Position numbers and translations under genes: made by a program. The notes beneath the pieces are model-generated. The model was given only the letters and a program-made list of their open reading frames with translations. It did not search any database and was not told where the DNA came from. 64,000 bases of DNA from positions 1 through 64,000 of IMG/VR virus record IMGVR_UViG_3300020577_010931; one strand, given 5' to 3'. How positions within the stretch are numbered: position 1 is the stretch's first letter; the number at the start of each line of letters is the position of its first letter. The stretch is from a virus (Duplodnaviria; Caudoviricetes). Positions 1-64,000 of the stretch are shown here, piece by piece.

Positions 1-151
1 TGTCCAGATCGACGGCGGGAGTTTGAACCGTTTCATAGCCGACGAAGACGCGACGAAGAACTGTTTCGCCTCTATTATTCTTGTGGGGACGGAGTTCCAT
101 CTTTGGAATCTGTCGAGTCTTGATGATTTCTCGGATGCGGTCGTAGGGCAT
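1..151 (-). CDS. Hypothetical protein, 3'-truncated by window edge (MPYDRIREIIKTRQIPKMELRPH...)
   Basis: Open minus-strand frame from ATG at 151 to the window edge; not in the ORF track. Confidence 0.4.
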   Translation of the reverse strand, partial: MPYDRIREIIKTRQIPKMELRPHKNNRGETVLRRVFVGYETVQTPAVDLD

Positions 152-464
152 AAAGGGTCGGCCTTGCAAGGTTGCAACTATATGGTGCGCGGCCCGAGTT
201 GGGGGAGCAAGCCGGGAATGGTCTTCCCATGTGGTTTAGAGACTATCGGATTAAAAACGTGATTTGGGGAGAGCGTAGAGGGTTAGAGTTGCAATGATGA
301 GGTCGTCGAGGTCCTTATTGTTGCAGGGCTGAGGTTTATGGAAATAGGTTCGGGAAAAGTCCGTGGGGGCAATGGGTTAGAGGTCAAGGGTAGGGTGGGT
401 CAGGATGGGGGAGCCGTTCAAGGTAGTGGGTGGTGGCGGTGGGGGCTGTAGGGAGGCCTCTAAA

Positions 465-522
465 TTAAAGTGTCATAGTTACTATCGTGCAATATTGCAT
501 ACTTGTAACTATGAGACTTTAA
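465..522. repeat. 18-bp inverted repeat (1 mismatch) around the palindrome TGCAATATTGCA
   Basis: TTAAAGTGTCATAGTTAC 465-482 / GTAACTATGAGACTTTAA 505-522; related TGCAAGGTTGCAACTAT at 165-181 and 627-643. Confidence 0.75.
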
Positions 523-966
523 ACCCGTGGGCTCGCTAGGTAGTGGGTTGTAAGTTGTGGAAAAAGATTTGGCTCAGACACAATAGGTAGTGGGTAGGAG
601 GTCTAGCGGAAATAGTTGTGCTACTGTGCAAGGTTGCAACTATGAGACTTATTCTGCGGGGCTATGTGACGGGTAATAAAGGAACCGTTCAAACACCCTG
701 GGACAGGAGCGACTCAGAGCTCGTCTCGAATTTCTCTGGGTCGAGATGAAACTGACGTCATCAATTTGAACTGACATTTCCATCAACATTTTTCTTCCGT
801 AATATTGAATTCAGAAACGACTATTTACCCCTGTCCCAACGAGAGAAGCAGTGCTAATGTATTTTTACCAGAAACGGTTCCCTCGCCCTTGGGACCCTCT
901 GGGTCTGCCTGCTACCGACCAAAACGAGCCCAAAGACCGTCAAAAGACGTCAAAAGGAGTGCCACC

Positions 967-1923
967 TTGGCTCAAAAAGACCGTTACAAGAGCAAGACGC
1001 CGCCCAACCGACCCCCGCGAACCCCCGAGCCGCCGTATGGTACCTCGGGAAGTTTCGTTCCGCCGGATGGCGATCCGACGGAACCGCCGTTCCCGACCGA
1101 GCTTCCCTCTGGGTCCGAGGCGTCCGCCGACGCTCTCCCGACGCAGACCGGAGCCGAAGAGGCTGACGACGAGGCCGGGGAACACTCTCCGGAGCCCTCC
1201 GATGGCGGCGAAATCATCGTCGACCGCGACGAACAGGTCCTCGAAGAGGCTGAATCTCTCGTCGAACCGCCCTTCGAGCCCCTCGACACGGTCGCCGACC
1301 AGACCGTCCAGCCTGATTCGCCTCCGGAACTCGTAAACGATTTCACCGATGCCAGTGCCGAGCCGGTTCTCGCGGCTGAAGCGCCGCCTGTCGTACCGCC
1401 CCCGGAGACGCAGCCTTCGTCGGGAGTCGAAGTTCCTGTTCCTGTGGCCCCCGCGAGCCCTCCTGTTCCTGCGCCGACAACGGCTGGTGGCAAGAAGGTC
1501 GCCGACAAGCCTCCCGTAGACACTCGGACGAAGAACGAGTCCAGTGTCGACCGTGCGATCGCCAAGGAAGGGCGTCACCTGGGTCGCTTCCGGGACATGA
1601 CGCTGAAGGCCGAGAGCGAGAAGCGCTCTGTCTTCACGCCCATCCTGAACGTGAAGTACACCATCCACCCTCGGCCGGGCGAATTCAAGGACGGGACGGT
1701 CTGGCACGAGTTTCTCAAGGTCTGCAAGGAACTGGCGTCGAAGGCCGAGAACGGCGTCATCACCGGCCAGCAGATCGCCGAGGCATGCGTCGCCCACAAC
1801 TGGACCCACATTCAGCGTGCGAAGTACACGTTGAAGGGTGTTCCGGCTGATGGCTGGATCCTGTCGCTCATCCAGGGCGGTCCGACCTCGAAATACCGCA
1901 TCCTGAAGCGCGTCGAAGGCTGA
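967..1923 (+). CDS. Paralogue family member P1: disordered acidic/Pro-rich N-terminus plus conserved C-terminal (wHTH-like) domain
   Basis: AGGAG RBS then TTG at 967; C-terminus TVW..AHNW..KYT..GWI.SL..G.PT.K.YR aligns with P2-P4. Confidence 0.8.
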   Translation: MAQKDRYKSKTPPNRPPRTPEPPYGTSGSFVPPDGDPTEPPFPTELPSGSEASADALPTQTGAEEADDEAGEHSPEPSDGGEIIVDRDEQVLEEAESLVEPPFEPLDTVADQTVQPDSPPELVNDFTDASAEPVLAAEAPPVVPPPETQPSSGVEVPVPVAPASPPVPAPTTAGGKKVADKPPVDTRTKNESSVDRAIAKEGRHLGRFRDMTLKAESEKRSVFTPILNVKYTIHPRPGEFKDGTVWHEFLKVCKELASKAENGVITGQQIAEACVAHNWTHIQRAKYTLKGVPADGWILSLIQGGPTSKYRILKRVEG

Positions 1924-1945
1924 GGGCTGCAGACTTCACCTTCGC

Positions 1946-1989
1946 CGGCGGGACCCATTGCGCCTCTGGGTCCCGCCGATTTCATTTTT
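1946..1989 (+). terminator. Intrinsic terminator after P1
   Basis: GGCGGGACCCA/TGGGTCCCGCC stem then TTTCATTTTT. Confidence 0.7.
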
Positions 1990-2177
1990 CCGCCGGCTGG
2001 GTTTCACTGTCACCCTTAGACGCAGACCGGGAATCATTTTTCTCTTTTCTGCGTCAGACGCATCTGTCAACTTTCCGTTTCGCATCAATGGACGAAATTG
2101 ACCACGGTTGAGCTCATTTGAGCTCCTGGGTCCTCGTGAGCTCAGACTGAGCTCACCTCTGACAACCACGATTAGTT

Positions 2178-2236
2178 TGACCTACCCGTATGAGCTCAGA
2201 CCGGCTACCCTACGGTTGCTGGCGCTTGGCCAGCGT
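2178..2236 (+). promoter_or_regulatory. Early promoter cassette copy 1
   Basis: TGACCT-N9-AGCTCA-N7-TACCCT, hairpin GCTGGC/GCCAGC, RBS GAGG. Confidence 0.75.
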
Positions 2237-2256
2237 CCAACCGAGGATGCCACCTC

Positions 2257-2655
2257 ATGTCTCGTAAATCAAAAGCGAACCTCGTTGGCGGGAGCAGCAT
2301 CTACGCGATGCAGACGCCTCCTCACGAGGCCGTCGCGGTCGCGTCGGAGCCCCGCCCATGGAACCCGACGCCTCCCCACGACGTCGACACCTACATCAAT
2401 ATGCGGGAGTTGATGACGAAGAGGGAGTTCTTGGAGTGGTGCGTCCTGCACAAACTTCGGGCTCATGGTCATCTCTGGCAGCCGATGTTCGCATACCAGG
2501 ATGGATACGAACATCGTCCTGTGGCGATCTTCATTCCGAACTACAACGCGAAGCCGACGGAAGACGGCGAGGCTCGTGGTCGCGGCATCTTCATTGACGC
2601 TCTCGGTGACCAGAAGTACGCTTCCTGGGCCGAGAAGCTGAAGGAGAACATCTGA
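2257..2655 (+). CDS. Hypothetical protein
   Basis: ATG with RBS downstream of cassette; coupled to the next gene. Confidence 0.75.
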   Translation: MSRKSKANLVGGSSIYAMQTPPHEAVAVASEPRPWNPTPPHDVDTYINMRELMTKREFLEWCVLHKLRAHGHLWQPMFAYQDGYEHRPVAIFIPNYNAKPTEDGEARGRGIFIDALGDQKYASWAEKLKENI

Positions 2656-2888
2656 TGCGTACCGTGATGGCCCACGCGACACCCGTCGAGCTGTCGAACG
2701 CGGCAGCCGACGAATTCGACAAGATCGTTGGTCTCAACCGACAGATCGCGATGAACATCCTCTCCAAAGAGGACAAGGACGATCGCATCTTCGAGATCCA
2801 GCGTCAGCTCGAGGCGACGATCCGCGAGAAGGCGTTCGAGCAGTTCCTGCTCATCCTCTGGGGTGATCTCGACCCGCCGCCGGCCTGA
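2655..2888 (+). CDS. Hypothetical helical protein
   Basis: TGATG overlap with upstream ORF. Confidence 0.7.
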   Translation: MRTVMAHATPVELSNAAADEFDKIVGLNRQIAMNILSKEDKDDRIFEIQRQLEATIREKAFEQFLLILWGDLDPPPA

Positions 2889-2903
2889 CGACTGCGACCA
2901 CTA

Positions 2904-2960
2904 TGAGCTAGCGGTAGGACCTCAGAAGCCCTACCCTAGCCGTAGTGGCAGTTTCGCCAC
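2904..2960 (+). promoter_or_regulatory. Early promoter cassette copy 2
   Basis: TGAGCT-N9-ACCTCA-N7-TACCCT, hairpin GTGGC/GCCAC, GGAG. Confidence 0.8.
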
Positions 2961-2977
2961 GGCACGGAGTACCTGAA

Positions 2978-3223
2978 ATGACCACCCAGATCACCGACCT
3001 GCGCCATCTGGCGCCGTCGACCTGCAACCTCCGCATCTTCACCGACGTGACCCCGGCCCAGGTCGGCGAGTACTGCGAGAAGAACAATCTCTCGCTCGGA
3101 TACGCGGTGTTCCCGTGGGAGGAACTCCACCACAACGAGCGGAAGGACGCCGACGGCAGGCCCGCTGTGGTCGGTATCTACTATCACAACGAGAAGATCC
3201 TCTATCTCGTGAACCAGGACTAA
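2978..3223 (+). CDS. Hypothetical protein
   Basis: GGAG then ATG at 2978. Confidence 0.75.
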   Translation: MTTQITDLRHLAPSTCNLRIFTDVTPAQVGEYCEKNNLSLGYAVFPWEELHHNERKDADGRPAVVGIYYHNEKILYLVNQD

Positions 3224-3227
3224 CGCC

Positions 3228-3569
3228 ATGACCGGCATCATCAAAGCGACGATCCTGTCGCAGCTCGCTCGCGCACCCGTCGGGGTGCGCGAGGCAGTGC
3301 GGGACCATCTCAACGGGACCTCCCGCATGCGGACCCTGGGCGAGCAGTACGAAGCCATCAAGGGCGCGTTCGGCTACGATGCGAACCAGATGCTCGCTCA
3401 TCTGCGTGGGGCGTATCTCGCGTACACCTCGATGCAGAGTGAGATGAACGAGAAGGTTGCGGCCTTCAAGTTCATGATTCAGATCTGTGAGGCCGATCTG
3501 AGGGGCGACAACGGCCTCGCCATCCAGGACCTGCGCGCAGGTCCCGAACCGAGAGGACTTCGTTCATGA
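3228..3569 (+). CDS. Hypothetical protein
   Basis: In operon; ATGA overlap with next ORF. Confidence 0.7.
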   Translation: MTGIIKATILSQLARAPVGVREAVRDHLNGTSRMRTLGEQYEAIKGAFGYDANQMLAHLRGAYLAYTSMQSEMNEKVAAFKFMIQICEADLRGDNGLAIQDLRAGPEPRGLRS

Positions 3570-3934
3570 GCAGCAACGGAACCCGTGCTAGCTGGCGTCG
3601 GTTGGCGCCAGCGGGAGCGAGCAAGGGGGACGATAAGATTCGTCCCGAGGCGTGGAAGTCTCACAACCTCTACGTGCTCAAAGACCCGAGCTCGGATACA
3701 CTCTACATTTGGAGCGAACGCATCCACAAGGTGATGCGCATCCGCGGTGAGCAGCGCGTCGTCTCCCACTACAATGCGAGGGAGAAGCCTTCCCTTGGGT
3801 CCCTGGGTGGGATGTCCTTGGTGGCGATGATCGAGTGGCAGCACTTCGATGCGCCGCACCCGAGCCCAGCCCACGGCATCAAGCAGGGACCGGGGAGCCA
3901 GTTCCTGAAGTCCAGGCCAGCTCAAGCGGTGTAA
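3566..3934 (+). CDS. Hypothetical protein
   Basis: Coupled ORF ending before a large hairpin. Confidence 0.65.
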   Translation: MSSNGTRASWRRLAPAGASKGDDKIRPEAWKSHNLYVLKDPSSDTLYIWSERIHKVMRIRGEQRVVSHYNAREKPSLGSLGGMSLVAMIEWQHFDAPHPSPAHGIKQGPGSQFLKSRPAQAV

Positions 3935-3954
3935 CAACGACGCGTTTAGGAGGC

Positions 3955-4017
3955 CCGTGGGGGCCTCCGGCTTGGCGGGTACTGCGGTAGCCCAAGCCAA
4001 GCCGGAGGCCCCCACGG
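3955..4017. repeat. Perfect 22-bp inverted repeat between convergent genes
   Basis: CCGTGGGGGCCTCCGGCTTGGC 3955-3976 / GCCAAGCCGGAGGCCCCCACGG 3996-4017. Confidence 0.85.
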
Positions 4018-4050
4018 AGCATTTGTGGTGTGGGGATGTGGTCTCAAGCC
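4017..4050. promoter_or_regulatory. Dispersed 34-bp motif, copy 1
   Basis: GAGCATTTGTGGTGTGG-N7-GTCTCAAGCC, also at 60928-60961. Confidence 0.7.
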
Positions 4051-4069
4051 CCCATGCCACTTAGCTGGC

Positions 4070-4333
4070 CTACTGTGCCAGCGAGCTTTCCCAGGGGAAG
4101 ATCATACTCATCTGGGACTCACCCTCGATACGATATCGATTACCATCCTGGTGGATGATGAAATCGAAATCGTCTGTCGCCTCAACCTGCATCGCGATAC
4201 GCTCGGTTCCAACGAAATAGAACCCGTCCGCGAGGACCTCGGTTCCATTCTCTTCGTCGGGGATCTTGACGTAGAAGGTGTCAAGGGTAGCTCGTAGTTC
4301 CCTACTCGAACCTATGTGCATGGACTGGACCAA
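4070..4333 (-). CDS. Acidic beta-rich hypothetical protein (start uncertain)
   Basis: Plausible ORF with genome-typical codon use. Confidence 0.5.
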   Translation of the reverse strand: MVQSMHIGSSRELRATLDTFYVKIPDEENGTEVLADGFYFVGTERIAMQVEATDDFDFIIHQDGNRYRIEGESQMSMIFPWESSLAQ

Positions 4334-4403
4334 CCCCCTTTCCAGATAAGTATTTTACCACCGCTGAATTCCAGGTGTTAGTCTTATAAACTCTCATCTA
4401 ATC

Positions 4404-4520
4404 TGGAACGCTTTACTTGGAGCAAAGTAACGCACTACTTGGAGTGTAGTAACGTTTTACTCAAGCGCAAGTAATAAATACTCAGGCCAAGTAACGCTTT
4501 ACTCCGCCCCAAGTAACGAC
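4404..4520. repeat. Array of AGTAA-N4/5-(T)TACT palindromic units with about 22-bp period
   Basis: AGTAA at 4426, 4448, 4470, 4490, 4512; TACT at 4414, 4436, 4458, 4479, 4500. Confidence 0.8.
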
Positions 4521-4552
4521 GCGCGTGCCTGCCGGAGCTCAATCTCCTGGGT

Positions 4553-4586
4553 CAAAAAGAGAGGGGGCGGATGCCCCCGCCCCCTC
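4553..4586 (-). terminator. Intrinsic terminator after P2
   Basis: GAGGGGGCGG/CCGCCCCCTC stem with minus-strand T tract. Confidence 0.7.
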
Positions 4587-4618
4587 AAGTCTGCCCGCCC
4601 CTGCCGATAAGGCGGGCG

Positions 4619-5560
4619 TTACGCCGCCTTCGCCGGCATCTGGTTCGCCGCGACCCGCTCGACGCACCGGAAGTTCTTGCTCGGCGCGCCGGCCACGAGG
4701 CTATGGATCCAGCCCGTGTAGGCCACCTCGTCCACCGGGTCGTACTTCGGACGGGCACCGCCCTTCACGAAGTCGTGGACGTACAGAGCGTTGAACAGGG
4801 CCTGGGCGGAGAAGATCCCGCCCTCGTTGGCCTTGCTCAGCTCGCCGGCCACCGCCGCGACCTGGCCCCACACCGACGTCGGCCGGGAGCCGTTCCCGGG
4901 CAGCGCCCGGAACATGTCGCCGCTGTTCTTGACGGCGTGGCCCGCCTTGACCGCCCGATCGAGCATCCGGAAGTTGGAGGTATCCGGCTTGTCGCGGGTC
5001 GCCTCGTTCTGGGCGCCGCGCTTGTGCGCGATCTGGTGCTTGGTCGGGTCACGCGCCTCGGGCGCCTGGAGCTTCGGGCCGGTGTCGGTGCTCTCGTCGG
5101 GCTTGTCGTCCGCCGAGCCGTCGGTGGCCGTGTTCTCCTGGGTCCCTTCGGCCGCGCCGGCCGTCTGGCCGTCGGTGCCGCTGTCGCCCTCGTGCATGCC
5201 GTTGGTCACCTCCGGGCTGTTCTCGCCGGAGGGGATGGCCGCATCGCCGCCCGCCTCGCTGTTGACGCCGCCCTGGTCGTTCTCGACGATGGCCGCGACC
5301 TGCTCCTCGGTGAGGGGCGTCGTGCCGGTCTCGGTCACCAGGATGGCGCCGCCCTGCGAGAGCGCGTCGGCGAGGTTGCCGACCTGGTCCCCGGTGATCG
5401 TCTCCGGGTGCTTCTCGAGCGACAGGGTGCTCTTGGTCTCGGTCGTGTCGGGCGCCGCCTTGGTTTCCGCCTTGGTTTCCGCCGCCGGGTGCTTCGGCTC
5501 GACGCGATGCGCCTTGCCGGAGCTGATGCCACGACCGATGTTCTGATTCGGCTTCTTCAT
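4619..5560 (-). CDS. Paralogue family member P2
   Basis: GAGGA RBS, ATG at 5560; C-terminal GNGS..SVWGQV..QALFNALYVH..PKY..YTGWI..GA..K.F.C. Confidence 0.85.
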   Translation of the reverse strand: MKKPNQNIGRGISSGKAHRVEPKHPAAETKAETKAAPDTTETKSTLSLEKHPETITGDQVGNLADALSQGGAILVTETGTTPLTEEQVAAIVENDQGGVNSEAGGDAAIPSGENSPEVTNGMHEGDSGTDGQTAGAAEGTQENTATDGSADDKPDESTDTGPKLQAPEARDPTKHQIAHKRGAQNEATRDKPDTSNFRMLDRAVKAGHAVKNSGDMFRALPGNGSRPTSVWGQVAAVAGELSKANEGGIFSAQALFNALYVHDFVKGGARPKYDPVDEVAYTGWIHSLVAGAPSKNFRCVERVAANQMPAKAA

Positions 5561-5860
5561 CGCCGTAGTTCCTCTGCTTTGGTTGTTCAACATCCGCGGC
5601 GGGGGATCCCGCCTGGGCAGTGGCGTCCGCCGTGCTGCCTTACCCCCAACGTAGGGGTTCTGACATCACAGTAAAACAGAATTTTGCTCCGTATCGCTCG
5701 CGTGTGAGCAAATAGTTGTCGGCAGATTCTGCGGACCTCAATCAACTCTGTTTGAGCTCAGGGGTAGCTGGTACCGCCTTGTTCCGAGGCAGGGTACCGC
5801 GTACCTTATACGTATGCGGTACAGCCGCCTTCGCGACTGCCGCAGTATGGGAGTAGCATC

Positions 5861-6130
5861 ATGGGACGTGAGCATCTGGTGTCAACCTCGGTCAACATCC
5901 CTGCCGAACTCCATGCTCGGGCCAAGCGCATCTTCGACGTGGTCGGTATCACCATGTCGGAGGTGATCGTCGGTCGGCTTCGCGGGTATGTCGAAGAGAC
6001 CGAGGCCGCGCTCGGCGACGACCTGAAGGCCGTGGTCGACATGGAGGCGGAGGTCGCCCTCCGTCGCAAGAAGATCAGCGAGCGGCTGGCTTCCGCCGGC
6101 GGAGTTTCCGATGGCCAAAGTCAGACGTGA
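5861..6130 (+). CDS. Ribbon-helix-helix (Arc/CopG/RelB-like) DNA-binding protein
   Basis: TSVNIPAELHARAKRIFDVVGITMSEVI strand-helix-helix pattern; GGAG RBS. Confidence 0.6.
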   Translation: MGREHLVSTSVNIPAELHARAKRIFDVVGITMSEVIVGRLRGYVEETEAALGDDLKAVVDMEAEVALRRKKISERLASAGGVSDGQSQT

Positions 6131-6368
6131 CGTGGGGGCTCTCACGTCGTACTTCAAGGCGGTCGCACTGATCGCTCTTGGAGCAGCCATCGGCGGGACG
6201 ATCATAGGTGTCTGGCAGCCCGGCTATCGTCTTCGTCCGCATGAGTCACACTGGATGACGTGTGACGAACTCAAGTGGACAGACGAGCACTCGGCCACCA
6301 GACTCCCGAGAGCCTCGTGGATGAATCAGTGTGGATACATACCGGAAGGGGTGGTTACATCAGACTGA
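6111..6368 (+). CDS. Small single-TM protein
   Basis: Hydrophobic AVALIALGAAIGGTIIGVW. Confidence 0.6.
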   Translation: MAKVRRDVGALTSYFKAVALIALGAAIGGTIIGVWQPGYRLRPHESHWMTCDELKWTDEHSATRLPRASWMNQCGYIPEGVVTSD

Positions 6369-6440
6369 ACACAATGACATTGGCCTGCGATTTCAAACCG
6401 GGCACACTTTTTATGGTGCCAACCAACGGAGTCGCAGGCC

Positions 6441-6530
6441 ATGTCTGACAGTGTCGTTCTCTTCGTCGCAACAGTGGCTGGAGTCATTGCTGCTTTCGTG
6501 CATTTCTTCATCTTCGGGGTGATGTACTGA
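6441..6530 (+). CDS. 29-aa hydrophobic peptide
   Basis: MSDSVVLFVATVAGVIAAFVHFFIFGVMY; stop overlaps next ATG. Confidence 0.5.
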   Translation: MSDSVVLFVATVAGVIAAFVHFFIFGVMY

Positions 6531-6931
6531 TGCCGACCAGCGTATTGACCCCGACGCTTCAGCTCGTGTCTCACGCGCTGGACACCTTCCGTATGGTCGT
6601 GTTCGTTCACGAACCGCTGAGAATCATGCAAGGCCTCGAGTCCTGGGCTGTCGAGGACCTCATCGAACGACACGCCGAGTGGGCTGAGAACCTCGAGGAT
6701 CCGAGCAAGCAGCCGGCCTTCGGAGTCTGGCTGGGCCAGGATTTCAGCCGGCGGAATTTCAGACTCGACACCGAGAGTGCCGTGCCGCGCTTTCTGTTTC
6801 GTATGCGAGCGTATGAGCTGATGTGGCTGGACATCCCCCAGACGAGGGGGTTCTTGATCAGGCCATGCTCAGGTCAGTATTTGAAGGCTCCGCCCGGCGA
6901 CCTCTGGGCCATCGCACTGCTCGTCGAATGA
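6530..6931 (+). CDS. Hypothetical protein
   Basis: ORF ending just before cassette copy 3. Confidence 0.65.
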   Translation: MPTSVLTPTLQLVSHALDTFRMVVFVHEPLRIMQGLESWAVEDLIERHAEWAENLEDPSKQPAFGVWLGQDFSRRNFRLDTESAVPRFLFRMRAYELMWLDIPQTRGFLIRPCSGQYLKAPPGDLWAIALLVE

Positions 6932-6937
6932 ACTGAT

Positions 6938-6994
6938 TGAGCATGCGGTATGACGTCGGTCTTGGTACCGTACACATACCGCATGCCCGCGGTT
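6938..6994 (+). promoter_or_regulatory. Early promoter cassette copy 3
   Basis: TGAGCA-N9-ACGTCG-N7-TACCGT, hairpin ACCGC/GCGGT, GGAG. Confidence 0.75.
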
Positions 6995-7010
6995 CAACTG
7001 GAGCGTTCCA

Positions 7011-7349
7011 ATGGCCTACAATGAGACCCATCGCATCGGCCCCTGGCGGACGAAGCATCACAACTTCAAGAGCGTCGTGCTCACCGTGGTGAAGGGGAAG
7101 AATCATTGCATGATCTTCCTCTGCGAGGACGACTATCACCGCACGCAGATCATGCCGCTGACGGTGGACACCCCGCACGTCCACGCGAAGAAGCCGCGGT
7201 CGGTGGTCGTGCGTAACGAGGGGAAGGCCGAGGGGTGCTACGACATGCTCCTCTGCCATAACATCGTGGAGATGGGCGACGAGGCGGTGGTCGTGAGCCG
7301 CGTCGGGTGCCGCGACCTGGTGCTTCCCATCTGCGACCTGCTCGTGTAA
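7011..7349 (+). CDS. Hypothetical protein
   Basis: GGAG RBS, ATG at 7011. Confidence 0.75.
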   Translation: MAYNETHRIGPWRTKHHNFKSVVLTVVKGKNHCMIFLCEDDYHRTQIMPLTVDTPHVHAKKPRSVVVRNEGKAEGCYDMLLCHNIVEMGDEAVVVSRVGCRDLVLPICDLLV

Positions 7350-7360
7350 CGGAGGTCAAT

Positions 7361-7738
7361 ATGTCCACTCATTGTCGCGTTGGTCGGGTGGTCTTCCCAC
7401 CCAAGGATGTGATCGGGACGCCCCGGAGCCCCGGCGTCCTTGTGTTCAGCATCTACTGTCACTTCGACGGTGACAGTGTGGGTGAGGTGCTCAAGCTCCA
7501 CTACACCGACGAGGAGCGTGTTCGTCAGCTCATCGATGGCGGTGACGTATCGCTCATCGACGCGGCCGGCTGGGAACCCTACGACCCTGAGGGGCAGCCT
7601 CACACCCAGGACTTTGCCAATTTCGGCAACGATGTTCTCGAGGGTCCGTACTTCTATCTCTTCGTCCCTGGGTACGGATGGCTTCAGAAGGGCGAGGAAG
7701 TGACGGCCAACGGCAACCCGAAGTGGGAGGCGTTCTGA
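7361..7738 (+). CDS. Conserved-looking phage hypothetical protein (SIYCHFDG motif)
   Basis: GGAGG RBS; motif recalled from small phage proteins. Confidence 0.75.
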   Translation: MSTHCRVGRVVFPPKDVIGTPRSPGVLVFSIYCHFDGDSVGEVLKLHYTDEERVRQLIDGGDVSLIDAAGWEPYDPEGQPHTQDFANFGNDVLEGPYFYLFVPGYGWLQKGEEVTANGNPKWEAF

Positions 7739-7763
7739 ACACATTGATAGTGGCAGAGCTGAT

Positions 7764-7822
7764 TGACCTAGCGGTAGGAAGTCAGTTCTGCCACTATAGC
7801 CATACCGCGCAGGGGCGCGGTG
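7764..7822 (+). promoter_or_regulatory. Early promoter cassette copy 4
   Basis: TGACCT-N9-AAGTCA-N7-CACTAT, hairpin ACCGCGC/GCGCGGT, GGAG. Confidence 0.8.
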
Positions 7823-7840
7823 AACAGAGGAGTACCCGCC

Positions 7841-8188
7841 ATGAACCGTGACTCTGGTATCTTCCCAGCGCGACGCGTCATCGCCGGCTGGACCACGAAG
7901 TACAGCCCGACGCCGCAGGACGTCGTTCTCACCATGCTGAAGTATCCCGCCGACGAGCGGCAGCTCGCGCTCGTCGTGAGCGCGCCGGACGGCGAGCGGC
8001 TCTGCACCGCCAGCGTCTGCCTGGAGGGCTTCAAGCCCTCGAAGCTCGGCGAGGTGGCGATCAAGAACTGGTCCGAGAACGAGGGGGTCTACGAGGCCCT
8101 CCTCGCGGCCAACGTCATCTACCCGGCACACGCGAAGTTCCCGACGGGCTTCGTCGAGGCCCTGATCTGCCAGCTCAAGGGGCAGTGA
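7841..8188 (+). CDS. Hypothetical protein (DUF4313-like C-terminus)
   Basis: IKNWSENEG..L..A.VI.P..TGFV...C motif. Confidence 0.65.
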   Translation: MNRDSGIFPARRVIAGWTTKYSPTPQDVVLTMLKYPADERQLALVVSAPDGERLCTASVCLEGFKPSKLGEVAIKNWSENEGVYEALLAANVIYPAHAKFPTGFVEALICQLKGQ

Positions 8189-8233
8189 CACAACAGAGGG
8201 CCTCCCTTCGGGGAGGCCATTAAGGAGGCAGTC

Positions 8234-8608
8234 ATGAGCGACGAAGTGCAGGATCCCAATCCGGAGTTCGGGCCGGTCGCGTTGGTCCCGGTGAGCCAGT
8301 GGGTCTTCAATCTCTACAGGGTCCAGTTCTGGACGGATGAGACCAAGACCCGGCTGGCTCTCGATTATCCGGTCTTCTGTCAGACGACTGATACCCATAT
8401 CAAGGGCGAAGTCGAGGATCGCTGGCCCAACGACACTGCGAAGTGGGCCTCCTGGGAAGTCGTTAAGGAGAACATCGGCAACACGAGGGTCGTGGGTCAG
8501 TTCTACAATCTTCCCATCAATGAGGATGGGTGGACCGCGGGTGAGGCCATGGCCGAGCGGCTGGGTTTCAAGGATCAATGGCGCCGCGAGCGCTTCGGGA
8601 GGATGTGA
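8234..8608 (+). CDS. Hypothetical protein
   Basis: GGAGG RBS. Confidence 0.75.
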   Translation: MSDEVQDPNPEFGPVALVPVSQWVFNLYRVQFWTDETKTRLALDYPVFCQTTDTHIKGEVEDRWPNDTAKWASWEVVKENIGNTRVVGQFYNLPINEDGWTAGEAMAERLGFKDQWRRERFGRM

Positions 8609-8946
8609 TGGGTCGCGCATATTCGGACGATGAGGAAGCCAACCTCCGGGATGAGATGAACGAGGACGCCTCGGATGAGGAGGAAGAGGAGCATCCCGAT
8701 GACGAGATGGATGACATCTATGGCCCGGACGGTGAGGTGATCTACTCGCCGTGGTACGAGGCCCAGAAGGTGGAGCGTAAGTGTCAGGGCTGCTGCTCGA
8801 TCTTCATGGGAATGCCCGACCACGGATACTGCGATCGGTGCGCTGATATCATCGAGCGAGGCGGGGAGTACCCCGTCTGTGAGGAACACGACGAGGAGTC
8901 CATGGAGGACCATCTCAAACAGAAGTATGGGGAGAGTGATCTCTGA
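8608..8946 (+). CDS. Highly acidic protein with CxxC..CxxC zinc finger
   Basis: D/E-rich N-terminus; CQGC..CDRC. Confidence 0.7.
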   Translation: MGRAYSDDEEANLRDEMNEDASDEEEEEHPDDEMDDIYGPDGEVIYSPWYEAQKVERKCQGCCSIFMGMPDHGYCDRCADIIERGGEYPVCEEHDEESMEDHLKQKYGESDL

Positions 8947-9167
8947 TGCACAGCGTCTGGGCTATGGTCGTGGCGAGCGTCCTTAACGGGACGCCCGCTA
9001 ATCCGTACACGACTCTCTTCGACGAGAGGAGCTCGTGTGAGACCGAGGCTGGGAGGATCAACGATCTTCCGCCGGAGGTTTTTCGAAATCAGACTGGTGG
9101 AGTCCTGGGATGGCGGGACACGATTGCTGTCTGTATCGAGGTCTTTCCTGAGATGCTCTCAGACTAG
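8946..9167 (+). CDS. Small exported two-Cys protein
   Basis: Hydrophobic N-terminus, F..C..C spacing. Confidence 0.6.
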   Translation: MHSVWAMVVASVLNGTPANPYTTLFDERSSCETEAGRINDLPPEVFRNQTGGVLGWRDTIAVCIEVFPEMLSD

Positions 9168-9203
9168 AGGGGCATTCTGGTAAAGTGCTCAGCGTGAGTT
9201 GAT

Positions 9204-9261
9204 TGAGCATGCGGTGTGAGCTCGCCTGTGGCACTGTACCCCTGCCGCAACAAGGCGGCAT
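9204..9261 (+). promoter_or_regulatory. Early promoter cassette copy 5
   Basis: TGAGCA-N9-AGCTCG-N7-CACTGT, hairpin TGCCGC/GCGGCA, GGAG. Confidence 0.8.
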
Positions 9262-9278
9262 CTTACGGAGATCGTATC

Positions 9279-9746
9279 GTGTCGAATTTCAGCAACGCGC
9301 ACCTCACGGCCGCCATGGCCGTCCTCTCGCAGGGCATGGCTCTCTCGGAGATCTCGGGAGACGGTTTCGTCTACAACGGTCTCAACATCCAGGAGTTGGA
9401 GGAGGATCAGCCGGGCGGCTTCCTCCTGGGTCTCCTGGAGGATGAGAAGGCCCCCTACATCGCCCGGTGCTTCAACGGCGTGACGTTGCTGCACTCGGAG
9501 ATCAAGGGCCTCAACTATCGCTACAAGGCCGCGCACCCCTCATACGAGGGGCTCCAGGATCTCGGCAAGACCATCCTGGTGGTGCGCGTCTGGGATGACG
9601 AAGATGGGGCCAACACCATCTTCGCCGTCTGGACTGATCACGAGGTGTCCCTGCCCTGGGCCGAGATGGCGGCCCACATGCAGGCGGACATCGCCAAGGA
9701 CAAGATCATGGTGCCGGTGGTCGGCACGGACGGCTTCGCCGTCTAA
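9279..9746 (+). CDS. Hypothetical protein, possible distant member of the tandem cassette family
   Basis: GGAG then GTG at 9279; weak similarity to 10611/11123. Confidence 0.7.
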   Translation: MSNFSNAHLTAAMAVLSQGMALSEISGDGFVYNGLNIQELEEDQPGGFLLGLLEDEKAPYIARCFNGVTLLHSEIKGLNYRYKAAHPSYEGLQDLGKTILVVRVWDDEDGANTIFAVWTDHEVSLPWAEMAAHMQADIAKDKIMVPVVGTDGFAV

Positions 9747-9809
9747 CCCTCAACGGCCGGCGGGAGCATCAGCTTCCGCCGGGCAACTTTCAGCTAGAGA
9801 GTATCAGAC

Positions 9810-9989
9810 GTGAACACCTTCTATCTCATCCTTCTCGTGCTCACCGGCGACGGCGGCCGAGACAGCTACGTCATCGACTACGCCTTCACCCAGGAGGACT
9901 GCCAGCGCGAGCTCGCGTCGGAGACGCCGTTCACCGAGCCGGGCAACGTGCTCGTGTGTTCCTCGAACCCCGAGGCATACGTGAACTGA
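9810..9989 (+). CDS. 59-aa exported two-Cys protein
   Basis: MNTFYLILLVL..F...C..C; below the ORF-track cutoff. Confidence 0.55.
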   Translation: MNTFYLILLVLTGDGGRDSYVIDYAFTQEDCQRELASETPFTEPGNVLVCSSNPEAYVN

Positions 9990-9990
9990 T

Positions 9991-10048
9991 TGAGCTAGCG
10001 TTGGGAGCTCATACCGGGCACGCTGGGGGCGTGGCAATAGGGCCACAT
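9991..10048 (+). promoter_or_regulatory. Early promoter cassette copy 6
   Basis: TGAGCT-N9-AGCTCA-N7-CACGCT, hairpin GTGGC/GCCAC, GGAG. Confidence 0.85.
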
Positions 10049-10064
10049 CACAGGAGTGGATATC

Positions 10065-10493
10065 ATGTACCTCGCCAAAGACGGCATCGCCATCGCCCAC
10101 TGCATCTCGATGTTCTCGTGCCTCCAGTCCCTCGAGACCGAGGATCGGGGCGTCTTCATCCAGGACTTTGAGCCGGGGCTCGCCCTGGGCCAGGAGCTCT
10201 TCGAGATGCTCGACACGATGACGCCCCCGCTCGTGCTCCAGGTCGTCGGGAATCGGGAGCTCCACTTCGACAGGCACACCGTGACCCAGATCCATGAGGG
10301 TCGCGCCATCGAGCATCCCTACGCTCTGGTCCAGGTCGCGACCATCAAGAGCGGCGTGGCTATCTCGCGTCGCTACTACGTGGTGACCCAGGGCACCACG
10401 ACGCCTCAGCGTTTCGTCGAACTGATGGCCGAGGCCAAGCTCCACAAGGGCGTCACCTGGGATGACAACCTGGTCGCCTCCTGGATCGACTAG
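10065..10493 (+). CDS. Hypothetical protein, possible tandem cassette family member
   Basis: AGGAG then ATG at 10065. Confidence 0.75.
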   Translation: MYLAKDGIAIAHCISMFSCLQSLETEDRGVFIQDFEPGLALGQELFEMLDTMTPPLVLQVVGNRELHFDRHTVTQIHEGRAIEHPYALVQVATIKSGVAISRRYYVVTQGTTTPQRFVELMAEAKLHKGVTWDDNLVASWID

Positions 10494-10500
10494 GAGAAAC

Positions 10501-10534
10501 GGCCCCGGTGTCAAACGACTCCGGGGCCTTCTTT
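10501..10534 (+). terminator. Intrinsic terminator, homologous to the one at 11014-11047
   Basis: GGCCCCGG..GTCAAACG..CCGGGGCC then TTCTTT. Confidence 0.75.
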
Positions 10535-10590
10535 GAGTTAGCGGTACGAGCTCAGGCGCGGTACGCTTGGGGCGTGGCAGAAGGCCACGC
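10534..10590 (+). promoter_or_regulatory. Early promoter cassette copy 7
   Basis: TGAGTT-N9-AGCTCA-N7-TACGCT, hairpin GCGTGGC/GCCACGC, GGAG. Confidence 0.85.
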
Positions 10591-10610
10591 GCACAACGGA
10601 GCTCAGTGTC

Positions 10611-11006
10611 ATGCAAATCAACGGTTACGCTCTCATGGCCCTCTCGTCGGTGGCGACCTCTCAGGTGGCTCTTCGTCATCTCGCTTACGGGGTGGCGGGG
10701 GAGTTCCCTGTCGCCTTTCGTATGCTGGATGTCACCGGCACGGAGCTCGTTCTCACCTACGAGCGCGGCGGGGTGTCTCACGGTAAGTCCTGGCCCAATG
10801 GCATAACGGTGGAAGTCACGCCTCTGGCCATGGTCAACAAGGACTCGGTCATCGGCATGCAGGCTCTGGTTCATATGGTCGTGTGGGTGGGGGTGCCGGA
10901 CATCGGGCGTCGCGTCTTCGTGGGGTACGCCTGGAACTCCGGCGAAATGTCGGTGGAAGATGTCCGTGCGGGGCTGGCGCGGGGCGATCTCCGGCTCGGC
11001 CTGTAG
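10611..11006 (+). CDS. Hypothetical protein, paralogue of 11123-11518
   Basis: Shared YA..ALS.V.TS..A.RH..YG, PV....DVT, WP.G, VW.GVP, DL.L. Confidence 0.8.
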   Translation: MQINGYALMALSSVATSQVALRHLAYGVAGEFPVAFRMLDVTGTELVLTYERGGVSHGKSWPNGITVEVTPLAMVNKDSVIGMQALVHMVVWVGVPDIGRRVFVGYAWNSGEMSVEDVRAGLARGDLRLGL

Positions 11007-11046
11007 TCAGCAAGGCCCTGGGTCAAACGGCTCAGGGCCTTTTCTT

Positions 11047-11104
11047 TGACCTAGCCTTACGAGCTCACATGGGGCACGGTAGGGGTGCGGCAATAGGCCC
11101 GCAT
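11047..11104 (+). promoter_or_regulatory. Early promoter cassette copy 8
   Basis: TGACCT-N9-AGCTCA-N7-CACGGT, hairpin TGCGG/CCGCA, GGAG. Confidence 0.85.
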
Positions 11105-11122
11105 CATATGGAGCTCGGTATC

Positions 11123-11518
11123 GTGGAACTCAGCAGCTACGCCGTCCAGGCACTGTCCACCGTCATCACGTCGTCCAGGGCCATGCGTCACATCATGTAC
11201 GGTGACCTCTGTGCCATGCCCGTCAAGTGGGGCGTCATCGACGTCACGACCGACGCGGAGCTCCTGGGCGGCCATCCCGAGGGCGAGCGGCACTACGAAC
11301 TCATGTGGCCGCAGGGGCAAATGTCGGAGATCTATTTGGTCAAGGCCAGCCCGGACGGCTCGGACATCGCGGCCCACAACATCGTCGCCGTCTACGTCTG
11401 GCAGGGGGTGCCAAATGACAGTGATCTCATGTACGCCGCGTACATGTGGGACCTCCGGAACGTGACGGCACCGGACCTCACCGACATTCTCCGCCAGGCG
11501 GATCTCAAGCTGGTCTGA
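11123..11518 (+). CDS. Hypothetical protein, paralogue of 10611-11006
   Basis: GGAG then GTG at 11123; alignment as above. Confidence 0.8.
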   Translation: MELSSYAVQALSTVITSSRAMRHIMYGDLCAMPVKWGVIDVTTDAELLGGHPEGERHYELMWPQGQMSEIYLVKASPDGSDIAAHNIVAVYVWQGVPNDSDLMYAAYMWDLRNVTAPDLTDILRQADLKLV

Positions 11519-11541
11519 TCTCCGCCGGCCAGCTTTCACTG

Positions 11542-11571
11542 AGGGCGCCTCAGACGCTGAGGCGCCCTTTT
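11542..11571 (+). terminator. Intrinsic terminator
   Basis: AGGGCGCCTCAG/CTGAGGCGCCCT then TTT. Confidence 0.8.
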
Positions 11572-11689
11572 CCTCATTCTCGTGGTCTGAGCTCATGCCT
11601 GAGGTGGAGACTGAGCTCATGTTCCTGGGCTGAGCTCGGGCGTGGACCCAGAGGAAAAATCTGCTCAGGGGAGACGAAAACGAAAAGAT

Positions 11690-11749
11690 TGAGCTGGCTA
11701 TGTGAGGTCAAGGCGCCCATAGTGATCTTGCGTTGGGGGCAATAGAGCC
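11690..11749 (+). promoter_or_regulatory. Early promoter cassette copy 9
   Basis: TGAGCT-N9-AGGTCA-N7-CATAGT, hairpin GGGGGC/GCCCCC, AGGAG. Confidence 0.75.
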
Positions 11750-11774
11750 CCCCGCCCAAGGAGTACAGAGCACC

Positions 11775-12260
11775 ATGACCAAGTCCGTCTCCACCCGCGT
11801 CGCGTCCTCCAAGCCCGTCATGCTCGCCGGCCGCGCGCTCCCGCCCCGCCCCGAGGTGGCCGTCACGCGCATCGGCGCGAAGGGTGAGGCCACCCGCAAC
11901 CGTCCGGTCCTGAACGCGTCGATGAAGGACCGCGGGACGGGCCTCGCCAAGGAGAAGCTCGCGCTCTCCGGCGGCGACAAGGTCCTGCGTCCGGGTCGCG
12001 GCAACGGCTCCGGCGAGGACACCGTCTGGGGTCAGGTCCTCCTGGTCGCCAAGGGGCTGGCCTCGGCCTCCGAGGGCGGGACCTTCACCCTCCAGGCGCT
12101 CTACAACGCGCTCTTCGCGCACAACTGGAGCGCGCACAAGGTCGCGCCGAAGTACACCCCGGCCGAGCCCGAGGCGTACGCCGGCTGGATCGAGACGCTC
12201 GCGCGCGGCGCGACGGGCAAGCGGTTCCAGTGCGCGGAGGCCGTCGCCAAGGCCGCCTGA
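11775..12260 (+). CDS. Paralogue family member P3 (normal codon use)
   Basis: AGGAG then ATG at 11775; aligns over nearly its full length with P4. Confidence 0.88.
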   Translation: MTKSVSTRVASSKPVMLAGRALPPRPEVAVTRIGAKGEATRNRPVLNASMKDRGTGLAKEKLALSGGDKVLRPGRGNGSGEDTVWGQVLLVAKGLASASEGGTFTLQALYNALFAHNWSAHKVAPKYTPAEPEAYAGWIETLARGATGKRFQCAEAVAKAA

Positions 12261-12270
12261 CGGCTCGGCG

Positions 12271-12306
12271 GAGAGCCCTCACCCTCCTGGGTGGGGGCTT
12301 CTCTTT
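12271..12306 (+). terminator. Intrinsic terminator after P3
   Basis: AGCCCTCACCC/GGGTGGGGGCT then TCTCTTT. Confidence 0.7.
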
Positions 12307-12319
12307 GCCTGGAGGGCTT

Positions 12320-12645
12320 GAGCTCATTTTTCCGCCGGCTGCGATGGCCTCAGACTGAGGTTGAGGCTGAGCTCGTCTTTTGACGAAGTTGAGCTCGGTG
12401 GGCCGAAGTCAATTTCTCCGCCGGCTGCGAGGGGCTCAGACTCTCTCAATTTTTGAGCTCACGGCTGACGTCAGTTTGAGCTCCTGGGTCGAAGTCAAAA
12501 TCTCCGCCGGCTGCGAGGCGGAGCCCGGCAGGTAGAGACGCTGAGCTCGGTTTGAGCTCATTTCCGCCGGCTGCGAGGCGCTGAGCTCATTTTCTCCGCC
12601 GGCCGACTTCCCCTCAGACTCAGACTCAAATTTTTGAGCTCAAAA
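12320..12645. repeat. Non-coding array: 9x GAGCTC and 4x TCCGCCGGCTGCGA
   Basis: 14-mer at 12331, 12417, 12503, 12563 (partial 12595); GAGCTC at 12320, 12369, 12391, 12455, 12478, 12543, 12554, 12583, 12636. Confidence 0.85.
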
Positions 12646-12881
12646 CCGACTTTGACGGTTGGACCTCAAACACAACTTGGTGGTGTATTTTGAGGCCGGA
12701 CCGGGGTGGTTGCAAAACGCAACCAGTGTACAATGGTGCGGCGCACCATGGCTTATTGCCACTGCACAAATGTACAATACCCCCTGCCCCCGGCAGCGGG
12801 GTGCGCCACCATACCCCGCTGCCGGGTGCGCGTTGCATAAACCGTGCCAAGCGGGGGCAGCATAAAAACGCAAATACCCCC

Positions 12882-12937
12882 TTGGCAGGGGTGCGGGGTG
12901 CGCCTATGTAGGGGGTGCGGCCGTTGCCGCTGCCCCC
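12882..12937 (+). promoter_or_regulatory. Sigma70-like promoter of P4 with 5' hairpin
   Basis: TTGGCA-N17-TATGTA then GGGGGTGCGGC/GCCGCTGCCCCC. Confidence 0.5.
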
Positions 12938-12980
12938 GGCATGCCCGCCTGGGGTACCCCAAGCAAAGGTAGGTAACACC

Positions 12981-13625
12981 ATGGCCAAGCGTACCCCCGC
13001 CACCCCCCGCGCCACCCGCACCCCCAAGGTGGCCACCCCGGCCGCTGCCCCCGCCCCCGTGCTGGCCAGCGTGGCCAACCCGGCGCATGCCAAGGTGGCC
13101 AGCATGTTGCTGGCCAGCGCCACCCCCGGCGCCACGCTGGCCAATGCCCCCGCCACCCCGCTGCCCCCCGTGCTGGCCAGCGTGGCCACCCCGGCCGGGG
13201 TGGCGCTGCCCCCCGCCCCCAAGCATGCCGTTACCGTGGTTGCCCCGCTTGGGGTGGCCACCCGCAACGCGCCGCTGCTTAACGGGCACATGCACGCGGC
13301 CGGGGGCAAGTTGGCCACGGGCAACTTTGCGCTGCCCAATGGTAGCAACGTGCTGGTGGCAGCGGCCGGTAACGGCAGCAAAGCCGCTACCGTGTGGGGG
13401 CAGGTGGCCATTGTGGCCAAGGCACTACAGGTGGCCAGCGCCACGGGCACGTTTACGCGGCAGGCGCTTTACAATGCGCTGTATGCGCACAATTGGGCAG
13501 GGGCAGGTGTTACCCCCAAGTATACCCCCGCGCAGGCGGTAGCGTATGCGGGCTGGGTGGCCACGCTGGCAGCGGGGGCAACTGGCAAGCGTTTTAATTG
13601 CGCTGCCCCCGCCCCCAAGGCGTAA
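12981..13625 (+). CDS. Paralogue family member P4, Asp/Glu-free recoded copy of P3
   Basis: RBS AGGTAGGT, ATG at 12981, TAA stop; TVWGQV..QALYNAL.AHNW..PKYTP..AYAGW..GATGKRF.C shared with P3. Confidence 0.9.
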   Translation: MAKRTPATPRATRTPKVATPAAAPAPVLASVANPAHAKVASMLLASATPGATLANAPATPLPPVLASVATPAGVALPPAPKHAVTVVAPLGVATRNAPLLNGHMHAAGGKLATGNFALPNGSNVLVAAAGNGSKAATVWGQVAIVAKALQVASATGTFTRQALYNALYAHNWAGAGVTPKYTPAQAVAYAGWVATLAAGATGKRFNCAAPAPKA

Positions 13626-13632
13626 GGCGTGC

Positions 13633-13658
13633 GCGGGGGTGGCAGGCGCCACCCCCGC
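13633..13658 (+). terminator. GC hairpin after P4 (no U tract)
   Basis: GCGGGGGTGGC/GCCACCCCCGC. Confidence 0.5.
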
Positions 13659-13690
13659 AACACCTGCCACCCCAAGCAAAGGCCAAGGCC

Positions 13691-14008
13691 ATGCCCCGCC
13701 ACGCGCGCCCCTACACTGCCACCCGTGCCACCCGCACCCCCTGCGTGCAACGTACCGCGCACGCGCATGCCACCCTGCCCCCGCTGCCGTTGTGCCGCAC
13801 CAATGCGCGGGTGCAACGCAGTGTGGTGCGGGGCATGGCGTACGCCACCCGTGCCAAGCGTGGCGCGTTGCGCATGCCCCCGGCGCACGTTGCCGCGTAC
13901 ACGCGCGGCATGCCTGCCCCCCTGCGGCGCATGTATGCGGGTGCGTACACCCCGCACCCCCTGCCCCGTGCCATGGCATGGTGGCAGGCGGGGTACATGC
14001 CGTACTAG
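13691..14008 (+). CDS. Second island ORF, 105 aa, basic, no D/E
   Basis: Preceded by the same CCCCAAGCAAAGG leader as P4; TAG stop. Confidence 0.5.
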   Translation: MPRHARPYTATRATRTPCVQRTAHAHATLPPLPLCRTNARVQRSVVRGMAYATRAKRGALRMPPAHVAAYTRGMPAPLRRMYAGAYTPHPLPRAMAWWQAGYMPY

Positions 14009-14174
14009 CGTACGCGCGTACGCCTACCCTGTATGCTTTGCCCCCGGCGGGTGTACCGCCGGGGGCATTGCCGTACGTGTACCCCCCGGTATGGTACCTT
14101 TGCCGGGGGTATACCCCCGCCGCCGCCCGGCGCTCAGTGACTGCAGACCACAATCGATCTTTCGAAAACGGTTC

Positions 14175-14204
14175 TTGCCACGACCCTCCCCTCACGACTA
14201 TACT
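14175..14204 (+). promoter_or_regulatory. Sigma70-like promoter upstream of portal
   Basis: TTGCCA-N18-TATACT. Confidence 0.6.
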
Positions 14205-14329
14205 TCTTGAAGAGCCACCTCCCCAATGAAACGGGACCCGAGCCATGATTCCAAGTTTGACCATACCTGAAATCTCGACGATTCTCTCGAAATTTCTCTA
14301 CGATCTCGCCAATTAGATTGAGCATTCTC

Positions 14330-14411
14330 CTCCGTCGAATCTAAACCGTCGAATTCACTCCGTCGAATCTAAGTCACCGAACCCACCCTCGTCGAACCCA
14401 CCCTCATCGAA
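14330..14411. repeat. Six-unit 14-15 bp degenerate tandem repeat ((T/C)CGAA core)
   Basis: Core at 14335, 14349, 14363, 14377, 14392, 14407. Confidence 0.75.
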
Positions 14412-14425
14412 TCCGAGGTCATCAA

Positions 14426-15976
14426 ATGCCCCCCTTCTCCACCCTGACAAACGCCTCCAACGCGACCTTCGACCCGCGTTACAGCGATCTCACCAGCCAG
14501 AGACTGAACGCCAACGTCCATCCTGAGTATCTCTACGCTCAGGACGATTGGCTGACGCTGCGAGATATGTATGATGGCGAGCGCCGGGTGAAGGAGCAGA
14601 CGATCCGCTACCTCCCCAAGCTGGATGGCCAGGATTCCAGCGAGTACACCCTGTATCTGTCGAATGCTGTCTTCTTCAATGCGACGAAGCGGACGGTTCA
14701 GGGTCTCCTTGGGTCGGTGTTCCGCAAGGACCCTGTCTTCAACGAGCTCCCTCCAACGCTCACCAACTTCCCGATCTCGAAGTACGAGGAGTATCTTCCG
14801 GCCTATCTCCGCTCGGTAGCACAGGAAATCATTCACATGGGTCGCGTCGGAATTCTCGTGGATCGACCGACAACCGACTCCTCCATCGATCGCGCGAAGA
14901 CCCGCCCCTACTTCCAGACGTACAAGGCCGAGCAGATCCTCAACTGGCGTTCTCACGCTGATCCGATCTCTGGTCAATTCGTCCTAGATCAGGTTCTTCT
15001 CTACGAGACTATTGAAGAGGCCAGCCCCACCGGAATCGGCACCACCTTTTCCGCCCGCGTGCGTCTCCTGGGTCTCGACCAAAGTGGCCATTATTTCCAG
15101 GCGACGGCTCCTGCCGACAAGGCTGACGATTTCGCCAATTTCTCCAACGTCATCTATCCGAATCGCAATGGAGTCCCGTTCGACTTCATTCCGTTCTGGA
15201 TCATCAATCCCACCTCGGCCACCCCGTCAATCGAGGCCAGCCCGTTGCTGGACATCGCTCGTCTCAATGTGAAGCATTATGGAGCCTATGCTGCTCTTCA
15301 GCATGGCCGTTTCTTCACGGCGATGCCTCAGTATTGGGTCAAGGGAGCGAACGAGGAGAGCGGCAAGCCCTACATGGTCGGACCGAACAACGTCTGGCTC
15401 CTGGGTCCTGATGACGAAGCCGGTATCCTGGAGTACAGCGGCTCGGGTCTCTCTTTCCTGGAATCCGCGCTGGATATCCTGGATCGGCAGATGCAGGCTC
15501 TTGGGGCAAGGCTGATCACTCAGCAGAAGAAGATTGCTGCCCAGGCGGCCATCTCGGTTCAGCAGCAGGAGGCTGGGGAGCGAGCTTCTCTCAGCGACAT
15601 CACCTCCAACCTGAACAAGAACATGACGGACGCTGTCCGGTTCTGGATGGAATGGGAGGGATTTTCCACTGCCGCGATCCAAGCTGCCTCCATCGAATAC
15701 AATCAGGTCTTCAAGGAGCAGCAGTTCAATGCTCGAGATCTGCGTGCCCTTCAGTCTCTTTGGGTCGATCACGGCGTGCCTCTCAGCGTGCTGTTCGCCG
15801 TCTTCAAGGCGAACGACATCACTCCCAACGACATGACGTATGAGGACTTTAAGACGCTCCTCAATGATAAGAGCGAGCAGCCTCCTCCACCTCCCGTGGA
15901 AGCTGGGGGAGCTCAAGGAACCAAGCCCAAGGGTCCCTCGAAGCCGACCACCAAGCGTCCCTCGTCCGGAGCCTAA
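14426..15976 (+). CDS. Portal protein (DUF4055-type)
   Basis: YLPKLDGQ...Y..YL..AVFFNATKRTVQGL.G..FRKDP and PLLDIA.LN..HY motifs. Confidence 0.88.
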   Translation: MPPFSTLTNASNATFDPRYSDLTSQRLNANVHPEYLYAQDDWLTLRDMYDGERRVKEQTIRYLPKLDGQDSSEYTLYLSNAVFFNATKRTVQGLLGSVFRKDPVFNELPPTLTNFPISKYEEYLPAYLRSVAQEIIHMGRVGILVDRPTTDSSIDRAKTRPYFQTYKAEQILNWRSHADPISGQFVLDQVLLYETIEEASPTGIGTTFSARVRLLGLDQSGHYFQATAPADKADDFANFSNVIYPNRNGVPFDFIPFWIINPTSATPSIEASPLLDIARLNVKHYGAYAALQHGRFFTAMPQYWVKGANEESGKPYMVGPNNVWLLGPDDEAGILEYSGSGLSFLESALDILDRQMQALGARLITQQKKIAAQAAISVQQQEAGERASLSDITSNLNKNMTDAVRFWMEWEGFSTAAIQAASIEYNQVFKEQQFNARDLRALQSLWVDHGVPLSVLFAVFKANDITPNDMTYEDFKTLLNDKSEQPPPPPVEAGGAQGTKPKGPSKPTTKRPSSGA

Positions 15977-16205
15977 CCTCCCCATCGATCACCAACTTCC
16001 CACTAGCCCCCGGCCGTCAGGTGAGCTACCATGGCTAATAGACGGCCCCCCTCCCCGACACCTACGACGCTATCAACGCTGATAGCGAAGTTCCAAGAAG
16101 CGTTCAAACTTCGTGCATCGTCTTCCACCCGCCCATCCGCTGGCATCCATCCGGATGAAAGCCCCGAAGGGGCCATCCGAAGCAGTCAGGAGCAATCGCC
16201 CAAAG

Positions 16206-16562
16206 ATGAACCAGCCAAAGGACCCGAACAAGGTCGACCCCTGGGACACCCAATCGACGACTCTGACGGACGCGATCCCTGAAGGTGCTGACCACCGGAC
16301 TCTCAAGCCCAATGGTCAGCAGATCGCGTACAAGGTCCTGTCCCCAGAGGAACTGGCGAAGGGCTTCGTGCGTCCTCTGCGACACAGCTACGTTCACAAC
16401 GTCCCTGGATGCAGGGAAGTGACCACGATGTCCCAGAAGATCTCTGAAACCTATGCTCGCGATCCTCATTTCTACTCTGGGACATTCTGCGTCGCCTGCG
16501 GCTCCCACTTCCCTCTCGACCAGTTCGTCTGGTCCGACGACGGCACCCCTGTAGGATCCTGA
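16206..16562 (+). CDS. Conserved Zn-binding phage protein
   Basis: LSPEELAKGFVRPLR.SY.H..C..TTM...ETYARDP.FY..TFC..C..H. Confidence 0.75.
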   Translation: MNQPKDPNKVDPWDTQSTTLTDAIPEGADHRTLKPNGQQIAYKVLSPEELAKGFVRPLRHSYVHNVPGCREVTTMSQKISETYARDPHFYSGTFCVACGSHFPLDQFVWSDDGTPVGS

Positions 16563-16759
16563 TGATGCACCCCACGATGATCCCGAACGTCCGCATTCGT
16601 CAGATCGTGGACAAACATGCTGATGCTCTCTGGGAAGCAGCCTCCGGTCCCCACGGACGTGATCTGACCACCGAAGTGATGCACGAGATCTTGGGATATC
16701 CGTATTCGGAGCGGAATCTCAATCGCATTGCTGCCGATTTCGATGCCCGCTACTGCTGA
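16562..16759 (+). CDS. Hypothetical protein
   Basis: Coupled small ORF. Confidence 0.55.
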   Translation: MMHPTMIPNVRIRQIVDKHADALWEAASGPHGRDLTTEVMHEILGYPYSERNLNRIAADFDARYC

Positions 16760-17165
16760 TCCTCCCGGACGTTATGTCCCCGATCCTACCGACCCAGATG
16801 ACCCCAATTTCGGCTGTCCCCGGTTGGACGATCCCAACGCGGGTTGGGATGGGGAAGGTGACCCTCCATACAAGGATGACGGAGACCCGAATTGGCTCCG
16901 GGACGATGGTTTTCGGTCCGGTCGCTCTGAGGCATTCGCCGACGAAATCACCCTCCCCGGACCATCCATCCCTGCCACCCTCCAGGGTGTCGACGTCGGC
17001 GTCCTAGTCCAATCCGGCTACGACCTCGCTCGACGGATGCTCCACAATTTCTTCTTTCCTCCAACTCAGGCCAAGGAAGATGATCCTCAACGACCTTCAG
17101 CTCCAGATCACGATGAAATGGCGCCAGAGATTCGTAGAGGCTCTACCGAATTTTACGAAAGCTGA
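16743..17165 (+). CDS. D/P-rich hypothetical protein
   Basis: Overlapping small-ORF run. Confidence 0.45.
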   Translation: MPATADPPGRYVPDPTDPDDPNFGCPRLDDPNAGWDGEGDPPYKDDGDPNWLRDDGFRSGRSEAFADEITLPGPSIPATLQGVDVGVLVQSGYDLARRMLHNFFFPPTQAKEDDPQRPSAPDHDEMAPEIRRGSTEFYES

Positions 17166-17382
17166 TAGTCACTACGAAATTCCCTGGGTCGCTCACGCGC
17201 AACGTCAGACGATCGAGTCCCAGATTGCCGAATTTGATCAAGATATCGAGGACTACAAGAAACGTATCTCCCATCTCATAGCACCTCCCCCGGCTCCACC
17301 GTCAGAGGCCTCCTATGACGAAATCGCCTACGACCACGTTGTCGCAGCCGAGACATTCTCAGGCAAACTACCGGGGTCCTGA
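17080..17382 (+). CDS. Hypothetical protein
   Basis: AAGGAAG upstream; helical composition. Confidence 0.6.
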   Translation: MILNDLQLQITMKWRQRFVEALPNFTKADSHYEIPWVAHAQRQTIESQIAEFDQDIEDYKKRISHLIAPPPAPPSEASYDEIAYDHVVAAETFSGKLPGS

Positions 17383-17392
17383 GGGTCGCATT

Positions 17393-17578
17393 GTGAACCA
17401 CGATCAGTATCTGCAGTTGAAGCAGAATCTGATCGACTTTCGCCGAAGACTAGCAGACCTCCCAAGATCAGCACCAGACTGGGAACGTCTCCTCGTTCAA
17501 AACGAAATCCGAGATCTGGAGAACTCAATCAAGGACTATCGCTCCAGATTCACAACAATCAAGGGAGATAGGAAATGA
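17393..17578 (+). CDS. Small coiled-coil protein
   Basis: GAGG then GTG at 17393; ATGA coupling. Confidence 0.6.
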   Translation: MNHDQYLQLKQNLIDFRRRLADLPRSAPDWERLLVQNEIRDLENSIKDYRSRFTTIKGDRK

Positions 17579-17916
17579 CCACCTCCGATACCACACCACG
17601 GGACATCATTGTTCTCGAAGGTGCTGGTCGGAAGAAGAGGAAGTCCAAGACCAAGCGGATCTTCACTCGAAAGCATCCGGACCGTCCCAGCCGTATCGAC
17701 TTCAAGACGATGACGCCCGAACAGCGACAGGAGCATGAGCGTCAGAGGAAGCACGAGAACTATCTCAGGATCAAGAGCCAGTACACCCTGGATCTCGATT
17801 TTGACCCTCACAAGGATCCTGGGGTGCCGGACCCGTTCTGTTCTTCTGGGGAGGATCGTCAGTTCTACAATCTCGGTGACGGTTGCCGTCACATCACCTA
17901 TCCTCACTCAGGTTGA
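17575..17916 (+). CDS. Basic hypothetical protein
   Basis: RBS AGGGAG, coupled. Confidence 0.65.
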   Translation: MTTSDTTPRDIIVLEGAGRKKRKSKTKRIFTRKHPDRPSRIDFKTMTPEQRQEHERQRKHENYLRIKSQYTLDLDFDPHKDPGVPDPFCSSGEDRQFYNLGDGCRHITYPHSG

Positions 17917-17919
17917 TCT

Positions 17920-18105
17920 ATGAACACCGCGATCATCTTCGCAGCTATCCTCCTTCCGTTCATCGCGACGTTGATTCTCTACAAGTTGCGATTTCTCAGT
18001 GGGAAGGTGACCATGGGACAGACTGTCGCAGAAGGTCGTCTTGTCTTCTGGGCCCTCGCTCTGTTCGTTTCGCTTCCTCTGCTTCTGAGTGTGCTCTTCC
18101 TATGA
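17920..18105 (+). CDS. Two-TM small membrane protein
   Basis: Two hydrophobic segments. Confidence 0.6.
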   Translation: MNTAIIFAAILLPFIATLILYKLRFLSGKVTMGQTVAEGRLVFWALALFVSLPLLLSVLFL

Positions 18106-18356
18106 CCGATATCGCCAACGCCCCTCTCCCGATCCCCATGAAGGCGTTGCCGGAATGGAAGAGAATTTCTATGCAGCCTCATTTCATCCAGGCGTGCGAA
18201 GAATATGTGAAATGGTATGAGGTCAATAAGAATTCGATCAAGCCACCGCCTCACAAGATCAAGAAGATCATGGATATGATCCATATGGTCGCTGAGATGA
18301 AGAGGATGGAAGATGCTCTGGAAACCCCGACCCAGGACGGAAATCTCCAGAACTGA
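18102..18356 (+). CDS. Hypothetical protein
   Basis: ATGA coupling at 18102. Confidence 0.6.
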   Translation: MTDIANAPLPIPMKALPEWKRISMQPHFIQACEEYVKWYEVNKNSIKPPPHKIKKIMDMIHMVAEMKRMEDALETPTQDGNLQN

Positions 18357-18776
18357 CAGGGAGCACTACAGACTCTTCTCATTCGCATACAACAGTCCTA
18401 TCAACTGGAAACTTCATGTTCCATGGGCCTCGGAAGACGATGATGACGAAGAAGACTCCTCGGAAGAATCGGACTCCATGGAAAGAGACCCCTTCGACGG
18501 ACCAATCTCCGGCTCCTGTTGAACGAGTCCTTCCTGATCGCTGGCCGTACAAGCCTCTGGAGCCGTTGAACATCACTCGTGGTCCTATCGATCCATTTAC
18601 TCCCACGCGACCGATGGATCTCGATCAAAGGGACGACGAGGCTCGTCAACCAGTCAAGCCATGGAAGGACCCGGACTGATGAAATTCGCTGAAGCCTGCC
18701 GTGCCTGGGCCGATCATTACTTTGAGACAGTCATCTGGCCCATCTACTGTCGCCACGAATGGATTCAGGAAAGATT

Positions 18777-18944
18777 ATGGATCAGAGCACCCCAACACGG
18801 GCTGAATTCGAAGCTCTTGAACGTCGAGTCAAGTTCCTCGAGGAACGGATTGCGATCCTTACTCCTGACAAGCGTATCCGACAGGAGCCCAAGCCCTTTC
18901 GACCGACAGGACCTGGGTCTCTCAAGCCTCTGAAGGATCGCTGA
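18777..18944 (+). CDS. Small coiled-coil protein
   Basis: AGGAAAG then ATG; coupled to next ORF. Confidence 0.5.
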   Translation: MDQSTPTRAEFEALERRVKFLEERIAILTPDKRIRQEPKPFRPTGPGSLKPLKDR

Positions 18945-19189
18945 TGGGACACTACGACGACTGCTACGAGTTCGATGCTCGCCAGGAAGCTCTTCGAAAG
19001 ATGGGACTCCTGGAGAAGAAGCGTGCTGAAGGGAAACCTGTCCGGCATGAAGAGAATCAGCTCGAGAAGACGATTCGACGCGTTGCCCGCATCGAGAAGA
19101 TCCTGGGTCTCGGTCCGATCTCTGATTTCAAGACTGACGAGGAACTCAGCGCAGAGATCGAGCAACTGAGGAGAAGAGCCAACCCATGA
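18944..19189 (+). CDS. Hypothetical protein
   Basis: TGATG coupling. Confidence 0.6.
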   Translation: MGHYDDCYEFDARQEALRKMGLLEKKRAEGKPVRHEENQLEKTIRRVARIEKILGLGPISDFKTDEELSAEIEQLRRRANP

Positions 19190-19192
19190 CCA

Positions 19193-19690
19193 ATGAGATC
19201 AGAGACCATGGTACCTGAAAGAAGCGACGACGACCCAGGTCCAATCATCCCATCAATCAAAGGCCGTTCAACGATGTCCTTCCCCGAAGATCTCCCTCCC
19301 ATGACTCATTCTCAGTTCACAGATTTCGTCAATCAACTCAATCGTCGTGTCGCGACTTTGGAGGCCGCGATTCTGCATCCCAACGATCCAGAAGCGATCA
19401 AAATGTTGGATGCGACTTTCCGTCGTCGTATCGTTGAGGAAATCGAGAAGACTCTCACAACTGAGTTCATGACGAGACGATTAGGGTCGTACAGACGTCC
19501 CGATCCCTCCTCTTCCGCATCCATGCGTGATGATCTCAGACCCACGACATCCTTCTCCACCGAGCAGGTCGAACGAGCTCTCGAGGACTGGTTCGGTCCT
19601 CATGGGCTGAACAGAGATAGCCCGAACTACACAATGAACATGCAGAAAATGCGACGCGTCCTGACCAACTTCCTTGGGTCTCTTCAATGA
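19193..19690 (+). CDS. Hypothetical protein (start uncertain)
   Basis: ORF coupled to the DUF3850 gene. Confidence 0.55.
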   Translation: MRSETMVPERSDDDPGPIIPSIKGRSTMSFPEDLPPMTHSQFTDFVNQLNRRVATLEAAILHPNDPEAIKMLDATFRRRIVEEIEKTLTTEFMTRRLGSYRRPDPSSSASMRDDLRPTTSFSTEQVERALEDWFGPHGLNRDSPNYTMNMQKMRRVLTNFLGSLQ

Positions 19691-20022
19691 CCTACCCAGA
19701 CATCGCAAGACGCCGGCAGGGACGTCAGCACGAATTGAAGTGCTGGCCTGAGTTCTTCCGGGAAATTCGCGTCGGAATGAAACGATTTGAGCTCCGGCGC
19801 AATGACAGGAACTTCCAGGTCGGAGATGTCTTGTATCTTCGTGAGTGGGATCCGTCCACCTCGAAGTACTCAGGTCATGAATGTCTCGTAGATGTGATGT
19901 ACATCATCGATGACAGCACTCCATGCGCCGTGTCAGACATGGGTCTTCAGCCCGGCTTCTGCATTATGAGCATTGGCCGTCCCTTCCTCTACACGACGAG
20001 AACGTTCGACGAGCTATCTTAG
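19687..20022 (+). CDS. DUF3850 / ASCH-PUA domain protein
   Basis: HELKCWPEFF...G.KRFELR.NDRNFQVGD.L.LREW. Confidence 0.85.
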   Translation: MTYPDIARRRQGRQHELKCWPEFFREIRVGMKRFELRRNDRNFQVGDVLYLREWDPSTSKYSGHECLVDVMYIIDDSTPCAVSDMGLQPGFCIMSIGRPFLYTTRTFDELS

Positions 20023-20079
20023 GTTGTCCCTGATCCTCGCCCCCGCTATAATAGGTCTTCACACCAGCGGGGGCGATCT

Positions 20080-20520
20080 ATGAGAAACGATTCCCAGGAC
20101 ATCTATAGCGTGATGGCTCGTATCCATGGCTATCCCGGCATGGTCGGTCTTATCAGCCCTGTGGGAGGTCAAATCTACTATCCCTCAGTTGCGGCCGCCT
20201 GTATTCAACTTCCAGAGCCTATTGTCCCTGACTATCTTGAAGGAGGTCGAGGGATCGAGTATTACTATATCAAGCTATATCTGAAAGCCAATCCTATCCA
20301 ACATACGAAAAGGACGGTGCGCCAGGATTCTCTCCTGGGTCACACCGCCCTTTCGCCGATCAACGTATATTCAATGGACTACCGGATCGTTCGCGATTAC
20401 TGGAAAAGAAGACTATTCGCCGAACATTATGGAATGAGTTCAGGTCGTTTTTCGTCTATGGCCCCGAACTATTCAAACGCGCCGAAAACTCAGATGTCGT
20501 TATTCTCCGACCACGGGTGA
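20080..20520 (+). CDS. Hypothetical protein
   Basis: GGGGG RBS; AT-richer ORF. Confidence 0.55.
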   Translation: MRNDSQDIYSVMARIHGYPGMVGLISPVGGQIYYPSVAAACIQLPEPIVPDYLEGGRGIEYYYIKLYLKANPIQHTKRTVRQDSLLGHTALSPINVYSMDYRIVRDYWKRRLFAEHYGMSSGRFSSMAPNYSNAPKTQMSLFSDHG

Positions 20521-20660
20521 GGCTTCAGGCAGTATATGCCATTCGGCATCAGCTTGGTCATCCCATGATCTTTCCACGTCCAACCCTCGAGCTGAAGCCT
20601 TCGGCACTTGAGAAGATAGAGTATCAGGCTTCGCTCGAGTGGTAGATAGTCTTCACTCAT

Positions 20661-21530
20661 TCAGATCTCCTCACTCCATTCAGCCGCGTTTCTCGCGATC
20701 AGATCGACGAGCTGCTCCTGCGTCTGGGTCCCATCGGACCTCTGGAGAGCTTCCCCGAGGACTTTCATAGTCTCATTGGCCTCCGCAGTCACCTGGGCCA
20801 GACGATCCAGAGATTCCTGGAGGACGTCACCGAGCGTTTTCACACGCTCTTCGACCATAGCCGGCGCCGGCTCGTAATGAACATGGTGGCGACCGAAAAG
20901 CATCCAATCATCCATCCAATCCATCGAATCGTAGTGATCGTGAGACGACGAGGACGTGTAGTAATCCTCCTCGTATTCACGGTCATTGTAGTCGTCATCG
21001 TCCCCGTCGAGATACTCCTCGTAGTCTTCCTCCCAGCGACGATTCTCCAGGAACCAATCGTCCTCTTGAAGCTCCATCAGCCTCATTTCGCGCTCGAAAT
21101 CGGCCTTTTCGTCGTAAAATTCGACGATTTCGGCTCTGCAGAGCGACTTATCGAGCAGTCTACGACGCCTCGCAGCTCCCTTTTTCGCATATCTCTTCGC
21201 CTTGGGAGTCGAAACGTCGCTGTAGGAGTTCGCACAGTGTGGCGAGCTGGAGTGCGGCCATCCCACGGCCGAGAGAGCGTGTCTGTGCTTCCCCTCGTAC
21301 CGACGGATGCGGCGGAGATGCTCTTTCTTCACTTCATGAAGATTCTGCTCGATACGGACCGAGACGTGGGCTCCCCAGCGATTTTCCGGAGTCCTCGAAC
21401 CAGGGACGATTCGGGTTCTCCACCGATAACGGTGAAGCTCCTCGAATTCCTCTTCGACCTTCTCGTACTGCTCGTACATCCACGGGAACCGGATGCGGCA
21501 GACACTCTCCCTGTAGCGGGATCTCGACAT
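20661..21530 (-). CDS. Hypothetical protein with a very acidic D/E/Y/W-rich segment
   Basis: AGGAG RBS, ATG at 21530. Confidence 0.7.
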   Translation of the reverse strand: MSRSRYRESVCRIRFPWMYEQYEKVEEEFEELHRYRWRTRIVPGSRTPENRWGAHVSVRIEQNLHEVKKEHLRRIRRYEGKHRHALSAVGWPHSSSPHCANSYSDVSTPKAKRYAKKGAARRRRLLDKSLCRAEIVEFYDEKADFEREMRLMELQEDDWFLENRRWEEDYEEYLDGDDDDYNDREYEEDYYTSSSSHDHYDSMDWMDDWMLFGRHHVHYEPAPAMVEERVKTLGDVLQESLDRLAQVTAEANETMKVLGEALQRSDGTQTQEQLVDLIARNAAEWSEEI

Positions 21531-21589
21531 GATCAAAAACTCCTAAAATTGACCCATTTAGCCTTCAAAATCAGTCAAAATGACCGAAA

Positions 21590-21964
21590 TTAGGCTGTTT
21601 GGGGCGCTTTCAACGTGACCCTGTACTCGTTCCAAGCTCGCTTGAGAGCTGAAACTTGCTTCTTGCCTTTGAGGATCGATGCGACCAACTGTCGAATCTC
21701 TGGCGTATTCGCCATCCAGAGATATAGATCAGCATGGCATCGTTCTGGGGCGCAGAAGCATCCAAGGTCACGTCCTTGGAGCGCGAGAATCTTTTCCCAC
21801 AATTCAGGATGATCAAAGACCCACTCAGCGTGCTGAATAAGCACGCTCTCCCGAGACTGTACGGCCGTAATCGCATACGGATTGCCGAGAGCCGTCGGTC
21901 GCCCGACGAAACTATAGGCATTGGAGCCGATCTTATTGCGACGGACGTTCACAACCTCAGGCAC
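21590..21964 (-). CDS. DUF4326 domain protein
   Basis: VGRPTALGNPY...L.GRDLGCFCAP..CHAD. Confidence 0.85.
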   Translation of the reverse strand: MPEVVNVRRNKIGSNAYSFVGRPTALGNPYAITAVQSRESVLIQHAEWVFDHPELWEKILALQGRDLGCFCAPERCHADLYLWMANTPEIRQLVASILKGKKQVSALKRAWNEYRVTLKAPQTA

Positions 21965-22065
21965 TATTTCCTCCTGGGAACCCTGAAGATTCGTAACATA
22001 ACCACAGTAAATGGCCTGATTTCATAGAGCAAGGTCGCTTTTACCAAGATTCTGCCAATCTACAC

Positions 22066-22094
22066 TTGCACTCGCCAATTAAGAGTGCCATGTT
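22066..22094 (+). promoter_or_regulatory. Sigma70-like promoter for the scaffold gene
   Basis: TTGCAC-N17-CATGTT. Confidence 0.5.
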
Positions 22095-22175
22095 CATTCT
22101 TCTACAGCCCCTCCCTTTCCGTTGTGTCGTTGCGGGGCGCGACACTGAAAACCCGGTGGGTTAGGAGACTAAACA

Positions 22176-22976
22176 GTGCCAGAACTCTTTTATGACGATC
22201 TCAGTGCAGTTCCCGAGGGGCTGAAGGAGGTCGCGAAGCCTCAGGTCGACGCAGCCGGCAAAGAGACCGGCAAGCTGGTCGTGAACGTCGTTCCCAAGGC
22301 CAAGCTCGACGAATTCCGTGAGATGAACACCACGGTCGTCAAGGAGCGTGACGAGCTCAAGAAGAACTTCGATACCTACAAGGGTATCGTGGGCGACAAG
22401 CCCGACGACTTCCTGAAGAATCTCGATGCGCTCCGTGCCGTCGACAAGCGTGTCAAGGACGGTGAGCTCGTCGCGAACACCTCTCTGGACGAGGCGATCA
22501 ACGCTCGTACCAAGGAGATGCGTGGCGAGTACGACGGGAAGATCAAGTCCCTCGAGGAAGACCGGAACCAGTGGCGTACGAAGTGGACCGAGTCGGATAC
22601 CCGGCTTCGTCGGTTCAACATCGCGCAGCAGGTGACGGCGGCCATCCTGGACAAGGAAGTCGGTGCTCGTCCGGACGCAGCCAACGACATTCTCGAGCGC
22701 GCGTATCGCGTGTTCCGTGTCGACGACAACGGCAACATGAAGCCGTTCGACGGCGATCAGGTCATCTACGGCGCCGATGGTGCCAGCCCCATGACCCCGA
22801 AGGAGTGGCTCGGCAAGCTGAAGGAGACGGCGCCGTACTATTTCCAGGGTTCCTCGGGCGGCGGCGCTGGTGGAAATGGCGGCGGAAATCCGGGCGGTGG
22901 CCGACTGACTGCCGAGCAGATCGCGAACCTCACCCCGGAGCAGTATCGGAAGGCTCGTGCCGACAAGCTCATCTGA
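22176..22976 (+). CDS. Capsid scaffolding protein
   Basis: Coiled-coil, Gly-rich C-terminal tail, directly upstream of MCP; AGGAG RBS. Confidence 0.8.
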   Translation: MPELFYDDLSAVPEGLKEVAKPQVDAAGKETGKLVVNVVPKAKLDEFREMNTTVVKERDELKKNFDTYKGIVGDKPDDFLKNLDALRAVDKRVKDGELVANTSLDEAINARTKEMRGEYDGKIKSLEEDRNQWRTKWTESDTRLRRFNIAQQVTAAILDKEVGARPDAANDILERAYRVFRVDDNGNMKPFDGDQVIYGADGASPMTPKEWLGKLKETAPYYFQGSSGGGAGGNGGGNPGGGRLTAEQIANLTPEQYRKARADKLI

Positions 22977-22997
22977 TCCCTCCACCTACGACAGCGG

Positions 22998-23021
22998 AAC
23001 GGCTCCTTCGGGAGCCGTTTT
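22998..23021 (+). terminator. Intrinsic terminator
   Basis: AACGGCTCC-TTCG-GGAGCCGTT-TT. Confidence 0.85.
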
Positions 23022-23071
23022 CGTGCCTGGGTCACTCTAAATTTTCTAGTCCGGCTTGATTCCATTTTTGA

Positions 23072-23100
23072 TTGCACTTCTCGGACTCAGCGAGTATGAA
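23072..23100 (+). promoter_or_regulatory. Sigma70-like promoter for MCP
   Basis: TTGCAC-N17-TATGAA. Confidence 0.5.
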
Positions 23101-23218
23101 TAGAGCATCGAGGGACGGATGTCGGTGATGTTCGAACCTCCAGAGGAACCGTCGCCGGGGGCGACCTCACCTCTGTCCTGCGGGACTCTCCCATTCTCTC
23201 ATAGAGGACGAGCCGTCA

Positions 23219-24487
23219 ATGCCCGGCAATGCCATTCTCACTCCGCATATGATCGCCAACGAGGCGCTCATGCTGCTGGAGAACAACCTCGTCGTCGCGA
23301 ATCTGGTGTACCGCGACCACGAGTCGACTTTCGCGAATGCGAAGGTCGGTGATACGATCACCATTCGCAAGCCGCCGGATTTCGAGGTCACCGAGTTCGG
23401 TCGTACCACGGTCGGTGCGTCTCCTCGCGTGAACCAGTACGGTGCGACTCCGGTGGACCGTGCGTTCGCCGACGGTACCCGCACCACGCGAGCTGATGGC
23501 ACTGCGACCGGTCCGGCCGTTTCGGGCGGCACTCGCTATTCTCCTGAGATCTACATCCAGGACATCAGCGAGGGTGGCGTCCCGATGGTCCTCGACCATC
23601 ACCTGGATATCTCCGTCGGCGTCGGCCAGCGCGAGATGACCCTGGAGATGGGCGACTTCTCCCGCAAGATCATCGCCCCGGCGATGCTCCGTCTCGCGGA
23701 GAAGATCGATGCTCTGGTCTACGAGCAGGCGAAGTACATCCCGTACGTCTACAACCTGAACGGCATCAACCCGCAGGCGCTGGATACGATCGCGAAGGTC
23801 GCCCAGATCGACGCCGCGCTGATGACCCAGAAGGTTCCGATGGTCGGCCGCGTCGGCATCGTGAACCCGCTGACCAAGGCCTCGCTGATGTCCATCGACG
23901 TCTTCCACCGGGCCGATGCCCGTGGTGACGCCGGTACGGCCCTCCGCGATGCGTCTCTGGGCCGCGTCATGGGTGTCGACTGGTACGGTGCGCAGGCGAT
24001 CGCTCGTCGTGCTGCTCCGGACAACGCCGGTGCGACTGTCCAGGTCAACGGCGCCACCTCGAAGGGTGTGACGTCGCTGAGCCTCGAGGCTGCTTCGGCG
24101 GCGTACAATGCGGTCGTTGGTGACGTGCTCATCATCGGCGGCAACCAGTACATGGTGACGACCACGGTCACTGTCGCCTCCGGCGGCAATGCCACGGTCG
24201 GCATCTACCCGGCGCTCAAGACCGACGTTCTGGACAACGCCTCGGTCACCATCGTCGCGGCGCACGCGATGAACCTGGTCGGCAACTTCCAGGGCATCTC
24301 GCTGGCGGTCATCCCGCTCGACGCCCCGATGGCGGCGAACAGCGCGGTGATCCAGAACCGCGGCTTCTCGATTCGTGTGGTCTACGACTACAACATCGTG
24401 ACCAAGACGAACATTCTCTCGTTCGACGTCCTCTGCGGCTGCCGGGTCATCTACCCCGAGATGCTCGCGCGTATTGCCACCACCTGA
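23219..24487 (+). CDS. Major capsid protein (P22 coat gp5-like)
   Basis: MIANEAL.LLENNLV...VYRD...F..K.GDTITIRKP N-terminus; SFDVL.G C-terminus. Confidence 0.9.
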   Translation: MPGNAILTPHMIANEALMLLENNLVVANLVYRDHESTFANAKVGDTITIRKPPDFEVTEFGRTTVGASPRVNQYGATPVDRAFADGTRTTRADGTATGPAVSGGTRYSPEIYIQDISEGGVPMVLDHHLDISVGVGQREMTLEMGDFSRKIIAPAMLRLAEKIDALVYEQAKYIPYVYNLNGINPQALDTIAKVAQIDAALMTQKVPMVGRVGIVNPLTKASLMSIDVFHRADARGDAGTALRDASLGRVMGVDWYGAQAIARRAAPDNAGATVQVNGATSKGVTSLSLEAASAAYNAVVGDVLIIGGNQYMVTTTVTVASGGNATVGIYPALKTDVLDNASVTIVAAHAMNLVGNFQGISLAVIPLDAPMAANSAVIQNRGFSIRVVYDYNIVTKTNILSFDVLCGCRVIYPEMLARIATT

Positions 24488-24512
24488 TCCTTCTCCTGGG
24501 TCGGTGTATCGA

Positions 24513-24548
24513 AACAGCCTCGCAGAAATGCGGGGCTGTTCTCGTTTT
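24513..24548 (+). terminator. Intrinsic terminator after MCP
   Basis: AACAGCCTCGCA/TGCGGGGCTGTT then CTCGTTTT. Confidence 0.75.
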
Positions 24549-24633
24549 AACTTCTAGCCTTCTCATATACCGGCAGTAGGAAACGTTTCCTGGTACAATG
24601 CCGTTTCTATTATAGCAACCCAAGTGGAGTCTC

Positions 24634-25311
24634 ATGATGGCGGACAAGAGAGCCGATAGTGGCGCGCGAATGATCAAGCTCTATGATGATGTCGGTGGAC
24701 ATATCGATGTCATCGAGGGCTCGGAGTCGCATCGCGCCTTCATTGTTCGCGGTTACACCGAGAACAAGCCGTCTCGCAAGGGGTCGAATCGCCTCGCCGA
24801 CGAGCCGGATGACCCGAAGGGTGATGCTGATACCTACATCGGTACTGCGTCTCCCAATGCGGCGGCCGCGCCGAATCACAACATCGCTCGCCATACCAAT
24901 CTCCAAGCGAACGATGGTCTCGATCCCGGTGTCGAAGTTCTGAATCCGCTGGTTCAGAGTGAGATCGACAAGGAGAAGCTGGCGATTCGCCAGGACAACA
25001 AGGAGAAGGAGCTCGCCGGTGTCGAGGTCGATCACGACAAGGATCGTGAGCGCCTCCAGGCCACGGCGGATCGTCTCTCCGGTGTCGTGGAGAAGCAGCA
25101 GGACATCCTGATGCAGGAGCCGGCCGACGCCGAGAAGGCCCAGATCCAGCCCGGCGCCCCGAGCTCGGCGAATCTGCCGGCGAAGATCAATCCCGACACA
25201 GCGTCGGTGGCTGATCTCAAGAACTTCCTCAAGGCGCATGAGGTGAACTACGGCAACGCTGGCGAGGCGCGTCTTCGCGAACTGGCCCGCGAGGTTCTTT
25301 CGGGCGACTGA
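24634..25311 (+). CDS. Head-region protein with C-terminal HeH/LEM-like motif
   Basis: SVADLKNFLKAHEVNY...RLRELA; position after MCP. Confidence 0.6.
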   Translation: MMADKRADSGARMIKLYDDVGGHIDVIEGSESHRAFIVRGYTENKPSRKGSNRLADEPDDPKGDADTYIGTASPNAAAAPNHNIARHTNLQANDGLDPGVEVLNPLVQSEIDKEKLAIRQDNKEKELAGVEVDHDKDRERLQATADRLSGVVEKQQDILMQEPADAEKAQIQPGAPSSANLPAKINPDTASVADLKNFLKAHEVNYGNAGEARLRELAREVLSGD

Positions 25312-25563
25312 GCCCCGGCAGCGGGTGCGGGGCGGGGGTAAAACCGCTAAGAGCCACTCCCCGCCCCGCAAATGCTCTACCAGTGCCCTACCGCCGCCCG
25401 GCTAGGCCAGTGCCCCGCCCGGCGGCGGGACTGTTTTTAGACCACGCAAACAAGTCCATGTTACGTGCTGTAACAAACGACAGACCAATTTTCGGTCAAA
25501 TTTGATACTGGCGCTGCCCCTGGAAGCCTGCTAGACTGCCTGAAGTACACTTGGAGGCAGGTC

Positions 25564-26088
25564 ATGGCTATCGTAATGGTTGTGGAAGACGGTACCAACG
25601 TCGCTGGAGCGAACAGCTACGTCGATCTCACCTTCGCCAACAACTATCTCCAGTACAACATTCACACAGCCTCGGTTTGGTCTGCTCTGACCGACGATGT
25701 CAAGAAGGCGTGTCTTATTCGAGGGACTCAGGTAGTCGACAACTATTTCAACTATGAGGGTCTGAAGACCTATGACGATAGTGCGCTTCGCTGGCCTCGT
25801 TATGGTGCTGATGATCTTGATGGGATTGTTATCCCAGACAATGTGATTCCGATCCAGCTGAAGCAGGCCGTGTGTGAACTGGCGATGGAGACGTCCCAGG
25901 GAGACATCACAGAAGACCCTGGGTCAGCCGGCCTCAGCGAACTCACCGTGGATGTGATTTCGCTGAAGTTTGACAAGCTCGATCGCCCAACCAACGTGAG
26001 TTCGCTCGTCAAGCAATTGATGAGGACTCTTGGTGACTACGTTGGTCCTGGGTCATTCGTGCGCTTTGCGAAGGTGATTCGGTCGTGA
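25564..26088 (+). CDS. Head-tail adaptor (DnaT-like family)
   Basis: VEDGT.VAGANSYV...ALRWPR. Confidence 0.85.
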   Translation: MAIVMVVEDGTNVAGANSYVDLTFANNYLQYNIHTASVWSALTDDVKKACLIRGTQVVDNYFNYEGLKTYDDSALRWPRYGADDLDGIVIPDNVIPIQLKQAVCELAMETSQGDITEDPGSAGLSELTVDVISLKFDKLDRPTNVSSLVKQLMRTLGDYVGPGSFVRFAKVIRS

Positions 26089-26450
26089 GTCTCAGAGCCA
26101 CTGTCCGAGCCGGCGTCAAGACGGCCATGAAGTCTGTGGGAGATCTGAAGTCAACCTTTACTCTCCTGCATCGAGTCATGGGCGTTTACGATCCGATCAC
26201 GGACACAACGACAGCAACTACGACCTCCACGACGGTGGAAGGTCTTCTCGTGGGCTTCGAGCAGCGAGAGATTGATGGCGAGAATGTGAAAACCGACGAC
26301 CAGCGCGCGTTGATTGATGCAGATCTTCTTCCTGGGATATTCCCGGAGAAGAATGACAAGATCACAATCGATGGTGTGACGTGGAACGTTCAGCGTATCC
26401 TCAGCCCGCCGACCTATCCTCTCTGGATTCTGCAAATTCGCAAGGTGTGA
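26085..26450 (+). CDS. Head closure / stopper protein
   Basis: YDP.T..., IDG..V...D, synteny. Confidence 0.75.
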   Translation: MSLRATVRAGVKTAMKSVGDLKSTFTLLHRVMGVYDPITDTTTATTTSTTVEGLLVGFEQREIDGENVKTDDQRALIDADLLPGIFPEKNDKITIDGVTWNVQRILSPPTYPLWILQIRKV

Positions 26451-26451
26451 T

Positions 26452-26931
26452 ATGCAGATTAGAGTCAAGAGAGAAGATCACATCAACGCTGCGATCAACA
26501 CTGTTCAGAAAGGGGCCGCTGACCTCGTTCGTTCTCGTCTTATTGCAGGTCTACGAGCCTTTCATCAGGAAGTCCTTGCTCGAACTCCGGTACACACGGG
26601 ACGAGCGATCGCGAACTATCAGTGGACTGTGGGCGCTCCTGCGAACGGTGTGGTAGCTCATAGCTCTGGGTCACCTATCGGACAGACGAACAAGTATCCT
26701 CTGGGTATCGAGAATCGCCGCGACGAGAACGAAGCGATCGCGAATGCGAGCTTCGCTGCCCTGGATTTCTCGAATCCCTTCAAGAAGTTCTATCTGACGA
26801 ATAACACTCCATATTTCAACGATCTCGAGTATGGTCGTATTCCAAATAGGGGAAGCCTGAAGCCTCGTACTCCTGCCGGCGGCATCATGCGGGCGGCTGC
26901 GAAGCTGATTCGTTCGAAGAGGAGTTTCTGA
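26452..26931 (+). CDS. Neck/tail completion protein (HK97 gp10-like)
   Basis: TPVHTGRA.ANY; Y...LEYG. Confidence 0.8.
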   Translation: MQIRVKREDHINAAINTVQKGAADLVRSRLIAGLRAFHQEVLARTPVHTGRAIANYQWTVGAPANGVVAHSSGSPIGQTNKYPLGIENRRDENEAIANASFAALDFSNPFKKFYLTNNTPYFNDLEYGRIPNRGSLKPRTPAGGIMRAAAKLIRSKRSF

Positions 26932-27380
26932 TGTCTATGGAGCTTGAGCGTCAGGCGGTCACCTCGTACATCCAGACGAATTGGAATGCGACTTATGGCG
27001 TTCTCTTCTTTGAGGACCAGGACTTTGATCAGCCGGCAGGTCAATTCGTACTTGTCTCTCTTATTCCTGTAGGACAGAGTCAGGTCTCATTTTCTGGGGA
27101 TACCAATCTCTTCAGAAACATCGGAATTCTTCAATTCGATATTCTTGTCCCAGAGGGAACCGGCTCTCGCAGTGCCCGTCTTGCTGGAGACTTCATTATC
27201 GGTCTCATGCGAAACAAGAACTTCCGACTCTCCGATCAAAACGTCGTACAGATTCGAACGCCTGATACTCTTCGCAAGGTCGCCGCTCAGAACGGTCGAG
27301 TCCGCTGGGTAATCTCGTTTGAATACTATCGGGACGAGTTGGGTAACAATCCAGTGCCTCAAACTACAACAGTTCCCTGA
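26931..27380 (+). CDS. Tail terminator protein
   Basis: G.LQFDI.VP.G.G motif, synteny. Confidence 0.75.
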   Translation: MSMELERQAVTSYIQTNWNATYGVLFFEDQDFDQPAGQFVLVSLIPVGQSQVSFSGDTNLFRNIGILQFDILVPEGTGSRSARLAGDFIIGLMRNKNFRLSDQNVVQIRTPDTLRKVAAQNGRVRWVISFEYYRDELGNNPVPQTTTVP

Positions 27381-27388
27381 GTCAAGAC

Positions 27389-27417
27389 TTGCTATTCCCG
27401 TAGGAGTAGCGTAAACT
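27389..27417 (+). promoter_or_regulatory. Sigma70-like promoter for tail tube
   Basis: TTGCTA-N17-TAAACT. Confidence 0.55.
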
Positions 27418-27463
27418 CCCTTGATGGGGCCTACTCTGTTCGCCCTATCCATGGAGTGGGATA

Positions 27464-28975
27464 ATGACGGACGCCAACAGAACCAGAGTAGGCATCGTCG
27501 AAGAGATCAGCTTCGGTGTCATTCCGACGTCTCCGGCCTTCCAGATTCAGCGTTTCACGTCGTCCAGCCTCGTCTTCAATCCGACGACTGTGACGAGCAA
27601 CGAGATTCGCTCGGACCGTCAGGTCGCTGACCTGATTCTGGTGGGTGCCGAGGCGTCCGGTGACCTGGGCTTTGAGCTCTCCTTCGGCTCCTACGATACT
27701 CTCTTCGAGGGTGCCTTCTTCAACGATTGGGTGGAGACACCGAATCGTGTGGGTGCCCAGATCTCCAACGTCAATACGACCCCAGGTGCGATCGGAGTGA
27801 CCTCGGGCGGCGCGGCGTTCCTGCCGATGCTCCTGGTCAAGACGAGTGGCTTCGCTCTTTCGGCGAACAACAAGGTAGTCGAAGTCACCACGGGTGGCTC
27901 AGGTACTTCGATTCCTTTCGTCTCTCCGTCGTTCTCTTCGGAAGCTTCTCCTCCGACGACGGCTCGCCTCAAGGTTGTTGGTCTCCGTGGTGACGCTGGT
28001 GATATTTCGTCCAATTCGGGCGGGAAGTACATCGAGTCGGCGGGCGACACGGTCTTCACCGACTTCACCTATTCGGCGGGTGTTCGTGACTGGGGACTCC
28101 GTGCTGGCATGTGGGTGAAGCTGAAGGGCTTCGCCACCGCTGCGAACAACGGATTTGCTCGAATCGCTTCCATCACGGCGACCCGCATCACCTTCGATGT
28201 TGTCCCCACTGGATGGGCGACCGAGTCGGCTCCCGTCACTTCGGTTGACATCCTCTTCGGCGACTACATCCGGAACGGTATCGTCGAGAAGAGCTACTCG
28301 GTCCAGCAGGCGTACCTCGCCAATGCGCAGTATCAGTATCTGCGCGGCATGGAGGTCTCTTCGCTTGCTCTGAGCCTCGAATCCCAGTCGATCATGACCG
28401 GGACGTTCTCGCTGATGGGCAAGGACGGTCAGTATTGCCCGGCCTCGTTCACTGGCAATCTCGCGTTCGCTGATGCGACCGACGTGGTCGCGGTCACCTC
28501 CGGTGTTCCGACCGGCGCTACTCTCATCGACTCTTCCGTCACGGACGTGCTCAACACCTCGTCCAACGTCGGTCGTATCGCTGAGAATGGTGTTCGTATC
28601 AGCGGTCCCAACTACGTCATGTCGGCGCAGTTCACCATCGAGAACAACCTTCGCATGCAGAATGCGATCGGCTCGCTGGGCGCCATCGGCATCGGAGTCG
28701 GTACCTGCACCATCACCGGCACTCTGAACGCCTATTTCGGTGACGCCACTCTCCTGGCGAAGGTCATCGGCAACACCGCGACGAGCTTCGACTTCGTCGT
28801 GGGCCGTGACGACACCGGATACATGCTGTTCGACATGCCGCGTGTCAAGTTCTCGTCGGGCACGACCCCGGTCTCGGGCATCAACACCGACGTCATGCAG
28901 GAACTCGGCTTCCAGGCCATCATGGACAAGGTCCTGGGATACCAGATTCACTGCCAGAAGTTCGAGTACGTCTGA
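27464..28975 (+). CDS. Major tail tube protein
   Basis: EE..FG..P, SNEIR.DRQ..D, G....GD...ELSFG; synteny. Confidence 0.85.
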   Translation: MTDANRTRVGIVEEISFGVIPTSPAFQIQRFTSSSLVFNPTTVTSNEIRSDRQVADLILVGAEASGDLGFELSFGSYDTLFEGAFFNDWVETPNRVGAQISNVNTTPGAIGVTSGGAAFLPMLLVKTSGFALSANNKVVEVTTGGSGTSIPFVSPSFSSEASPPTTARLKVVGLRGDAGDISSNSGGKYIESAGDTVFTDFTYSAGVRDWGLRAGMWVKLKGFATAANNGFARIASITATRITFDVVPTGWATESAPVTSVDILFGDYIRNGIVEKSYSVQQAYLANAQYQYLRGMEVSSLALSLESQSIMTGTFSLMGKDGQYCPASFTGNLAFADATDVVAVTSGVPTGATLIDSSVTDVLNTSSNVGRIAENGVRISGPNYVMSAQFTIENNLRMQNAIGSLGAIGIGVGTCTITGTLNAYFGDATLLAKVIGNTATSFDFVVGRDDTGYMLFDMPRVKFSSGTTPVSGINTDVMQELGFQAIMDKVLGYQIHCQKFEYV

Positions 28976-28999
28976 TCCACTCAGACGCCTCGTCGATCT

Positions 29000-29030
29000 A
29001 GGGCGGGAGAGAACCTCCCGCCTTTCTTTT
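29000..29030 (+). terminator. Intrinsic terminator
   Basis: GGCGGGAG/CTCCCGCC then TTTCTTTT. Confidence 0.8.
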
Positions 29031-29087
29031 ATACTTGCTCCACCTGGTACCTCTGGAATATTCTAAACCTCCAACGTAGGAGGTTTC

Positions 29088-29492
29088 ATGGTTTCCGCTT
29101 TTGCCCGTCGCTTCAAGACCAACAAGAGTCTCGAGGAGGACGGTACCTGGGTCGACATCGGCGACGATATTTCGCTGAAGATTCGTCGCTTCAACTCGGA
29201 GAAGTCTCAGGAAGTTCGCCGCCGTCTGGAGAAGCCGTACGCCCACATGACCCGTCAGGGTCGTGCGCTTCCCACGAAGACGAACGAAGAGATCACCAAG
29301 AAGCAGATCATCGAGGTCATTCTCGTTGATTGGAAGGGCATCACCGACGACAATGGTGAGGTCATTCCCTACAGTCTTGAGAACGCGAAGAAGCTTCTCG
29401 AGACGAAGGACTTCATGGACGAGGTGGCTCGTCTTTCGCTCAACGAGCAGCTTTTCAAGGATGAGGCGCTCAAGGAAGACGAGGGAAACTGA
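29088..29492 (+). CDS. Tail assembly chaperone (gpG-like)
   Basis: Position; promoter TTGCTC-N18-TATTCT at 29035-29064; ends in a slippery site. Confidence 0.85.
   Translation: MVSAFARRFKTNKSLEEDGTWVDIGDDISLKIRRFNSEKSQEVRRRLEKPYAHMTRQGRALPTKTNEEITKKQIIEVILVDWKGITDDNGEVIPYSLENAKKLLETKDFMDEVARLSLNEQLFKDEALKEDEGN
29483..29489 (+). other. Programmed -1 frameshift site G GGA AAC
   Basis: XXXYYYZ heptamer just before TGA; -1 frame is open into the 29552-29863 ORF. Confidence 0.85.
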
Positions 29493-29863
29493 TAGAGTAT
29501 CTGGACTGGTCTCTTTCTCCAGCAGTCCAGAACATCGAATTCCTCTGGAGAATGAAGGAAGAGTTTGACGAACCTATCCCAGCGATCGATGATGCTCCCG
29601 TCCTTTGGCCTCATCTTCGCTGGGTCTGGATCTGTTTTGTAGAGCTATCGCGTACTCGTCAGTTCACACAGGTGATCAACGCGATTTCCTATCAGGAGAT
29701 TTTAGCCTATAGTCAACTTCACGAAATAGGCTATGATGACCTTCGCGAGTTGCTCCATTTCGTACCTAAGTTGGACGCGCATCTAGTAGCGAAGAAGACG
29801 AAGGAAGCGAGAGACGAGATGGACAAAGCGAAGAATCGCCCACGACCAGGATCTCATAAATGA
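29489..29863 (+). CDS. Frameshift extension of the tail chaperone (gpGT-like)
   Basis: LIEYLDW...P.LWPHLRWVW..F.ELSR.RQ. Confidence 0.8.
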   Translation: MIEYLDWSLSPAVQNIEFLWRMKEEFDEPIPAIDDAPVLWPHLRWVWICFVELSRTRQFTQVINAISYQEILAYSQLHEIGYDDLRELLHFVPKLDAHLVAKKTKEARDEMDKAKNRPRPGSHK

Positions 29864-32800
29864 CCGACACCATCGGCAAGGCCACATATGAGATCGATGC
29901 CACCTCAGCAGAGGCTGGTGCGAAGAAGGTCGTTGCGGCCCTCAATTCGATCAAGAAGGCTGTTGACAGCCTGAATAAAGCGAAGGTCACTGGTATCCAA
30001 CAGTTGACCGCCGCTATTTCTGCGATGGCTCAGCTTCGCGCCCCGAGTGCCGCCCTCGTCTCTGGGATCACGGCACTCGGGGCTGCGATGTCCTCGTACA
30101 AGGCTCCTTCCCAGGCTGCGGTTACGAACACGCAGAATTTCCTGAACGCCCTCTCCAACATGAAGGCGGGCAGTTCTGCTGTCATCAATCGCATTGCGAC
30201 TCTGAGTTCTGCGTTCGGCGCTTTCAAGGCTCCGACTGCGGCTCAGACGAAGAGAGTTGTTGACTTCTTCAATGCCGTCAACAGCCTCAAGCCGAGCGCG
30301 ACATTCAATACGGTCGTCGCCGGACTGAACAAAGTTGCTCAGGCAGCCTCCGTCGCGGCGACGGAGATGGCGAAGCTCCAGACGATCATCAACGGCATCC
30401 ATATGAGGATGACCGGCCTTCCGAGATCTCTGAGCGGGGCAGCCAATGGATTCAAGAGCACGGCTCACTCGTCAGAGCTTCTGAAGAAGTCTCTGTTCGA
30501 TACTGTCGCTGTTCTTCAGACTCTAACTGGATTCCTGGCGTTCAGAGAAATCCTAGGAGCTTCAGCGAATCTAGAGACTGCTCGAAGCACTCTCCTGGGG
30601 GTCAGTGATTCAGCCAGAGAAGCTGCTGATTCGTTTTCCTATCTGGCTGCTCGGTCTCTCGATATCGGTGTTTCGCTCACTGAACTTGGTCGTCCTTTTG
30701 CTCGATTCACGGTCGCAGCCAAGAATGCGGGTTTCTCGACGAAAGAGATTCGAGACGCATTCGACAATGTCTCCGGAGCAGCTAGAAACTTCGGTCTGTC
30801 GGCTGCGGATACCGCAGGTGTCGTTCGAGCTCTGGAGCAGTCTCTCTCCAAGGGCAAGTTCATGGCTGAAGAAATCAGACTTCAGCTCGGTGATCGTCTG
30901 CCTATCGCTATGGCTGCACTGGCCCAGGCGACCGGAAAGACGACACGCGAACTGAATAGTATGTTCGAGGCCGGTGTTCTCTTTACTGATCAGTATTTCA
31001 AGCCGTTCACTCAGGCTCTGTTCGACATGTCTGGTGGCGAGGAGGCTCTGGCTCGTAACAGCGAGGGTCTGAATGCCTCGCTGTCTCGGCTGCAGACTGG
31101 TTTCGCTCTGGTCGCGGATGCTATCGGTCGTGGTGGTCTGAACCAGGCGATCAAGGATTTTGCTGATGCTCTAGTCAGCTTTATCACTTCGGACGATGGA
31201 CAGAGATTCTTCCTGGGTCTCGGAAAAGTTGTGGCTATCGCAGGTCGCGCTTTTCTTCTCATCGCTGAGAATATCGATCGGGTCATCCAGGGAGCCATCA
31301 TTCTCTATTCGGTGAAGCTCGGTCTAATGTTCACCTCTTGGGTGACTGGAGGCAGCGCGTTCATCAGAATACTTCGCCTCATGTTTGCTCAGATGGGGAA
31401 TCTGACCAATCAGATGCGAATCCTTGGCGTTGCAATGAAGGGGATGTGGCTTTCGACTGGTGTCGGTGCCGCGATTGTTGCTATCACCTTCCTTATGACA
31501 GAATTGATTGGCACAACGAGTGCTCTGGAGGAGGCTACCATTGCCCAGAATGATCTGGAAATGGAAAGAGCTCGTCTGGGAAATCAGAGCGCTGAGAGCA
31601 TCCGAGATCTAGCTGCGGCGTATGCCGAAGCTGACGAAGAACAGAGAAAGGTTCTGTTGAATGAAGCCAATCTTCAGAAGATGCAGGCAGAGACGGCGGC
31701 CGCAAAGACTAGAACAGCGGCAAGCGATACTCTTGGAGATTACTTCCTTGAGATGCCCTATTCTTCTGTAGAACATCCTGGACAGGTTGATCAGGTTCCT
31801 ATCTTCAACGTGGTCATTCCTGATGAGGCCACTCCGGAGGATAGAGTAGCTATTGAGTCGTACACCAAATCTATCATTGAGCAGATGAAGAACGGGTTCC
31901 AGGATCTTCCTCTTCTTAAGACGACTATGACTGACTTTGGAGCGGTCATCAATAAAGTCGCCACTAGCACTTCGGATACTGATTTTCAGGCGTTCGCGGT
32001 CACCTTTGGCGAACTGTATAAGAGCGTTGATGACACGACAACTTCGCTTGAACTGGCGCAGATGTTGATCGACGCCTACACTCAGGCTCAGCAGGGGGCT
32101 ATCGAAGCGAATGGAACGGCTGCTGATTCTTTCCAGGAACTGTCGAAGGGTCTGACGGATTGGCACAAGGATATTGATGAAGCTCTAGCGAAGGAGCGTT
32201 TGAGGACGATTTCTCTTCTCGAAGGAGAAGATGCTGCGAAGAGAGTAGAACTGACTGAGAAAGGAATGGCCGAAGCCTTGGGGCTTTCAGGAAGTCAGTT
32301 TTTGGATGAAAGAGATAAGATTCTTGAGTCCGTTGATGCTCTTATGGCGAGAATCAAGGCAAACGATCTTCTTGAGGCACAGAATAAAGCAGATGCAACT
32401 ATAAAGAATCTGCAGGACGAAGTTCGTGTTCTCCAGGCTGTTCGTCTGGGCTACGAAGATTCTGTCGAGGTTGCTGGAAAGCTGATGGAGCTGACCAGAA
32501 ATCTTCAAGCTGTCGGTGAAGATCCAGATGCCATTAAGGAGAGAGTTGCTGATCTTCGGGCCTTCCTTGAACTGAAACAGAAAGAATTGGACTTTGCCGA
32601 TGCCGCGAAGACGAGAACTGATGTTGCTCGTGGTGTCGTAGACGATATCGCGACCGAACGTCTTCGCTACATGGCGTTGACGCAGAGCAAGGAAGCTGCC
32701 GATGCTTTTGCACTCGAGGCGAAAGCAATGGCTGCGACCCTGGGTCTCAACTCTCAGGAAGCCGAGAAGTATCGCGACAGAATTCTTCGCCTCAATAATG

Positions 32801-35040
32801 TTCTGGAGAAATTCAAGACTCTCAACGAGAGAATTGAAGCTATCCAGGCGCTTAGAGGAAAGATGGATGACCTTGAGACAGAAATCTATCTTCAGAAGCA
32901 ATTCAATGCTGGTCAGATCACCAATATCGAATTGGCGAAGCAGGAACTTGCTGCTCAGGAAGCTCTTTCCAAAACTGGCATGAACCCGGATAAGGTTAAA
33001 GAGCTCACTCTACAGTATAGTCAACAGCTTCAGGAATTGAAGAAACTTCAGGAATACCAGGATTCCAAGGAAACTCGGGTCAGTATTCTCGATAACCTCG
33101 AAAAGGAAATTGAGGCTCAGAGAGCGAAGACTATTGCATTGACTGAAGGAGAAGAGGCTGCTGCGCAGTACACACTGACCCAGGAGGCTCTGTCTGCAAC
33201 TATCGGGATGACTGGAGAAGAGATTCAGCAGTGGCTGGAAAGCGCCATGGCTGTGAATCAGACACTTCAGGATATTACCGATACGAACAAACGTCTCGAG
33301 GCTACTCAAAACGCCGAAAAGACAATTGCTGACATGCAGGCTGAAAATCAGCTTCAACTTCTCTATAACATGGGGTTGATCGATTCCGTTGAATTGGCGA
33401 AAGAAGAACTTGCGGTTCGCAAGGCTTTGGAAGATGCCGATGTCGGTGCAGATGATGTTAGAAGATTGACTGAAGAGTGGAGAAAGGCTGCCGCTGAAAG
33501 AGAGAAGTATGCTGCTCAAGGGGCGGCCGAGGATCATCTCAAGGAGCTTCAGGATGAAATTGATGCCCTGGGTCTCGCCGGTGCGGCTCTAGACGAATAC
33601 AATCGCGCCCGAGAGCATTCGGAAAATATTGAGAAGGGAGTGTCTCAGGCGACTGCTGATCAGATTTCGGCTGTTCAGGAGGTCATTGACGCTTATAAGA
33701 GATACGAAGATGCTATTTCGTCAAAGGATAAGGCTGCGGCGACGGCGGCTTATAACGAGCTGGTACGTTTGCATGAAAACGCACAGACGACTTCGAGTTT
33801 CATTGATCGCGCAATCGCCTGGCTTGAGAATCTCGGCAAGTGGGGTTCCTGGGCTGCTTCGATTCTAAAAGTCGTTGCTGACGTTTTCGGATTCCTTCAT
33901 GGTCAGGGAACTCCGGATTTCGCGCTGCCCCAGGATCCAGCCACGATGGATATTAAGTGGAGCGGCGGAGGCGGTGGAGGAAAGGATAAGCAGGACGTCT
34001 TCAAGGACTGGGCCGATGGTATCCGTGAGCGTATCGCGGATGAGCAGCTTGAGATGAAGACGATTGATATGACAGCAGGAGCGATTGAGCGTCTAAAGGC
34101 TCAGCAGGATCTCGAAAACGAGATCAAGAAAGAGGGTCTGACCCTCACTGCGGCGGACATTGCTGCTCGCGATGAGCTTCTCCAGAAATTGGAGCAGGAA
34201 ATCGATGCTCGGGCTCGTCTCGAAGCTATCCACAATGTTCAGAAGACCCTGGATGATCTGAATCAAGAAGCTGAAGCTATCCGTATGACTCTAGATGGTC
34301 GTGCCAAGAGTCTGGAGATGGCGAAGCAGGAACTGGAGATCAGAAAGGCCCTGGGTGAAGTCGGGGTTCCGATTGCTGAAATCGATGGGTATGTCCAGTC
34401 GATTCAGTCGGCTACCGAAAGAAACAAAGAGCTGAATCAGCAGCTTGATGAGCAGCAGGCTCTCGCTGATGGTGTCGGTTCGGCTCTTTCTGACGCCTTC
34501 AAGTCAGCCATTCTCGACGCGAAGAGCTTCATGGAAGTGTTGGCTGATCTTGCTCTTCAGTTGGCTCAGCTCGCCTTCACTCAGTCGATCTTCCCGGCTA
34601 TTTCCTCTGGGGCCGGTGACATTCTCGGTGGTCTCTTCAGCGCCATCGGACTCGCGAAGGGCGGAGTTGTCTCTGGTGGAAACGTCCTGAACGAGTACGG
34701 TAAAGGATCAGTCTTCACTGGCCCAACTCCGTTCGCCATGTCTGGAAACAAGACTGGTGTGATCGGTGAGGCTGGTCCTGAAGCCGGCCTTCCCCTTGTC
34801 CGTATGCCGAATGGAGATCTCGGTGTCCAGTACATGGGTGGAAATGGTGACAACTACACCGAGAACAACATTCACGTGAGCGTAGAGGGCGGAAGCTCTG
34901 GAAGCGCGGCAGATGACGAGAAGCTCGCGAACAAGATCGCAAAAACTGTTCAGCAGTCTCTTGATACTCGAATTGATCAGAGGCTTCAGAAGTGGACCAA
35001 GCCCGGTGCGGCGCTTGGTCGTGGAGGATTCGCGAGATGA
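29860..35040 (+). CDS. Tape measure protein
   Basis: 1726 aa helical; SKGKFMAEE...QLGDRLP tape-measure motif; GEAGPEA C-terminus. Confidence 0.95.
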   Translation: MTDTIGKATYEIDATSAEAGAKKVVAALNSIKKAVDSLNKAKVTGIQQLTAAISAMAQLRAPSAALVSGITALGAAMSSYKAPSQAAVTNTQNFLNALSNMKAGSSAVINRIATLSSAFGAFKAPTAAQTKRVVDFFNAVNSLKPSATFNTVVAGLNKVAQAASVAATEMAKLQTIINGIHMRMTGLPRSLSGAANGFKSTAHSSELLKKSLFDTVAVLQTLTGFLAFREILGASANLETARSTLLGVSDSAREAADSFSYLAARSLDIGVSLTELGRPFARFTVAAKNAGFSTKEIRDAFDNVSGAARNFGLSAADTAGVVRALEQSLSKGKFMAEEIRLQLGDRLPIAMAALAQATGKTTRELNSMFEAGVLFTDQYFKPFTQALFDMSGGEEALARNSEGLNASLSRLQTGFALVADAIGRGGLNQAIKDFADALVSFITSDDGQRFFLGLGKVVAIAGRAFLLIAENIDRVIQGAIILYSVKLGLMFTSWVTGGSAFIRILRLMFAQMGNLTNQMRILGVAMKGMWLSTGVGAAIVAITFLMTELIGTTSALEEATIAQNDLEMERARLGNQSAESIRDLAAAYAEADEEQRKVLLNEANLQKMQAETAAAKTRTAASDTLGDYFLEMPYSSVEHPGQVDQVPIFNVVIPDEATPEDRVAIESYTKSIIEQMKNGFQDLPLLKTTMTDFGAVINKVATSTSDTDFQAFAVTFGELYKSVDDTTTSLELAQMLIDAYTQAQQGAIEANGTAADSFQELSKGLTDWHKDIDEALAKERLRTISLLEGEDAAKRVELTEKGMAEALGLSGSQFLDERDKILESVDALMARIKANDLLEAQNKADATIKNLQDEVRVLQAVRLGYEDSVEVAGKLMELTRNLQAVGEDPDAIKERVADLRAFLELKQKELDFADAAKTRTDVARGVVDDIATERLRYMALTQSKEAADAFALEAKAMAATLGLNSQEAEKYRDRILRLNNVLEKFKTLNERIEAIQALRGKMDDLETEIYLQKQFNAGQITNIELAKQELAAQEALSKTGMNPDKVKELTLQYSQQLQELKKLQEYQDSKETRVSILDNLEKEIEAQRAKTIALTEGEEAAAQYTLTQEALSATIGMTGEEIQQWLESAMAVNQTLQDITDTNKRLEATQNAEKTIADMQAENQLQLLYNMGLIDSVELAKEELAVRKALEDADVGADDVRRLTEEWRKAAAEREKYAAQGAAEDHLKELQDEIDALGLAGAALDEYNRAREHSENIEKGVSQATADQISAVQEVIDAYKRYEDAISSKDKAAATAAYNELVRLHENAQTTSSFIDRAIAWLENLGKWGSWAASILKVVADVFGFLHGQGTPDFALPQDPATMDIKWSGGGGGGKDKQDVFKDWADGIRERIADEQLEMKTIDMTAGAIERLKAQQDLENEIKKEGLTLTAADIAARDELLQKLEQEIDARARLEAIHNVQKTLDDLNQEAEAIRMTLDGRAKSLEMAKQELEIRKALGEVGVPIAEIDGYVQSIQSATERNKELNQQLDEQQALADGVGSALSDAFKSAILDAKSFMEVLADLALQLAQLAFTQSIFPAISSGAGDILGGLFSAIGLAKGGVVSGGNVLNEYGKGSVFTGPTPFAMSGNKTGVIGEAGPEAGLPLVRMPNGDLGVQYMGGNGDNYTENNIHVSVEGGSSGSAADDEKLANKIAKTVQQSLDTRIDQRLQKWTKPGAALGRGGFAR

Positions 35041-35384
35041 CACTCTTCGCCCCAACAACGAATCCGGACTATTCGTCTCAGGTAGATTCGGAAATCACTG
35101 TAGACACTCAGCAGTATGGAGATGGCTACGAGTCTCGTGCCACGACTTCACTGAATCCTGTTCGGCAGAAGTTTCAGCTTTCCTGGAATGTCCTGCCTCG
35201 AGAGGAAGCTCTCACCTATGAACGATTCATGCTCGAAAGGAAAGGTGTCGAATCCTTCGAGTATGTTCTCCCTGGGGAAGACGAAGTGAAGAAGTGGGTG
35301 TGTCGTGCCAAGGTTTCACGTCAGTATGTGGCACCTGGATACGATACGATCAGCTTCCAAATTGAACAAGTGTTCGAGTTCTGA
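35037..35384 (+). CDS. Distal tail protein (lambda gpM-like)
   Basis: YGDGYE.R....LN; F.FEQVFE. Confidence 0.85.
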   Translation: MTLFAPTTNPDYSSQVDSEITVDTQQYGDGYESRATTSLNPVRQKFQLSWNVLPREEALTYERFMLERKGVESFEYVLPGEDEVKKWVCRAKVSRQYVAPGYDTISFQIEQVFEF

Positions 35385-35386
35385 CG

Positions 35387-36106
35387 ATGATCCCAGAGAA
35401 TCTCGCTAGACACATTCAGAATCCCAGCCTCGGGACAGTCGTTCAGCTTTTTGAATTGGACGCTTCTGTTCTGGGCGGGGATGTCTACTATTTCTGCAAT
35501 ATCGCCGAGAATACTGATTTCATCAGTTTCGGCGGTCAACCCTACACTCCGATCCCCATGGCTTCAGAGGGATGGGAATGGACGGCTCAGGCTGCTCAGC
35601 CTACACCGACTTTGAAGATCGCCAATCTCACAGATACGATTGGGAGTCTGGTCAAGGAATTTGATGATCTCTTGGGATGTATCGTAACTCGAAAGAGGAC
35701 GTTTTCTCGTTTCCTGGACACGGGGGATGAACCCGACGGTGATGCGTACTTTCCTCCTGATGTCTATCGCATTGAAAGAAAGCGCTCACACAACCGTCTC
35801 TATATCGAATTCGATCTGGCGAATCCAGTAGACCAGCAGGGTCGGTATATCCCAGGAAGACAGGTCATCCGGGATTACTGCTATCTTCAGTATCGAATCT
35901 GGAATGCTGATCTCAATGCGTTCGACTACAGCGAAGCAGAGTGCCCGTACACGGCGGCGATCTATTTCAATCTCGCAGGAGAGCCTGTGGTCAATCCTGC
36001 ATTGGATCGTTGCCCCAAGAAGGTCGGCACTGGATGCAACGTTCGATTCCCTAATGAACCCCTTCCTTTCGGCGGGTTCCCTGGGGTTGCACGAGTCAGA
36101 GGATGA
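35387..36106 (+). CDS. Minor tail protein L-like
   Basis: LFELDAS..GG, Cys cluster, PFGGFPG. Confidence 0.9.
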   Translation: MIPENLARHIQNPSLGTVVQLFELDASVLGGDVYYFCNIAENTDFISFGGQPYTPIPMASEGWEWTAQAAQPTPTLKIANLTDTIGSLVKEFDDLLGCIVTRKRTFSRFLDTGDEPDGDAYFPPDVYRIERKRSHNRLYIEFDLANPVDQQGRYIPGRQVIRDYCYLQYRIWNADLNAFDYSEAECPYTAAIYFNLAGEPVVNPALDRCPKKVGTGCNVRFPNEPLPFGGFPGVARVRG

Positions 36107-36849
36107 TGTTCTCACCTGAGATTATCGAAGCTGCGAAGGCGCACGCTCTTCGTGAATACCCGAACGAATCCTGCGGAGTCATCCTGGGAGACGAGTACGT
36201 CGAATGCGAAAACATCTCTCCGACGCCAAAGATCGCATTCGCGATAGCGCGAGAGCGAGAACTGGAATTCTTCTCGTCCGGCCTTCTACGAGGTCTCATT
36301 CATTCACATACCAATGGAGTTCCTCATCCTGGGAAGTCCGATATGGAGGGACAGATTGCCTCCAACATTCCGTGGGGAATTCTCAACACGAATGGACAGC
36401 AGGCCCGAGATCCTTGGTTCTGGGGAACCGGAGTACCGATCCCTCCTCTTGAAGGAAGAGGATTTCGCCATGGTCCTAGTGGAACTGACAATCGTGGAGA
36501 TTGCTACGCTCTGATTCGGGATTGGTATCGTCTGAATCGTAACATCACTTTGATTGAGTTTCCTCGTGACTATCCTTGGTGGGATCGTAACGAGAATATG
36601 TACGCTGAGAATTTCGCCAAGGCGGGCTTCGAGTCCTTGGATATGACTCAGGCTCCGAAGTTCTTCCTGACACCTCCAGTACTCGGTGATGTGTTCCTGG
36701 TTCGCACCACGAAGAGATTCCCGACACACGGAGCCATCTATCTCGGCAACGAGTTGTTTCTGCATCATTACGAAGGTCAGCTCAGCATCTCCGCTCCGCT
36801 GAACAAGTGGAAGGAACGGATCACTCATCACTTGAGGTATCCTTCGTGA
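36103..36849 (+). CDS. Tail tip protein K-like (JAB + NlpC/P60)
   Basis: PNESCG, HSH, DCY.L.RDWY, HGAIYLG. Confidence 0.9.
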   Translation: MMFSPEIIEAAKAHALREYPNESCGVILGDEYVECENISPTPKIAFAIARERELEFFSSGLLRGLIHSHTNGVPHPGKSDMEGQIASNIPWGILNTNGQQARDPWFWGTGVPIPPLEGRGFRHGPSGTDNRGDCYALIRDWYRLNRNITLIEFPRDYPWWDRNENMYAENFAKAGFESLDMTQAPKFFLTPPVLGDVFLVRTTKRFPTHGAIYLGNELFLHHYEGQLSISAPLNKWKERITHHLRYPS

Positions 36850-37505
36850 ATACCATCCATTTCCACGGGCATCTGCGGGAGAAGTTCGGTGATCGAGTCA
36901 AATTCGATATCCGGACCCCGAAAGAGGCTATTCGTGCGCTCTGTTATCAGCTTCCTGGGTTCAGAGAAGAATTTGCTCGGGGAAGCTATTCGATCGTCAG
37001 AAACACGCCTGATACTGAGAAGGGGTTCTGTTACGACACAGAGACCGTCGGAATGTATCTTGGACGAGCGGACCTTCACTTCGTACCTAGCCTATCTGGT
37101 GAAGGAGGAAGAGGGCTCGGAAAGATCATTCTGGGAACTCTGCTGATTGCGTCTGCTTTCATCTTCGCTCCACCGACTGTTGCTGGATTCGCAAGTGGTG
37201 CCGCTGCGGTCGCTTCCAGCGGTGGTCTAGCTTCCACTGCGTTCTCCGTCGCGGGTATTGCGATCACTTATTCTCAAATCGCGTCAACTGGCGCTTTTCT
37301 TCTCTTCTCCGGTATCTCTCAGCTTCTAGCTCCTACTGTGAAACCGACCACTCCTCAGAGCGTTGATCAGGAAGCTTCTTTCTTGTTCAATGGACCTGTC
37401 AATGTTATTGAACAGGGTGGTCCGGTGCCTCTCGCTTATGGCATCTGCATGGTTGGTTCTGTGGTGATTTCGGCAGGTATCTCTGTCGAAGAAGTCGATA
37501 TCTGA
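36846..37505 (+). CDS. Tail assembly protein I-like
   Basis: I.FHG.L..KFG; GGPVPLAYG..VGS.VISAG. Confidence 0.9.
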   Translation: MNTIHFHGHLREKFGDRVKFDIRTPKEAIRALCYQLPGFREEFARGSYSIVRNTPDTEKGFCYDTETVGMYLGRADLHFVPSLSGEGGRGLGKIILGTLLIASAFIFAPPTVAGFASGAAAVASSGGLASTAFSVAGIAITYSQIASTGAFLLFSGISQLLAPTVKPTTPQSVDQEASFLFNGPVNVIEQGGPVPLAYGICMVGSVVISAGISVEEVDI

Positions 37506-37512
37506 GGAACCT

Positions 37513-40500
37513 ATGGTAGACATCAACTACACTCCCGGGTTCCTTCGTGGTCATGGTGGTGGAAAGAGCGGAGGCTCTGCCAGCGGACCTCAGGAAGCCA
37601 AGAACACTCTCAAGAGTAGAGCGACTGCTCGAATCCTAGAGCTTCTCTCTGAGGGAGAGATTGTCGGTCTCTTCAACGGCACCCAGTCTATTTTCCTCGA
37701 GGATACTCCTCTCGAAGCGATTGATGGATCGCACAATTTTGAAGGATTCGCTTACGATCTGAGATATGGTCTCCCCGACCAGACTTACATGTCGGGGTTT
37801 TCCCAGGTGGAGACCGAGAACGAAGTCGGCGTCGAGGTGACGTACGATACTCCGATTACTCGCACTATCAATGATCCTCTCGTCGATGCTGTTCGAGTTA
37901 CGATTCGTCTTCCTGTTCTGACCCATACGAACGATGATGGAGATTTGAACGGCACCTTCGTCGTCTTGGCGATTCAGTATCGGAGCTTCGGAGGCCCCTG
38001 GGTCTCTCCGAATATCGGTACCTACATGGAGAGCTTCTCTCCTCCGATTTCTCCCGAATCGACGTTCTTCCGAATCACTGTCAGAGCCCCCAAGGCTTCT
38101 CTGCCGACTGATCCAGATACTCTGAACACGGCTTTCATCGTAGGTCTGAAGTACCGTATCGCTGGATCAGGTTCGGCCTACACTGAGCTCCCTGGGAAGA
38201 CCTATAATCAAGTCAAGGGTGGAAATATCGGTTCCATCATCGGAAGCATCACTGGAGGCTCGCCACATGCTGGAGCTTCCCAGAACCCTCAGAATTTCAT
38301 TGAGGACGTGTCTACGACATACGAGATCACTCTAGCGAATGACTCGTATGAATTCGTTCCGATGTATTATAGTCAGATCGCAGCCGCACAGTGCCGGAAG
38401 ACCACTCCGGCAATGACGATTGTCGGTAAGACGACTTCGCCCTACGAGAGATCGTATCGATTCAATCTTCCCGAGGGAGGAGCTCCCTGGGATATTCGAG
38501 TCTCTCGTCTTCAGCCAGACCCGGAGGAAGCGAAGCATCAGAATAGATTCTACTTCTCGCGATACACCGAAATCATTGACGAGAAGTTCATCTATCCGAA
38601 CTCGGCGCTCATTGGTGTCGCTATCGACGCCGAGCAGTTTGAAGGGAAGATTCCCTCTCGCTCGTACCTGATCAAAGGTATCAAGATCAGTATTCCGAGC
38701 AATTACGATCCGATTACCAGGACCTATGATGGCATCTGGGATGGCCTCTTCGTTACGGATTGGTCGAACAATCCTGTCTGGGTTCTTTATGATCTGATCA
38801 CGAATCGACGCTATGGTATCGGTCGTTTTCTCAATGTGACCGAAATCGACAAGTGGTCGTTCTACGACGCAGCGAAATACTGCGATGAAGATGTGCCGAA
38901 TCTCTATGGAGGAGTTGAACCCAGATTTACGTTCAATGCCTGGATTGCAGATCGTACGTCAGCTCTTGAAGCTCTGCAGTCGGTGGCTTCATCCTTCAGA
39001 GGAATGATTTACTGGTCGGCCGGTGCGATCTTCCTGTCTATCGATCGACCCAAGAGTCCGACAAAGATCTTCACGGCTTCAAACGTTATTGATGGAGATT
39101 TCGTCTATCAGGGGACTTCTCTGAAGGATCGTCATACTCTCGTTCGCGTTACTTGGAACGACCCAGACGATTTCTATCGTCCGGCTATTGAGGTTGTCGA
39201 AGACCCCGACGGCATGGTTAGATACGGTCTTCGCGACACTGATCTTCGTCTCCTGGGATGCTCTTCGCAAGGTCAGGCGTACCGTCATGGTCGATGGACG
39301 CTCGACACAGAGAAGAGTGAACGGGAGATGGTTACTTTCTCCATCTCCTGGAGAGATGCGGATATTCTTCCCGGTGAAATCTTCTCTGTTCAGGATCCTT
39401 TCTGGTCGGGGGCCAAGTTCGGTGGTCGACTGAAGAGTGTGGCCGCGAGCAAGGCGAATCTCGATCGTTCGGTCACGCTGGAAGATGGACAGGACTACAC
39501 CCTCTGGGCTGTCATGCCGAACGGTGTTCTCCAGACATCTCCAGTTGTGAATGATCCTGGCTCCTGGGATGTTCTCAATCTCGCCAATCCCTTCAATTTT
39601 GATGGGAACTACATTCCCAATCCTGATCTTGCCGGTATCGTTGAAGGAGACGTGTCTTCCACTGGTTCTCTTCCAACTGGATGGGGATGGCAGGGCATTT
39701 CTGGTTCTACGCTGGAGATTCTTGATCACGGTATTCTGGATGGCGTTCCCTTCATCAATTTCAGATTCACCTGGACGTCTGCTCCGACAGCCACGGCCTT
39801 CATCACGATGGCTCCTCTCGGTGTGATTGGAGCGGCGCCCGGTGACGTCTGGAATTTCGCGATGCGATTTGCACCGCTATCTGCCTGGGACACCGACATC
39901 GTTTCGTTTGGTCATAAGATCGATTGGAGAGACTCTGGTTCGACATTGAATACTGATACTTACAACTATCCGAATCCTGATCTTCAGACCTTCGATAAGG
40001 CTCAGCTTCTCGTCGCGGATGCTCCTGTTGGAACTTTGACTGCGAGACCTGCGGCTCGAATCCAGGTCGGAGTGGGAACCTCTGGGGTCATTGAATTTCG
40101 TCTGGGAGGATGGTTCATTTCTTCCGACGACGAACAGCCTATGGCGAACGCTGTCTGGGCTCTAGTCGCCACGAATATCGAACCTCGTCCTTTCCGTTGC
40201 CTGATGATCAGAGAAACGGATACTCATCTCTTCGAGGTGACTGGTCTCTTCTATGACGTGACAAAGTTCGCTCGCGTCGAGGAAGATATCACCATTGTCA
40301 ATCCCAGGTACTATCACGCTCCAACTGGCCCTCTTCTTCCACCAACGAATCTTTCGTTCCAGGAATATCTCTATAAAATCGGTAACACTGTTCGTTCCGG
40401 AGTCACTGTCTCTTGGACAGCACCGAACGATGGTCGTATCATCTTCTACGAATTCCAGCTTCGAGATCCTATCACTGACGCCTACACGACTATCTCTACA

Positions 40501-41703
40501 GTAACCACGACATCGACAGATGTTCGTGAAATCCTATATGGAATCTACGGTGCTCGTGTTCGTTCCATCGATGGAACTGGAACGAAGAAGAGCCCGTGGT
40601 TGACTGTTGATCCGGTGCAATTCAGCGGTCTCCTGGGTCCTCCCGGAGATGTCCAGAATTTCCGTGCCAACATCATCGGTGATACGATTTTCCTCCTCTG
40701 GGATCGTGTGACTGATCTTGATTTGGATCACTATCGTCTCAAATTCTCCCCCGAAGTCGTGGGAGCTTCTTGGACGAGCTCTACTGATCTCTTCCCTATT
40801 ATTCCGAGAGAAGCAACGAACGTCTCTGCTCCTTTCTTGAACGGAACCTATCTGATCAAAGCTGTCGATTTCCAGGGAGTTGAAAGCTCTGTCGAAGCGA
40901 TCGTTATCAATCTCAAAACTGGTGGTCTCAATCAGAATACGGTTCTGATCATCCAGGAAGATCCGACTTTCGCTGGAACGAAGGACGACGTCTACTACTC
41001 AGTGACCCTGGGTGGTATTCGTCTCATTCCTGAGTCCTACGATTTCTTTACTCTCACCGATGTCTTTGATCTATCTGATTTCTTCTTCGGCGAAGGTGTG
41101 GTCGCTGAAGGATACTATTACTTCGACAACGATGTAGATCTCGGAGAAGTCTTTACGAGCCGCTTGGTTCCTGCGATTTCGGTCACTGGTGCCAACGTCC
41201 TTAACGATTTCTTCGGTCCAGAGGACATGTATTCGGTTGCCGATATGTTCGGCAGCCTCGGTGGTGGATACGATGCAATCCTGGAGGTTCGATACACCCA
41301 GGATGATCCCTCTGGGTCTCCGACATGGACTCCTTGGTACCAGTTCCTCACTGGAGACTATACTGCTCGAGCCTTCCAGTTCAGATTGCATCTTCTGACG
41401 ACCAATCCATCTATTACTCCTGTCGTAACGAAGGCAGCAGTGACCGTCGACATGCCGGACCGTGTTGATGGTATGGACGATGTCTCCGGCACAGCCGGTG
41501 GCATTAGAATTACCTTCGATCCGGCGTTTAGAGCCAAGCCCTCTATTGTCATTACCGGGCAATCAATGGATACTGGCGACTACTTCGAGTTGAGCAACCA
41601 GGACGAAACTGGCTTCGACGTCATTTTCTATAATGCGTCGGCAGTTTCGGTTACCCGAGTGTTCGACTGGCATGCCCGAGGCTACGGATATAGGATCGTC
41701 TGA
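37513..41703 (+). CDS. Central tail fibre / host specificity protein J-like
   Basis: G.GGGK..EA.NTL.S, YP.SAL.G, W.NNP.W..YDL, FN3-like C-terminal part. Confidence 0.92.
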   Translation: MVDINYTPGFLRGHGGGKSGGSASGPQEAKNTLKSRATARILELLSEGEIVGLFNGTQSIFLEDTPLEAIDGSHNFEGFAYDLRYGLPDQTYMSGFSQVETENEVGVEVTYDTPITRTINDPLVDAVRVTIRLPVLTHTNDDGDLNGTFVVLAIQYRSFGGPWVSPNIGTYMESFSPPISPESTFFRITVRAPKASLPTDPDTLNTAFIVGLKYRIAGSGSAYTELPGKTYNQVKGGNIGSIIGSITGGSPHAGASQNPQNFIEDVSTTYEITLANDSYEFVPMYYSQIAAAQCRKTTPAMTIVGKTTSPYERSYRFNLPEGGAPWDIRVSRLQPDPEEAKHQNRFYFSRYTEIIDEKFIYPNSALIGVAIDAEQFEGKIPSRSYLIKGIKISIPSNYDPITRTYDGIWDGLFVTDWSNNPVWVLYDLITNRRYGIGRFLNVTEIDKWSFYDAAKYCDEDVPNLYGGVEPRFTFNAWIADRTSALEALQSVASSFRGMIYWSAGAIFLSIDRPKSPTKIFTASNVIDGDFVYQGTSLKDRHTLVRVTWNDPDDFYRPAIEVVEDPDGMVRYGLRDTDLRLLGCSSQGQAYRHGRWTLDTEKSEREMVTFSISWRDADILPGEIFSVQDPFWSGAKFGGRLKSVAASKANLDRSVTLEDGQDYTLWAVMPNGVLQTSPVVNDPGSWDVLNLANPFNFDGNYIPNPDLAGIVEGDVSSTGSLPTGWGWQGISGSTLEILDHGILDGVPFINFRFTWTSAPTATAFITMAPLGVIGAAPGDVWNFAMRFAPLSAWDTDIVSFGHKIDWRDSGSTLNTDTYNYPNPDLQTFDKAQLLVADAPVGTLTARPAARIQVGVGTSGVIEFRLGGWFISSDDEQPMANAVWALVATNIEPRPFRCLMIRETDTHLFEVTGLFYDVTKFARVEEDITIVNPRYYHAPTGPLLPPTNLSFQEYLYKIGNTVRSGVTVSWTAPNDGRIIFYEFQLRDPITDAYTTISTVTTTSTDVREILYGIYGARVRSIDGTGTKKSPWLTVDPVQFSGLLGPPGDVQNFRANIIGDTIFLLWDRVTDLDLDHYRLKFSPEVVGASWTSSTDLFPIIPREATNVSAPFLNGTYLIKAVDFQGVESSVEAIVINLKTGGLNQNTVLIIQEDPTFAGTKDDVYYSVTLGGIRLIPESYDFFTLTDVFDLSDFFFGEGVVAEGYYYFDNDVDLGEVFTSRLVPAISVTGANVLNDFFGPEDMYSVADMFGSLGGGYDAILEVRYTQDDPSGSPTWTPWYQFLTGDYTARAFQFRLHLLTTNPSITPVVTKAAVTVDMPDRVDGMDDVSGTAGGIRITFDPAFRAKPSIVITGQSMDTGDYFELSNQDETGFDVIFYNASAVSVTRVFDWHARGYGYRIV

Positions 41704-42623
41704 TGGCTCAGGCCACTGATATGCTGGTTCCGACGTCGGGTCCTCTGTCCCCGTCGGATTACGCTCAGCAGACCAACGAAATCTTCGCCGCGCTTGCGTC
41801 CACTCATTCGGGAACGTCAGCGCCACCGAGTCCCACGACTTGGCAGATGTGGCTGGATACGAGCGGTGCGGTCACTGCTCGTCTTCTCAAGATGTTTGAT
41901 GGAACCGATTGGATTCTTCTCGGAACCATCAACGCGACGGCGAATACTTTCGTCCCGGAAGGACTTGGCGGATTTCTGCTCTATCCTCTCGGTGGCGGTA
42001 ACGTTGTCACGGCTCTCACCAATTGGAACTCGTACACCGGAACAGGATTTCTTTACGGATCAGGTATCTCGAATAGCCCGACTGGCTCGTCTGGTGATTG
42101 GCTCGTTGTCGCTTCAAGCAACGGCACAGTTCGATTCCAATTGGCGATCGCGGCTTCGGGAACTCTCGCGATTTGGTTCCGAGTGTATATCGGCTCCTGG
42201 GGTTCCTGGAAGCGAATCGATCTTGACGCAGCCACGGTAGCTGAATTTCGTACCGGAACCGACATTGCGAAGTTTCTCAACAGTAAGATCTTCTGGGATG
42301 CAGGAGCGTACGTAGCTCTGTCGCAGTCGTCTTCTATTGCTCCCAATCTCGCCAACGGAATCAATTTCACTCTCACTCTAAATCAGAACATCACTCTTGC
42401 GAATATGACCAATTTGAAGGAAGGTCAGACAGGTTTGATTCGAATCCAGAATGAAGCTGTATCTGGTCTTTATCAGATCACGGCTTATGGAAATCAGTAT
42501 GTCTGTGCTGATCGAGAATTCCCTGAAATGCCGATCGGTCCTGGTCTGGTCCTTGGAATCGTGTATCATGTGCTCCCCTCGAGCAAGGTGCTTCTGATTC
42601 CCCTGTTTGACATCGGAGTGTGA
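41703..42623 (+). CDS. Tail fibre-like protein
   Basis: ALAS.HSG.S.P...WLDTS N-terminus typical of post-J fibre genes. Confidence 0.65.
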   Translation: MAQATDMLVPTSGPLSPSDYAQQTNEIFAALASTHSGTSAPPSPTTWQMWLDTSGAVTARLLKMFDGTDWILLGTINATANTFVPEGLGGFLLYPLGGGNVVTALTNWNSYTGTGFLYGSGISNSPTGSSGDWLVVASSNGTVRFQLAIAASGTLAIWFRVYIGSWGSWKRIDLDAATVAEFRTGTDIAKFLNSKIFWDAGAYVALSQSSSIAPNLANGINFTLTLNQNITLANMTNLKEGQTGLIRIQNEAVSGLYQITAYGNQYVCADREFPEMPIGPGLVLGIVYHVLPSSKVLLIPLFDIGV

Positions 42624-42624
42624 T

Positions 42625-43341
42625 ATGTGGGCGATTCTGAAGCCGAATAGCACAGAAGTCCAAGAGATCATCTGGAATCCCAGGACGATCAAGACGGAAG
42701 AATTCACCTATCCGAGATCCGTCTGGGTTTCTCGCGATCGGGATTGGCTTTTCAAGAATCTTCGGGCAGTTCCTTTCATCAGAGGAACTCCCGAGCCGCC
42801 AACTGTGAATCATAGAGTTTCGAAGACATTCTATCGTTACGATCCACAGCAGAACCAGGTTTATGAGACTTTCGAGTACGAAGAGAATCAAGTGCCGACC
42901 ATTGGTCTGCATGACACTCTCAACGATGCTCGGGCCTACGGTGGTCGTCTGATCGACGAAAAGGCCGAACAGATTCGTGCTCGATTCATCACTCCTGGAT
43001 CAGGGCAGGCTCTCAGTTATATGATGAAGAGAATCAGCGCTGAGGAAGTTCTCAATGCTGATGTGAAGGGAGAATCTGTTGACGCTCCGATGATTGATGT
43101 TCTCGTCGGCATCGAAATCAATCCTGAAACGAAGCAGCCCTTCGAGAACAGAGTTGAACTGGCTGCTCATATCGTCGCATCTTCGTTCAAAACGGAGATG
43201 ATTGAGGCGACTATTGACGCTGCCCGTCGCATCACCAAGATCGCTATCTCGAAGGCAGAAGATCAACCAACTGTCGATCGTCTTGTTCTCCTGGGATATG
43301 CTGAGCTCGAAAGAGCATCCAAGGATGCTGAGGCTATTTGA
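42625..43341 (+). CDS. Tail-fibre-associated protein
   Basis: Synteny; R.RFITPG.GQA..Y..K. Confidence 0.55.
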   Translation: MWAILKPNSTEVQEIIWNPRTIKTEEFTYPRSVWVSRDRDWLFKNLRAVPFIRGTPEPPTVNHRVSKTFYRYDPQQNQVYETFEYEENQVPTIGLHDTLNDARAYGGRLIDEKAEQIRARFITPGSGQALSYMMKRISAEEVLNADVKGESVDAPMIDVLVGIEINPETKQPFENRVELAAHIVASSFKTEMIEATIDAARRITKIAISKAEDQPTVDRLVLLGYAELERASKDAEAI

Positions 43342-45863
43342 TGCGTAACAATCTTCTCATGGCGGCTCGTCAAAAGAAGAAGACGAAGATCGCTGAACTT
43401 TTTCCAATCAAAATCAATCGTTCGCTGGTTGCTGGACCGAAAATTCGTGGTGGAAGCGGAGCGAGTGTCTCTCGCTCCTTCACAGGCTCAGGAGTTTCCA
43501 GCAAGAAAGGAACTCTCGCCTTCTGGATCAAGTATCCAATTGTTGATGATTTGAACGACGAAGTTACGTATTTCGTTCGCTCGATCTCCATTGGTGATGG
43601 AAGCACTCCAGCAAGAGGTGTTTACGTTGGAGCCGCCCCTGGTTCATCCCAGGGACTCTTCTTTCAATTCGTCCAGCCGTTCGGTTCCGGTAACGGAACG
43701 TTCTACGTCAAACACAATCTGAATCTCGCTGGAGGAAGAAGCGAGTGGTTTCACTTGGCAGTTACGTGGGATACGACCTCTGGTACATCGTCTCAGAGAA
43801 TGAGAATGTACGTCAATGGAGTCGAAATCTACGATGCAGCGAGAAACAATCCAGCACTAGATTATTCGACTAGATTTGCTCTGTCAGATTCCATAGTCTA
43901 TATTGGATATCCAGGAGAGCAGGCTCCAGGTATCTTCAATATCGCCGATTTCTATTACATCGATGGACAGGTGATCGCTCCTACTGAATTTGTTCAGTGG
44001 GATTCTCTTGATGGTATCTTGAAACCGAAGAGATACACTGTTCCGATTGCAGGAAATTCCTTCTATCTGAATTTCGAAGGAACCACGACTACGGAAGTGG
44101 CTCAAGATAAGAGTGGAAATGGACAGAATTTCACTCCGAACAATCTTTCGATCGGAAGCGCCTTTTCCACTCAACTGAGCTCGGATTCCCCCACCAATAG
44201 ATTTCCGGTGTTTCTCGAATCGATCTCGGGAAATGAATGGTCTGACAATGACAACTTCAGCCTCGGAGGTCGCGCTCTCAGGGTTCCCGCAGATTCGAAT
44301 TCGCGCGCCTATGTGACATCTCTACCAGTTCCTATTGAAAGAGGAACTTGGTATTTCGAAATGAAAGTGATCGCTGGAGGAAGTCAACTCGCTGTCGGGC
44401 TTGGCGATTTCACTCCTACCCTTGGTTCAATTCAGAACATCCATACGGATGGAAACTATGTGACCCAGGGACAGCATTGGCTCTATTCTTCAGATGCCTT
44501 CAAGCTGGGACCCGGAGGAGCTTCCACTTCCTATGGAGCGACCTGGACGGCGGGAGATGTTATCGGATGCGTGATTAACAAGTCCAGCGCCACAAGTCTC
44601 ACGATCACATTTACGAAGAATGGAGTTTCTCAGGGCACAGCTTTCACTCTGACAGGAACTGAGATTCCTCATCCGGAAATCCTCGGTCTCTATATTGTTC
44701 TGACCGCGAAGACCACTCGCAGTGGTACGTCTGATGTCGAATTCAATTTCGGTCAGATGGAATCCTTCGCTTACGCTTCTCCTGATCCTACCGCGCTCCC
44801 GATGAGCACGGCGAATTTCGATGTCCCGGAATTCCCTTCGTTGAAATTCTACAACGATATGGTCCGTCTCATCGGAAACGGATCGATGCCTCGTACAGTG
44901 AAGACCTGGTACAGTGTTCCTCAGTCGAGAGGAAATCCATGGTCTCTGGTGACGATGGATACTGGTGTCGATCATATCAAGTGGTGGTGGGATAGTGTAG
45001 ACAACGGAGCTCTCGGTTGGTTCCTGGGGGCCACGACTTTCGCTACTCAGGCCGGCATCGCTGGGTCACCGACTGGAGGCGCTACCGATACTCGAATTTA
45101 TGATTTCCTCGCAGACGGTGTTCGTCTTGGGAATCAGGTGGATACGAACGCCAACGGCGATCGCTACATGCACTTTTTCCTGGAGATGAATCCTGAGATC
45201 GGCTTCAAGAGAGTCACCTACACCGGAAATGGAAGTGGATCAGCCCGAGCTATTGCTCATGGTCTCGGGATGGTTCCGTACTGTATTCTCGTTCGTCGTT
45301 TGGACGGTACTGGTCGGACTACTCACTGGTTCCTCTATCCCAAGGGAACTGCCGAGAGTTACGAATTCACTGCTCCTGGTGGATCGTATGGTTCTCGAAA
45401 TATGTGGGGATCGCTTCCGACTACAACCGACTTCTATGTCCGAGATAATGGAGCTGCCGAAAGTATTAACGCGAGCGGTGGTTCGTACGTTGCTTACCTC
45501 TTCGCCCCCAACAAGCGAGCGATGGCTGTTGGATCGTATATTGGTCAGACGAAACCTATCTATTGTCACTGTGGCTTCAAGCCTCTTGTTGTGTTCATCC
45601 TGAACAAGAGCACGGGAAAGCAGTACGTCTATTCTCCCGGAAGAATCACAGAGGGATTTCATCTTCAATCTAACTTTTCAGTGCCCGAAGTTTCGACTGG
45701 AGTGAGCCCATCGTTTGAAATTGCTGGATTCAAGGTTCACGGTAATAGCTCCACTCAAATCAATACAGCCGGCCAGGATCATATTTGGTTCGCAATCGCA
45801 GGAGAGCATAGCTCTCTAGCCCTGGGATACGTGGACCAGCCCTCCGTCGGATCTCCACGGTAA
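43341..45863 (+). CDS. LamG (concanavalin-like) + SPRY domain virion protein
   Basis: WFHLAVTWD..MYVNG; G.WYFE..GDVIG..KNG; repeated Y.GNG motifs. Confidence 0.75.
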   Translation: MRNNLLMAARQKKKTKIAELFPIKINRSLVAGPKIRGGSGASVSRSFTGSGVSSKKGTLAFWIKYPIVDDLNDEVTYFVRSISIGDGSTPARGVYVGAAPGSSQGLFFQFVQPFGSGNGTFYVKHNLNLAGGRSEWFHLAVTWDTTSGTSSQRMRMYVNGVEIYDAARNNPALDYSTRFALSDSIVYIGYPGEQAPGIFNIADFYYIDGQVIAPTEFVQWDSLDGILKPKRYTVPIAGNSFYLNFEGTTTTEVAQDKSGNGQNFTPNNLSIGSAFSTQLSSDSPTNRFPVFLESISGNEWSDNDNFSLGGRALRVPADSNSRAYVTSLPVPIERGTWYFEMKVIAGGSQLAVGLGDFTPTLGSIQNIHTDGNYVTQGQHWLYSSDAFKLGPGGASTSYGATWTAGDVIGCVINKSSATSLTITFTKNGVSQGTAFTLTGTEIPHPEILGLYIVLTAKTTRSGTSDVEFNFGQMESFAYASPDPTALPMSTANFDVPEFPSLKFYNDMVRLIGNGSMPRTVKTWYSVPQSRGNPWSLVTMDTGVDHIKWWWDSVDNGALGWFLGATTFATQAGIAGSPTGGATDTRIYDFLADGVRLGNQVDTNANGDRYMHFFLEMNPEIGFKRVTYTGNGSGSARAIAHGLGMVPYCILVRRLDGTGRTTHWFLYPKGTAESYEFTAPGGSYGSRNMWGSLPTTTDFYVRDNGAAESINASGGSYVAYLFAPNKRAMAVGSYIGQTKPIYCHCGFKPLVVFILNKSTGKQYVYSPGRITEGFHLQSNFSVPEVSTGVSPSFEIAGFKVHGNSSTQINTAGQDHIWFAIAGEHSSLALGYVDQPSVGSPR

Positions 45864-45940
45864 TCCTTCTTGTCAGGAGTGGAATTGACGGCTATCCTGG
45901 CCGAGGCGTCTATGGGTGTCTGTAGACACATGAGGGGGCC

Positions 45941-46261
45941 ATGGAAAATCATGTTCTCATTGCAGTGGCCCGACTCGAAGAGAGATTGGTCAATGCCCAG
46001 AAGAATCAGGACGATTTTCATGCTCAGGTGCAGAGAACTCTCGACGAGCTGAAAATCCAGGTCGCTCGTGGCGCTGACGAGATGAGGGCTAACTTCAAAG
46101 CTCAGGAAGAAGATCTCAAAGCACAGCTCGAAGACATTCGGACGAAGTACACTCTTCTCAGTCGTTTTACTCTCGTGGAACGGCTTGTCTTCGGTATGGT
46201 AGCTGTCGTTCTCGCGACAGTTCTTGGTGCGATTCTGGCCGGAGCAATCCCAATTCTCTGA
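45941..46261 (+). CDS. Coiled-coil + C-terminal TM protein (holin/antiholin-like)
   Basis: Precedes endolysin; single C-terminal TM. Confidence 0.55.
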   Translation: MENHVLIAVARLEERLVNAQKNQDDFHAQVQRTLDELKIQVARGADEMRANFKAQEEDLKAQLEDIRTKYTLLSRFTLVERLVFGMVAVVLATVLGAILAGAIPIL

Positions 46262-46468
46262 GTCTCTCTGAGGAAGATTTTCCGAGACGAGTCCTCTTGA
46301 CCCAGGGACTTCTCATTCCCGAGGATGCAACTCCTGGGAAGAACATCATTGTGACCAAGGGACTCTTTTACTGCAATTTTTGGCAGAAGTACCTTCTAGG
46401 TATTAACGTAGAGTTCCCTGACGTTATCATTGACGTGACTGATGACTCGATCGTGACAGGGGATTCCG

Positions 46469-47251
46469 GTGATTCAGATCACAACTGATCTTCTCAAGAA
46501 AATCGCTCCCACCTCCGGGAAGGCAGTGGCGAAGAGAGATCGTATTCTGGAACTGATTGTTCCTGCTCTGAATTTGTATCTTCCTCAGTATGGAATCACA
46601 ACTCGTCTTCGCGTCTGTCATTTCCTTGCTCAGGCGGCTCACGAGACGATGGGGTTCCAGACCCTTGACGAGCTCGGTGGGGACGCTTATTTCAACGAAC
46701 ATTACGATACACGAACCGACCTGGGGAACACTGCCGCTCGTGATGGAGATGGAGCTCTCTATCATGGCCGGGGCATCTTCCAGTTGACAGGAAAGAGCAA
46801 CTACGAAATCTTTGGCGCTCGTATCGGAAAGGATCTCGTCAATCATCCTGAGATTGCCGAAGACGGTCCTACGTCTGTTCTCTTGGCCTGTCTTTACTGG
46901 ACAGATCGGAAGATCAATCAGTGGGCTGATGCGAACAATCTCGCGAAAGTCACTCTGAAAATCAATGGTGGCGACAATGGAATCGACAGCAGACGAACTT
47001 ATCTGAATCGCTGCTTCGACTACATCGTTGATGATGGAACTGTCGTTCCAACTCCGGTCACGCAACCACCCTTCATCCCTCCGATTCCTGGTCGGAAACC
47101 TCCGATCCCAGGAACTACGACAACCCCCATCTACATCCCTTCCACTCCCGTAGAACCGAAGAGTGCCTGGACTCGTTTCTGGGAGGCTGTCGCGAAGTTC
47201 ATCCTGTCTCTGAAAGGAAGTTCGAATGGATCCGGTCGCCACGACAATTGA
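46469..47251 (+). CDS. Endolysin, glycoside hydrolase family 19
   Basis: HFLAQ.AHET.G, Y.GRG.FQLTG..NY, INGG.NG...R. Confidence 0.92.
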   Translation: MIQITTDLLKKIAPTSGKAVAKRDRILELIVPALNLYLPQYGITTRLRVCHFLAQAAHETMGFQTLDELGGDAYFNEHYDTRTDLGNTAARDGDGALYHGRGIFQLTGKSNYEIFGARIGKDLVNHPEIAEDGPTSVLLACLYWTDRKINQWADANNLAKVTLKINGGDNGIDSRRTYLNRCFDYIVDDGTVVPTPVTQPPFIPPIPGRKPPIPGTTTTPIYIPSTPVEPKSAWTRFWEAVAKFILSLKGSSNGSGRHDN

Positions 47252-47747
47252 CCTGACTCCACTTCTCCAGGCTGTTGTCTCTCTCGCTGTTGTTCTTCTT
47301 ACGGCTCTTGGTGGCTGGGCGCTGAAGCATCTGACCGACAAGCTCGGCCTGGACAAGGACAGCAAGGTTCGTCAGAACATCTACGACGTCTTTGAGAAAG
47401 GACTCGCCTACGCGGCTCAGAAGGCCGTGGAGAAGGGTCAGGACTTCACCAAGATCGAGGTGAAGAACCAGATGATCGCTGAAGCTGCTCAGTATGTCAT
47501 CCCGAAGATTCCGGATGGTCTGGCCTACTTCAACATCACCCCGAAAGCTCTTGAGCAGATGCTGGAAGCTCGTCTAGGTACGGCAAATCTTGAGGTGAAT
47601 CGCGCGGCCATCGGCAACGTGAACGCCGCACCGACGAATCTTCCGGAAATCCCTGCTCCGCCGCCGGCCCCGCCCGTGACGAATATCACGGATTCGACGG
47701 TGACAATAGAAGCAACACCCGCGCCCGTTCCTGAGGCAACTCAGTGA
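47226..47747 (+). CDS. Holin-like protein (LL-H type)
   Basis: N-terminal TM, A.YV....PD, position after endolysin. Confidence 0.6.
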   Translation: MDPVATTIDLTPLLQAVVSLAVVLLTALGGWALKHLTDKLGLDKDSKVRQNIYDVFEKGLAYAAQKAVEKGQDFTKIEVKNQMIAEAAQYVIPKIPDGLAYFNITPKALEQMLEARLGTANLEVNRAAIGNVNAAPTNLPEIPAPPPAPPVTNITDSTVTIEATPAPVPEATQ

Positions 47748-48007
47748 TAGGTTCGATTGTTTCTGCTCTGATCTCAGGACTCCTGGGTTTCATCGGAGAT
47801 TACCTCAAGGATCTTCGACGAGAGCGAGATCTCAAAGACCTGGGATACACCCAAGCAGAAAGAGATGCAGCCAATGAAGGTCTCAAGCGTGCTGAAAGAG
47901 CCAATGAGATTCGTGCTGGGAATCTCGTTCCCGGTGCTGCTGAGCGGTTGCGCACTTCTCAGTGGAACAGGGACAGCAAACGCCCCGCCGATCGTGTCGG
48001 GGTGTGA
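47744..48007 (+). CDS. i-spanin-like protein
   Basis: N-terminal TM + coiled coil; overlaps a lipoprotein gene. Confidence 0.7.
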   Translation: MIGSIVSALISGLLGFIGDYLKDLRRERDLKDLGYTQAERDAANEGLKRAERANEIRAGNLVPGAAERLRTSQWNRDSKRPADRVGV

Positions 48008-48146
48008 GTGGGTCCAGCCCATCATGATCGGAAACGCTGACGTTCTCACCGATCAGACGGCGTCTGAGATCGAGTCTCACAATCAGCTTTGGTCCGAAAA
48101 CTGCGCGCCTAAGCCCGCAGTGCTAGAGACCCCTCCCACGCCCTAG
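47904..48146 (+). CDS. o-spanin-like lipoprotein
   Basis: Lipobox LLSGC; out-of-frame overlap with i-spanin. Confidence 0.75.
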   Translation: MRFVLGISFPVLLSGCALLSGTGTANAPPIVSGCEWVQPIMIGNADVLTDQTASEIESHNQLWSENCAPKPAVLETPPTP

Positions 48147-48239
48147 CGCGTGTCCAGAATTGCCTCGCGCGCGTGCGCGGGGGTACCAGTGGCGGCCGGG
48201 CCGCTTGACTGCTCTAGAGCAAGCCAAGCGGCCCGATGC

Positions 48240-48498
48240 TTATGGACGAGCTAGCTCGACCTTGATGGCAGGACAGAAATCCGCGTGAGCCATCCACCAT
48301 TCCACGATTTCTCCAGGCTGATCGAAGATACGAGCCTTTTCGAAATCACTGGTCCATTCGCCGTTGTCGTCAAGGAACTTGTCGGTATCCGGATTCACCG
48401 GGCTCATCGAAGATACGAGCCTTCTCGAAATCACTGGTCCATTCGCCATTGTCGTCAAGGAACTTGTCGGTATCCGGATTCACTGCGACGCACTTCAA
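48240..48498 (-). pseudogene. Small gene frameshifted by an internal 85-bp tandem duplication
   Basis: GGAGG then TTG at 48498; first frame stops at 48370; the C-terminus is in another frame. Confidence 0.6.
48321..48483. repeat. 78-bp direct repeat, period 85, two mismatches
   Basis: 48321-48398 and 48406-48483. Confidence 0.92.
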
Positions 48499-48620
48499 AG
48501 CTGTCCTCCTGGGATGTTCAATGCTTTATAGTATATAGGTAGCGACTTCTCCCCAAATCACAGGAAAGTGGTTCTTGCTTGCGCGAGATCCTCAGCCTGC
48601 TAAACTGAGCATTCCTCATT

Positions 48621-50333
48621 GTGGATAGAGTCATGCCGCTGCTCGTTGGTCAGATTGAGAAGTCGAAGACTGTCTACGGTACGGTCACTGGTCAAAAATC
48701 TCCTCGTCTTTATGACACAGCTCGTTCTATGCCTGGGAAGAAGAAATGGGTGGACAACGTCCTCTACTTCGAACTCAGCGGTGCGAATATCGAATTTCTG
48801 AGATCTCGTCATCCTGAAGCGACTTGGACTCCAGAGATGGAGAGTCGATACCAGGAGATCGTGAATACGAGAGCTCTCGAGCAATCTGTTCGAGAAGCCA
48901 AGATGAATGGTATCAATTTCATTGAGAATTTCCCTTTCAAGCTTCCACCTTTCAAGCACCAGAAGGAAGCGTTTTCTCTTTCTGGGACGAAGCCGTATTT
49001 CGGCTATTTCATGGAGATGGGAACCGGCAAGACTAAGGTCACGATCGACAACGCTGCCCTCCTGATTTCTGAAGGTCTTATCGATACTATTCTCATCGTC
49101 GCCCCAAACGGAGTCCATGCTCAGTGGGTGAACGAACAGATTCCAGAGCACATGCCGGCATTCGTTAACTACGTGTCGTTCAAGTATTTCTCGGGATGTG
49201 ACAAAGGGAAGAAGAACCAGGAAGCTCTTGAGGCCTTCTGGGAATCCGATAAGATTCGAGTTCTCGCTATGAACGTGGAATCCTTCTCCCACGATAGCGG
49301 TGTAGAATTCGCTTCCAAGTTCATTCGTTCTGGTACAACTTTGATGATCGTGGATGAGTCATCCAAGATCAAGAACATTGGATCGAAGAGAACCAAGAAT
49401 ATTCTGAAGCTGAGAGACATGGCTCCCTTCAGGCGTGCTCTATCTGGGACCCCCGTGACCCAGGGAGTCGAAGATCTCTACGCTCAGCTTCTCTTCCTCC
49501 ACGAAGACATTCTGGGTCACTCGAGTTTCTACACATTCCGCAATGAATTCTGCGTCATGGGCGGGTATGAGAACAAGGAGATTGTAGGATACAGGAATCT
49601 TGAGGGTCTCCAGCAGAGACTCGATGGACATACGATTCGCGTTCTCAAGGAAGACTGCCTCGACCTTCCGGAAAAGATGTTCGTCAATCGTGAAGTAGAG
49701 ATGACTGAAGAACAAGCTCGTCTCTACAGTGAATTGAAGAAACACTTCATTGCTGAAATTTCAGAGAACCAGTCGGTTGAGGCTCCTCTGGCTGTTGTTC
49801 GTCTTCTTCGTCTCCAGGAGATTCTTTCCGGGTACACGAAAGATGAGACTGGTCTGATTCACGAGATTCCGAACAATCGTATTGATGATCTCATTGAGGT
49901 CATTGAAGAAGTCCCTGGGAAAGTCATCGTCTGGGCTCGTTTCAAATACGACGCTCAAATGATTGGCCAGCGTCTTGAGAAAGAGGGAATCGAATTTGCT
50001 CTGTACGGAGGATCTGTTCCTGCAGAGAAGAGACCAGCCGTTATTCAGCGATTCAGAGAAGATCCGAAGTGCAAGGTCTTTCTTACGAACACTCAGATGG
50101 GTGGAACTGGTCTCAATCTCACTTGTGCGAGCACGGCGGTCTATTACAACCTCGATTTCAATCTTGAGAATTTCCTTCAGAGTCAGGATCGTATCCATAG
50201 GATCGGTGCGACTCAGAAATGCACCTATGTTCTTCTTCAGGCTCGCGGGACTCTTGATGTGAAGATCGCCTCGGCTCTAAAGTCGAAGAAAGATCTTGCC
50301 ACGATGGTTCTGGACATTAGAGACTACATCTGA
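48621..50333 (+). CDS. SNF2-family (SF2) helicase
   Basis: MEMGTGKT, DESS.IKN, LSGTP, QSQDR.HRIG. Confidence 0.92.
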   Translation: MDRVMPLLVGQIEKSKTVYGTVTGQKSPRLYDTARSMPGKKKWVDNVLYFELSGANIEFLRSRHPEATWTPEMESRYQEIVNTRALEQSVREAKMNGINFIENFPFKLPPFKHQKEAFSLSGTKPYFGYFMEMGTGKTKVTIDNAALLISEGLIDTILIVAPNGVHAQWVNEQIPEHMPAFVNYVSFKYFSGCDKGKKNQEALEAFWESDKIRVLAMNVESFSHDSGVEFASKFIRSGTTLMIVDESSKIKNIGSKRTKNILKLRDMAPFRRALSGTPVTQGVEDLYAQLLFLHEDILGHSSFYTFRNEFCVMGGYENKEIVGYRNLEGLQQRLDGHTIRVLKEDCLDLPEKMFVNREVEMTEEQARLYSELKKHFIAEISENQSVEAPLAVVRLLRLQEILSGYTKDETGLIHEIPNNRIDDLIEVIEEVPGKVIVWARFKYDAQMIGQRLEKEGIEFALYGGSVPAEKRPAVIQRFREDPKCKVFLTNTQMGGTGLNLTCASTAVYYNLDFNLENFLQSQDRIHRIGATQKCTYVLLQARGTLDVKIASALKSKKDLATMVLDIRDYI

Positions 50334-50393
50334 TTCCTCTTCCGTGTGGCGCTGAGATAATCGCCGCGGTATGATGTTCACACAACAAAGGAC

Positions 50394-50963
50394 ATGCCTA
50401 TGACGGAAATCGACCTGACTGAAGACGCCGATGAGCGTCGACCAATTGATACCACTGACGCAGCCCAGATCGGTATCCTGTGCGAAGAATATCTGAAGCT
50501 CGAGAGAGAAATCACCATTCTCGAGGAAAGGATCGCCAAGCGCAAGGAGCGGATGAGCCGTCTTGAACTGGAATTCATTCCTGAATCCATGCGAGCGGCG
50601 AATACTTCTGAGTTCAAGCTGTACGATGGAAGCAAGGTGGAGGTCAAACCCTTCATCAAGCTCGGTATCGTCGAGGAGAAGAAACCGGAAGCCTTCAAGT
50701 GGTTCCGGGCGAACAACTTCGGCGACATCATCAAGCGGAACGTTTCGGTTGCTCTCGGGAAAGGTCAGGACAAGGTCGCCACCGAGGTCTTTGACATCCT
50801 GACCAAGATGAAACTCAATCCTGTCGATCAGGAGAACGTCCACTGGCAGACGCTTCAGGCGTTCGGCAAGGAGCAGCTCGCCAAGGGTGTTCAGTTCCCG
50901 GAGGAAATCTTCTCTGTCTTCTCTGGGATGAAGGCGAAGATCAAGGTCCCCAAGGACAAGTAA
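50394..50963 (+). CDS. Conserved replication-module protein, function unknown
   Basis: IPE.M, AF.W.R.N..GDIIK, VHWQTL.AF.KE. Confidence 0.75.
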   Translation: MPMTEIDLTEDADERRPIDTTDAAQIGILCEEYLKLEREITILEERIAKRKERMSRLELEFIPESMRAANTSEFKLYDGSKVEVKPFIKLGIVEEKKPEAFKWFRANNFGDIIKRNVSVALGKGQDKVATEVFDILTKMKLNPVDQENVHWQTLQAFGKEQLAKGVQFPEEIFSVFSGMKAKIKVPKDK

Positions 50964-51065
50964 ATCCTGGGGCACAAGATCCTCCGGTAAGGCAAATCCA
51001 TGAACAAATAGGACTTGCATTGCCGGTCGATTCGTAGCAATATACAGTCCTTCAGACGGGAGCCA

Positions 51066-51944
51066 ATGATGGCCAAAGCAGCGGCGGAAGCCGTGGTTGA
51101 TGAAAAGGTGACGGAGCCCGTCGCCGAAGAGAAGAAGGAGGTCGTCGAAGCGCCGTCTGCTTCAACGGCAGTCGTTCCGATGAGTGTGTCGATGGACATG
51201 CTCATGGAAGACGAAGGTCAGGGTCTCGAGAACGTCGGTATCGCCGATGTTATGGTCCCGTACCTTTCGGTCCTTCAGAACACCAGTCCCCAGGTGAAAA
51301 AGAAAGACGCTGCGTACGTGGAAGGTGCCGAAGAGGGCATGTTCTACAACACGGCGTCTGGTGTTCTCTACGATGGTGACAAGGGTGTCATCCTCGTTCC
51401 GGCGCATTTCATTCGTCGTCATGTCGAATGGATTCCCCGCGACAAGGGTGGCGGTCTGGTCGCCGACTATGGGAAGGACTCCTCCGTTCTTGCTCGTTGC
51501 GAGCAGGTCGGGGCGCGTTACGTCACCAAGGACGGCAATGAGATCGTCGTCTCTGGGACACACTACGTCTTCATCGTCAATCCGGAAACCGGTCAGTTCG
51601 AGAGAGCGATCTTCTCTCTGTCCGGTACCCAGATGAAGAAGTCCAGGAAGTGGATCAACGCTCTGGAGTCTCTCCAGTGGCCGAGACCCAATGGACAAGG
51701 GACGTTCAAGCCTGCATCGTTTGCGAGCTCGTTCCACGTCACCACGGTGCCTGAGTCCAACAAGAAGGGCGACTGGATGGGGGTCAAGATTGTCCCCTTC
51801 AAACCCACCCTTCAGCTTCCCAACGGCAATGAGATCTATCTCAAGGCCCGGGAATTCAAGAAGTCCATCGAGGCCGGCGAGATCAAAATCGCCGAACCCG
51901 AGCAGCACAGCGACAGCGGTTCGGAAGACGATCCTCCGTTCTGA
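51066..51944 (+). CDS. ssDNA-binding-like protein
   Basis: D...PYL..LQ..SPQV, acidic tail ending DDPPF; promoter TTGCAT-N17-CAATAT at 51015. Confidence 0.65.
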   Translation: MMAKAAAEAVVDEKVTEPVAEEKKEVVEAPSASTAVVPMSVSMDMLMEDEGQGLENVGIADVMVPYLSVLQNTSPQVKKKDAAYVEGAEEGMFYNTASGVLYDGDKGVILVPAHFIRRHVEWIPRDKGGGLVADYGKDSSVLARCEQVGARYVTKDGNEIVVSGTHYVFIVNPETGQFERAIFSLSGTQMKKSRKWINALESLQWPRPNGQGTFKPASFASSFHVTTVPESNKKGDWMGVKIVPFKPTLQLPNGNEIYLKAREFKKSIEAGEIKIAEPEQHSDSGSEDDPPF

Positions 51945-51979
51945 TCTGACTCGCCACCACAAAACATCAAGAGAGAATC

Positions 51980-52678
51980 ATGGCAGATACCACCGAAGCC
52001 CCGAAGACCGAAGAGACCAAGGCGGCCGAGACGCCGAAGACTCCGGCGCCGACCTACAACTACTGGATCGGTTCGAAGCACTCGGACGAGGGCACGGCGC
52101 TCAACTTCGTGATGAAGCACGTCGTCGCCAATCCGGGTGTGTCCCACGAGACGCTGAAGCAGGCAGTCATCGCGGGCTACTCGCGCAAGACCGGCGCCCC
52201 GGTCACTCCGGTCTATGTCCAGTCGCTGATTCGCTACGCCGTGAAGAACGGCAACCTCGTCGAGCGCGCCGAGGCGGCCGGTCCGGGTCTCCCGACCAAG
52301 CCCGTCAAGGAATCGGCGCCGGGGACCACGACCGCTTCGGGCGAGACGAAGCCGGCTGAGCCGGTCGCGTCGGAGTCCGGCCAGGAAGTCCTCAAGGCCC
52401 TCGAGGGCAAGACGGGTCCGTTCACCCGTGACGAGATCGCGACGCACACCGGCAAGAAGGTCGTCGCGATCACCCGTACGCTGATGAAGCTCGTCAAGGA
52501 CGGCTTCCTCATCGAGACGAAGGAGGGCGAGGTCACCAAGTACAGCGTCGCTCCGTCGAAGACGGGTGCTCCGGCGACCACCGAGGGTACGGCAGCGACC
52601 GAGGCCATCTCGCCGCCGGAGACGACCGGCGTCGTGACCGATGGGACCGAGACGGCCGGCACCGACGCCAGCGAGTAA
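51980..52678 (+). CDS. Protein with two winged-helix-like domains and low-complexity linkers
   Basis: FTRDEIATHTGKK...RTL.KLVKDGFL..KEG...YS; strongly biased codons. Confidence 0.6.
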   Translation: MADTTEAPKTEETKAAETPKTPAPTYNYWIGSKHSDEGTALNFVMKHVVANPGVSHETLKQAVIAGYSRKTGAPVTPVYVQSLIRYAVKNGNLVERAEAAGPGLPTKPVKESAPGTTTASGETKPAEPVASESGQEVLKALEGKTGPFTRDEIATHTGKKVVAITRTLMKLVKDGFLIETKEGEVTKYSVAPSKTGAPATTEGTAATEAISPPETTGVVTDGTETAGTDASE

Positions 52679-52697
52679 GTTCTCGCTCGTTTCTATC

Positions 52698-52731
52698 AGA
52701 CCCCGCCGAGAGACCCTCGGCGGGGTCTTTT
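52698..52731 (+). terminator. Intrinsic terminator
   Basis: AGACCCCGCCGAG/CTCGGCGGGGTCT then TTT. Confidence 0.85.
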
Positions 52732-52746
52732 ACTTTGGAGGATCGC

Positions 52747-53646
52747 TTGGATCAGGTTGTGTTCGACAAAGATATGCTCGATACGGCGATCTACTATTTC
52801 AATGAACGGGAACGAATTCGACAGAAGAAGGAAGAAGGAGAGAAGTGGCCCTGGACCAAAGATCCAATCCTCCAGCAGTTCTCGTTCACGAACATCCTGC
52901 GTGAACACGACCGAACCTCCTCCTGGGCCAATCAGAACTGGTATGCTCCGCACTATGAAGCAGATCCAGCTGTTCAGCTTTTCAACTGCGGCGTGTTCCG
53001 CTATTTCGGTACGATCGAATTTGCCGAAGATCTCGGTTGGCAGGACAAGTTCGATCCGGACTATATCATCGGCACTGCTGATGAGAGAATGAAATACAAG
53101 AAGAAGGTCTTCACCGGGGCCTATGTCATTACGAACCAAGGGATCGCGAGACCGAAACAAGAAGTGGTCACAGAGATTTTCCTGAAGGGTCTCTGGGAAT
53201 CGCGCCATGCTATACTTAGTGCATACAATCGTTCCCACAAATGGGAAGACGCTGCGCGTGTTCTGATGGGAGTTGCCGGATTCGGCGGATCTGGATTCAT
53301 GGCCAAAGAGGTATTGCAGGACGCAATGTTCACAGCGGCAATGCCTCGGAACGAGGTTATCGATCGTATGTCCTGGAGTCCTGTTGGGCCAGGAGCCCAG
53401 AGAGGACTGAACCGTCTACAGGCTCGACCGCTTGATCAGAGGGTTCGAGAAGCCGATGGTATTCGGCAAATGAAGCATCTACAGTCTTGGCTTGTGGATG
53501 CGGCTGAACCTCACATGAGCATTGTTCTGGATCGGTTCGATCTCCACGCCGTCCAGTTCATCTGCTGTGAAATCGACAAGTACGTTCGCGTACGCAACGG
53601 CGAGGGACGTCCACGACAGACGTATCGCCAGGGAAGACACGCATGA
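52747..53646 (+). CDS. 5-hmdU DNA kinase (HMUDK helical / aGPT-Pplase1 family)
   Basis: ERERIR..KE.G..WPWT.DPIL..F.FTN..RE.DR; GPGA.RGLNR; CE.DKY.R. Confidence 0.82.
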   Translation: MDQVVFDKDMLDTAIYYFNERERIRQKKEEGEKWPWTKDPILQQFSFTNILREHDRTSSWANQNWYAPHYEADPAVQLFNCGVFRYFGTIEFAEDLGWQDKFDPDYIIGTADERMKYKKKVFTGAYVITNQGIARPKQEVVTEIFLKGLWESRHAILSAYNRSHKWEDAARVLMGVAGFGGSGFMAKEVLQDAMFTAAMPRNEVIDRMSWSPVGPGAQRGLNRLQARPLDQRVREADGIRQMKHLQSWLVDAAEPHMSIVLDRFDLHAVQFICCEIDKYVRVRNGEGRPRQTYRQGRHA

Positions 53647-54965
53647 AGATCCTTATCGCCTGCTACCAGATGATGGACCTCGGTGGTATCGTCGGGGACC
53701 TGGAAGCTCTGTATCAGGGTCTCACGACCCTGGGTCACGAAGTGGAGGTTCGTCAGCTTTGCTGGCGCACAACGATTGGTTCCCAGAGAATCGATACGAC
53801 TGGGATGATCAAGGGGAGCTTTGGTCTCTGGCATGATCAGACTGGATGGGTTTGGGACCAGGTACATCGGATTCCCTACAAGGGTCCCGAGAATATCAGC
53901 CGGTGGAAAGAATTTGCCAACGGATTTGATGCGGTCATCTGGCATCTTCCCGTGCCGTCACAGAACAACGAGAATGAGGGAAATAGCGATTGGCTGGAAC
54001 TGTATGAGATCTCTCCAGCACAGATCGCGTATGTCCATGACGGGAACCTTCACGAGGGTTATCCGTGGGTCTATGCTATCCAGAATCGAATCAAAGCATT
54101 CGTCGCGACTCAGGGAGCTGCCTATGGAAGTCTCGCGCAGGTTCCGAATCGGTCGTATCTGGTGATGTCGGGCCAGGTCGATATCGAGAATCGGAAGAGG
54201 ATGCGCGAGCCTCGCTGGGAAGATAGACTCCCTGGGTTCTATGCGAATTTCACGGCGAAGGGATGGAAGCATCTCGCAGATCTGGTGAGAGCAGTTCCTC
54301 ACATGAATGCGTATCCGAAGATCTATGCGGGAAACGGCATCGATCTCAGATACATGCGATCCCCCGACAAGTGTCCTCCCAAGTATTTCGCAAGCGAACA
54401 ATACGATCCTGATATGAAGCCCGAGTGGAAGGGCAAGAAGATCTGGGACTTGGCGCTGGAACACAAGCTCCAGCATCGCGACTACGTTCATCCCCAGGAG
54501 CGAGACAATCTGATGTCTCGTATGAGAGTCCATATCGATCCTTCGTGGTCCAAGAAGTATGCGAGGTTCGGTGGACATTGGAATCGCACGACCGTCGATT
54601 CCATGATTGTCGGTACGATTCCTATCGCACGGAATCTCGGTATCGCCACGAATGAAGAAGGTTACGGGGATATCTTCAATCCCGGCGTGAACTACTTCAT
54701 GATTCCCTGGAATACGACGCCCAAGCAGTTCGCAGACGAAGTGCGACGTGCGATCTGTATGTCTACCCAGGAGTACAAGCGATATCTCGAGGAGATGGAT
54801 CTCATCATTGACACCTGGGACAATGTCAAGGTCGCTGAACGCATCGTGAAGGCGATTACTGGAGATACCAAGAGCGATCTTCCAACCCAGGTGGGTGGAT
54901 TTAACGAGACTCTATCTCTTCGCGCCGAGGACGTGTGCCGGACCTTCTTTAAGGTCTCTTGGTAG
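53643..54965 (+). CDS. GT-B fold (GT4-like) glycosyltransferase
   Basis: MKILI..GG..GHEV N-terminus, HD motif, DSM..GTIPI; ATGA-coupled to the kinase. Confidence 0.7.
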   Translation: MKILIACYQMMDLGGIVGDLEALYQGLTTLGHEVEVRQLCWRTTIGSQRIDTTGMIKGSFGLWHDQTGWVWDQVHRIPYKGPENISRWKEFANGFDAVIWHLPVPSQNNENEGNSDWLELYEISPAQIAYVHDGNLHEGYPWVYAIQNRIKAFVATQGAAYGSLAQVPNRSYLVMSGQVDIENRKRMREPRWEDRLPGFYANFTAKGWKHLADLVRAVPHMNAYPKIYAGNGIDLRYMRSPDKCPPKYFASEQYDPDMKPEWKGKKIWDLALEHKLQHRDYVHPQERDNLMSRMRVHIDPSWSKKYARFGGHWNRTTVDSMIVGTIPIARNLGIATNEEGYGDIFNPGVNYFMIPWNTTPKQFADEVRRAICMSTQEYKRYLEEMDLIIDTWDNVKVAERIVKAITGDTKSDLPTQVGGFNETLSLRAEDVCRTFFKVSW

Positions 54966-55016
54966 CGCCAAGACCGTCCCAGCCGTACAATAGGTCACAC
55001 CTACCAAGGGAGCCCA

Positions 55017-56015
55017 GTGATGGGAGTAGAAAGCGCGTACTCGACACGCAACGTCAACACGGGATTCTTCACACTCTACAATGCGATCCAGAAGGAGGGC
55101 CTCCCTTCCGATAGTCGCAACGGTCCGGTGCTTCGCTGGCCGACTCCGATCATCGTGACCTACGAGAATCCCTGTGAACGAGTTCTCTTCGACGAGACTC
55201 GAGATCACAACTACTTCTTCGCATTCTTTGAGTCTCTCTGGATGCTCGCAGGTCGGGACGATCTGGAGTTCCTGAGTCTCTTCAACAAGAATATGGCGAA
55301 CTACTCGGATGACGGGAAGCTCATTCGTGGTTCGGCGTATGGACGGAGATGGAGAGACTGGTTCGGCTACGATCAAATTTCACACGTCATCCATGAGCTC
55401 CAGGACAATCCCACTTCTCGTCGCTGTGTTCTGACGATGTGGGATGCGACGAGCGATCCTCTCGTCAGCAGCAAAGACATCCCCTGCAATACTCAGGCGT
55501 ATGTCGAAGTGGACAATTGGGGTGAGGTCAATCTCACTGTCCTGAATCGTTCCAACGATCTTGTGTACGGGATGTTCGGCAGCAACGCTGTCCACTTCAG
55601 TTTCCTTCTGGAGTACATCGCAGCAAACCTTGGGCGCAAGGTCGGTGTCTATCATCAATTCTCCAACAATCTCCATCTCTACACTGACTTTCCAATCACG
55701 AAGAAGATCGGTCCCCGTGTTGAAGTCGACGATCCGTATTCAGATGGACGAGTGTCGACATTCCCTATGTTCCGGAGAGGAGATGAAGATGAGCTCCGGG
55801 ACTGGGATATCGATCTTCAGCGGAGTTTCGATCTCTCCTGGGGCAAGTTCGAAACGGAATTCTTCTGCGAAGTTGTGCATCCCATGAGAGAGACGCATCG
55901 ACTTTATCGTATGAAGAAATACGATGAAGCTCTCGCAACATGCGAGAAAATCAAGGCCACCGACATTCGCTACAATGCGAGGGAGTGGCTCAACAGAAGG
56001 ATCACGAAACGGTGA
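55017..56015 (+). CDS. Thymidylate synthase homologue, probable dUMP hydroxymethylase
   Basis: PCN catalytic Cys, RSND...N (Asn = dUMP specificity), NLHLY. Confidence 0.85.
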   Translation: MMGVESAYSTRNVNTGFFTLYNAIQKEGLPSDSRNGPVLRWPTPIIVTYENPCERVLFDETRDHNYFFAFFESLWMLAGRDDLEFLSLFNKNMANYSDDGKLIRGSAYGRRWRDWFGYDQISHVIHELQDNPTSRRCVLTMWDATSDPLVSSKDIPCNTQAYVEVDNWGEVNLTVLNRSNDLVYGMFGSNAVHFSFLLEYIAANLGRKVGVYHQFSNNLHLYTDFPITKKIGPRVEVDDPYSDGRVSTFPMFRRGDEDELRDWDIDLQRSFDLSWGKFETEFFCEVVHPMRETHRLYRMKKYDEALATCEKIKATDIRYNAREWLNRRITKR

Positions 56016-56530
56016 AACTCGTCACTATCTGGAAGACCGCTCGGACTCGTCGCTATCACACGGAGCCGACGGATCAGGGTGGACAGAACGTCGCCGACCA
56101 TACGTTCGGCACGATGCTGATTATGAACTATCTCTGGCCGTACGCCAGGAAGGAAGTCTTCATCTTCCTGATGACTCATGATCTTCCTGAATCCTTCACG
56201 GGTGATTCGCCGGCTCCCGCCAAGCGGAAGAACCCGAAGCTCTGGGCTCTCTTGAACGAAATGGAGGAAGACTGGCTGCACGAAAATGAAATCGAAGTCC
56301 CTGAGTTGGATGATCTTGAGCACATCCAGGTTCATGTCTGTGATGGACTCGAGGCTCTCCTCTACAGTGCGCATCAGGTTGCTCAGGGCAACCGTCTGTT
56401 TGGCGCGATGGTAGCTCGAGCGCTAAAATACGTTGGCGCAGAGGCCGACAAGCTCCATGAGAGTGACGCTTCTCGCATTCGAGTCATTTTGCAGGAAGCG
56501 AAACACTATGCTGACACAGCAATCGAGTGA
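56012..56530 (+). CDS. HD-domain 5'-deoxynucleotidase (YfbR-like)
   Basis: RYH, NVADH, HDLPE..TGD.P.P.K. Confidence 0.82.
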   Translation: MKLVTIWKTARTRRYHTEPTDQGGQNVADHTFGTMLIMNYLWPYARKEVFIFLMTHDLPESFTGDSPAPAKRKNPKLWALLNEMEEDWLHENEIEVPELDDLEHIQVHVCDGLEALLYSAHQVAQGNRLFGAMVARALKYVGAEADKLHESDASRIRVILQEAKHYADTAIE

Positions 56531-57059
56531 GACACTCGAGAAGTTCCCGTATCTGACGTATCTCCCTCTTACTGCGGAAGCTGACGTCGAACAGCTTCTG
56601 CAGAAGGAAATCGCCTACGGTGGGTCCTGGATCAAGCGCGGCGGTATCGGTGCGTTTATGATGCTGGCTCGGAAGTGGGATCGTATCGAGACTCAGGTCA
56701 GCGGGACGGCAGGTGTCGACAAGTACGACATCGTCGGTGCGATTCTGAAGAATCCGGACCCAGGCGGGATTCTGGATGACATCGGCGATCTCCGTCGATA
56801 TCTGGCTCTCGTGGAAGCGTACGCTCACACGAAGCTCCATGGTCCTTCCAGCGCCGGGGCTGAGATCCTGAAGGCTGGTGAGTGGGAAGAGAGACCTGCT
56901 CACGCGGCAACCCATTCGCTTCCTTGGCAAATTGCCGAGAGAGCGAAAGTTTCCGCCGGTGGAGATTCTCAGTCAGACCATGTTGACGGGATGGCTCAAC
57001 CATTCGGTTTCGACGCATCAACTGATAGCGCGCCTGAATTTGAGGCGACGCACCAGTAG
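56508..57059 (+). CDS. MazG-like nucleotide-modification-associated protein (Nmad1/DUF1599-like)
   Basis: K..YGGSW.KRG..G..RK.DR; D...DL..YL.L. Confidence 0.65.
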   Translation: MLTQQSSETLEKFPYLTYLPLTAEADVEQLLQKEIAYGGSWIKRGGIGAFMMLARKWDRIETQVSGTAGVDKYDIVGAILKNPDPGGILDDIGDLRRYLALVEAYAHTKLHGPSSAGAEILKAGEWEERPAHAATHSLPWQIAERAKVSAGGDSQSDHVDGMAQPFGFDASTDSAPEFEATHQ

Positions 57060-57068
57060 GAGTCAGAC

Positions 57069-58943
57069 ATGCTCTCGCTTCCGGAACTCAAAGGCCCGTT
57101 CGCACTTGACTTGGAAACCAAAGACGGAGGCTTGCAGCATGATCGAGGGCCGGGGTGGGCCTACCCCGGTCATCCTCAGTGGGATGGTTTCATTGCTGGA
57201 TTTGCGATCGCCAATGAGCAATATCCCAGCGGTCTCTATATTCCAATTCGACATCAAGGCGGAGACAACTACGATGAGCAGCAGACTCTGAGATGGATGA
57301 GAGCGGCGGTCAAGCAGGCTCCGTACATCGTAGTCGGTAACGCTCAATACGAAACAGGCTGGTGTTCCCGTGATGATATCGATCTCACTCAGACCCGTAT
57401 CCATGATGTCCTGATTCAAGCGCCTCTCATCTGGGAACACGATTACAACTACAGTCTGGATGAGGTCGCATACAAGTATCTCGGTATTCGAAAGAACGAA
57501 GCTGATCTTCGAGCAGCCATCACCAAAGAGCTTGGAATCACCAAGTTCACAAAGAGTGGCGCGGAAGATAAGGTGAACATCTGGCGTCTCTCCGGTAAGG
57601 GAGCGTCTCCTTACGGTACGACAGATGGTGTTCTGACCTGGGGTCTCTTCAAGAAACTCCAGGATATGATTGTCGAACAGGAACTCGAGCAGGTCTACGA
57701 TCTCGAGTGCGGTATGATTCCTCTCCTGGTATCCATGCGTCGCCAGGGCGTACGAGTAGATCTCAATAAGGCTGAGAAGCTCGAAAAAGAATTCCAGGAG
57801 ATTGAAGACAATATCATTGCGGAGCTGAAGTGGAGAACTGGCTTCACTCTGGTTCCCAGTGATCCCAAGTCGGCAGGTCCCATTCTTCGCGAAGCTGGTA
57901 TCATTCCTCCGAAGACAGCAAAGACCGGCAAGGACAGTATTACGAAGGGATGGCTCGATTCTCTTGGGGCAGAGGCCGGTCAGCTTCCCGGTCTCATCAA
58001 CAAGTGTCGGAAGTATTGGAAGGCGAGAACTACTTTCATCCGAGATTTCATCTACGATTTTGAATATCTAGGTCGAGTTCACAGTGAACTGAATTCTGTC
58101 AAGGGAGAAGCTGGAGGTACGATCGGGGGTAGATTCTCTAGCAAGAATCCCAACCTTCAGCAGATTCCTTCTCGTGACAAGGACATCGGACCCAAGGTCC
58201 GGAGCATGTATCTCCCGGAAGAGGGAGAGCAATGGGCGGCAGTTGACTTCTCGTCCCAGGAGCCACGTCTCACAGTTCACTTTGCTGCTCTAGCGAACGT
58301 TCGAGGCGGACGAGAAGCGAAGCAGAAGTATATTGACAATCCTCGCATCGACTATCATCAGATGGTCGCTGATATGTGCGGAATTTCCAGAAAGGAAGCG
58401 AAGACCATTAATCTTGGCTTGGCCTACGGGATGGGAGGAGTTAAGCTCTGTAAATCCCTGGGTCTCCCCACGGCGTGGAAGAGAAAGCCCAACGGTCAAT
58501 TGATCGAAGTCGCCGGTCCGGAAGGTCAGGCTCTTATCGACAAGTATCATGAGAATGCTCCGTTCGTTCGAGGTCTTATGAGAAAGGCCGAGGACCGAGC
58601 CAAGAAGATGGGATACGTCCGTACCATCCTGGGTCGTCGTTGCCGCTTCCCGAAAATCGAAGGTGAATTCGGTCAATTCGACTGGGTCCACAAGGCAATG
58701 AATCGCATCATCCAGGGTTCGGCTGCCGATTTCACCAAGAAAGCTATGCTCGATCTCTGGCAGGTGGGTGTCCAGCCTCTGGTTTCCGTTCATGACGAAC
58801 TTGGCTTCTCTGTGAAGAGCAAGGAGGAAGCTGAGAAATATGCGAAGATCATGTGTGATGCAATTGAACTTGAGATTCCCATGATCTCGGATATTGAGAT
58901 CGGCATCAATTGGGGATCGTCTATGCTCGGGATGGATATCTGA
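57069..58943 (+). CDS. DNA polymerase family A with 3'-5' exonuclease
   Basis: DLET, NPNLQQIP, DFSSQEPR, AKTINLGLAYG, VHDE. Confidence 0.95.
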   Translation: MLSLPELKGPFALDLETKDGGLQHDRGPGWAYPGHPQWDGFIAGFAIANEQYPSGLYIPIRHQGGDNYDEQQTLRWMRAAVKQAPYIVVGNAQYETGWCSRDDIDLTQTRIHDVLIQAPLIWEHDYNYSLDEVAYKYLGIRKNEADLRAAITKELGITKFTKSGAEDKVNIWRLSGKGASPYGTTDGVLTWGLFKKLQDMIVEQELEQVYDLECGMIPLLVSMRRQGVRVDLNKAEKLEKEFQEIEDNIIAELKWRTGFTLVPSDPKSAGPILREAGIIPPKTAKTGKDSITKGWLDSLGAEAGQLPGLINKCRKYWKARTTFIRDFIYDFEYLGRVHSELNSVKGEAGGTIGGRFSSKNPNLQQIPSRDKDIGPKVRSMYLPEEGEQWAAVDFSSQEPRLTVHFAALANVRGGREAKQKYIDNPRIDYHQMVADMCGISRKEAKTINLGLAYGMGGVKLCKSLGLPTAWKRKPNGQLIEVAGPEGQALIDKYHENAPFVRGLMRKAEDRAKKMGYVRTILGRRCRFPKIEGEFGQFDWVHKAMNRIIQGSAADFTKKAMLDLWQVGVQPLVSVHDELGFSVKSKEEAEKYAKIMCDAIELEIPMISDIEIGINWGSSMLGMDI

Positions 58944-59188
58944 TGAAAGCAAGAGATCTGGGAATCAAAGGGACGCCCTGCACTTGTGAGAGCGAGTGTG
59001 TTCGTGGTGTCCCTCAGCATCACTGTGTTCAATTCGCTGCTCGAACAATGAAGATGGTCGTTCGAGTTTGTGACACATGCCGCGGAAATCGTTGGCATGG
59101 TAACGGTCGTTGTCTCCACTGCGAAGGATACAAGAATGAAGGTTTTCCGAATGTCCCCGCGAGCCCGCCTCCCGGAGAGATCATCTGA
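58943..59188 (+). CDS. Small Cys-rich protein
   Basis: Multiple CxxC; coupled to polymerase stop. Confidence 0.5.
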   Translation: MKARDLGIKGTPCTCESECVRGVPQHHCVQFAARTMKMVVRVCDTCRGNRWHGNGRCLHCEGYKNEGFPNVPASPPPGEII

Positions 59189-59573
59189 GGGAGCAGTCGG
59201 CTACGATCTCTTTGTCTGTCTTCCCGAAGACCGTGAATTCATGGTTATTCATCCCGGGAAGGCTGAGCTCGTTCCGACCGGTCTGAAGATCGACCTGGGG
59301 TGGCATTGGGCGAAGATCGAGTCTCGCTCGGGTCTTGCTCTGAAGAGCGGAGTCTCCGTCCCCTGTGGAGTGATCGACCCAGACTATCGCGGCGAATGGG
59401 GAGTCGTCATCCGGAACAACGGCCCCCTCCCCCTCAGCTTCAAGCACGGCGACAAGGTTGCGCAATTTGTGCTGATGTCGCCACATTTCAGCGATGTCAA
59501 GGAAGTGGACTCGGAGGACAAGCTGACTTCCACCAAGAGAGGCGGCGGTGGTTTCGGGAGCAGTGGATCGTGA
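59136..59573 (+). CDS. dut: Trimeric dUTPase
   Basis: GYDL, SRSGLA, GVIDPDYRGE, RG.GGFGSSG. Confidence 0.95.
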   Translation: MKVFRMSPRARLPERSSEGAVGYDLFVCLPEDREFMVIHPGKAELVPTGLKIDLGWHWAKIESRSGLALKSGVSVPCGVIDPDYRGEWGVVIRNNGPLPLSFKHGDKVAQFVLMSPHFSDVKEVDSEDKLTSTKRGGGGFGSSGS

Positions 59574-60439
59574 GACATCTCACCGATCAGCAGGTCGTCG
59601 TCGATGGGGAGCTCGTATTCCGAGCTTCCTACTCGGCTGGAAGACATTTCGTCACAACGAAGGGAGTTCCCTCGGGCGGCATCTTTCTCTTCATGAAGGC
59701 TCTCAGGGCCATCATCAACCACGAACCGTGCGGGAACGTCTTGGTTGCCTGGGATACGGTGCCGTCCTGGCGACACGAAGTCTTCCCAGACTACAAGGGA
59801 ACCAGGAACTACACTCCTGACCCAGGGAGAAGTGAACAACGCAAGATCATCAAGGACATTCTGTCCTTGCTTGACATCCAGCAGCTTCGTGCTCCAAAAC
59901 ACGAGGCCGACGACATCGCCTCCTGGGTTGCCGGCGTTTCCAAATTGACGACGAAGTTCGTCACCACGGATGCAGATTGGCTTCAGCTCGTTCGAGGAAC
60001 CGATCGAACCTTCTTCGATTTCAAGAGCAAGAAGAAGATCGATATTCACAACTTCGCCAAGGAGACCGAGTACCACGACCCAACTCTGGTTGCTCCTGCG
60101 AAGGCTATCCTTGGTGATGTCGGTGACAATGTCCCGGGCGCTGATGGAATCGGCATCAGGACAGCGATGAAGTATCTCAAGGGAGAACCTGTATCTCCTC
60201 ATGCTCGAGGTCTCATTGAAGCCTGGATGAAGAATCCTGAAGGCTACGAGAGATCTCTCCGTCTCGTGGACCTCACGAAGTATCATCGTGAGGAGATGGG
60301 AGGTGATACGATCGACCAGGTCCCAGAGGACACGAAGAAATGGGACCCGAAAGCAGTCACTGATTTCTTCGTCGATTTCGAATTCAATTCTCTTCTGAAG
60401 GATTTCTCCTTCTTTGATGATTTCCGCATCGAGAGATGA
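59570..60439 (+). CDS. 5'-3' exonuclease (PolI N-terminal/FEN-like)
   Basis: VDG, AWD, YKG.R, EADDI, D.D..Q, GD..DNVPG..GIG. Confidence 0.9.
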   Translation: MRHLTDQQVVVDGELVFRASYSAGRHFVTTKGVPSGGIFLFMKALRAIINHEPCGNVLVAWDTVPSWRHEVFPDYKGTRNYTPDPGRSEQRKIIKDILSLLDIQQLRAPKHEADDIASWVAGVSKLTTKFVTTDADWLQLVRGTDRTFFDFKSKKKIDIHNFAKETEYHDPTLVAPAKAILGDVGDNVPGADGIGIRTAMKYLKGEPVSPHARGLIEAWMKNPEGYERSLRLVDLTKYHREEMGGDTIDQVPEDTKKWDPKAVTDFFVDFEFNSLLKDFSFFDDFRIER

Positions 60440-60606
60440 AGGAGATTATTGAACAGGCCCAGAGTCATATTACCAGAGCATATCAGACTCTGGGCCTGTT
60501 CTTATTGAAATCGCGTATTAACCCAGAGGATCTCAAAGCTGCTATAGTGGAAGTGCAGTCTGCAGAGCAATGTCTGCAGGAGATTCAATCTCGGGTGAAG
60601 AAGTGA
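60436..60606 (+). CDS. 56-aa helical protein
   Basis: ATGA/GTGA-coupled at both ends. Confidence 0.55.
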   Translation: MKEIIEQAQSHITRAYQTLGLFLLKSRINPEDLKAAIVEVQSAEQCLQEIQSRVKK

Positions 60607-60857
60607 ACGTCGATTTCTGCTATACCGCGAAGGGAAACCGGAACTCCAACGGAAATCAGATCCTGGAGTGGTACTCCTGGGGTCGCTCGCTGAGAGAAAT
60701 CTCGGCGCTCTGCAAGAAGAAATGGGGCCGGGACTTCTCTTATCAGTCGGTACGACGCTTCCTCATTAACGAAGGCGTCTATCTTCCAGACGAAAAGCGT
60801 CGCCAAACTGCCATCGCTACGCGGGCGAGTGTTACACCACGTAACACCGACGCGTAG
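60603..60857 (+). CDS. HTH-like protein
   Basis: G.SLREIS..S.QSVRRFL...GV. Confidence 0.6.
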   Translation: MNVDFCYTAKGNRNSNGNQILEWYSWGRSLREISALCKKKWGRDFSYQSVRRFLINEGVYLPDEKRRQTAIATRASVTPRNTDA

Positions 60858-60927
60858 CGGTGGCTCCCTACTGGTCGTGCATGGGGCCGCTGCCCTACCC
60901 TAGCCGGGTGGCGCAAGGGGCAAGGTA

Positions 60928-60961
60928 GAGCATTTGTGGTGTGGCGACAGTGTCTCAAGCC
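60928..60961. promoter_or_regulatory. Dispersed 34-bp motif, copy 2
   Basis: Identical flanks to 4017-4050. Confidence 0.7.
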
Positions 60962-61024
60962 TTTGGCACGCCTAGCATTTTGCCCCATGTGCTTTACGAT
61001 GTCTTTTTTCTACATGGAGCCATC

Positions 61025-61489
61025 ATGCAGACCTTCCTTCCCATGGAGAGCTTCTCTGAGTCGCTCGAATGCCTGGACTATCAGCGTCTAGGAAAACAGA
61101 GACTGGAAGCTGATTGGCTGATACGAACCCTAGAGGAAAACGGACCTCGTCGCCATCATCCAGCAGCCAAGATGTGGGAAGGTCACGTTGCGTGGCTTAT
61201 TGACTACTACAATGAAACATTGACTCAATGGATTTCTCGCGGTTACAAGAATACGATGGAATTCCGACCGAAACGAGCCTTCCTAGGTGAGAAGCCGTGG
61301 TGGCTGGGATATCAACCTTTTCATGACTCTCACAAGTCCAATCTTCTGAGAAAGAAGCCAGGATTCTACGGAATCTATCTCTGGGGCGGTATGTCCCCTG
61401 ATCTAGAGTACATCTGGCCGCATCCTACCGAACGGAAATACATTCTAGGGAAAGCGAACCGCAATTGGATCGAGGCCCCCTTGCCCTAA
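61025..61489 (+). CDS. Pyrimidine-dimer DNA glycosylase-like (MSMEG_6728 type)
   Basis: MQTFLP...LD..RLGKQR.EA, HPA.KMW.G, H.SH.SNLLRK.P..Y. Confidence 0.85.
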   Translation: MQTFLPMESFSESLECLDYQRLGKQRLEADWLIRTLEENGPRRHHPAAKMWEGHVAWLIDYYNETLTQWISRGYKNTMEFRPKRAFLGEKPWWLGYQPFHDSHKSNLLRKKPGFYGIYLWGGMSPDLEYIWPHPTERKYILGKANRNWIEAPLP

Positions 61490-61535
61490 GACCGCTTATG
61501 CGGTAGGATAAGGTCCTTCACAAGGAGCCGCGCCC

Positions 61536-62789
61536 GTGGAACATGACGTCGTGCTTGATTCTGCCCCTGTGAGTTCTATTGTCCTCACAGAACGGCAGCA
61601 ATTCGCACTGGATGATATTCGAGATTGGATGAGTCAGCCATACGACGGGAACCCCTATGTCATTCACGGATTTGCCGGGACGGGCAAGTCTACTCTGATG
61701 GGAAAGATTCTCCAAGAAGTCAGTATGCCTGGGCTGGCTCTTATGGCTCCCACGGGCAAGGCGGCGAAGGTTCTGTCCTCGAAGACCGGGAAGAAGGCAA
61801 CTACGATTCATAAGTTCCTCTACAAGCCCGTGGAGGATGAGCTCTCGGAACTCCAGGAGCAGCTTGGTCAGCTCCATGCCGAACGTGATCATGCTGAACT
61901 GGATGACGCCATTGCTCGATATGACGATCTCATCAAGACGGTAGATGCTCGCATCAAAGAACTCACGGATGATGGGGCCGGAGAAGATCTTCGTTTCATG
62001 TATAGAGGTCCCAAGGAGGGAACTCAGACCATCGTGGTGGATGAAACCTCGATGGTCGCGGCTGATATCATGGAAGACCTCCTTGAGCTCAATATCCGCA
62101 TGATTCTCATGGGAGACCCAGGACAGCTCACGCCAGTCAAAGCGAAGGCGGGCTGGGATGGAATGGAACCGAATGTCTTCCTGGACCAAATTGTTCGGAC
62201 GACGGGTGCCGGCTCTGGTATCAATCTCGCAGCCCAGGCGATTCGCAAAAACAGAGCCTACCACAATGGAGAAGGCTTCCAGATCTTTGATCGGGGTCAG
62301 CTCACCTGGGATCAGTATCTAGAAGCTGACCTCGTACTCTGTGGCAGGAACAAGCTACGTCAGGCATTGAACAAGGGTATTCGGAAGAAGCTCGGCTTCA
62401 CCAGTCCTTATCCGTCTCCTGGGGAGCCTGTGATCTGCCTCGGGAACAACCCGCAGTTCGATATCGTCAACGGCGAAATCCTGACGCTGGTTGAACTTGA
62501 CAACACCAAGAGACAGATCTGGTCTGGCTGGTTCAGATCAGACGACGACAAAGTCAAGCACATCAAGTTCTGGTCTCCTCTCTTCGAGGATGATCAGGCG
62601 CGAACATACGTCCCAGCCGGCATCGCAATGCTCACTCATGCTCGTTGTCTCACCGTCCACAAGGCTCAGGGTTCAGAAGCGAATCGAGTCGTAGTCTGTG
62701 ATGACTGGACCGGCAGCGATTATGACAAGTGGCTCTATACAGGAGTCACCCGCGGGAAGTCTCATGTGAGTCTCGTGAGGTCAGTGTGA
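61536..62789 (+). CDS. Dda/RecD-like SF1 helicase
   Basis: GFAGTGKS, APTGKAA, VDETSM, GDPGQL, TVHKAQGSE, YT..TR. Confidence 0.92.
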   Translation: MEHDVVLDSAPVSSIVLTERQQFALDDIRDWMSQPYDGNPYVIHGFAGTGKSTLMGKILQEVSMPGLALMAPTGKAAKVLSSKTGKKATTIHKFLYKPVEDELSELQEQLGQLHAERDHAELDDAIARYDDLIKTVDARIKELTDDGAGEDLRFMYRGPKEGTQTIVVDETSMVAADIMEDLLELNIRMILMGDPGQLTPVKAKAGWDGMEPNVFLDQIVRTTGAGSGINLAAQAIRKNRAYHNGEGFQIFDRGQLTWDQYLEADLVLCGRNKLRQALNKGIRKKLGFTSPYPSPGEPVICLGNNPQFDIVNGEILTLVELDNTKRQIWSGWFRSDDDKVKHIKFWSPLFEDDQARTYVPAGIAMLTHARCLTVHKAQGSEANRVVVCDDWTGSDYDKWLYTGVTRGKSHVSLVRSV

Positions 62790-63244
62790 CGGAAGCTGAT
62801 TTCTGGAAACGACTCCAACGTCACCTGGGTCGGAACGCTCAGAGAATTGAGAATAGAGTCGGCGTCGGAATACCCGACATTCTTCTCACATATCCTACAA
62901 ATCAGATTGTCTTCCTTGAACTCAAGGTCGGCCATTATCTCTGGAACCGATCTCTTGGGTTCAAGGTGACTCTACATGATATTCGACCAGCCCAGAAGAT
63001 CTGGCATCGCAACTTCGCTGACATAGGAGGCAAGTCTTTCATTCTAGCTGAGTGTCTGGCTTTGGAGGAACGGAAGAGGAAGCTCTTCCTCTTCAAGTCC
63101 TATCCTCACAGAAATTGGCCGGGAGACATGGAGGGTATGCTCTTTGATCAGTATCGCGAACTCTTCCCAGACTCCTGGGTTTTCGAAGATGATCTCTCGA
63201 TATGTTTCCCCGATCTATTGTCAAAAATGATTAGTCCTCTGTAA
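62786..63244 (+). CDS. PD-(D/E)xK nuclease, Holliday-junction-resolvase-like
   Basis: RIEN..G.G.PD...FLELK. Confidence 0.75.
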   Translation: MTEADFWKRLQRHLGRNAQRIENRVGVGIPDILLTYPTNQIVFLELKVGHYLWNRSLGFKVTLHDIRPAQKIWHRNFADIGGKSFILAECLALEERKRKLFLFKSYPHRNWPGDMEGMLFDQYRELFPDSWVFEDDLSICFPDLLSKMISPL

Positions 63245-63305
63245 AATTCTCTTTGTCATAGCGACAAACTGAGAGTACTCTGACGGGATCAAACACGAGG
63301 TCCCG

Positions 63306-63890
63306 ATGACTCTGTACTTTGGCTTTGACACCGAAACGACTGGTCTCCGCAAATTCAAGGAGCCGTCGTCCAGTCCCAATCAGCCTGACCTCGTACAGCT
63401 TGCCGCGCTGCTCTACGACGAGAAAGAATTCTACGGCGCGATCAATTTGATCGTGATTCCTGAGAGACCGATCGAGCCAGAGGCCGAGAAGACTCATGGA
63501 ATTTCGATGGAGAAGGCCCAGAAGTTCGGAGTCAGTCGTCGCTCGGCGCTTTCTATTTTTCACAATATGGCGAAGCGAGCTGACTATTACGTCGCACACA
63601 ATCTCGCGTTCGATCTCGGCATTATGGAAACGGCGTATCATCGAGAGAATCAAGATCCTGCGGCTCTTCTGAGACCCAAGAGATTCTGCACGATGCTTGA
63701 GACAACACCTCTTCTCAAGATTCCTTCTCCCCAGATTGCTGGGAAATTCAAGTGGCCTTCCTTGATGGAAGCCTACAAGGCGTACATTGATCCGAATGGA
63801 TTTGAGGGAGCTCACGACGCGCTGGCTGATGTGAGAGCTTGCGTCTCCATTCATCGGCATCTCATTGCCAATGGACTCGTCGTCCGCTAA
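63306..63890 (+). CDS. DEDDh 3'-5' exonuclease (DnaQ-like)
   Basis: DTETTG, AHN..FD, AHDA.ADV. Confidence 0.9.
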   Translation: MTLYFGFDTETTGLRKFKEPSSSPNQPDLVQLAALLYDEKEFYGAINLIVIPERPIEPEAEKTHGISMEKAQKFGVSRRSALSIFHNMAKRADYYVAHNLAFDLGIMETAYHRENQDPAALLRPKRFCTMLETTPLLKIPSPQIAGKFKWPSLMEAYKAYIDPNGFEGAHDALADVRACVSIHRHLIANGLVVR

Positions 63891-63926
63891 TAGCGGTTTG
63901 CATCTAGTCAAGAACAGGCTTGCGTT

Positions 63927-64000
63927 ATGGCTGACACTGAGAATACAGTTGAGGACGATACTCCTGCTCAGAAGAGAGGGAGGACCAAGAACCCGTCGAA
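63927..64000 (+). CDS. Truncated ORF at window edge
   Basis: ATG at 63927, open to the end. Confidence 0.4.
   Translation, partial: MADTENTVEDDTPAQKRGRTKNPS

Follow-up and report, generated by a model that had tools for sequence, protein, structure and literature searches.

The sequence studied here comes from an uncultured Caudoviricetes phage (IMG/VR record IMGVR_UViG_3300020577_010931). The full record is 90,950 bp and is estimated to be 78% complete, so that some genes may be absent; the window, to which all coordinates refer, is the stretch of 64,000 nt at positions 1-64,000. It carries a 5-hmdU DNA kinase homologue and a thymidylate-synthase family protein (Table 1), the latter a candidate dUMP hydroxymethylase that would make hmdUMP rather than dTMP. 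The phage also has a family A DNA polymerase with 39% identity to the polymerases of YuA/M6-like phages, and tblastn with the kinase retrieved homologues in 97 phage records, for the most part YuA/M6-like. Such a pathway would also call for a transferase that exchanges the phosphate for the final adduct; the neighbouring genes (53643-54965 and 56508-57059) had no match in Pfam or PHROG. A profile search of the phage for sigma-70 region 2 gave no match, nor did one of the record, at its 78% completeness, for a single-subunit RNA polymerase (PF00940), a profile without matches in the control genomes as well. An RNA-related gene codes for a Ro60/TROVE protein. In the window, 40% of thymines (5,778/14,328) are followed by C.

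Table 1. Modification genes, cassettes and GA/TC-free stretches of the phage
Feature	Position	Strand	Details
Left non-coding arm	159-644	.	runs 159-196, 419-453, 486-513, 534-560, 610-644
Cassette 1 micro-island, 37 nt	2200-2236	+	dyad 2177-2197; TACCCT 2206-2211; hairpin GCTGGC/GCCAGC; ends 21 nt 5' of ATG 2257
Cassette 2 micro-island, 29 nt	2926-2954	+	dyad 2903-2923; TACCCT 2932-2937; run stops at TC in hairpin loop
Strongly structured gap, convergent genes	3967-4083	.	runs 3967-4005, 4045-4083
Further patches, same divergent control region as 5787-5831	5627-5659, 5759-5783		GA/TC-free
Hairpin patch, 45 nt, long and near-perfect	5787-5831	+	divergent control region, 30 nt 5' of ATG 5861
36-nt patch	6394-6429	+	hairpin GGGCAC/GTGCC immediately 5' of GGAG and ATG 6441 (small ORF outside gene calls)
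Cassette 3 micro-island, 34 nt	6961-6994	+	dyad 6937-6957; TACCGT 6966-6971; hairpin ACCGC/GCGGT
Cassette 4 micro-island, 35 nt	7788-7822	+	dyad 7763-7783; CACTAT 7792-7797; hairpin ACCGCGC/GCGCGGT
Cassette 5 micro-island, 39 nt	9223-9261	+	from last C of GAGCTC; dyad 9203-9223; CACTGT 9232-9237; hairpin GCCGC/GCGGC
Cassette 6 micro-island, 39 nt	10010-10048	+	dyad 9990-10010; CACGCT 10019-10024; hairpin GTGGC/GCCAC
Cassette 7 micro-island, 28 nt	10553-10580	+	dyad 10533-10553; TACGCT 10562-10567; run stops at GA in hairpin loop
Cassette 8 micro-island, 39 nt	11066-11104	+	dyad 11046-11066; CACGGT 11075-11080; hairpin TGCGG/CCGCA; likely start GTG 11121
Cassette 9, exception	11689-11774	+	dyad 11689-11709; CATAGT 11718-11723, GATC directly after; GA in hairpin loop; longest free run 19 nt
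Island, zero GA/TC, 1435 nt	12700-14134	+	extended -10: TG 12727-12728, TACAAT 12729-12734
Two GC-rich terminator-type hairpins	25312-25429	+	runs 25312-25351, 25377-25429; 3' of gene 24634-25311
Terminator-type GC-rich hairpins	48097-48207	.	runs 48097-48126, 48166-48207; convergent genes either side
5-hmdU DNA kinase homologue	52747-53646	+	PF18723 HMUDK_hel, E 1.9e-35, 123 bits (cut-off 25)
Thymidylate-synthase family protein, candidate dUMP hydroxymethylase	55020-56015	+	PF00303, E 9.7e-21
Two runs 5' of gene 61025	60876-60998	+	60876-60928, 60956-60998

Nine cassettes share one order in fixed register: a dyad with a GAGCTC-like half, a -10-like hexamer, a hairpin, a GGAG ribosome-binding site and a start codon. 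The zone free of GA and TC begins at the final base of the GAGCTC-like half, or 4-5 nt beyond it, and ends 17-31 nt before the start codon, immediately 5' of the GGAG. The hexamer has the form YACNNT, with TACCCT occurring twice and TACCGT, CACTAT, CACTGT, CACGCT, TACGCT, CACGGT and CATAGT in the other copies. Its A (alignment column 48) and T (column 52) are invariant in 9/9 cassettes, so that positions 2 and 6 are A and T as in sigma-70-type -10 elements, and T52 is not followed by C in any cassette. The initial annotation had described these runs as covering a -10 element and all or part of the leader hairpin. Both the -10-like hexamer and the hairpin are indeed covered, but a scan of the cassettes for the sigma-70 consensus (-35 TTGACA, 16-18 nt spacer, -10 TATAAT) found no match; the hexamer is preceded, at a distance of 23 nt, by TTGA(G/C)C. 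The consensus -35 element, TTGACA, contains GA itself and cannot be GA-free. The leader hairpin covaries, each copy having its own stem sequence. Where GA or TC does occur within the free zones, it is confined to the hairpin loop and to the 5 nt that follow the dyad, with cassette 9 alone having the additional GATC after its hexamer, and the three conserved GA/TC steps of each cassette are all in the dyad. The cassettes are putative promoters for the host RNA polymerase. Cassette 9, correctly singled out by the initial annotation as the exception, precedes and putatively drives a paralogue gene (11775-12260).

The remaining GA/TC-free stretches are more varied. About six or seven are terminator-type hairpins (25312-25351, 25377-25429, 48097-48207 and 3967-4005). 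The run at 25377-25429 has a folding energy of -30 kcal/mol and ACTGTTTTTAGA (TGTTTTT) after it; for 48166-48207 the energy is -20 kcal/mol and a clear T run is lacking. The few GA/TC steps of 25312-25429 are confined to a loop and a spacer. The run at 60876-60928 repeats the -10 core of cassette 2 letter for letter (CCCTACCCTAGCC), and the segment between the two runs of the 3967-4083 gap (about 4020-4052) has a second occurrence at about 60927-60964. Some patches adjoin GAGCTC arrays, and others fall in the repeats of the left arm, where the runs hold TTGCAACTAT-like words three times and AGGTAGTGGGT four times. The 1435-nt island encodes paralogues (family D8) of the cassette-driven proteins, and its ribosome-binding sites are of the AAGG type, without GA. 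The twelve stretches listed in the initial annotation proved to be maximal GA/TC-free runs, the eight in cassettes exactly so and the four others to within 1-2 nt (refined to 5787-5831, 25377-25429, 48166-48207 and 60876-60928), and all twelve lie outside the ORF-based gene calls.

To put numbers on this pattern, we compared the intergenic DNA of the full record (12,562 nt of 90,950 bp, the 1435-nt island left out) with 300 simulations of first- or second-order Markov models fitted to the same DNA. Runs without GA/TC of at least 28 nt numbered 33 against 9.7±3.0 expected, and those of at least 35 nt numbered 21 against 2.3±1.4, a 3- to 9-fold excess that 0/300 simulations attained in either length class and that bears out the initial observation. 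A comparable excess was absent from intergenic DNA for all five control dinucleotide pairs (AG/CT, AC/GT, CA/TG, GG/CC and AA/TT), GG/CC-free runs of at least 28 nt being mildly high (41 versus about 29-30 expected, P 0.02-0.03). Intergenic DNA makes up 14% of the genome and holds 33 of the genome's 37 GA/TC-free runs of at least 28 nt (P 3e-24). Coding DNA has the opposite pattern, with 4 such runs versus 13 under a plain or 3-periodic Markov model and 42 under codon shuffling. The coding GA/TC count is 14,321 compared with 12,435±42 under codon shuffling, and at codon junctions observed/expected reaches 1.37 for GA and 1.76 for TC. In genes, GA/TC is 1.4- to 1.5-fold enriched and evenly spaced, contrary to what avoidance of a target would produce.

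The initial annotation had extended the constraint to wherever DNA must be opened or read by host proteins. The patches are non-random, GA/TC-specific and non-coding, as this would have it, but some are terminators or repeats. Generic TATAAT-like hexamers upstream of genes, outside the cassettes, lie in runs of median 18 nt versus 15 nt for matched hexamers, a difference that is not significant (P 0.09). The general claim, that regulatory DNA is kept GA/TC-free, is better supported than the narrower one on DNA melting.

We put at about even the chance that TC is the context of a 5-hmdU-kinase-dependent hypermodification of thymidine and that regulatory DNA has been purged of TC for this reason. 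The kinase pathway would add a bulky adduct to T wherever C comes next (GA on the opposite strand), and genes saturated with TC/GA would gain nearly gap-free protection. Purifying selection would remove TC/GA from the non-coding elements that host proteins read as ordinary DNA, and the thymines of those elements would stay canonical. Those elements would comprise, in the nine early cassettes, the -10-like hexamer, the start region and the leader hairpin just downstream, together with several further 5' leaders and the stems of some terminators; the cassette dyad, with its conserved GA/TC steps, would stand in for a -35 element. Some observations run counter to this proposal: terminator hairpins act as RNA, where a DNA mark should matter little; in the distant relative L003, some promoter-like sites contain TC within the spacer or GA within the hexamer; and the genome of phage M6, known to be hypermodified, is without the GA/TC-specific intergenic signal.

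The phage resembles known 5-hmdU hypermodification systems (Pseudomonas M6, Salmonella ViI, Delftia PhiW-14, Bacillus SP10 and Acinetobacter SH-Ab 15599) in its homologues of the kinase and of thymidylate synthase, and in its family A polymerase with 39% identity to the YuA/M6 group. Those systems mark only part of T, with the next base deciding, as we infer here from sequence alone. Hypermodification takes place at TG/TC in M6, ViI and PhiW-14 (PMC6449724) and at TG > TC in SH-Ab 15599 (PMC13458397), and NTC is preferred by a phage T-dioxygenase (PMC13229309); the context that the signature points to in our phage differs in being TC alone. In M6 and ViI 'up to half' of thymidines are hypermodified (PMC8989533), so that the share of T preceding C in the window is within range. 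Concerning the effect of such adducts, E. coli RNA polymerase output was down to 37% on an hmU template after kinase treatment (PMC6457204), and transcription is blocked by bulky 5-substituents on U and likewise by uracil replacing thymine, with U at -7 discussed (PMC4838386). We found no published account of GA/TC-free promoter or regulatory DNA in the literature, and the hypermodification papers examined do not mention a promoter or intergenic exemption, the words 'promoter' and 'intergenic' being absent from PMC13458397. The in vitro studies of the Hocek and Krasny laboratories on bacterial RNA polymerase and major-groove pyrimidine modifications share the mechanism assumed for this phage, in which an adduct would probably disturb the cassettes. 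Their templates, however, are artificial, with every T modified, and show sensitivity, not genome shaping.

A parallel in cellular genomes is the vertebrate CpG island: a modification is tied to a dinucleotide genome-wide, and promoter-associated islands escape it and are recognisable by sequence alone. The phage patches would likewise be modification-escaping islands at promoters, readable from sequence. In contrast, CpG islands have an abundance of the dinucleotide, are shielded from the enzyme and extend over about 1 kb, and their mark is regulatory, whereas the patches would escape by lacking the dinucleotide, measure 30-50 nt and involve a mark for defence. Restriction-site and short-word avoidance in phages also reflects selection on a very short word, seen as a departure from Markov expectation. 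In this phage, by contrast, 86% of the genome is enriched in the word, at even spacing, and avoidance is limited to short regulatory patches and one island.

Other causes for the same pattern can be envisaged. We regard it as unlikely that a nuclease or other DNA-acting protein cuts or nicks at TC when this is single-stranded or unmodified, or that another GA-context mark, for example on a purine, is responsible. 7-Deazaguanine at GA has been reported for some phages, run analysis is blind to the strand (TC versus GA) and to a mark versus a cut, the patches include elements that would melt or extrude, and genes may be missing from the incomplete record. However, the enriched and even GA/TC of the genes argues against a target of cleavage, the 5-hmdU module is present and looks complete, and a search for TGT/DpdA gave no match in the phage versus matches in 14/14 control genomes.

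It seems similarly improbable that the runs are a by-product, with conserved motifs and GC-rich hairpins lacking GA/TC by chance, extended by stem symmetry and multiplied by cassette duplication. A generous counterfactual null, in which every intergenic base is at 66% GC with GA/TC observed/expected of 1, gives 34.7 runs of at least 28 nt and hence no excess for the 33 observed. Given their composition, the GC-rich terminator patches are the least unexpected (permutation p 0.03-0.04), and the patches as a whole show slightly more structure than controls of matched GC (z -1.0 versus -0.5, P 0.03). Runs of at least 35 nt nevertheless exceed every null, and are the only class still in excess under the generous one (12.6 expected versus 21, P 0.016). 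A realistic two-component mixture null gives 18.4 and 6.7 runs of at least 28 and 35 nt (P 1e-3 and 7e-6). Moreover, the mirror pair AG/CT, with equal base composition and stem symmetry, has 9 runs of at least 28 nt versus the 33 of GA/TC (binomial P 1.4e-4; 9 versus 26 with cassettes counted once, P 0.003) and occurs 121 times inside the GA/TC-free patches. As for duplication, identity of up to 75% among cassettes 6-8 agrees with the caution in the initial annotation that shared ancestry lowers independence. Over the 44 nt past the dyad, however, the nine cassettes average 40% identity (range 20-75%), and with a GA/TC-free ancestor, a star tree and 30-40% divergence per copy, the retention of a run of at least 28 nt by 8/9 copies has P 1e-5 to 3e-7. 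With identity in the free zone down to 40%, and divergence this far without gain of GA/TC, shared ancestry does not explain the cassette pattern. A chance origin also sits poorly with the 1435-nt island in the same genome and with the relatives: the GA/TC-specific intergenic excess recurs in the distant relatives L003 and L010, and was not found in L007, L017 and L018.

The patches could instead have a positive function as unmodified windows to be bound by phage proteins that accept ordinary DNA only, such as the island products, and not as sites protected for the host polymerase, a reading that we consider quite unlikely. The patches in the left-arm repeats and beside GAGCTC arrays, the paralogy of the island and cassette-driven proteins, and the GA/TC-free arrays of GTTAAC-type words in L010 would fit it. 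No single sequence word is common to all patches, however, and conservation within the cassette patches is highest at the A and T of the -10-like hexamer. Finally, it is very unlikely that leader and terminator hairpins avoid GA/UC in the transcript, for example because of endoribonuclease cleavage: many patches are transcribed hairpins at gene 5' or 3' ends and the phage has the Ro60/TROVE protein, but GA and TC are both missing from unpaired parts too, which indicates a duplex-symmetric cause, the exceptions occupy the loops of hairpins, where an RNA is most accessible, the free zone opens at the dyad, upstream of any plausible start site, and GA/UC is abundant in coding RNA.

Of all dinucleotides, GA and TC exceed expectation most strongly in this DNA (observed/expected 1.39 and 1.47, respectively), and neither occurs in one 1435-nt stretch at 12700-14134 (the big island). 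The initial annotation had proposed that the promoter melting and start regions of eight of the nine early repeated units (cassettes 1-9, 2177-11774) are also free of GA/TC, as are four similar intergenic patches. The eight cassette stretches it listed are exact maximal GA/TC-free runs, the four patches agree with maximal runs to 1-2 nt, and 12/12 lie outside our rough gene calls. Run lengths were analyzed in the intergenic DNA of the whole record (an uncultured virus, linear, 90,950 bp, estimated 78% complete, with the window as its first 64 kb) minus the island, a total of 12,562 nt, against 300 simulations from Markov-1 or Markov-2 models fitted to the same DNA. The excess suspected in the annotation was found in both length classes: 33 runs of at least 28 nt versus 9.7±3.0 expected and 21 of at least 35 nt versus 2.3±1.4, with 0/300 simulations reaching the observed counts. 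Runs of at least 28 nt are intergenic in 33 of 37 cases; intergenic DNA makes up 14% of the genome. Five control dinucleotide pairs put through the same test gave no comparable excess, GG/CC being mildly high at 28 nt and above. AG/CT, which shares the base composition and hairpin arm-to-arm symmetry of GA/TC, gave only 9 and 5 runs in the two classes, and AG and CT together occur 121 times within the 33 patches (GC 66%).

Comparison with intergenic DNA of matched GC content, which the annotation had also proposed, gave a divided outcome. Under a generous null, where all intergenic bases are treated as 66% GC DNA with GA/TC at an observed/expected of 1, 34.7 runs of at least 28 nt are expected and the excess at that length is gone, but the excess at 35 nt and above is kept (21 versus 12.6, P 0.016). 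This null conflicts with the actual intergenic GA/TC density of 0.149, and a mixture null matching that density gives 18.4 and 6.7 expected runs (P 1e-3 and 7e-6). Because of the outcome under these two nulls, we regard the effect as genuine but of moderate size. Its smallest contribution comes from the GC-rich hairpin patches (permutation p 0.03-0.04, versus 0.0005-0.01 for other patches), and a meta-profile of GA/TC density against distance to start and stop codons revealed a shallow dip from -31 to -70 and no sharp positional signal.

Coding DNA has the opposite pattern. Genes contain 4 runs of at least 28 nt, versus 13 expected from Markov nulls, plain or 3-periodic, and 42 after within-gene codon shuffling, a ten-fold deficit. 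GA/TC steps number 14,321, versus 12,435±42 after codon shuffling (whole record, window 967-63890 and beyond), with an excess at codon junctions (observed/expected GA 1.37, TC 1.76) and only mild deviations for the control pairs. Since the coding and intergenic results oppose each other, GA/TC is enriched and evenly spread in protein-coding DNA and locally purged in non-coding DNA. The coding saturation is weaker in the hypermodified Pseudomonas phage M6 and in L003, and there is hardly any in L007 and L010, these three being among the contigs of five distant relatives that we obtained through the portal protein.

The intergenic signal is present in two of these relatives. In L003 (portal 43% identical, GC 49%) a homologous small gene lies within a near-GA/TC-free island of that genome's own, and there are 6 intergenic runs of at least 35 nt versus 1.5 expected, one example being a unit of dyad, TACTAT and hairpin within a 41-nt free run. 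L010, a 132-kb contig with a GC of 61%, also has an intergenic excess (9 versus 2.7 expected, P<0.003). We note in L010 two GA/TC-free intergenic arrays (3590-3860 and 6936-7120) made up of GTTAAC/GGTTAA words, together with CCCTACCC-like words similar to the cassette hexamer region. No intergenic excess was found in L007, L017 or L018, and M6, tried as a positive control, has nothing GA/TC-specific in its intergenic DNA; its few intergenic gaps lack several dinucleotide classes (GA/TC, CA/TG, GG/CC, CG, GC) together. Because it is absent from these four, the GA/TC-free signal is no general property of phage intergenic DNA.

The patches are of several kinds (see table), and because neither tRNA nor Rfam searches gave a match in the window, they are not known RNA genes. 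The patch at 60876-60928 shares CCCTACCCTAGCC with the cassette 2 hexamer region, and for several non-cassette patches a promoter reading is plausible. Two observations limit this reading: compared with GC-matched controls the patches have slightly more structure (P 0.03), and TATAAT-like hexamers ahead of genes show no significant enrichment in long runs (median 18 versus 15 nt for matched hexamers, P 0.09). The promoter reading stands for the cassette family and is unproven as a general rule. Intergenic word enrichment yielded mainly TGAGCTC and stop-codon-rich words, with no further promoter motif. An element of ~35 nt, GAGCATTTGTGGTGTGG...TCTCAAGCC, is common to two distant intergenic regions (4020-4052 and 60927-60964), is flanked by two GA/TC-free runs at both sites and has no Rfam match. 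The left arm, nearly 1 kb of non-coding DNA at 1-960, carries AGGTAGTGGGT four times and a TTGCAACTAT-like word three times, possibly serving as an origin or as a group of very early promoters.

Patch classes, repeats and nucleotide-metabolism genes (full-record coordinates beyond 64,000)
Feature	Number	Position	Remarks
Cassette patches	eight
Patches ending 27-44 nt upstream of a start codon	about seven more
Of these, patches with a good -10 hexamer then a hairpin, examples	several	76455 and 82739 on the minus strand; 83974
Terminator-type hairpins	six or seven	3967-4005; 25312-25351; 25377-25429; 48097-48207	25377-25429 followed by TGTTTTT
Left non-coding arm repeats	four patches
Near-perfect tandem duplication, ~86 nt		48322-48486	overlaps 5' end of minus-strand ORF 48240-48407 and the gap beyond
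14-nt tandem repeats, CCGTCGAATCTAA-like	3-4	14330-14385	just upstream of portal gene
GAGCTC arrays		2110-2197; 11589-11637; 12320-12641
5-hmdU DNA kinase homologue		52747-53646	PF18723, E 1.9e-35; replication/nucleotide module
Thymidylate-synthase homologue		55020-56015	replication/nucleotide module

All nine cassettes can be aligned in one fixed register: TTGA(G/C)C, 9 bases, a GAGCTC-like half-site, 8 bases and the hexamer YACNNT, followed by a hairpin, GGAG and the start codon. The A and T of the hexamer are invariant, and that T (T52, the presumed -7) is never followed by C; the hairpin stem differs from copy to copy in every cassette. Each cassette has three invariant GA/TC places, all in the dyad, and GA/TC is nearly absent between the dyad end and the distal edge of the hairpin; the few exceptions in the eight free-zone copies lie in hairpin loops or no more than 5 nt from the dyad. 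Copy 9, rightly singled out in the annotation, has GATC directly after its hexamer. RNAalifold found no consensus structure for the nine leaders because their hairpins do not align; single-sequence folds do reveal leader hairpins. The annotation had cautioned that shared ancestry makes the copies less independent. The 44 nt downstream of the dyad, however, are only 40% identical among copies, and when a GA/TC-free ancestor was allowed to diverge by 30-40% per copy in simulation, a free run of at least 28 nt was kept in 8/9 copies with a P of 1e-5 to 3e-7. Given this low probability, the cassette sequences argue for purifying selection on the free zones and against inheritance. A sigma-54 reading of GGCAC...TGC was ruled out by hand, the spacing being two bases off. 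GAGCTC itself is over-represented in the window (62 versus 36±6), with 33/62 sites within the first 12.7 kb.

The consensus -35, TTGACA, necessarily contains GA, which may be why the cassettes have a GA/TC-conserved dyad in its place and why the promoter-like site of the big island (12727-12734) is of the extended -10 form, TGTACAAT. Island ribosome-binding sites (12960-12980 and 13670-13690) are of the AAGG type instead of the GGAG of cassette genes, so the island Shine-Dalgarno avoids GA too. L003 parallels this choice (AAGGGG versus AGGAG).

Hypermodification based on 5-hmdU reaches just a fraction of the T residues, selected by sequence context (PMC8989533). TG/TC is common to the resistant restriction sites of M6, ViI and PhiW-14 (PMC6449724), in SH-Ab 15599 TG is marked and TC less so (PMC13458397), and a phage T-dioxygenase prefers NTC (PMC13229309). 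Bacterial RNA polymerase is depressed by bulky C5 groups on uracil, by uracil itself and by kinase-treated hmU templates (PMC4838386, PMC6457204). Because 40% of all T in the window precede C, and in light of the published context specificity, we infer that TC may be the marked thymine context in this phage, and the patches would then be windows kept without marks. Our literature searches returned no account of promoters or intergenic DNA being exempted from hypermodification. A mark on a purine instead of the thymine is weakened as an explanation, as no TGT/DpdA gene was found in the record, which is incomplete. Mutational decay of TC, by analogy with CpG loss, is ruled out, TC being enriched at synonymous and junction positions.

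A more elaborate scheme, which we think improbable, is that the cassettes are modification-patterned promoters. Hypermodified thymines at the three invariant dyad GA/TC steps would serve in place of a -35 and be read by a phage regulator, for example a paralogous small protein of 967-1923, 11775-12260 or 12981-13625, with the polymerase-contacted core free of marks. Activity would be set by template state, differing between the incoming modified and the freshly replicated, not-yet-modified DNA: a temporal switch written in dinucleotides. The response of copy 9, whose hexamer is followed at once by GATC, would be reversed.

Were TC the modified context, one could read the target of an uncharacterized hypermodification pathway from sequence alone, by looking for the dinucleotide with which genes are saturated and which has been locally removed from control DNA. 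The price of the phage's chemical DNA protection would be small unprotected windows where host polymerase must work. These windows would be expected to be vulnerable to restriction enzymes or CRISPR targeting, and in uncultured phages they could serve as markers of promoters and terminators.

The rough calls gave 112 genes (coding share 86%). The phage is a siphovirus, its structural and packaging set comprising tape-measure protein, J-like tail protein, major head protein, portal and terminase. The replication/nucleotide module also encodes Pam3 gp33/gp34-like proteins and a family A polymerase with 39% identity to those of YuA/M6-like Pseudomonas and Bordetella phages. No close relative was found in phage or viral-contig collections: nucleotide searches of the phage collection with 12 kb of the early region and with the island gave zero matches, and viral-contig scans gave none by portal protein or by degenerate dyad pattern, the five single matches to the latter probably being chance. 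A homologue of pyrimidine-dimer DNA glycosylase, a repair enzyme acting on pyrimidines, is encoded at 61025-61489 (PF03013, E 7.8e-18) in this putatively thymine-modifying phage.

Follow-up and report, generated by a model that had tools for sequence, protein, structure and literature searches.

A phage gene cassette predicted to glycosylate 5-hydroxymethyluracil in DNA by a kinase-independent route

The DNA analysed here, which we will refer to as the window, is a stretch of 64,000 nucleotides from the Caudoviricetes record IMGVR_UViG_3300020577_010931, a linear record of 90,950 bp that is estimated to be 78% complete. The phage of the window is uncultured and larger than 91 kb. A GC hairpin resembling a terminator (ccccgccg...cggcgggg), with a T run after it, can be read directly in the sequence at positions 52701–52731 (+ strand), where it stands between the upstream genes and a modification cassette. 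The cassette genes are all on the + strand and begin with an aGPT-Pplase clade 1 protein of the M6 gp55 type (52747–53646, with an ORF start at 52735), which matches PF18723 ('HMUDK_hel') and will be called HEL below. There follow a GT4-like GT-B glycosyltransferase of 440 aa (53643–54965), assigned from its predicted structure, homologues and genomic context, a thymidylate synthase (TS) homologue and predicted dUMP hydroxymethylase (55017–56015; PF00303, phrog_5131), an HD-domain YfbR-like 5'-deoxynucleotidase (55940–56530; PF12917 E 5e-8, PF13023 E 7e-6), a conserved small protein (56508–57059, within ORF 56433–57059) with homologues in 28 related loci, a family A DNA polymerase (PolA, 57069–58943; PF00476 E 7.5e-51) and a dUTPase (59070–59573; PF00692 six-frame match at 59163–59567, E 7e-23). 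All of these genes are present where the first-pass annotation placed them, its assignments of the nucleotidase, PolA and dUTPase are each recovered by Pfam, and the ATGA coupling it described is real, the TGA stop of the HEL gene overlapping the ATG of the glycosyltransferase gene. To the left of the hairpin is a gene for a 232-aa protein (51980–52678, + strand) with a below cut-off match to HTH_Crp_2 in Pfam (E 0.009) and a MarR-like PHROG match (1e-4). In the syntenic relatives L090 and L091 this position before the Pplase1 gene is taken by an ORF of 224–228 aa, and the similarity between the 232-aa protein and the L091 ORF is weak (E 5.6e-4); its membership of the cassette is uncertain.

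The first gene of the cassette had been described as 'HMUDK-like' and taken for a 5-hmdU DNA kinase. Profile searches lead elsewhere, as PF18723 is the sole Pfam match to this ORF (52735/52747–53646; E 2e-35, 123 bits against a curated cut-off of 25, covering profile positions 2–277 of 281). The same family is matched in the six-frame search of the record (E 5.9e-37), and hhalign relates HEL to MP1412_14 with an E value of 2.8e-59. A Walker A motif of the form [AG]x4GK[ST] was sought in ORF 52735–53646 and none is present, and the convincing P-loops of the record are confined to a helicase and a D5-type primase-helicase. In M6-like phages PF18723 (formerly aGPT-Pplase clade 1) and the P-loop kinase PF18748 are separate genes. 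The PF18723-only match and the missing P-loop rule out a 5-hmdU DNA kinase as the identity of HEL.

Six-frame profile searches across the 90,950 bp gave no match at E<=10 for the P-loop 5-hmdU DNA kinase (PF18748) or for PF18757, while the PF18748 search recovered its positive control, MP1412_13, at E 1e-19. The amino-acid:DNA transferase (AADT) family PF18724 was likewise without a match at E<=10, so that the lack of such an enzyme noted in the first-pass annotation extends to the full record. As there is no kinase in the record there is therefore no phospho-hmdU (5-PmdU) to resolve, and the earlier premise that such an intermediate awaits resolution fails. One could instead suppose that the pathway is the canonical one, with a P-loop kinase and an AADT encoded in the missing ~22% of the genome and the glycosyltransferase doing no more than glycosylating a side chain derived from an amino acid, or the hmU left over. 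The linear, incomplete record leaves room for this, and the modification genes of ViI are scattered across its genome (PMC5889632). However, PF18748 scores over its cut-off in none of 90 related phage records (41 + 49), including 0/35 of those at least 90% complete, and PF18724 in none of 41 related records. Moreover, in kinase-type phages the kinase adjoins Pplase1, and the same neighbourhood here, which is fully read, has a glycosyltransferase; we regard genes hidden in the missing part as a most improbable explanation. Several of the 35 near-complete relatives have terminal repeats.

Structure prediction provides further insights into HEL. The AF2 model is all-helical (pLDDT 92), and its best structural neighbour by VIA is PUGT of PaMx11 (8z2m; Z 10.1, 223 residues aligned), after which come QNG1, OGG/AGOG, Mag1, NTHL1 and EndoIII with Z values of 7–9.7, a range in which helical proteins may match by chance, although the top rows are all of the HhH type. 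From this model the fold of HEL appears to be that of an HhH DNA glycosylase-like protein. Residues C278, E279, K282 and R285 (counted from position 52735, the ORF start) are invariant in 30 sequences, and in the best, and only, local sequence alignment with an AADT Cys278 falls on Cys247, which has a catalytic role (PMC11472151), the alignment itself being non-significant and the fold match coming without a residue map. HEL is not matched by PF18724, the hhalign comparison with AADT gives E 0.26, and on the HEL genes of relatives PF18724 yields C-terminal matches only, which at 13 bits are sub-threshold. PUGT (PaMx11 gp46), a 5-PmdU glycinyltransferase (PMC11472151), shares with HEL the HhH glycosylase-like fold and, in the last helix, a Cys within a comparable ...IQ..LC.[FW].K motif. 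The two differ in that their sequence similarity is not significant and that the PUGT substrate, 5-PmdU, cannot form here as there is no kinase. Judged by the model, HEL appears to be the closest paralogue of the amino-acid:DNA transferases, keeping a nucleophile-type Cys. Its counterpart M6 gp55 is dispensable for hypermodification in vitro (PMC8989533).

The GT-B fold previously proposed for the 440-aa ORF at 53643–54965 is confirmed in the predicted structure (AF2 pLDDT 95, Foldseek E 5e-14, VIA Z 26). The top Foldseek matches, at that E value and with TM scores of 0.6–0.7, are PimA, HepE and BshA, and in VIA comparisons of residues 1–410 (Z 23–26.6) GT4 enzymes and T4 AGT come out on top, with T4 AGT (1y6f/1xv5) tying for the best match (Z 26.4, rmsd 3.6, 342/394 residues) and giving the longest alignment. 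The likeness to T4 AGT is structural only, the AGT family PF11440 having no match at E<=10. Nothing in Pfam or PHROG scores over its cut-off on this protein, PF13692 appearing only at E 0.14, whereas about 30 of its 144 or more homologues do carry PF00534 or PF13692, and the family profile matches GlgA at E 0.0016. K206 and K209 are invariant in the family, as is an H312..D motif. The nearest folds (PimA, BshA, MshA, AGT) suggest a retaining mechanism and an NDP-sugar donor. T4 AGT glucosylates 5-hmC in DNA and resembles the window enzyme in being a phage GT-B protein whose hydroxymethylpyrimidine acceptor (predicted, in the window) comes from a TS homologue, but identity is 13%, the acceptor is hmC rather than the predicted hmU, and general GT4 enzymes score as high.

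Members of this GT-B family are found either with HEL and an Asn-type TS homologue or with a TET/JBP dioxygenase. An Asn-type TS homologue adjoins the GT-B gene in the window and in more than 60 loci, the order HEL-GT-TS-HD-PolA is kept in dozens of loci, and HEL and TS are each present in 20/21 complete genomes that have the GT-B gene; where GT-B homologues occur without TS and HEL, Tet_JBP is adjacent in 5/7 records. The slot between HEL and TS is occupied by GT-B in 23 loci, by a TET-associated glycosyltransferase (TAGT) in 23 and by a third GT-like family in 10. GT-B and TAGT never occur in one locus, and in the closest syntenic relatives TAGT (PF20691; PMC8256090), which differs from the window GT-B in fold and family, or a third putative glycosyltransferase takes the slot. 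One locus, L005, has five glycosyltransferases stacked. HEL is the constant partner of interchangeable glycosyltransferase families.

These arrangements bear on what the glycosyltransferase acts upon. A host surface polymer or protein as its target, with its position incidental, would suit the nearest folds, which are cell-envelope GT4 enzymes (PimA, HepE, BshA), and the naming of some homologues as 'glycosyltransferase involved in cell wall biosynthesis' (JGI); but the gene is always inside a replication/nucleotide module beside TS and HEL or TET/JBP, TAGT substitutes in the same slot, and T4 AGT shares the top structural rank and aligns over the greatest length, and we consider a target other than DNA very unlikely. 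We propose that 53643–54965 encodes a predicted DNA 5-hydroxymethyluracil glycosyltransferase.

An alternative role for this enzyme is as a replacement for the kinase, the sugar on hmU serving as a leaving group that Pplase1 displaces with an amine, amino acid or hydride to leave a sugar-free final base. The AADT-type Cys motif and fold kept in HEL, its translational coupling to the glycosyltransferase and the partnering of the HEL family with either a glycosyltransferase or a kinase are in keeping with such activation. Nevertheless, three unrelated glycosyltransferase families in one slot and the five in L005 look like diversification of a final glycan rather than of a leaving group that is soon lost, this GT-B family also stands beside TET/JBP without HEL, and phosphate is a better leaving group than a glycoside. 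A transient role for the sugar is thus unlikely, if worth keeping in mind, and we prefer a sugar that stays on the base.

The TS homologue matches PF00303 (E 1e-20) and phrog_5131 (E 4e-97), with Cys157, Asp181 and Asn190 aligning to TS. The Asn reported earlier at the specificity position stands, corresponding to E. coli N177 (gsNavhf vs pfNiasy), and the catalytic Cys is present; Asn, Cys and Asp occupy the key positions in 64/64 neighbouring TS homologues. Annotated deoxyuridylate hydroxymethyltransferases of the M6/YuA type are 39–43% identical over 96% of the length, and the next cultured relatives are ViI-like and SPO1-like dUMP hydroxymethylases. On the basis of Asn190 and these relatives we infer a dUMP hydroxymethylase, with transfer of a hydroxymethyl and not a methyl group. 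It might alternatively be an ordinary thymidylate synthase or make another base, so that the substrate of the glycosyltransferase and HEL would not be hmU: the hydroxymethylase or methylase outcome is not readable from sequence, the best PDB sequence match is MilA, a CMP hydroxymethylase, and TS homologues able to make dTMP or 5-hydroxy-dCMP exist (PMC13326640). Against this, MilA has Asp where all 64 homologues have Asn, the closest cultured relatives are those just described, and the PF18723 family has so far been linked to hmU-hypermodifying phages (PMC5889632), which together make a different base quite unlikely.

The HD gene, which probably starts near 56009, is the counterpart of MP1412_17, is kept downstream of TS in 48 loci and likely serves nucleotide pool control. 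The label 'MazG-like' for ORF 56433–57059 is not borne out, Pfam and PHROG searches being empty. The core of this protein spans approximately residues 26–145, and a weak ESM Atlas lead towards a phage cluster that contains DUF1599, together with TM scores of 0.41–0.45 to NTP-PPase models, suggests that it is possibly a DUF1599 or all-alpha NTP pyrophosphatase-like protein. PolA is syntenic in 58 related loci and is expected to incorporate 5-hmdUTP.

Taken as a whole, the locus is probably a kinase-independent thymidine hypermodification cassette in which 5-hmdU in DNA would receive its sugar by O-glycosylation, with no phospho intermediate. From what is known of the families, the TS homologue would convert dUMP to 5-hmdUMP, the HD nucleotidase, the dUTPase and the small DUF1599-like protein would bias the nucleotide pool, and the phage PolA would make DNA with 5-hmdU replacing T. 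After replication, as fold and comparative context suggest, the GT-B enzyme would move a sugar from a host NDP-sugar to the 5-hydroxymethyl of hmU in DNA. This would give an O-glycosylated hmU resembling base J, probably with an alpha linkage, since retaining enzymes, T4 AGT among them, have this fold. The first-pass annotation had offered a glycosylated or a sugar-phosphate hmU as the end product; the glycosylated 5-hmU is the reading with the best support, and the sugar-phosphate has no specific support, the top folds being ordinary retaining NDP-sugar glycosyltransferases that include T4 AGT. Our preferred guess for HEL is that it acts on the DNA hmU that the glycosyltransferase leaves, or selects hmU by sequence context, perhaps through a C6-thiol/exocyclic-methylene chemistry like that of the AADTs, though with no phosphate as leaving group.

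The clusters of M6, YuA, PaMx11, ViI and PhiW-14 contain a dUMP hydroxymethylase, 5-HMUDK, AADT and aGPT-Pplase1 (Lee et al., PMC5889632, PMC8989533). With the M6-type clusters the window has in common the TS-type hydroxymethylase, the PF18723 protein, the HD nucleotidase and the placement before PolA, but it is without the P-loop kinase, AADT, Nmad5 and PLP/rSAM/FAD tailoring enzymes, and a glycosyltransferase takes the place expected for the kinase side of the cluster. Base J of kinetoplastids (beta-D-glucosyl-hydroxymethyluracil) is alike in predicted product class, with a sugar on the hydroxymethyl of hmU in DNA, although there JBP oxidises T before JGT acts, whereas in the window hmU would come from the nucleotide pool and the glycosyltransferase is unrelated and probably retaining (alpha). 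GT-B and ThyS genes have been described as co-located in viromes (PMC8256090; Pyle et al., bioRxiv 10.1101/2023.12.21.572611); in the characterised TAGT and virus GT-A/GT-B systems the acceptor is 5hmC, and a Pplase1 partner is not among their parts as described in the accessible sections of that work. Also related in gene content are the 'DNA hypermodification partner AMGs' of HTVC023P-type pelagiphages (PMC9599517), where TS, aG/PT-PPlase1, a 5'-deoxynucleotidase and a putative glucosyltransferase were recorded near PolA in uncultured pelagiphages. That study is annotation only and, in its accessible portions, makes no statement on the missing kinase and AADT, on glycosyltransferase interchange or on the product. 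Parts of the neighbourhood have been noted in pelagiphage and metavirome papers, and in the text available we came across no study in which the product was determined. Many ~60-kb marine contigs among the relatives look HTVC023P-type, while the window phage is larger; uncultured phages commonly carry this set of genes.

The 48.6–63 kb portion of the window is a replication and nucleotide module in which all of the genes lie on the plus strand. An SNF2 helicase gene early in the module is followed by genes for proteins resembling Pam3 gp33 and gp34 and, ahead of the ORF at 52735/52747–53646, by one for a 232-aa protein with a weak HTH and then a terminator-like hairpin. This ORF encodes a 303-aa protein, referred to here as HEL, and its stop codon shares the sequence ATGA with the start of the next gene (53643–54965), which encodes a 440-aa glycosyltransferase-like protein (GT). 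A thymidylate synthase homologue (TS; 55017–56015) comes next and then, in order, an HD/YfbR-like nucleotidase, a small conserved protein and PolA, with a dUTPase (59163–59567), a 5'-3' exonuclease, a pyrimidine-dimer glycosylase and an SF1 helicase beyond. The gene list and coordinates of the first-pass annotation are borne out by this annotation of the module and by the ATGA overlap, but its "MazG-like" label has been dropped because Pfam MazG has no match anywhere in the 90,950-bp record.

The record, whose first 64 kb make up the window, is linear, with an estimated completeness of 78%, and probably represents a permuted or partial genome. Tail and structural genes are situated at 14–46 kb, and genes for the large terminase subunit and for subunits of a class I ribonucleotide reductase follow downstream of the replication module and outside the window, at 64462–65931 and 70061–72839 of the whole record. 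Also outside the window, on the minus strand, is a gene for a Ro60/TROVE protein with a vWA domain (78984–80621 of the record; L003:3984–5621). The pyrimidine-dimer DNA glycosylase (60941–61489 of the window) is of the T4 endonuclease V type (PF03013) and is kept in the syntenic relatives L090 and L091.

HEL had been annotated at first pass as a 5-hmdU DNA kinase, but it is not one, as its only Pfam match is to PF18723 ('HMUDK_hel'; full model length, E 2e-35) and the ORF lacks a Walker A motif. The annotated cassette of the M6-like phage MP1412 comprises an AADT (amino-acid:DNA transferase, PF18724), a PLP enzyme, an rSAM enzyme, the P-loop 5-hmdU DNA kinase (PF18748), a PF18723 protein, Nmad5 and TS, with the PF18723 protein (329 aa) encoded by a gene separate from that of the kinase. 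The corresponding genes are called aGPT-Pplase2, kinase and aGPT-Pplase1 in the SN1 genome paper (PMC9476957), and both the old and the new names of PF18723 are in use in the JGI annotation of HEL homologues. This gene order, the SN1 gene names and the dual naming by JGI identify PF18723 as the former clade-1 aGPT-Pplase, the type represented by M6 gp55. Its Pfam name was probably taken from the SP10 gp186 kinase–Pplase1 fusion (PMC5889632); a kinase function read from that name was rejected on this account, and since the best 120 HEL homologues, of approximately 280–310 aa each, carry PF18723 as their sole domain. A fusion search among long proteins found no kinase or GT joined to HEL and just two 924-aa forms, one of which (P0122, from an ENA metagenome) combines PF18723 with PF23011 and a PHD finger and looks eukaryotic or giant-virus-like, while the other (P0123) has PF18723 alone.

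Six-frame searches of the whole record at E<=10 find no PF18748 kinase, PF18724 AADT or Nmad5, and the same search recovers the kinase in MP1412. The earlier observation that the window lacks an AADT extends to the full 90,950 bp by profile search. Among 34 more ORFs scanned with Pfam, none is a kinase, AADT, PLP, rSAM, FAD or NDP-sugar synthesis gene. Among the relatives found with GT as the seed, the kinase is missing from all 41 records, including the 21 that are at least 90% complete, and no AADT above the cut-off is present in any of the 41. The kinase is likewise below cut-off throughout 49 further HEL records, of which 14 are near-complete.

Structural modelling provides some insight into what HEL may be. 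An AF2 model for which 30 homologues were used reaches a pLDDT of 92. Foldseek against the PDB returns nothing at E<=0.001, with weak matches to HhH glycosylases, and phmmer against PDB sequences finds no match. VIA-align against 48,161 PDB representatives places an AADT at the top, the 5-PmdU glycinyltransferase PUGT (PaMx11 gp46; 8z2m, Z 10.1, 223 residues), followed by a queuine salvage enzyme and the OGG, AGOG, Mag1, NTHL1 and EndoIII glycosylases (Z 7–9.7), a relation to PUGT and HhH proteins that is detected by this method alone. Cys278, Glu279, Lys282 and Arg285 are invariant across the HEL family and are kept in MP1412_14 (LCEFDKYERVR). The nucleophile of PUGT is Cys247, which attacks C6 of the base (PMC11472151), and the sole local sequence alignment of HEL with AADTs pairs Cys278 with this residue. 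As that alignment is non-significant on its own, we infer, rather than assign, the equivalence of the two cysteines; nor does hhalign give a significant match between the HEL profile and one AADT sequence.

The GT protein is matched by neither Pfam nor PHROG nor any cultured phage, tblastn against 50,697 phage records (INPHARED) is negative, and phmmer finds no match among PDB sequences. It has more than 144 metagenomic homologues of 410–470 aa, about 30 of which carry PF00534 or PF13692. The AF2 model is a GT-B fold (pLDDT 95), which Foldseek matches to PimA, HepE, BshA, MshA and GlgA (E 1e-14 to 1e-11). With VIA-align the top three matches are tied, namely 6eji (Z 26.6), T4 alpha-glucosyltransferase (Z 26.4) and PimA (Z 26.1), and the longest alignment among them (342 residues) is to the DNA-bound T4 alpha-glucosyltransferase structure 1y6f, whereas T4 beta-glucosyltransferase scores Z 17.5.

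A single-sequence scan of IMG/VR with GT finds no relatives, but a profile scan recovers 183 stretches encoding them. PF18723 is present in 32 and TS in 34 of 41 such records, and each is present in 20 of the 21 whose completeness is 90% or more. Dozens of loci share the order HEL-GT-TS-HD-(small protein)-PolA, frequently with overlapping HEL and GT genes, and some loci have GT-HEL-TS instead. All 64 TS homologues adjoining GT have Asn, Cys and Asp at positions N177, C146 and D169 respectively. The TS of the window is most similar to the M6/YuA-type deoxyuridylate hydroxymethyltransferases (39–43% identity over 96% of its length), with ViI-like and SPO1-like enzymes next.

The gene between HEL and TS is variable. 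The closest syntenic phages share SNF2, Pam3 gp32–34, a 224-aa ORF, HEL, TS, HD, PolA and dUTPase, and in them this slot is occupied by a TET-associated glycosyltransferase (TAGT, PF20691). HEL relatives occur in at least 555 IMG/VR stretches; the 49 further HEL records include 23 with TAGT, 12 with GT-B and none with both. At the 67 HEL-seeded loci with enough flanking sequence, the neighbouring gene is GT-B in 23, TAGT in 23 and a third family in 10; the remaining 11 have none of the three within 3 kb, although some encode GT-B in another part of the record and in others the slot is taken by an unassigned ORF of 338–353 aa. Members of the third family (323–364 aa, without a Pfam match; L101:8924–9919, L121:8903–9997 and L150:8885–9856) fill the slot in some complete genomes, and an FkbM-type methyltransferase gene follows that of L121. 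ESM Atlas features, including an AGT-family cluster, offer a lead that this family may belong among the glycosyltransferases. The cassette, with three interchangeable glycosyltransferase families (one of them putative), is found in contigs of uncultured phages by the hundreds.

In seven records a GT-B homologue occurs without TS or HEL, and five of these (G017 [L036], G039 [L080], G024, G030 and G033) encode a Tet_JBP dioxygenase, which directly adjoins GT-B in the two records whose coordinates were compared. Every context of the GT family shares a 5-hydroxymethylpyrimidine-producing enzyme. L005 encodes the nearest relative of GT, at 54% identity, and here GT, TAGT, Gly_transf_sug and two GT2 genes precede TS and HD (8001–14618) with no PF18723 gene, an arrangement suggestive of a base that carries an oligosaccharide. 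It also bears on an alternative in which the GT product is a mere leaving group for a substitution catalysed by HEL. We rank this lower, because the slot diversifies as a glycan-building step would, and five glycosyltransferases in a row occur in L005 without HEL.

No dinucleotide pair is more frequent in the record than GA/TC (17.8% of steps), and yet the 1,435 bp at 12699–14134 of the window have no GA or TC, the next-longest gap being 53 bp. Similar islands are present in three of five related complete HEL-bearing genomes checked (G001, 475 bp at 40995; G015, 301 bp at 19199; and the TAGT-type G063, 991 bp at 19927) and not in G004 or G052. They suggest DNA modification in a TC context together with a region kept free of it.

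From what is known of these families (PMC8989533), the TS homologue would produce 5-hmdUMP, the nucleotidase and dUTPase would shape the nucleotide pool and PolA would build 5-hmdU into DNA. Given its fold and context, GT is then predicted to draw on an NDP-sugar, probably host-derived since no sugar-nucleotide genes are among the ORFs scanned, and to glycosylate hmU in DNA at its hydroxymethyl group. HEL accompanies TS-based hmU systems, whether of the kinase or of the GT type, and is missing from the TET/JBP plus GT arrangement, which leaves no surplus hmU. Hypermodifying phages are known to turn such 5-hmdU as remains in the polymer into thymine, and to do so in specific sequence contexts (PMC8989533). 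Because of these two points, the most attractive hypothesis is that HEL acts on, or selects among, hmU residues not taken by GT. Catalysis on DNA bases by the clade-1 aGPT-Pplase without any phosphate leaving group seems to us rather unlikely; such a HEL would be a candidate for the polymer-level activity converting leftover 5-hmdU to thymine in hypermodifying phages, or for a context-selecting transferase choosing the T positions (possibly TC steps) that receive sugar.

To our knowledge, all characterised thymidine hypermodifications from 5-hmdU proceed via a DNA kinase and an AADT, whereas the window cassette has neither. This kinase-less cassette is a widespread variant of the known thymidine-modification systems. 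For uncultured pelagiphages, PMC9599517 describes TS, aG/PT-PPlase1, a deoxynucleotidase and a putative glucosyltransferase in the vicinity of PolA, and according to Pyle et al. GT-B genes in viromes are often found near ThyS. A full-text literature search found no paper stating that the kinase and AADT are missing, describing the interchange of GT families or identifying the product. The predicted sugar-decorated hydroxymethyluracil would be a viral analogue of base J, for which we found no report of a measured product. If our proposal is correct, this base occurs in a large group of phages, most of them marine and environmental, where it would affect restriction, targeting by CRISPR and the sequencing of their DNA, and the cassette would open a first way to study the clade-1 aGPT-Pplase family by experiment and be a possible source of new DNA-glycosylating enzymes.
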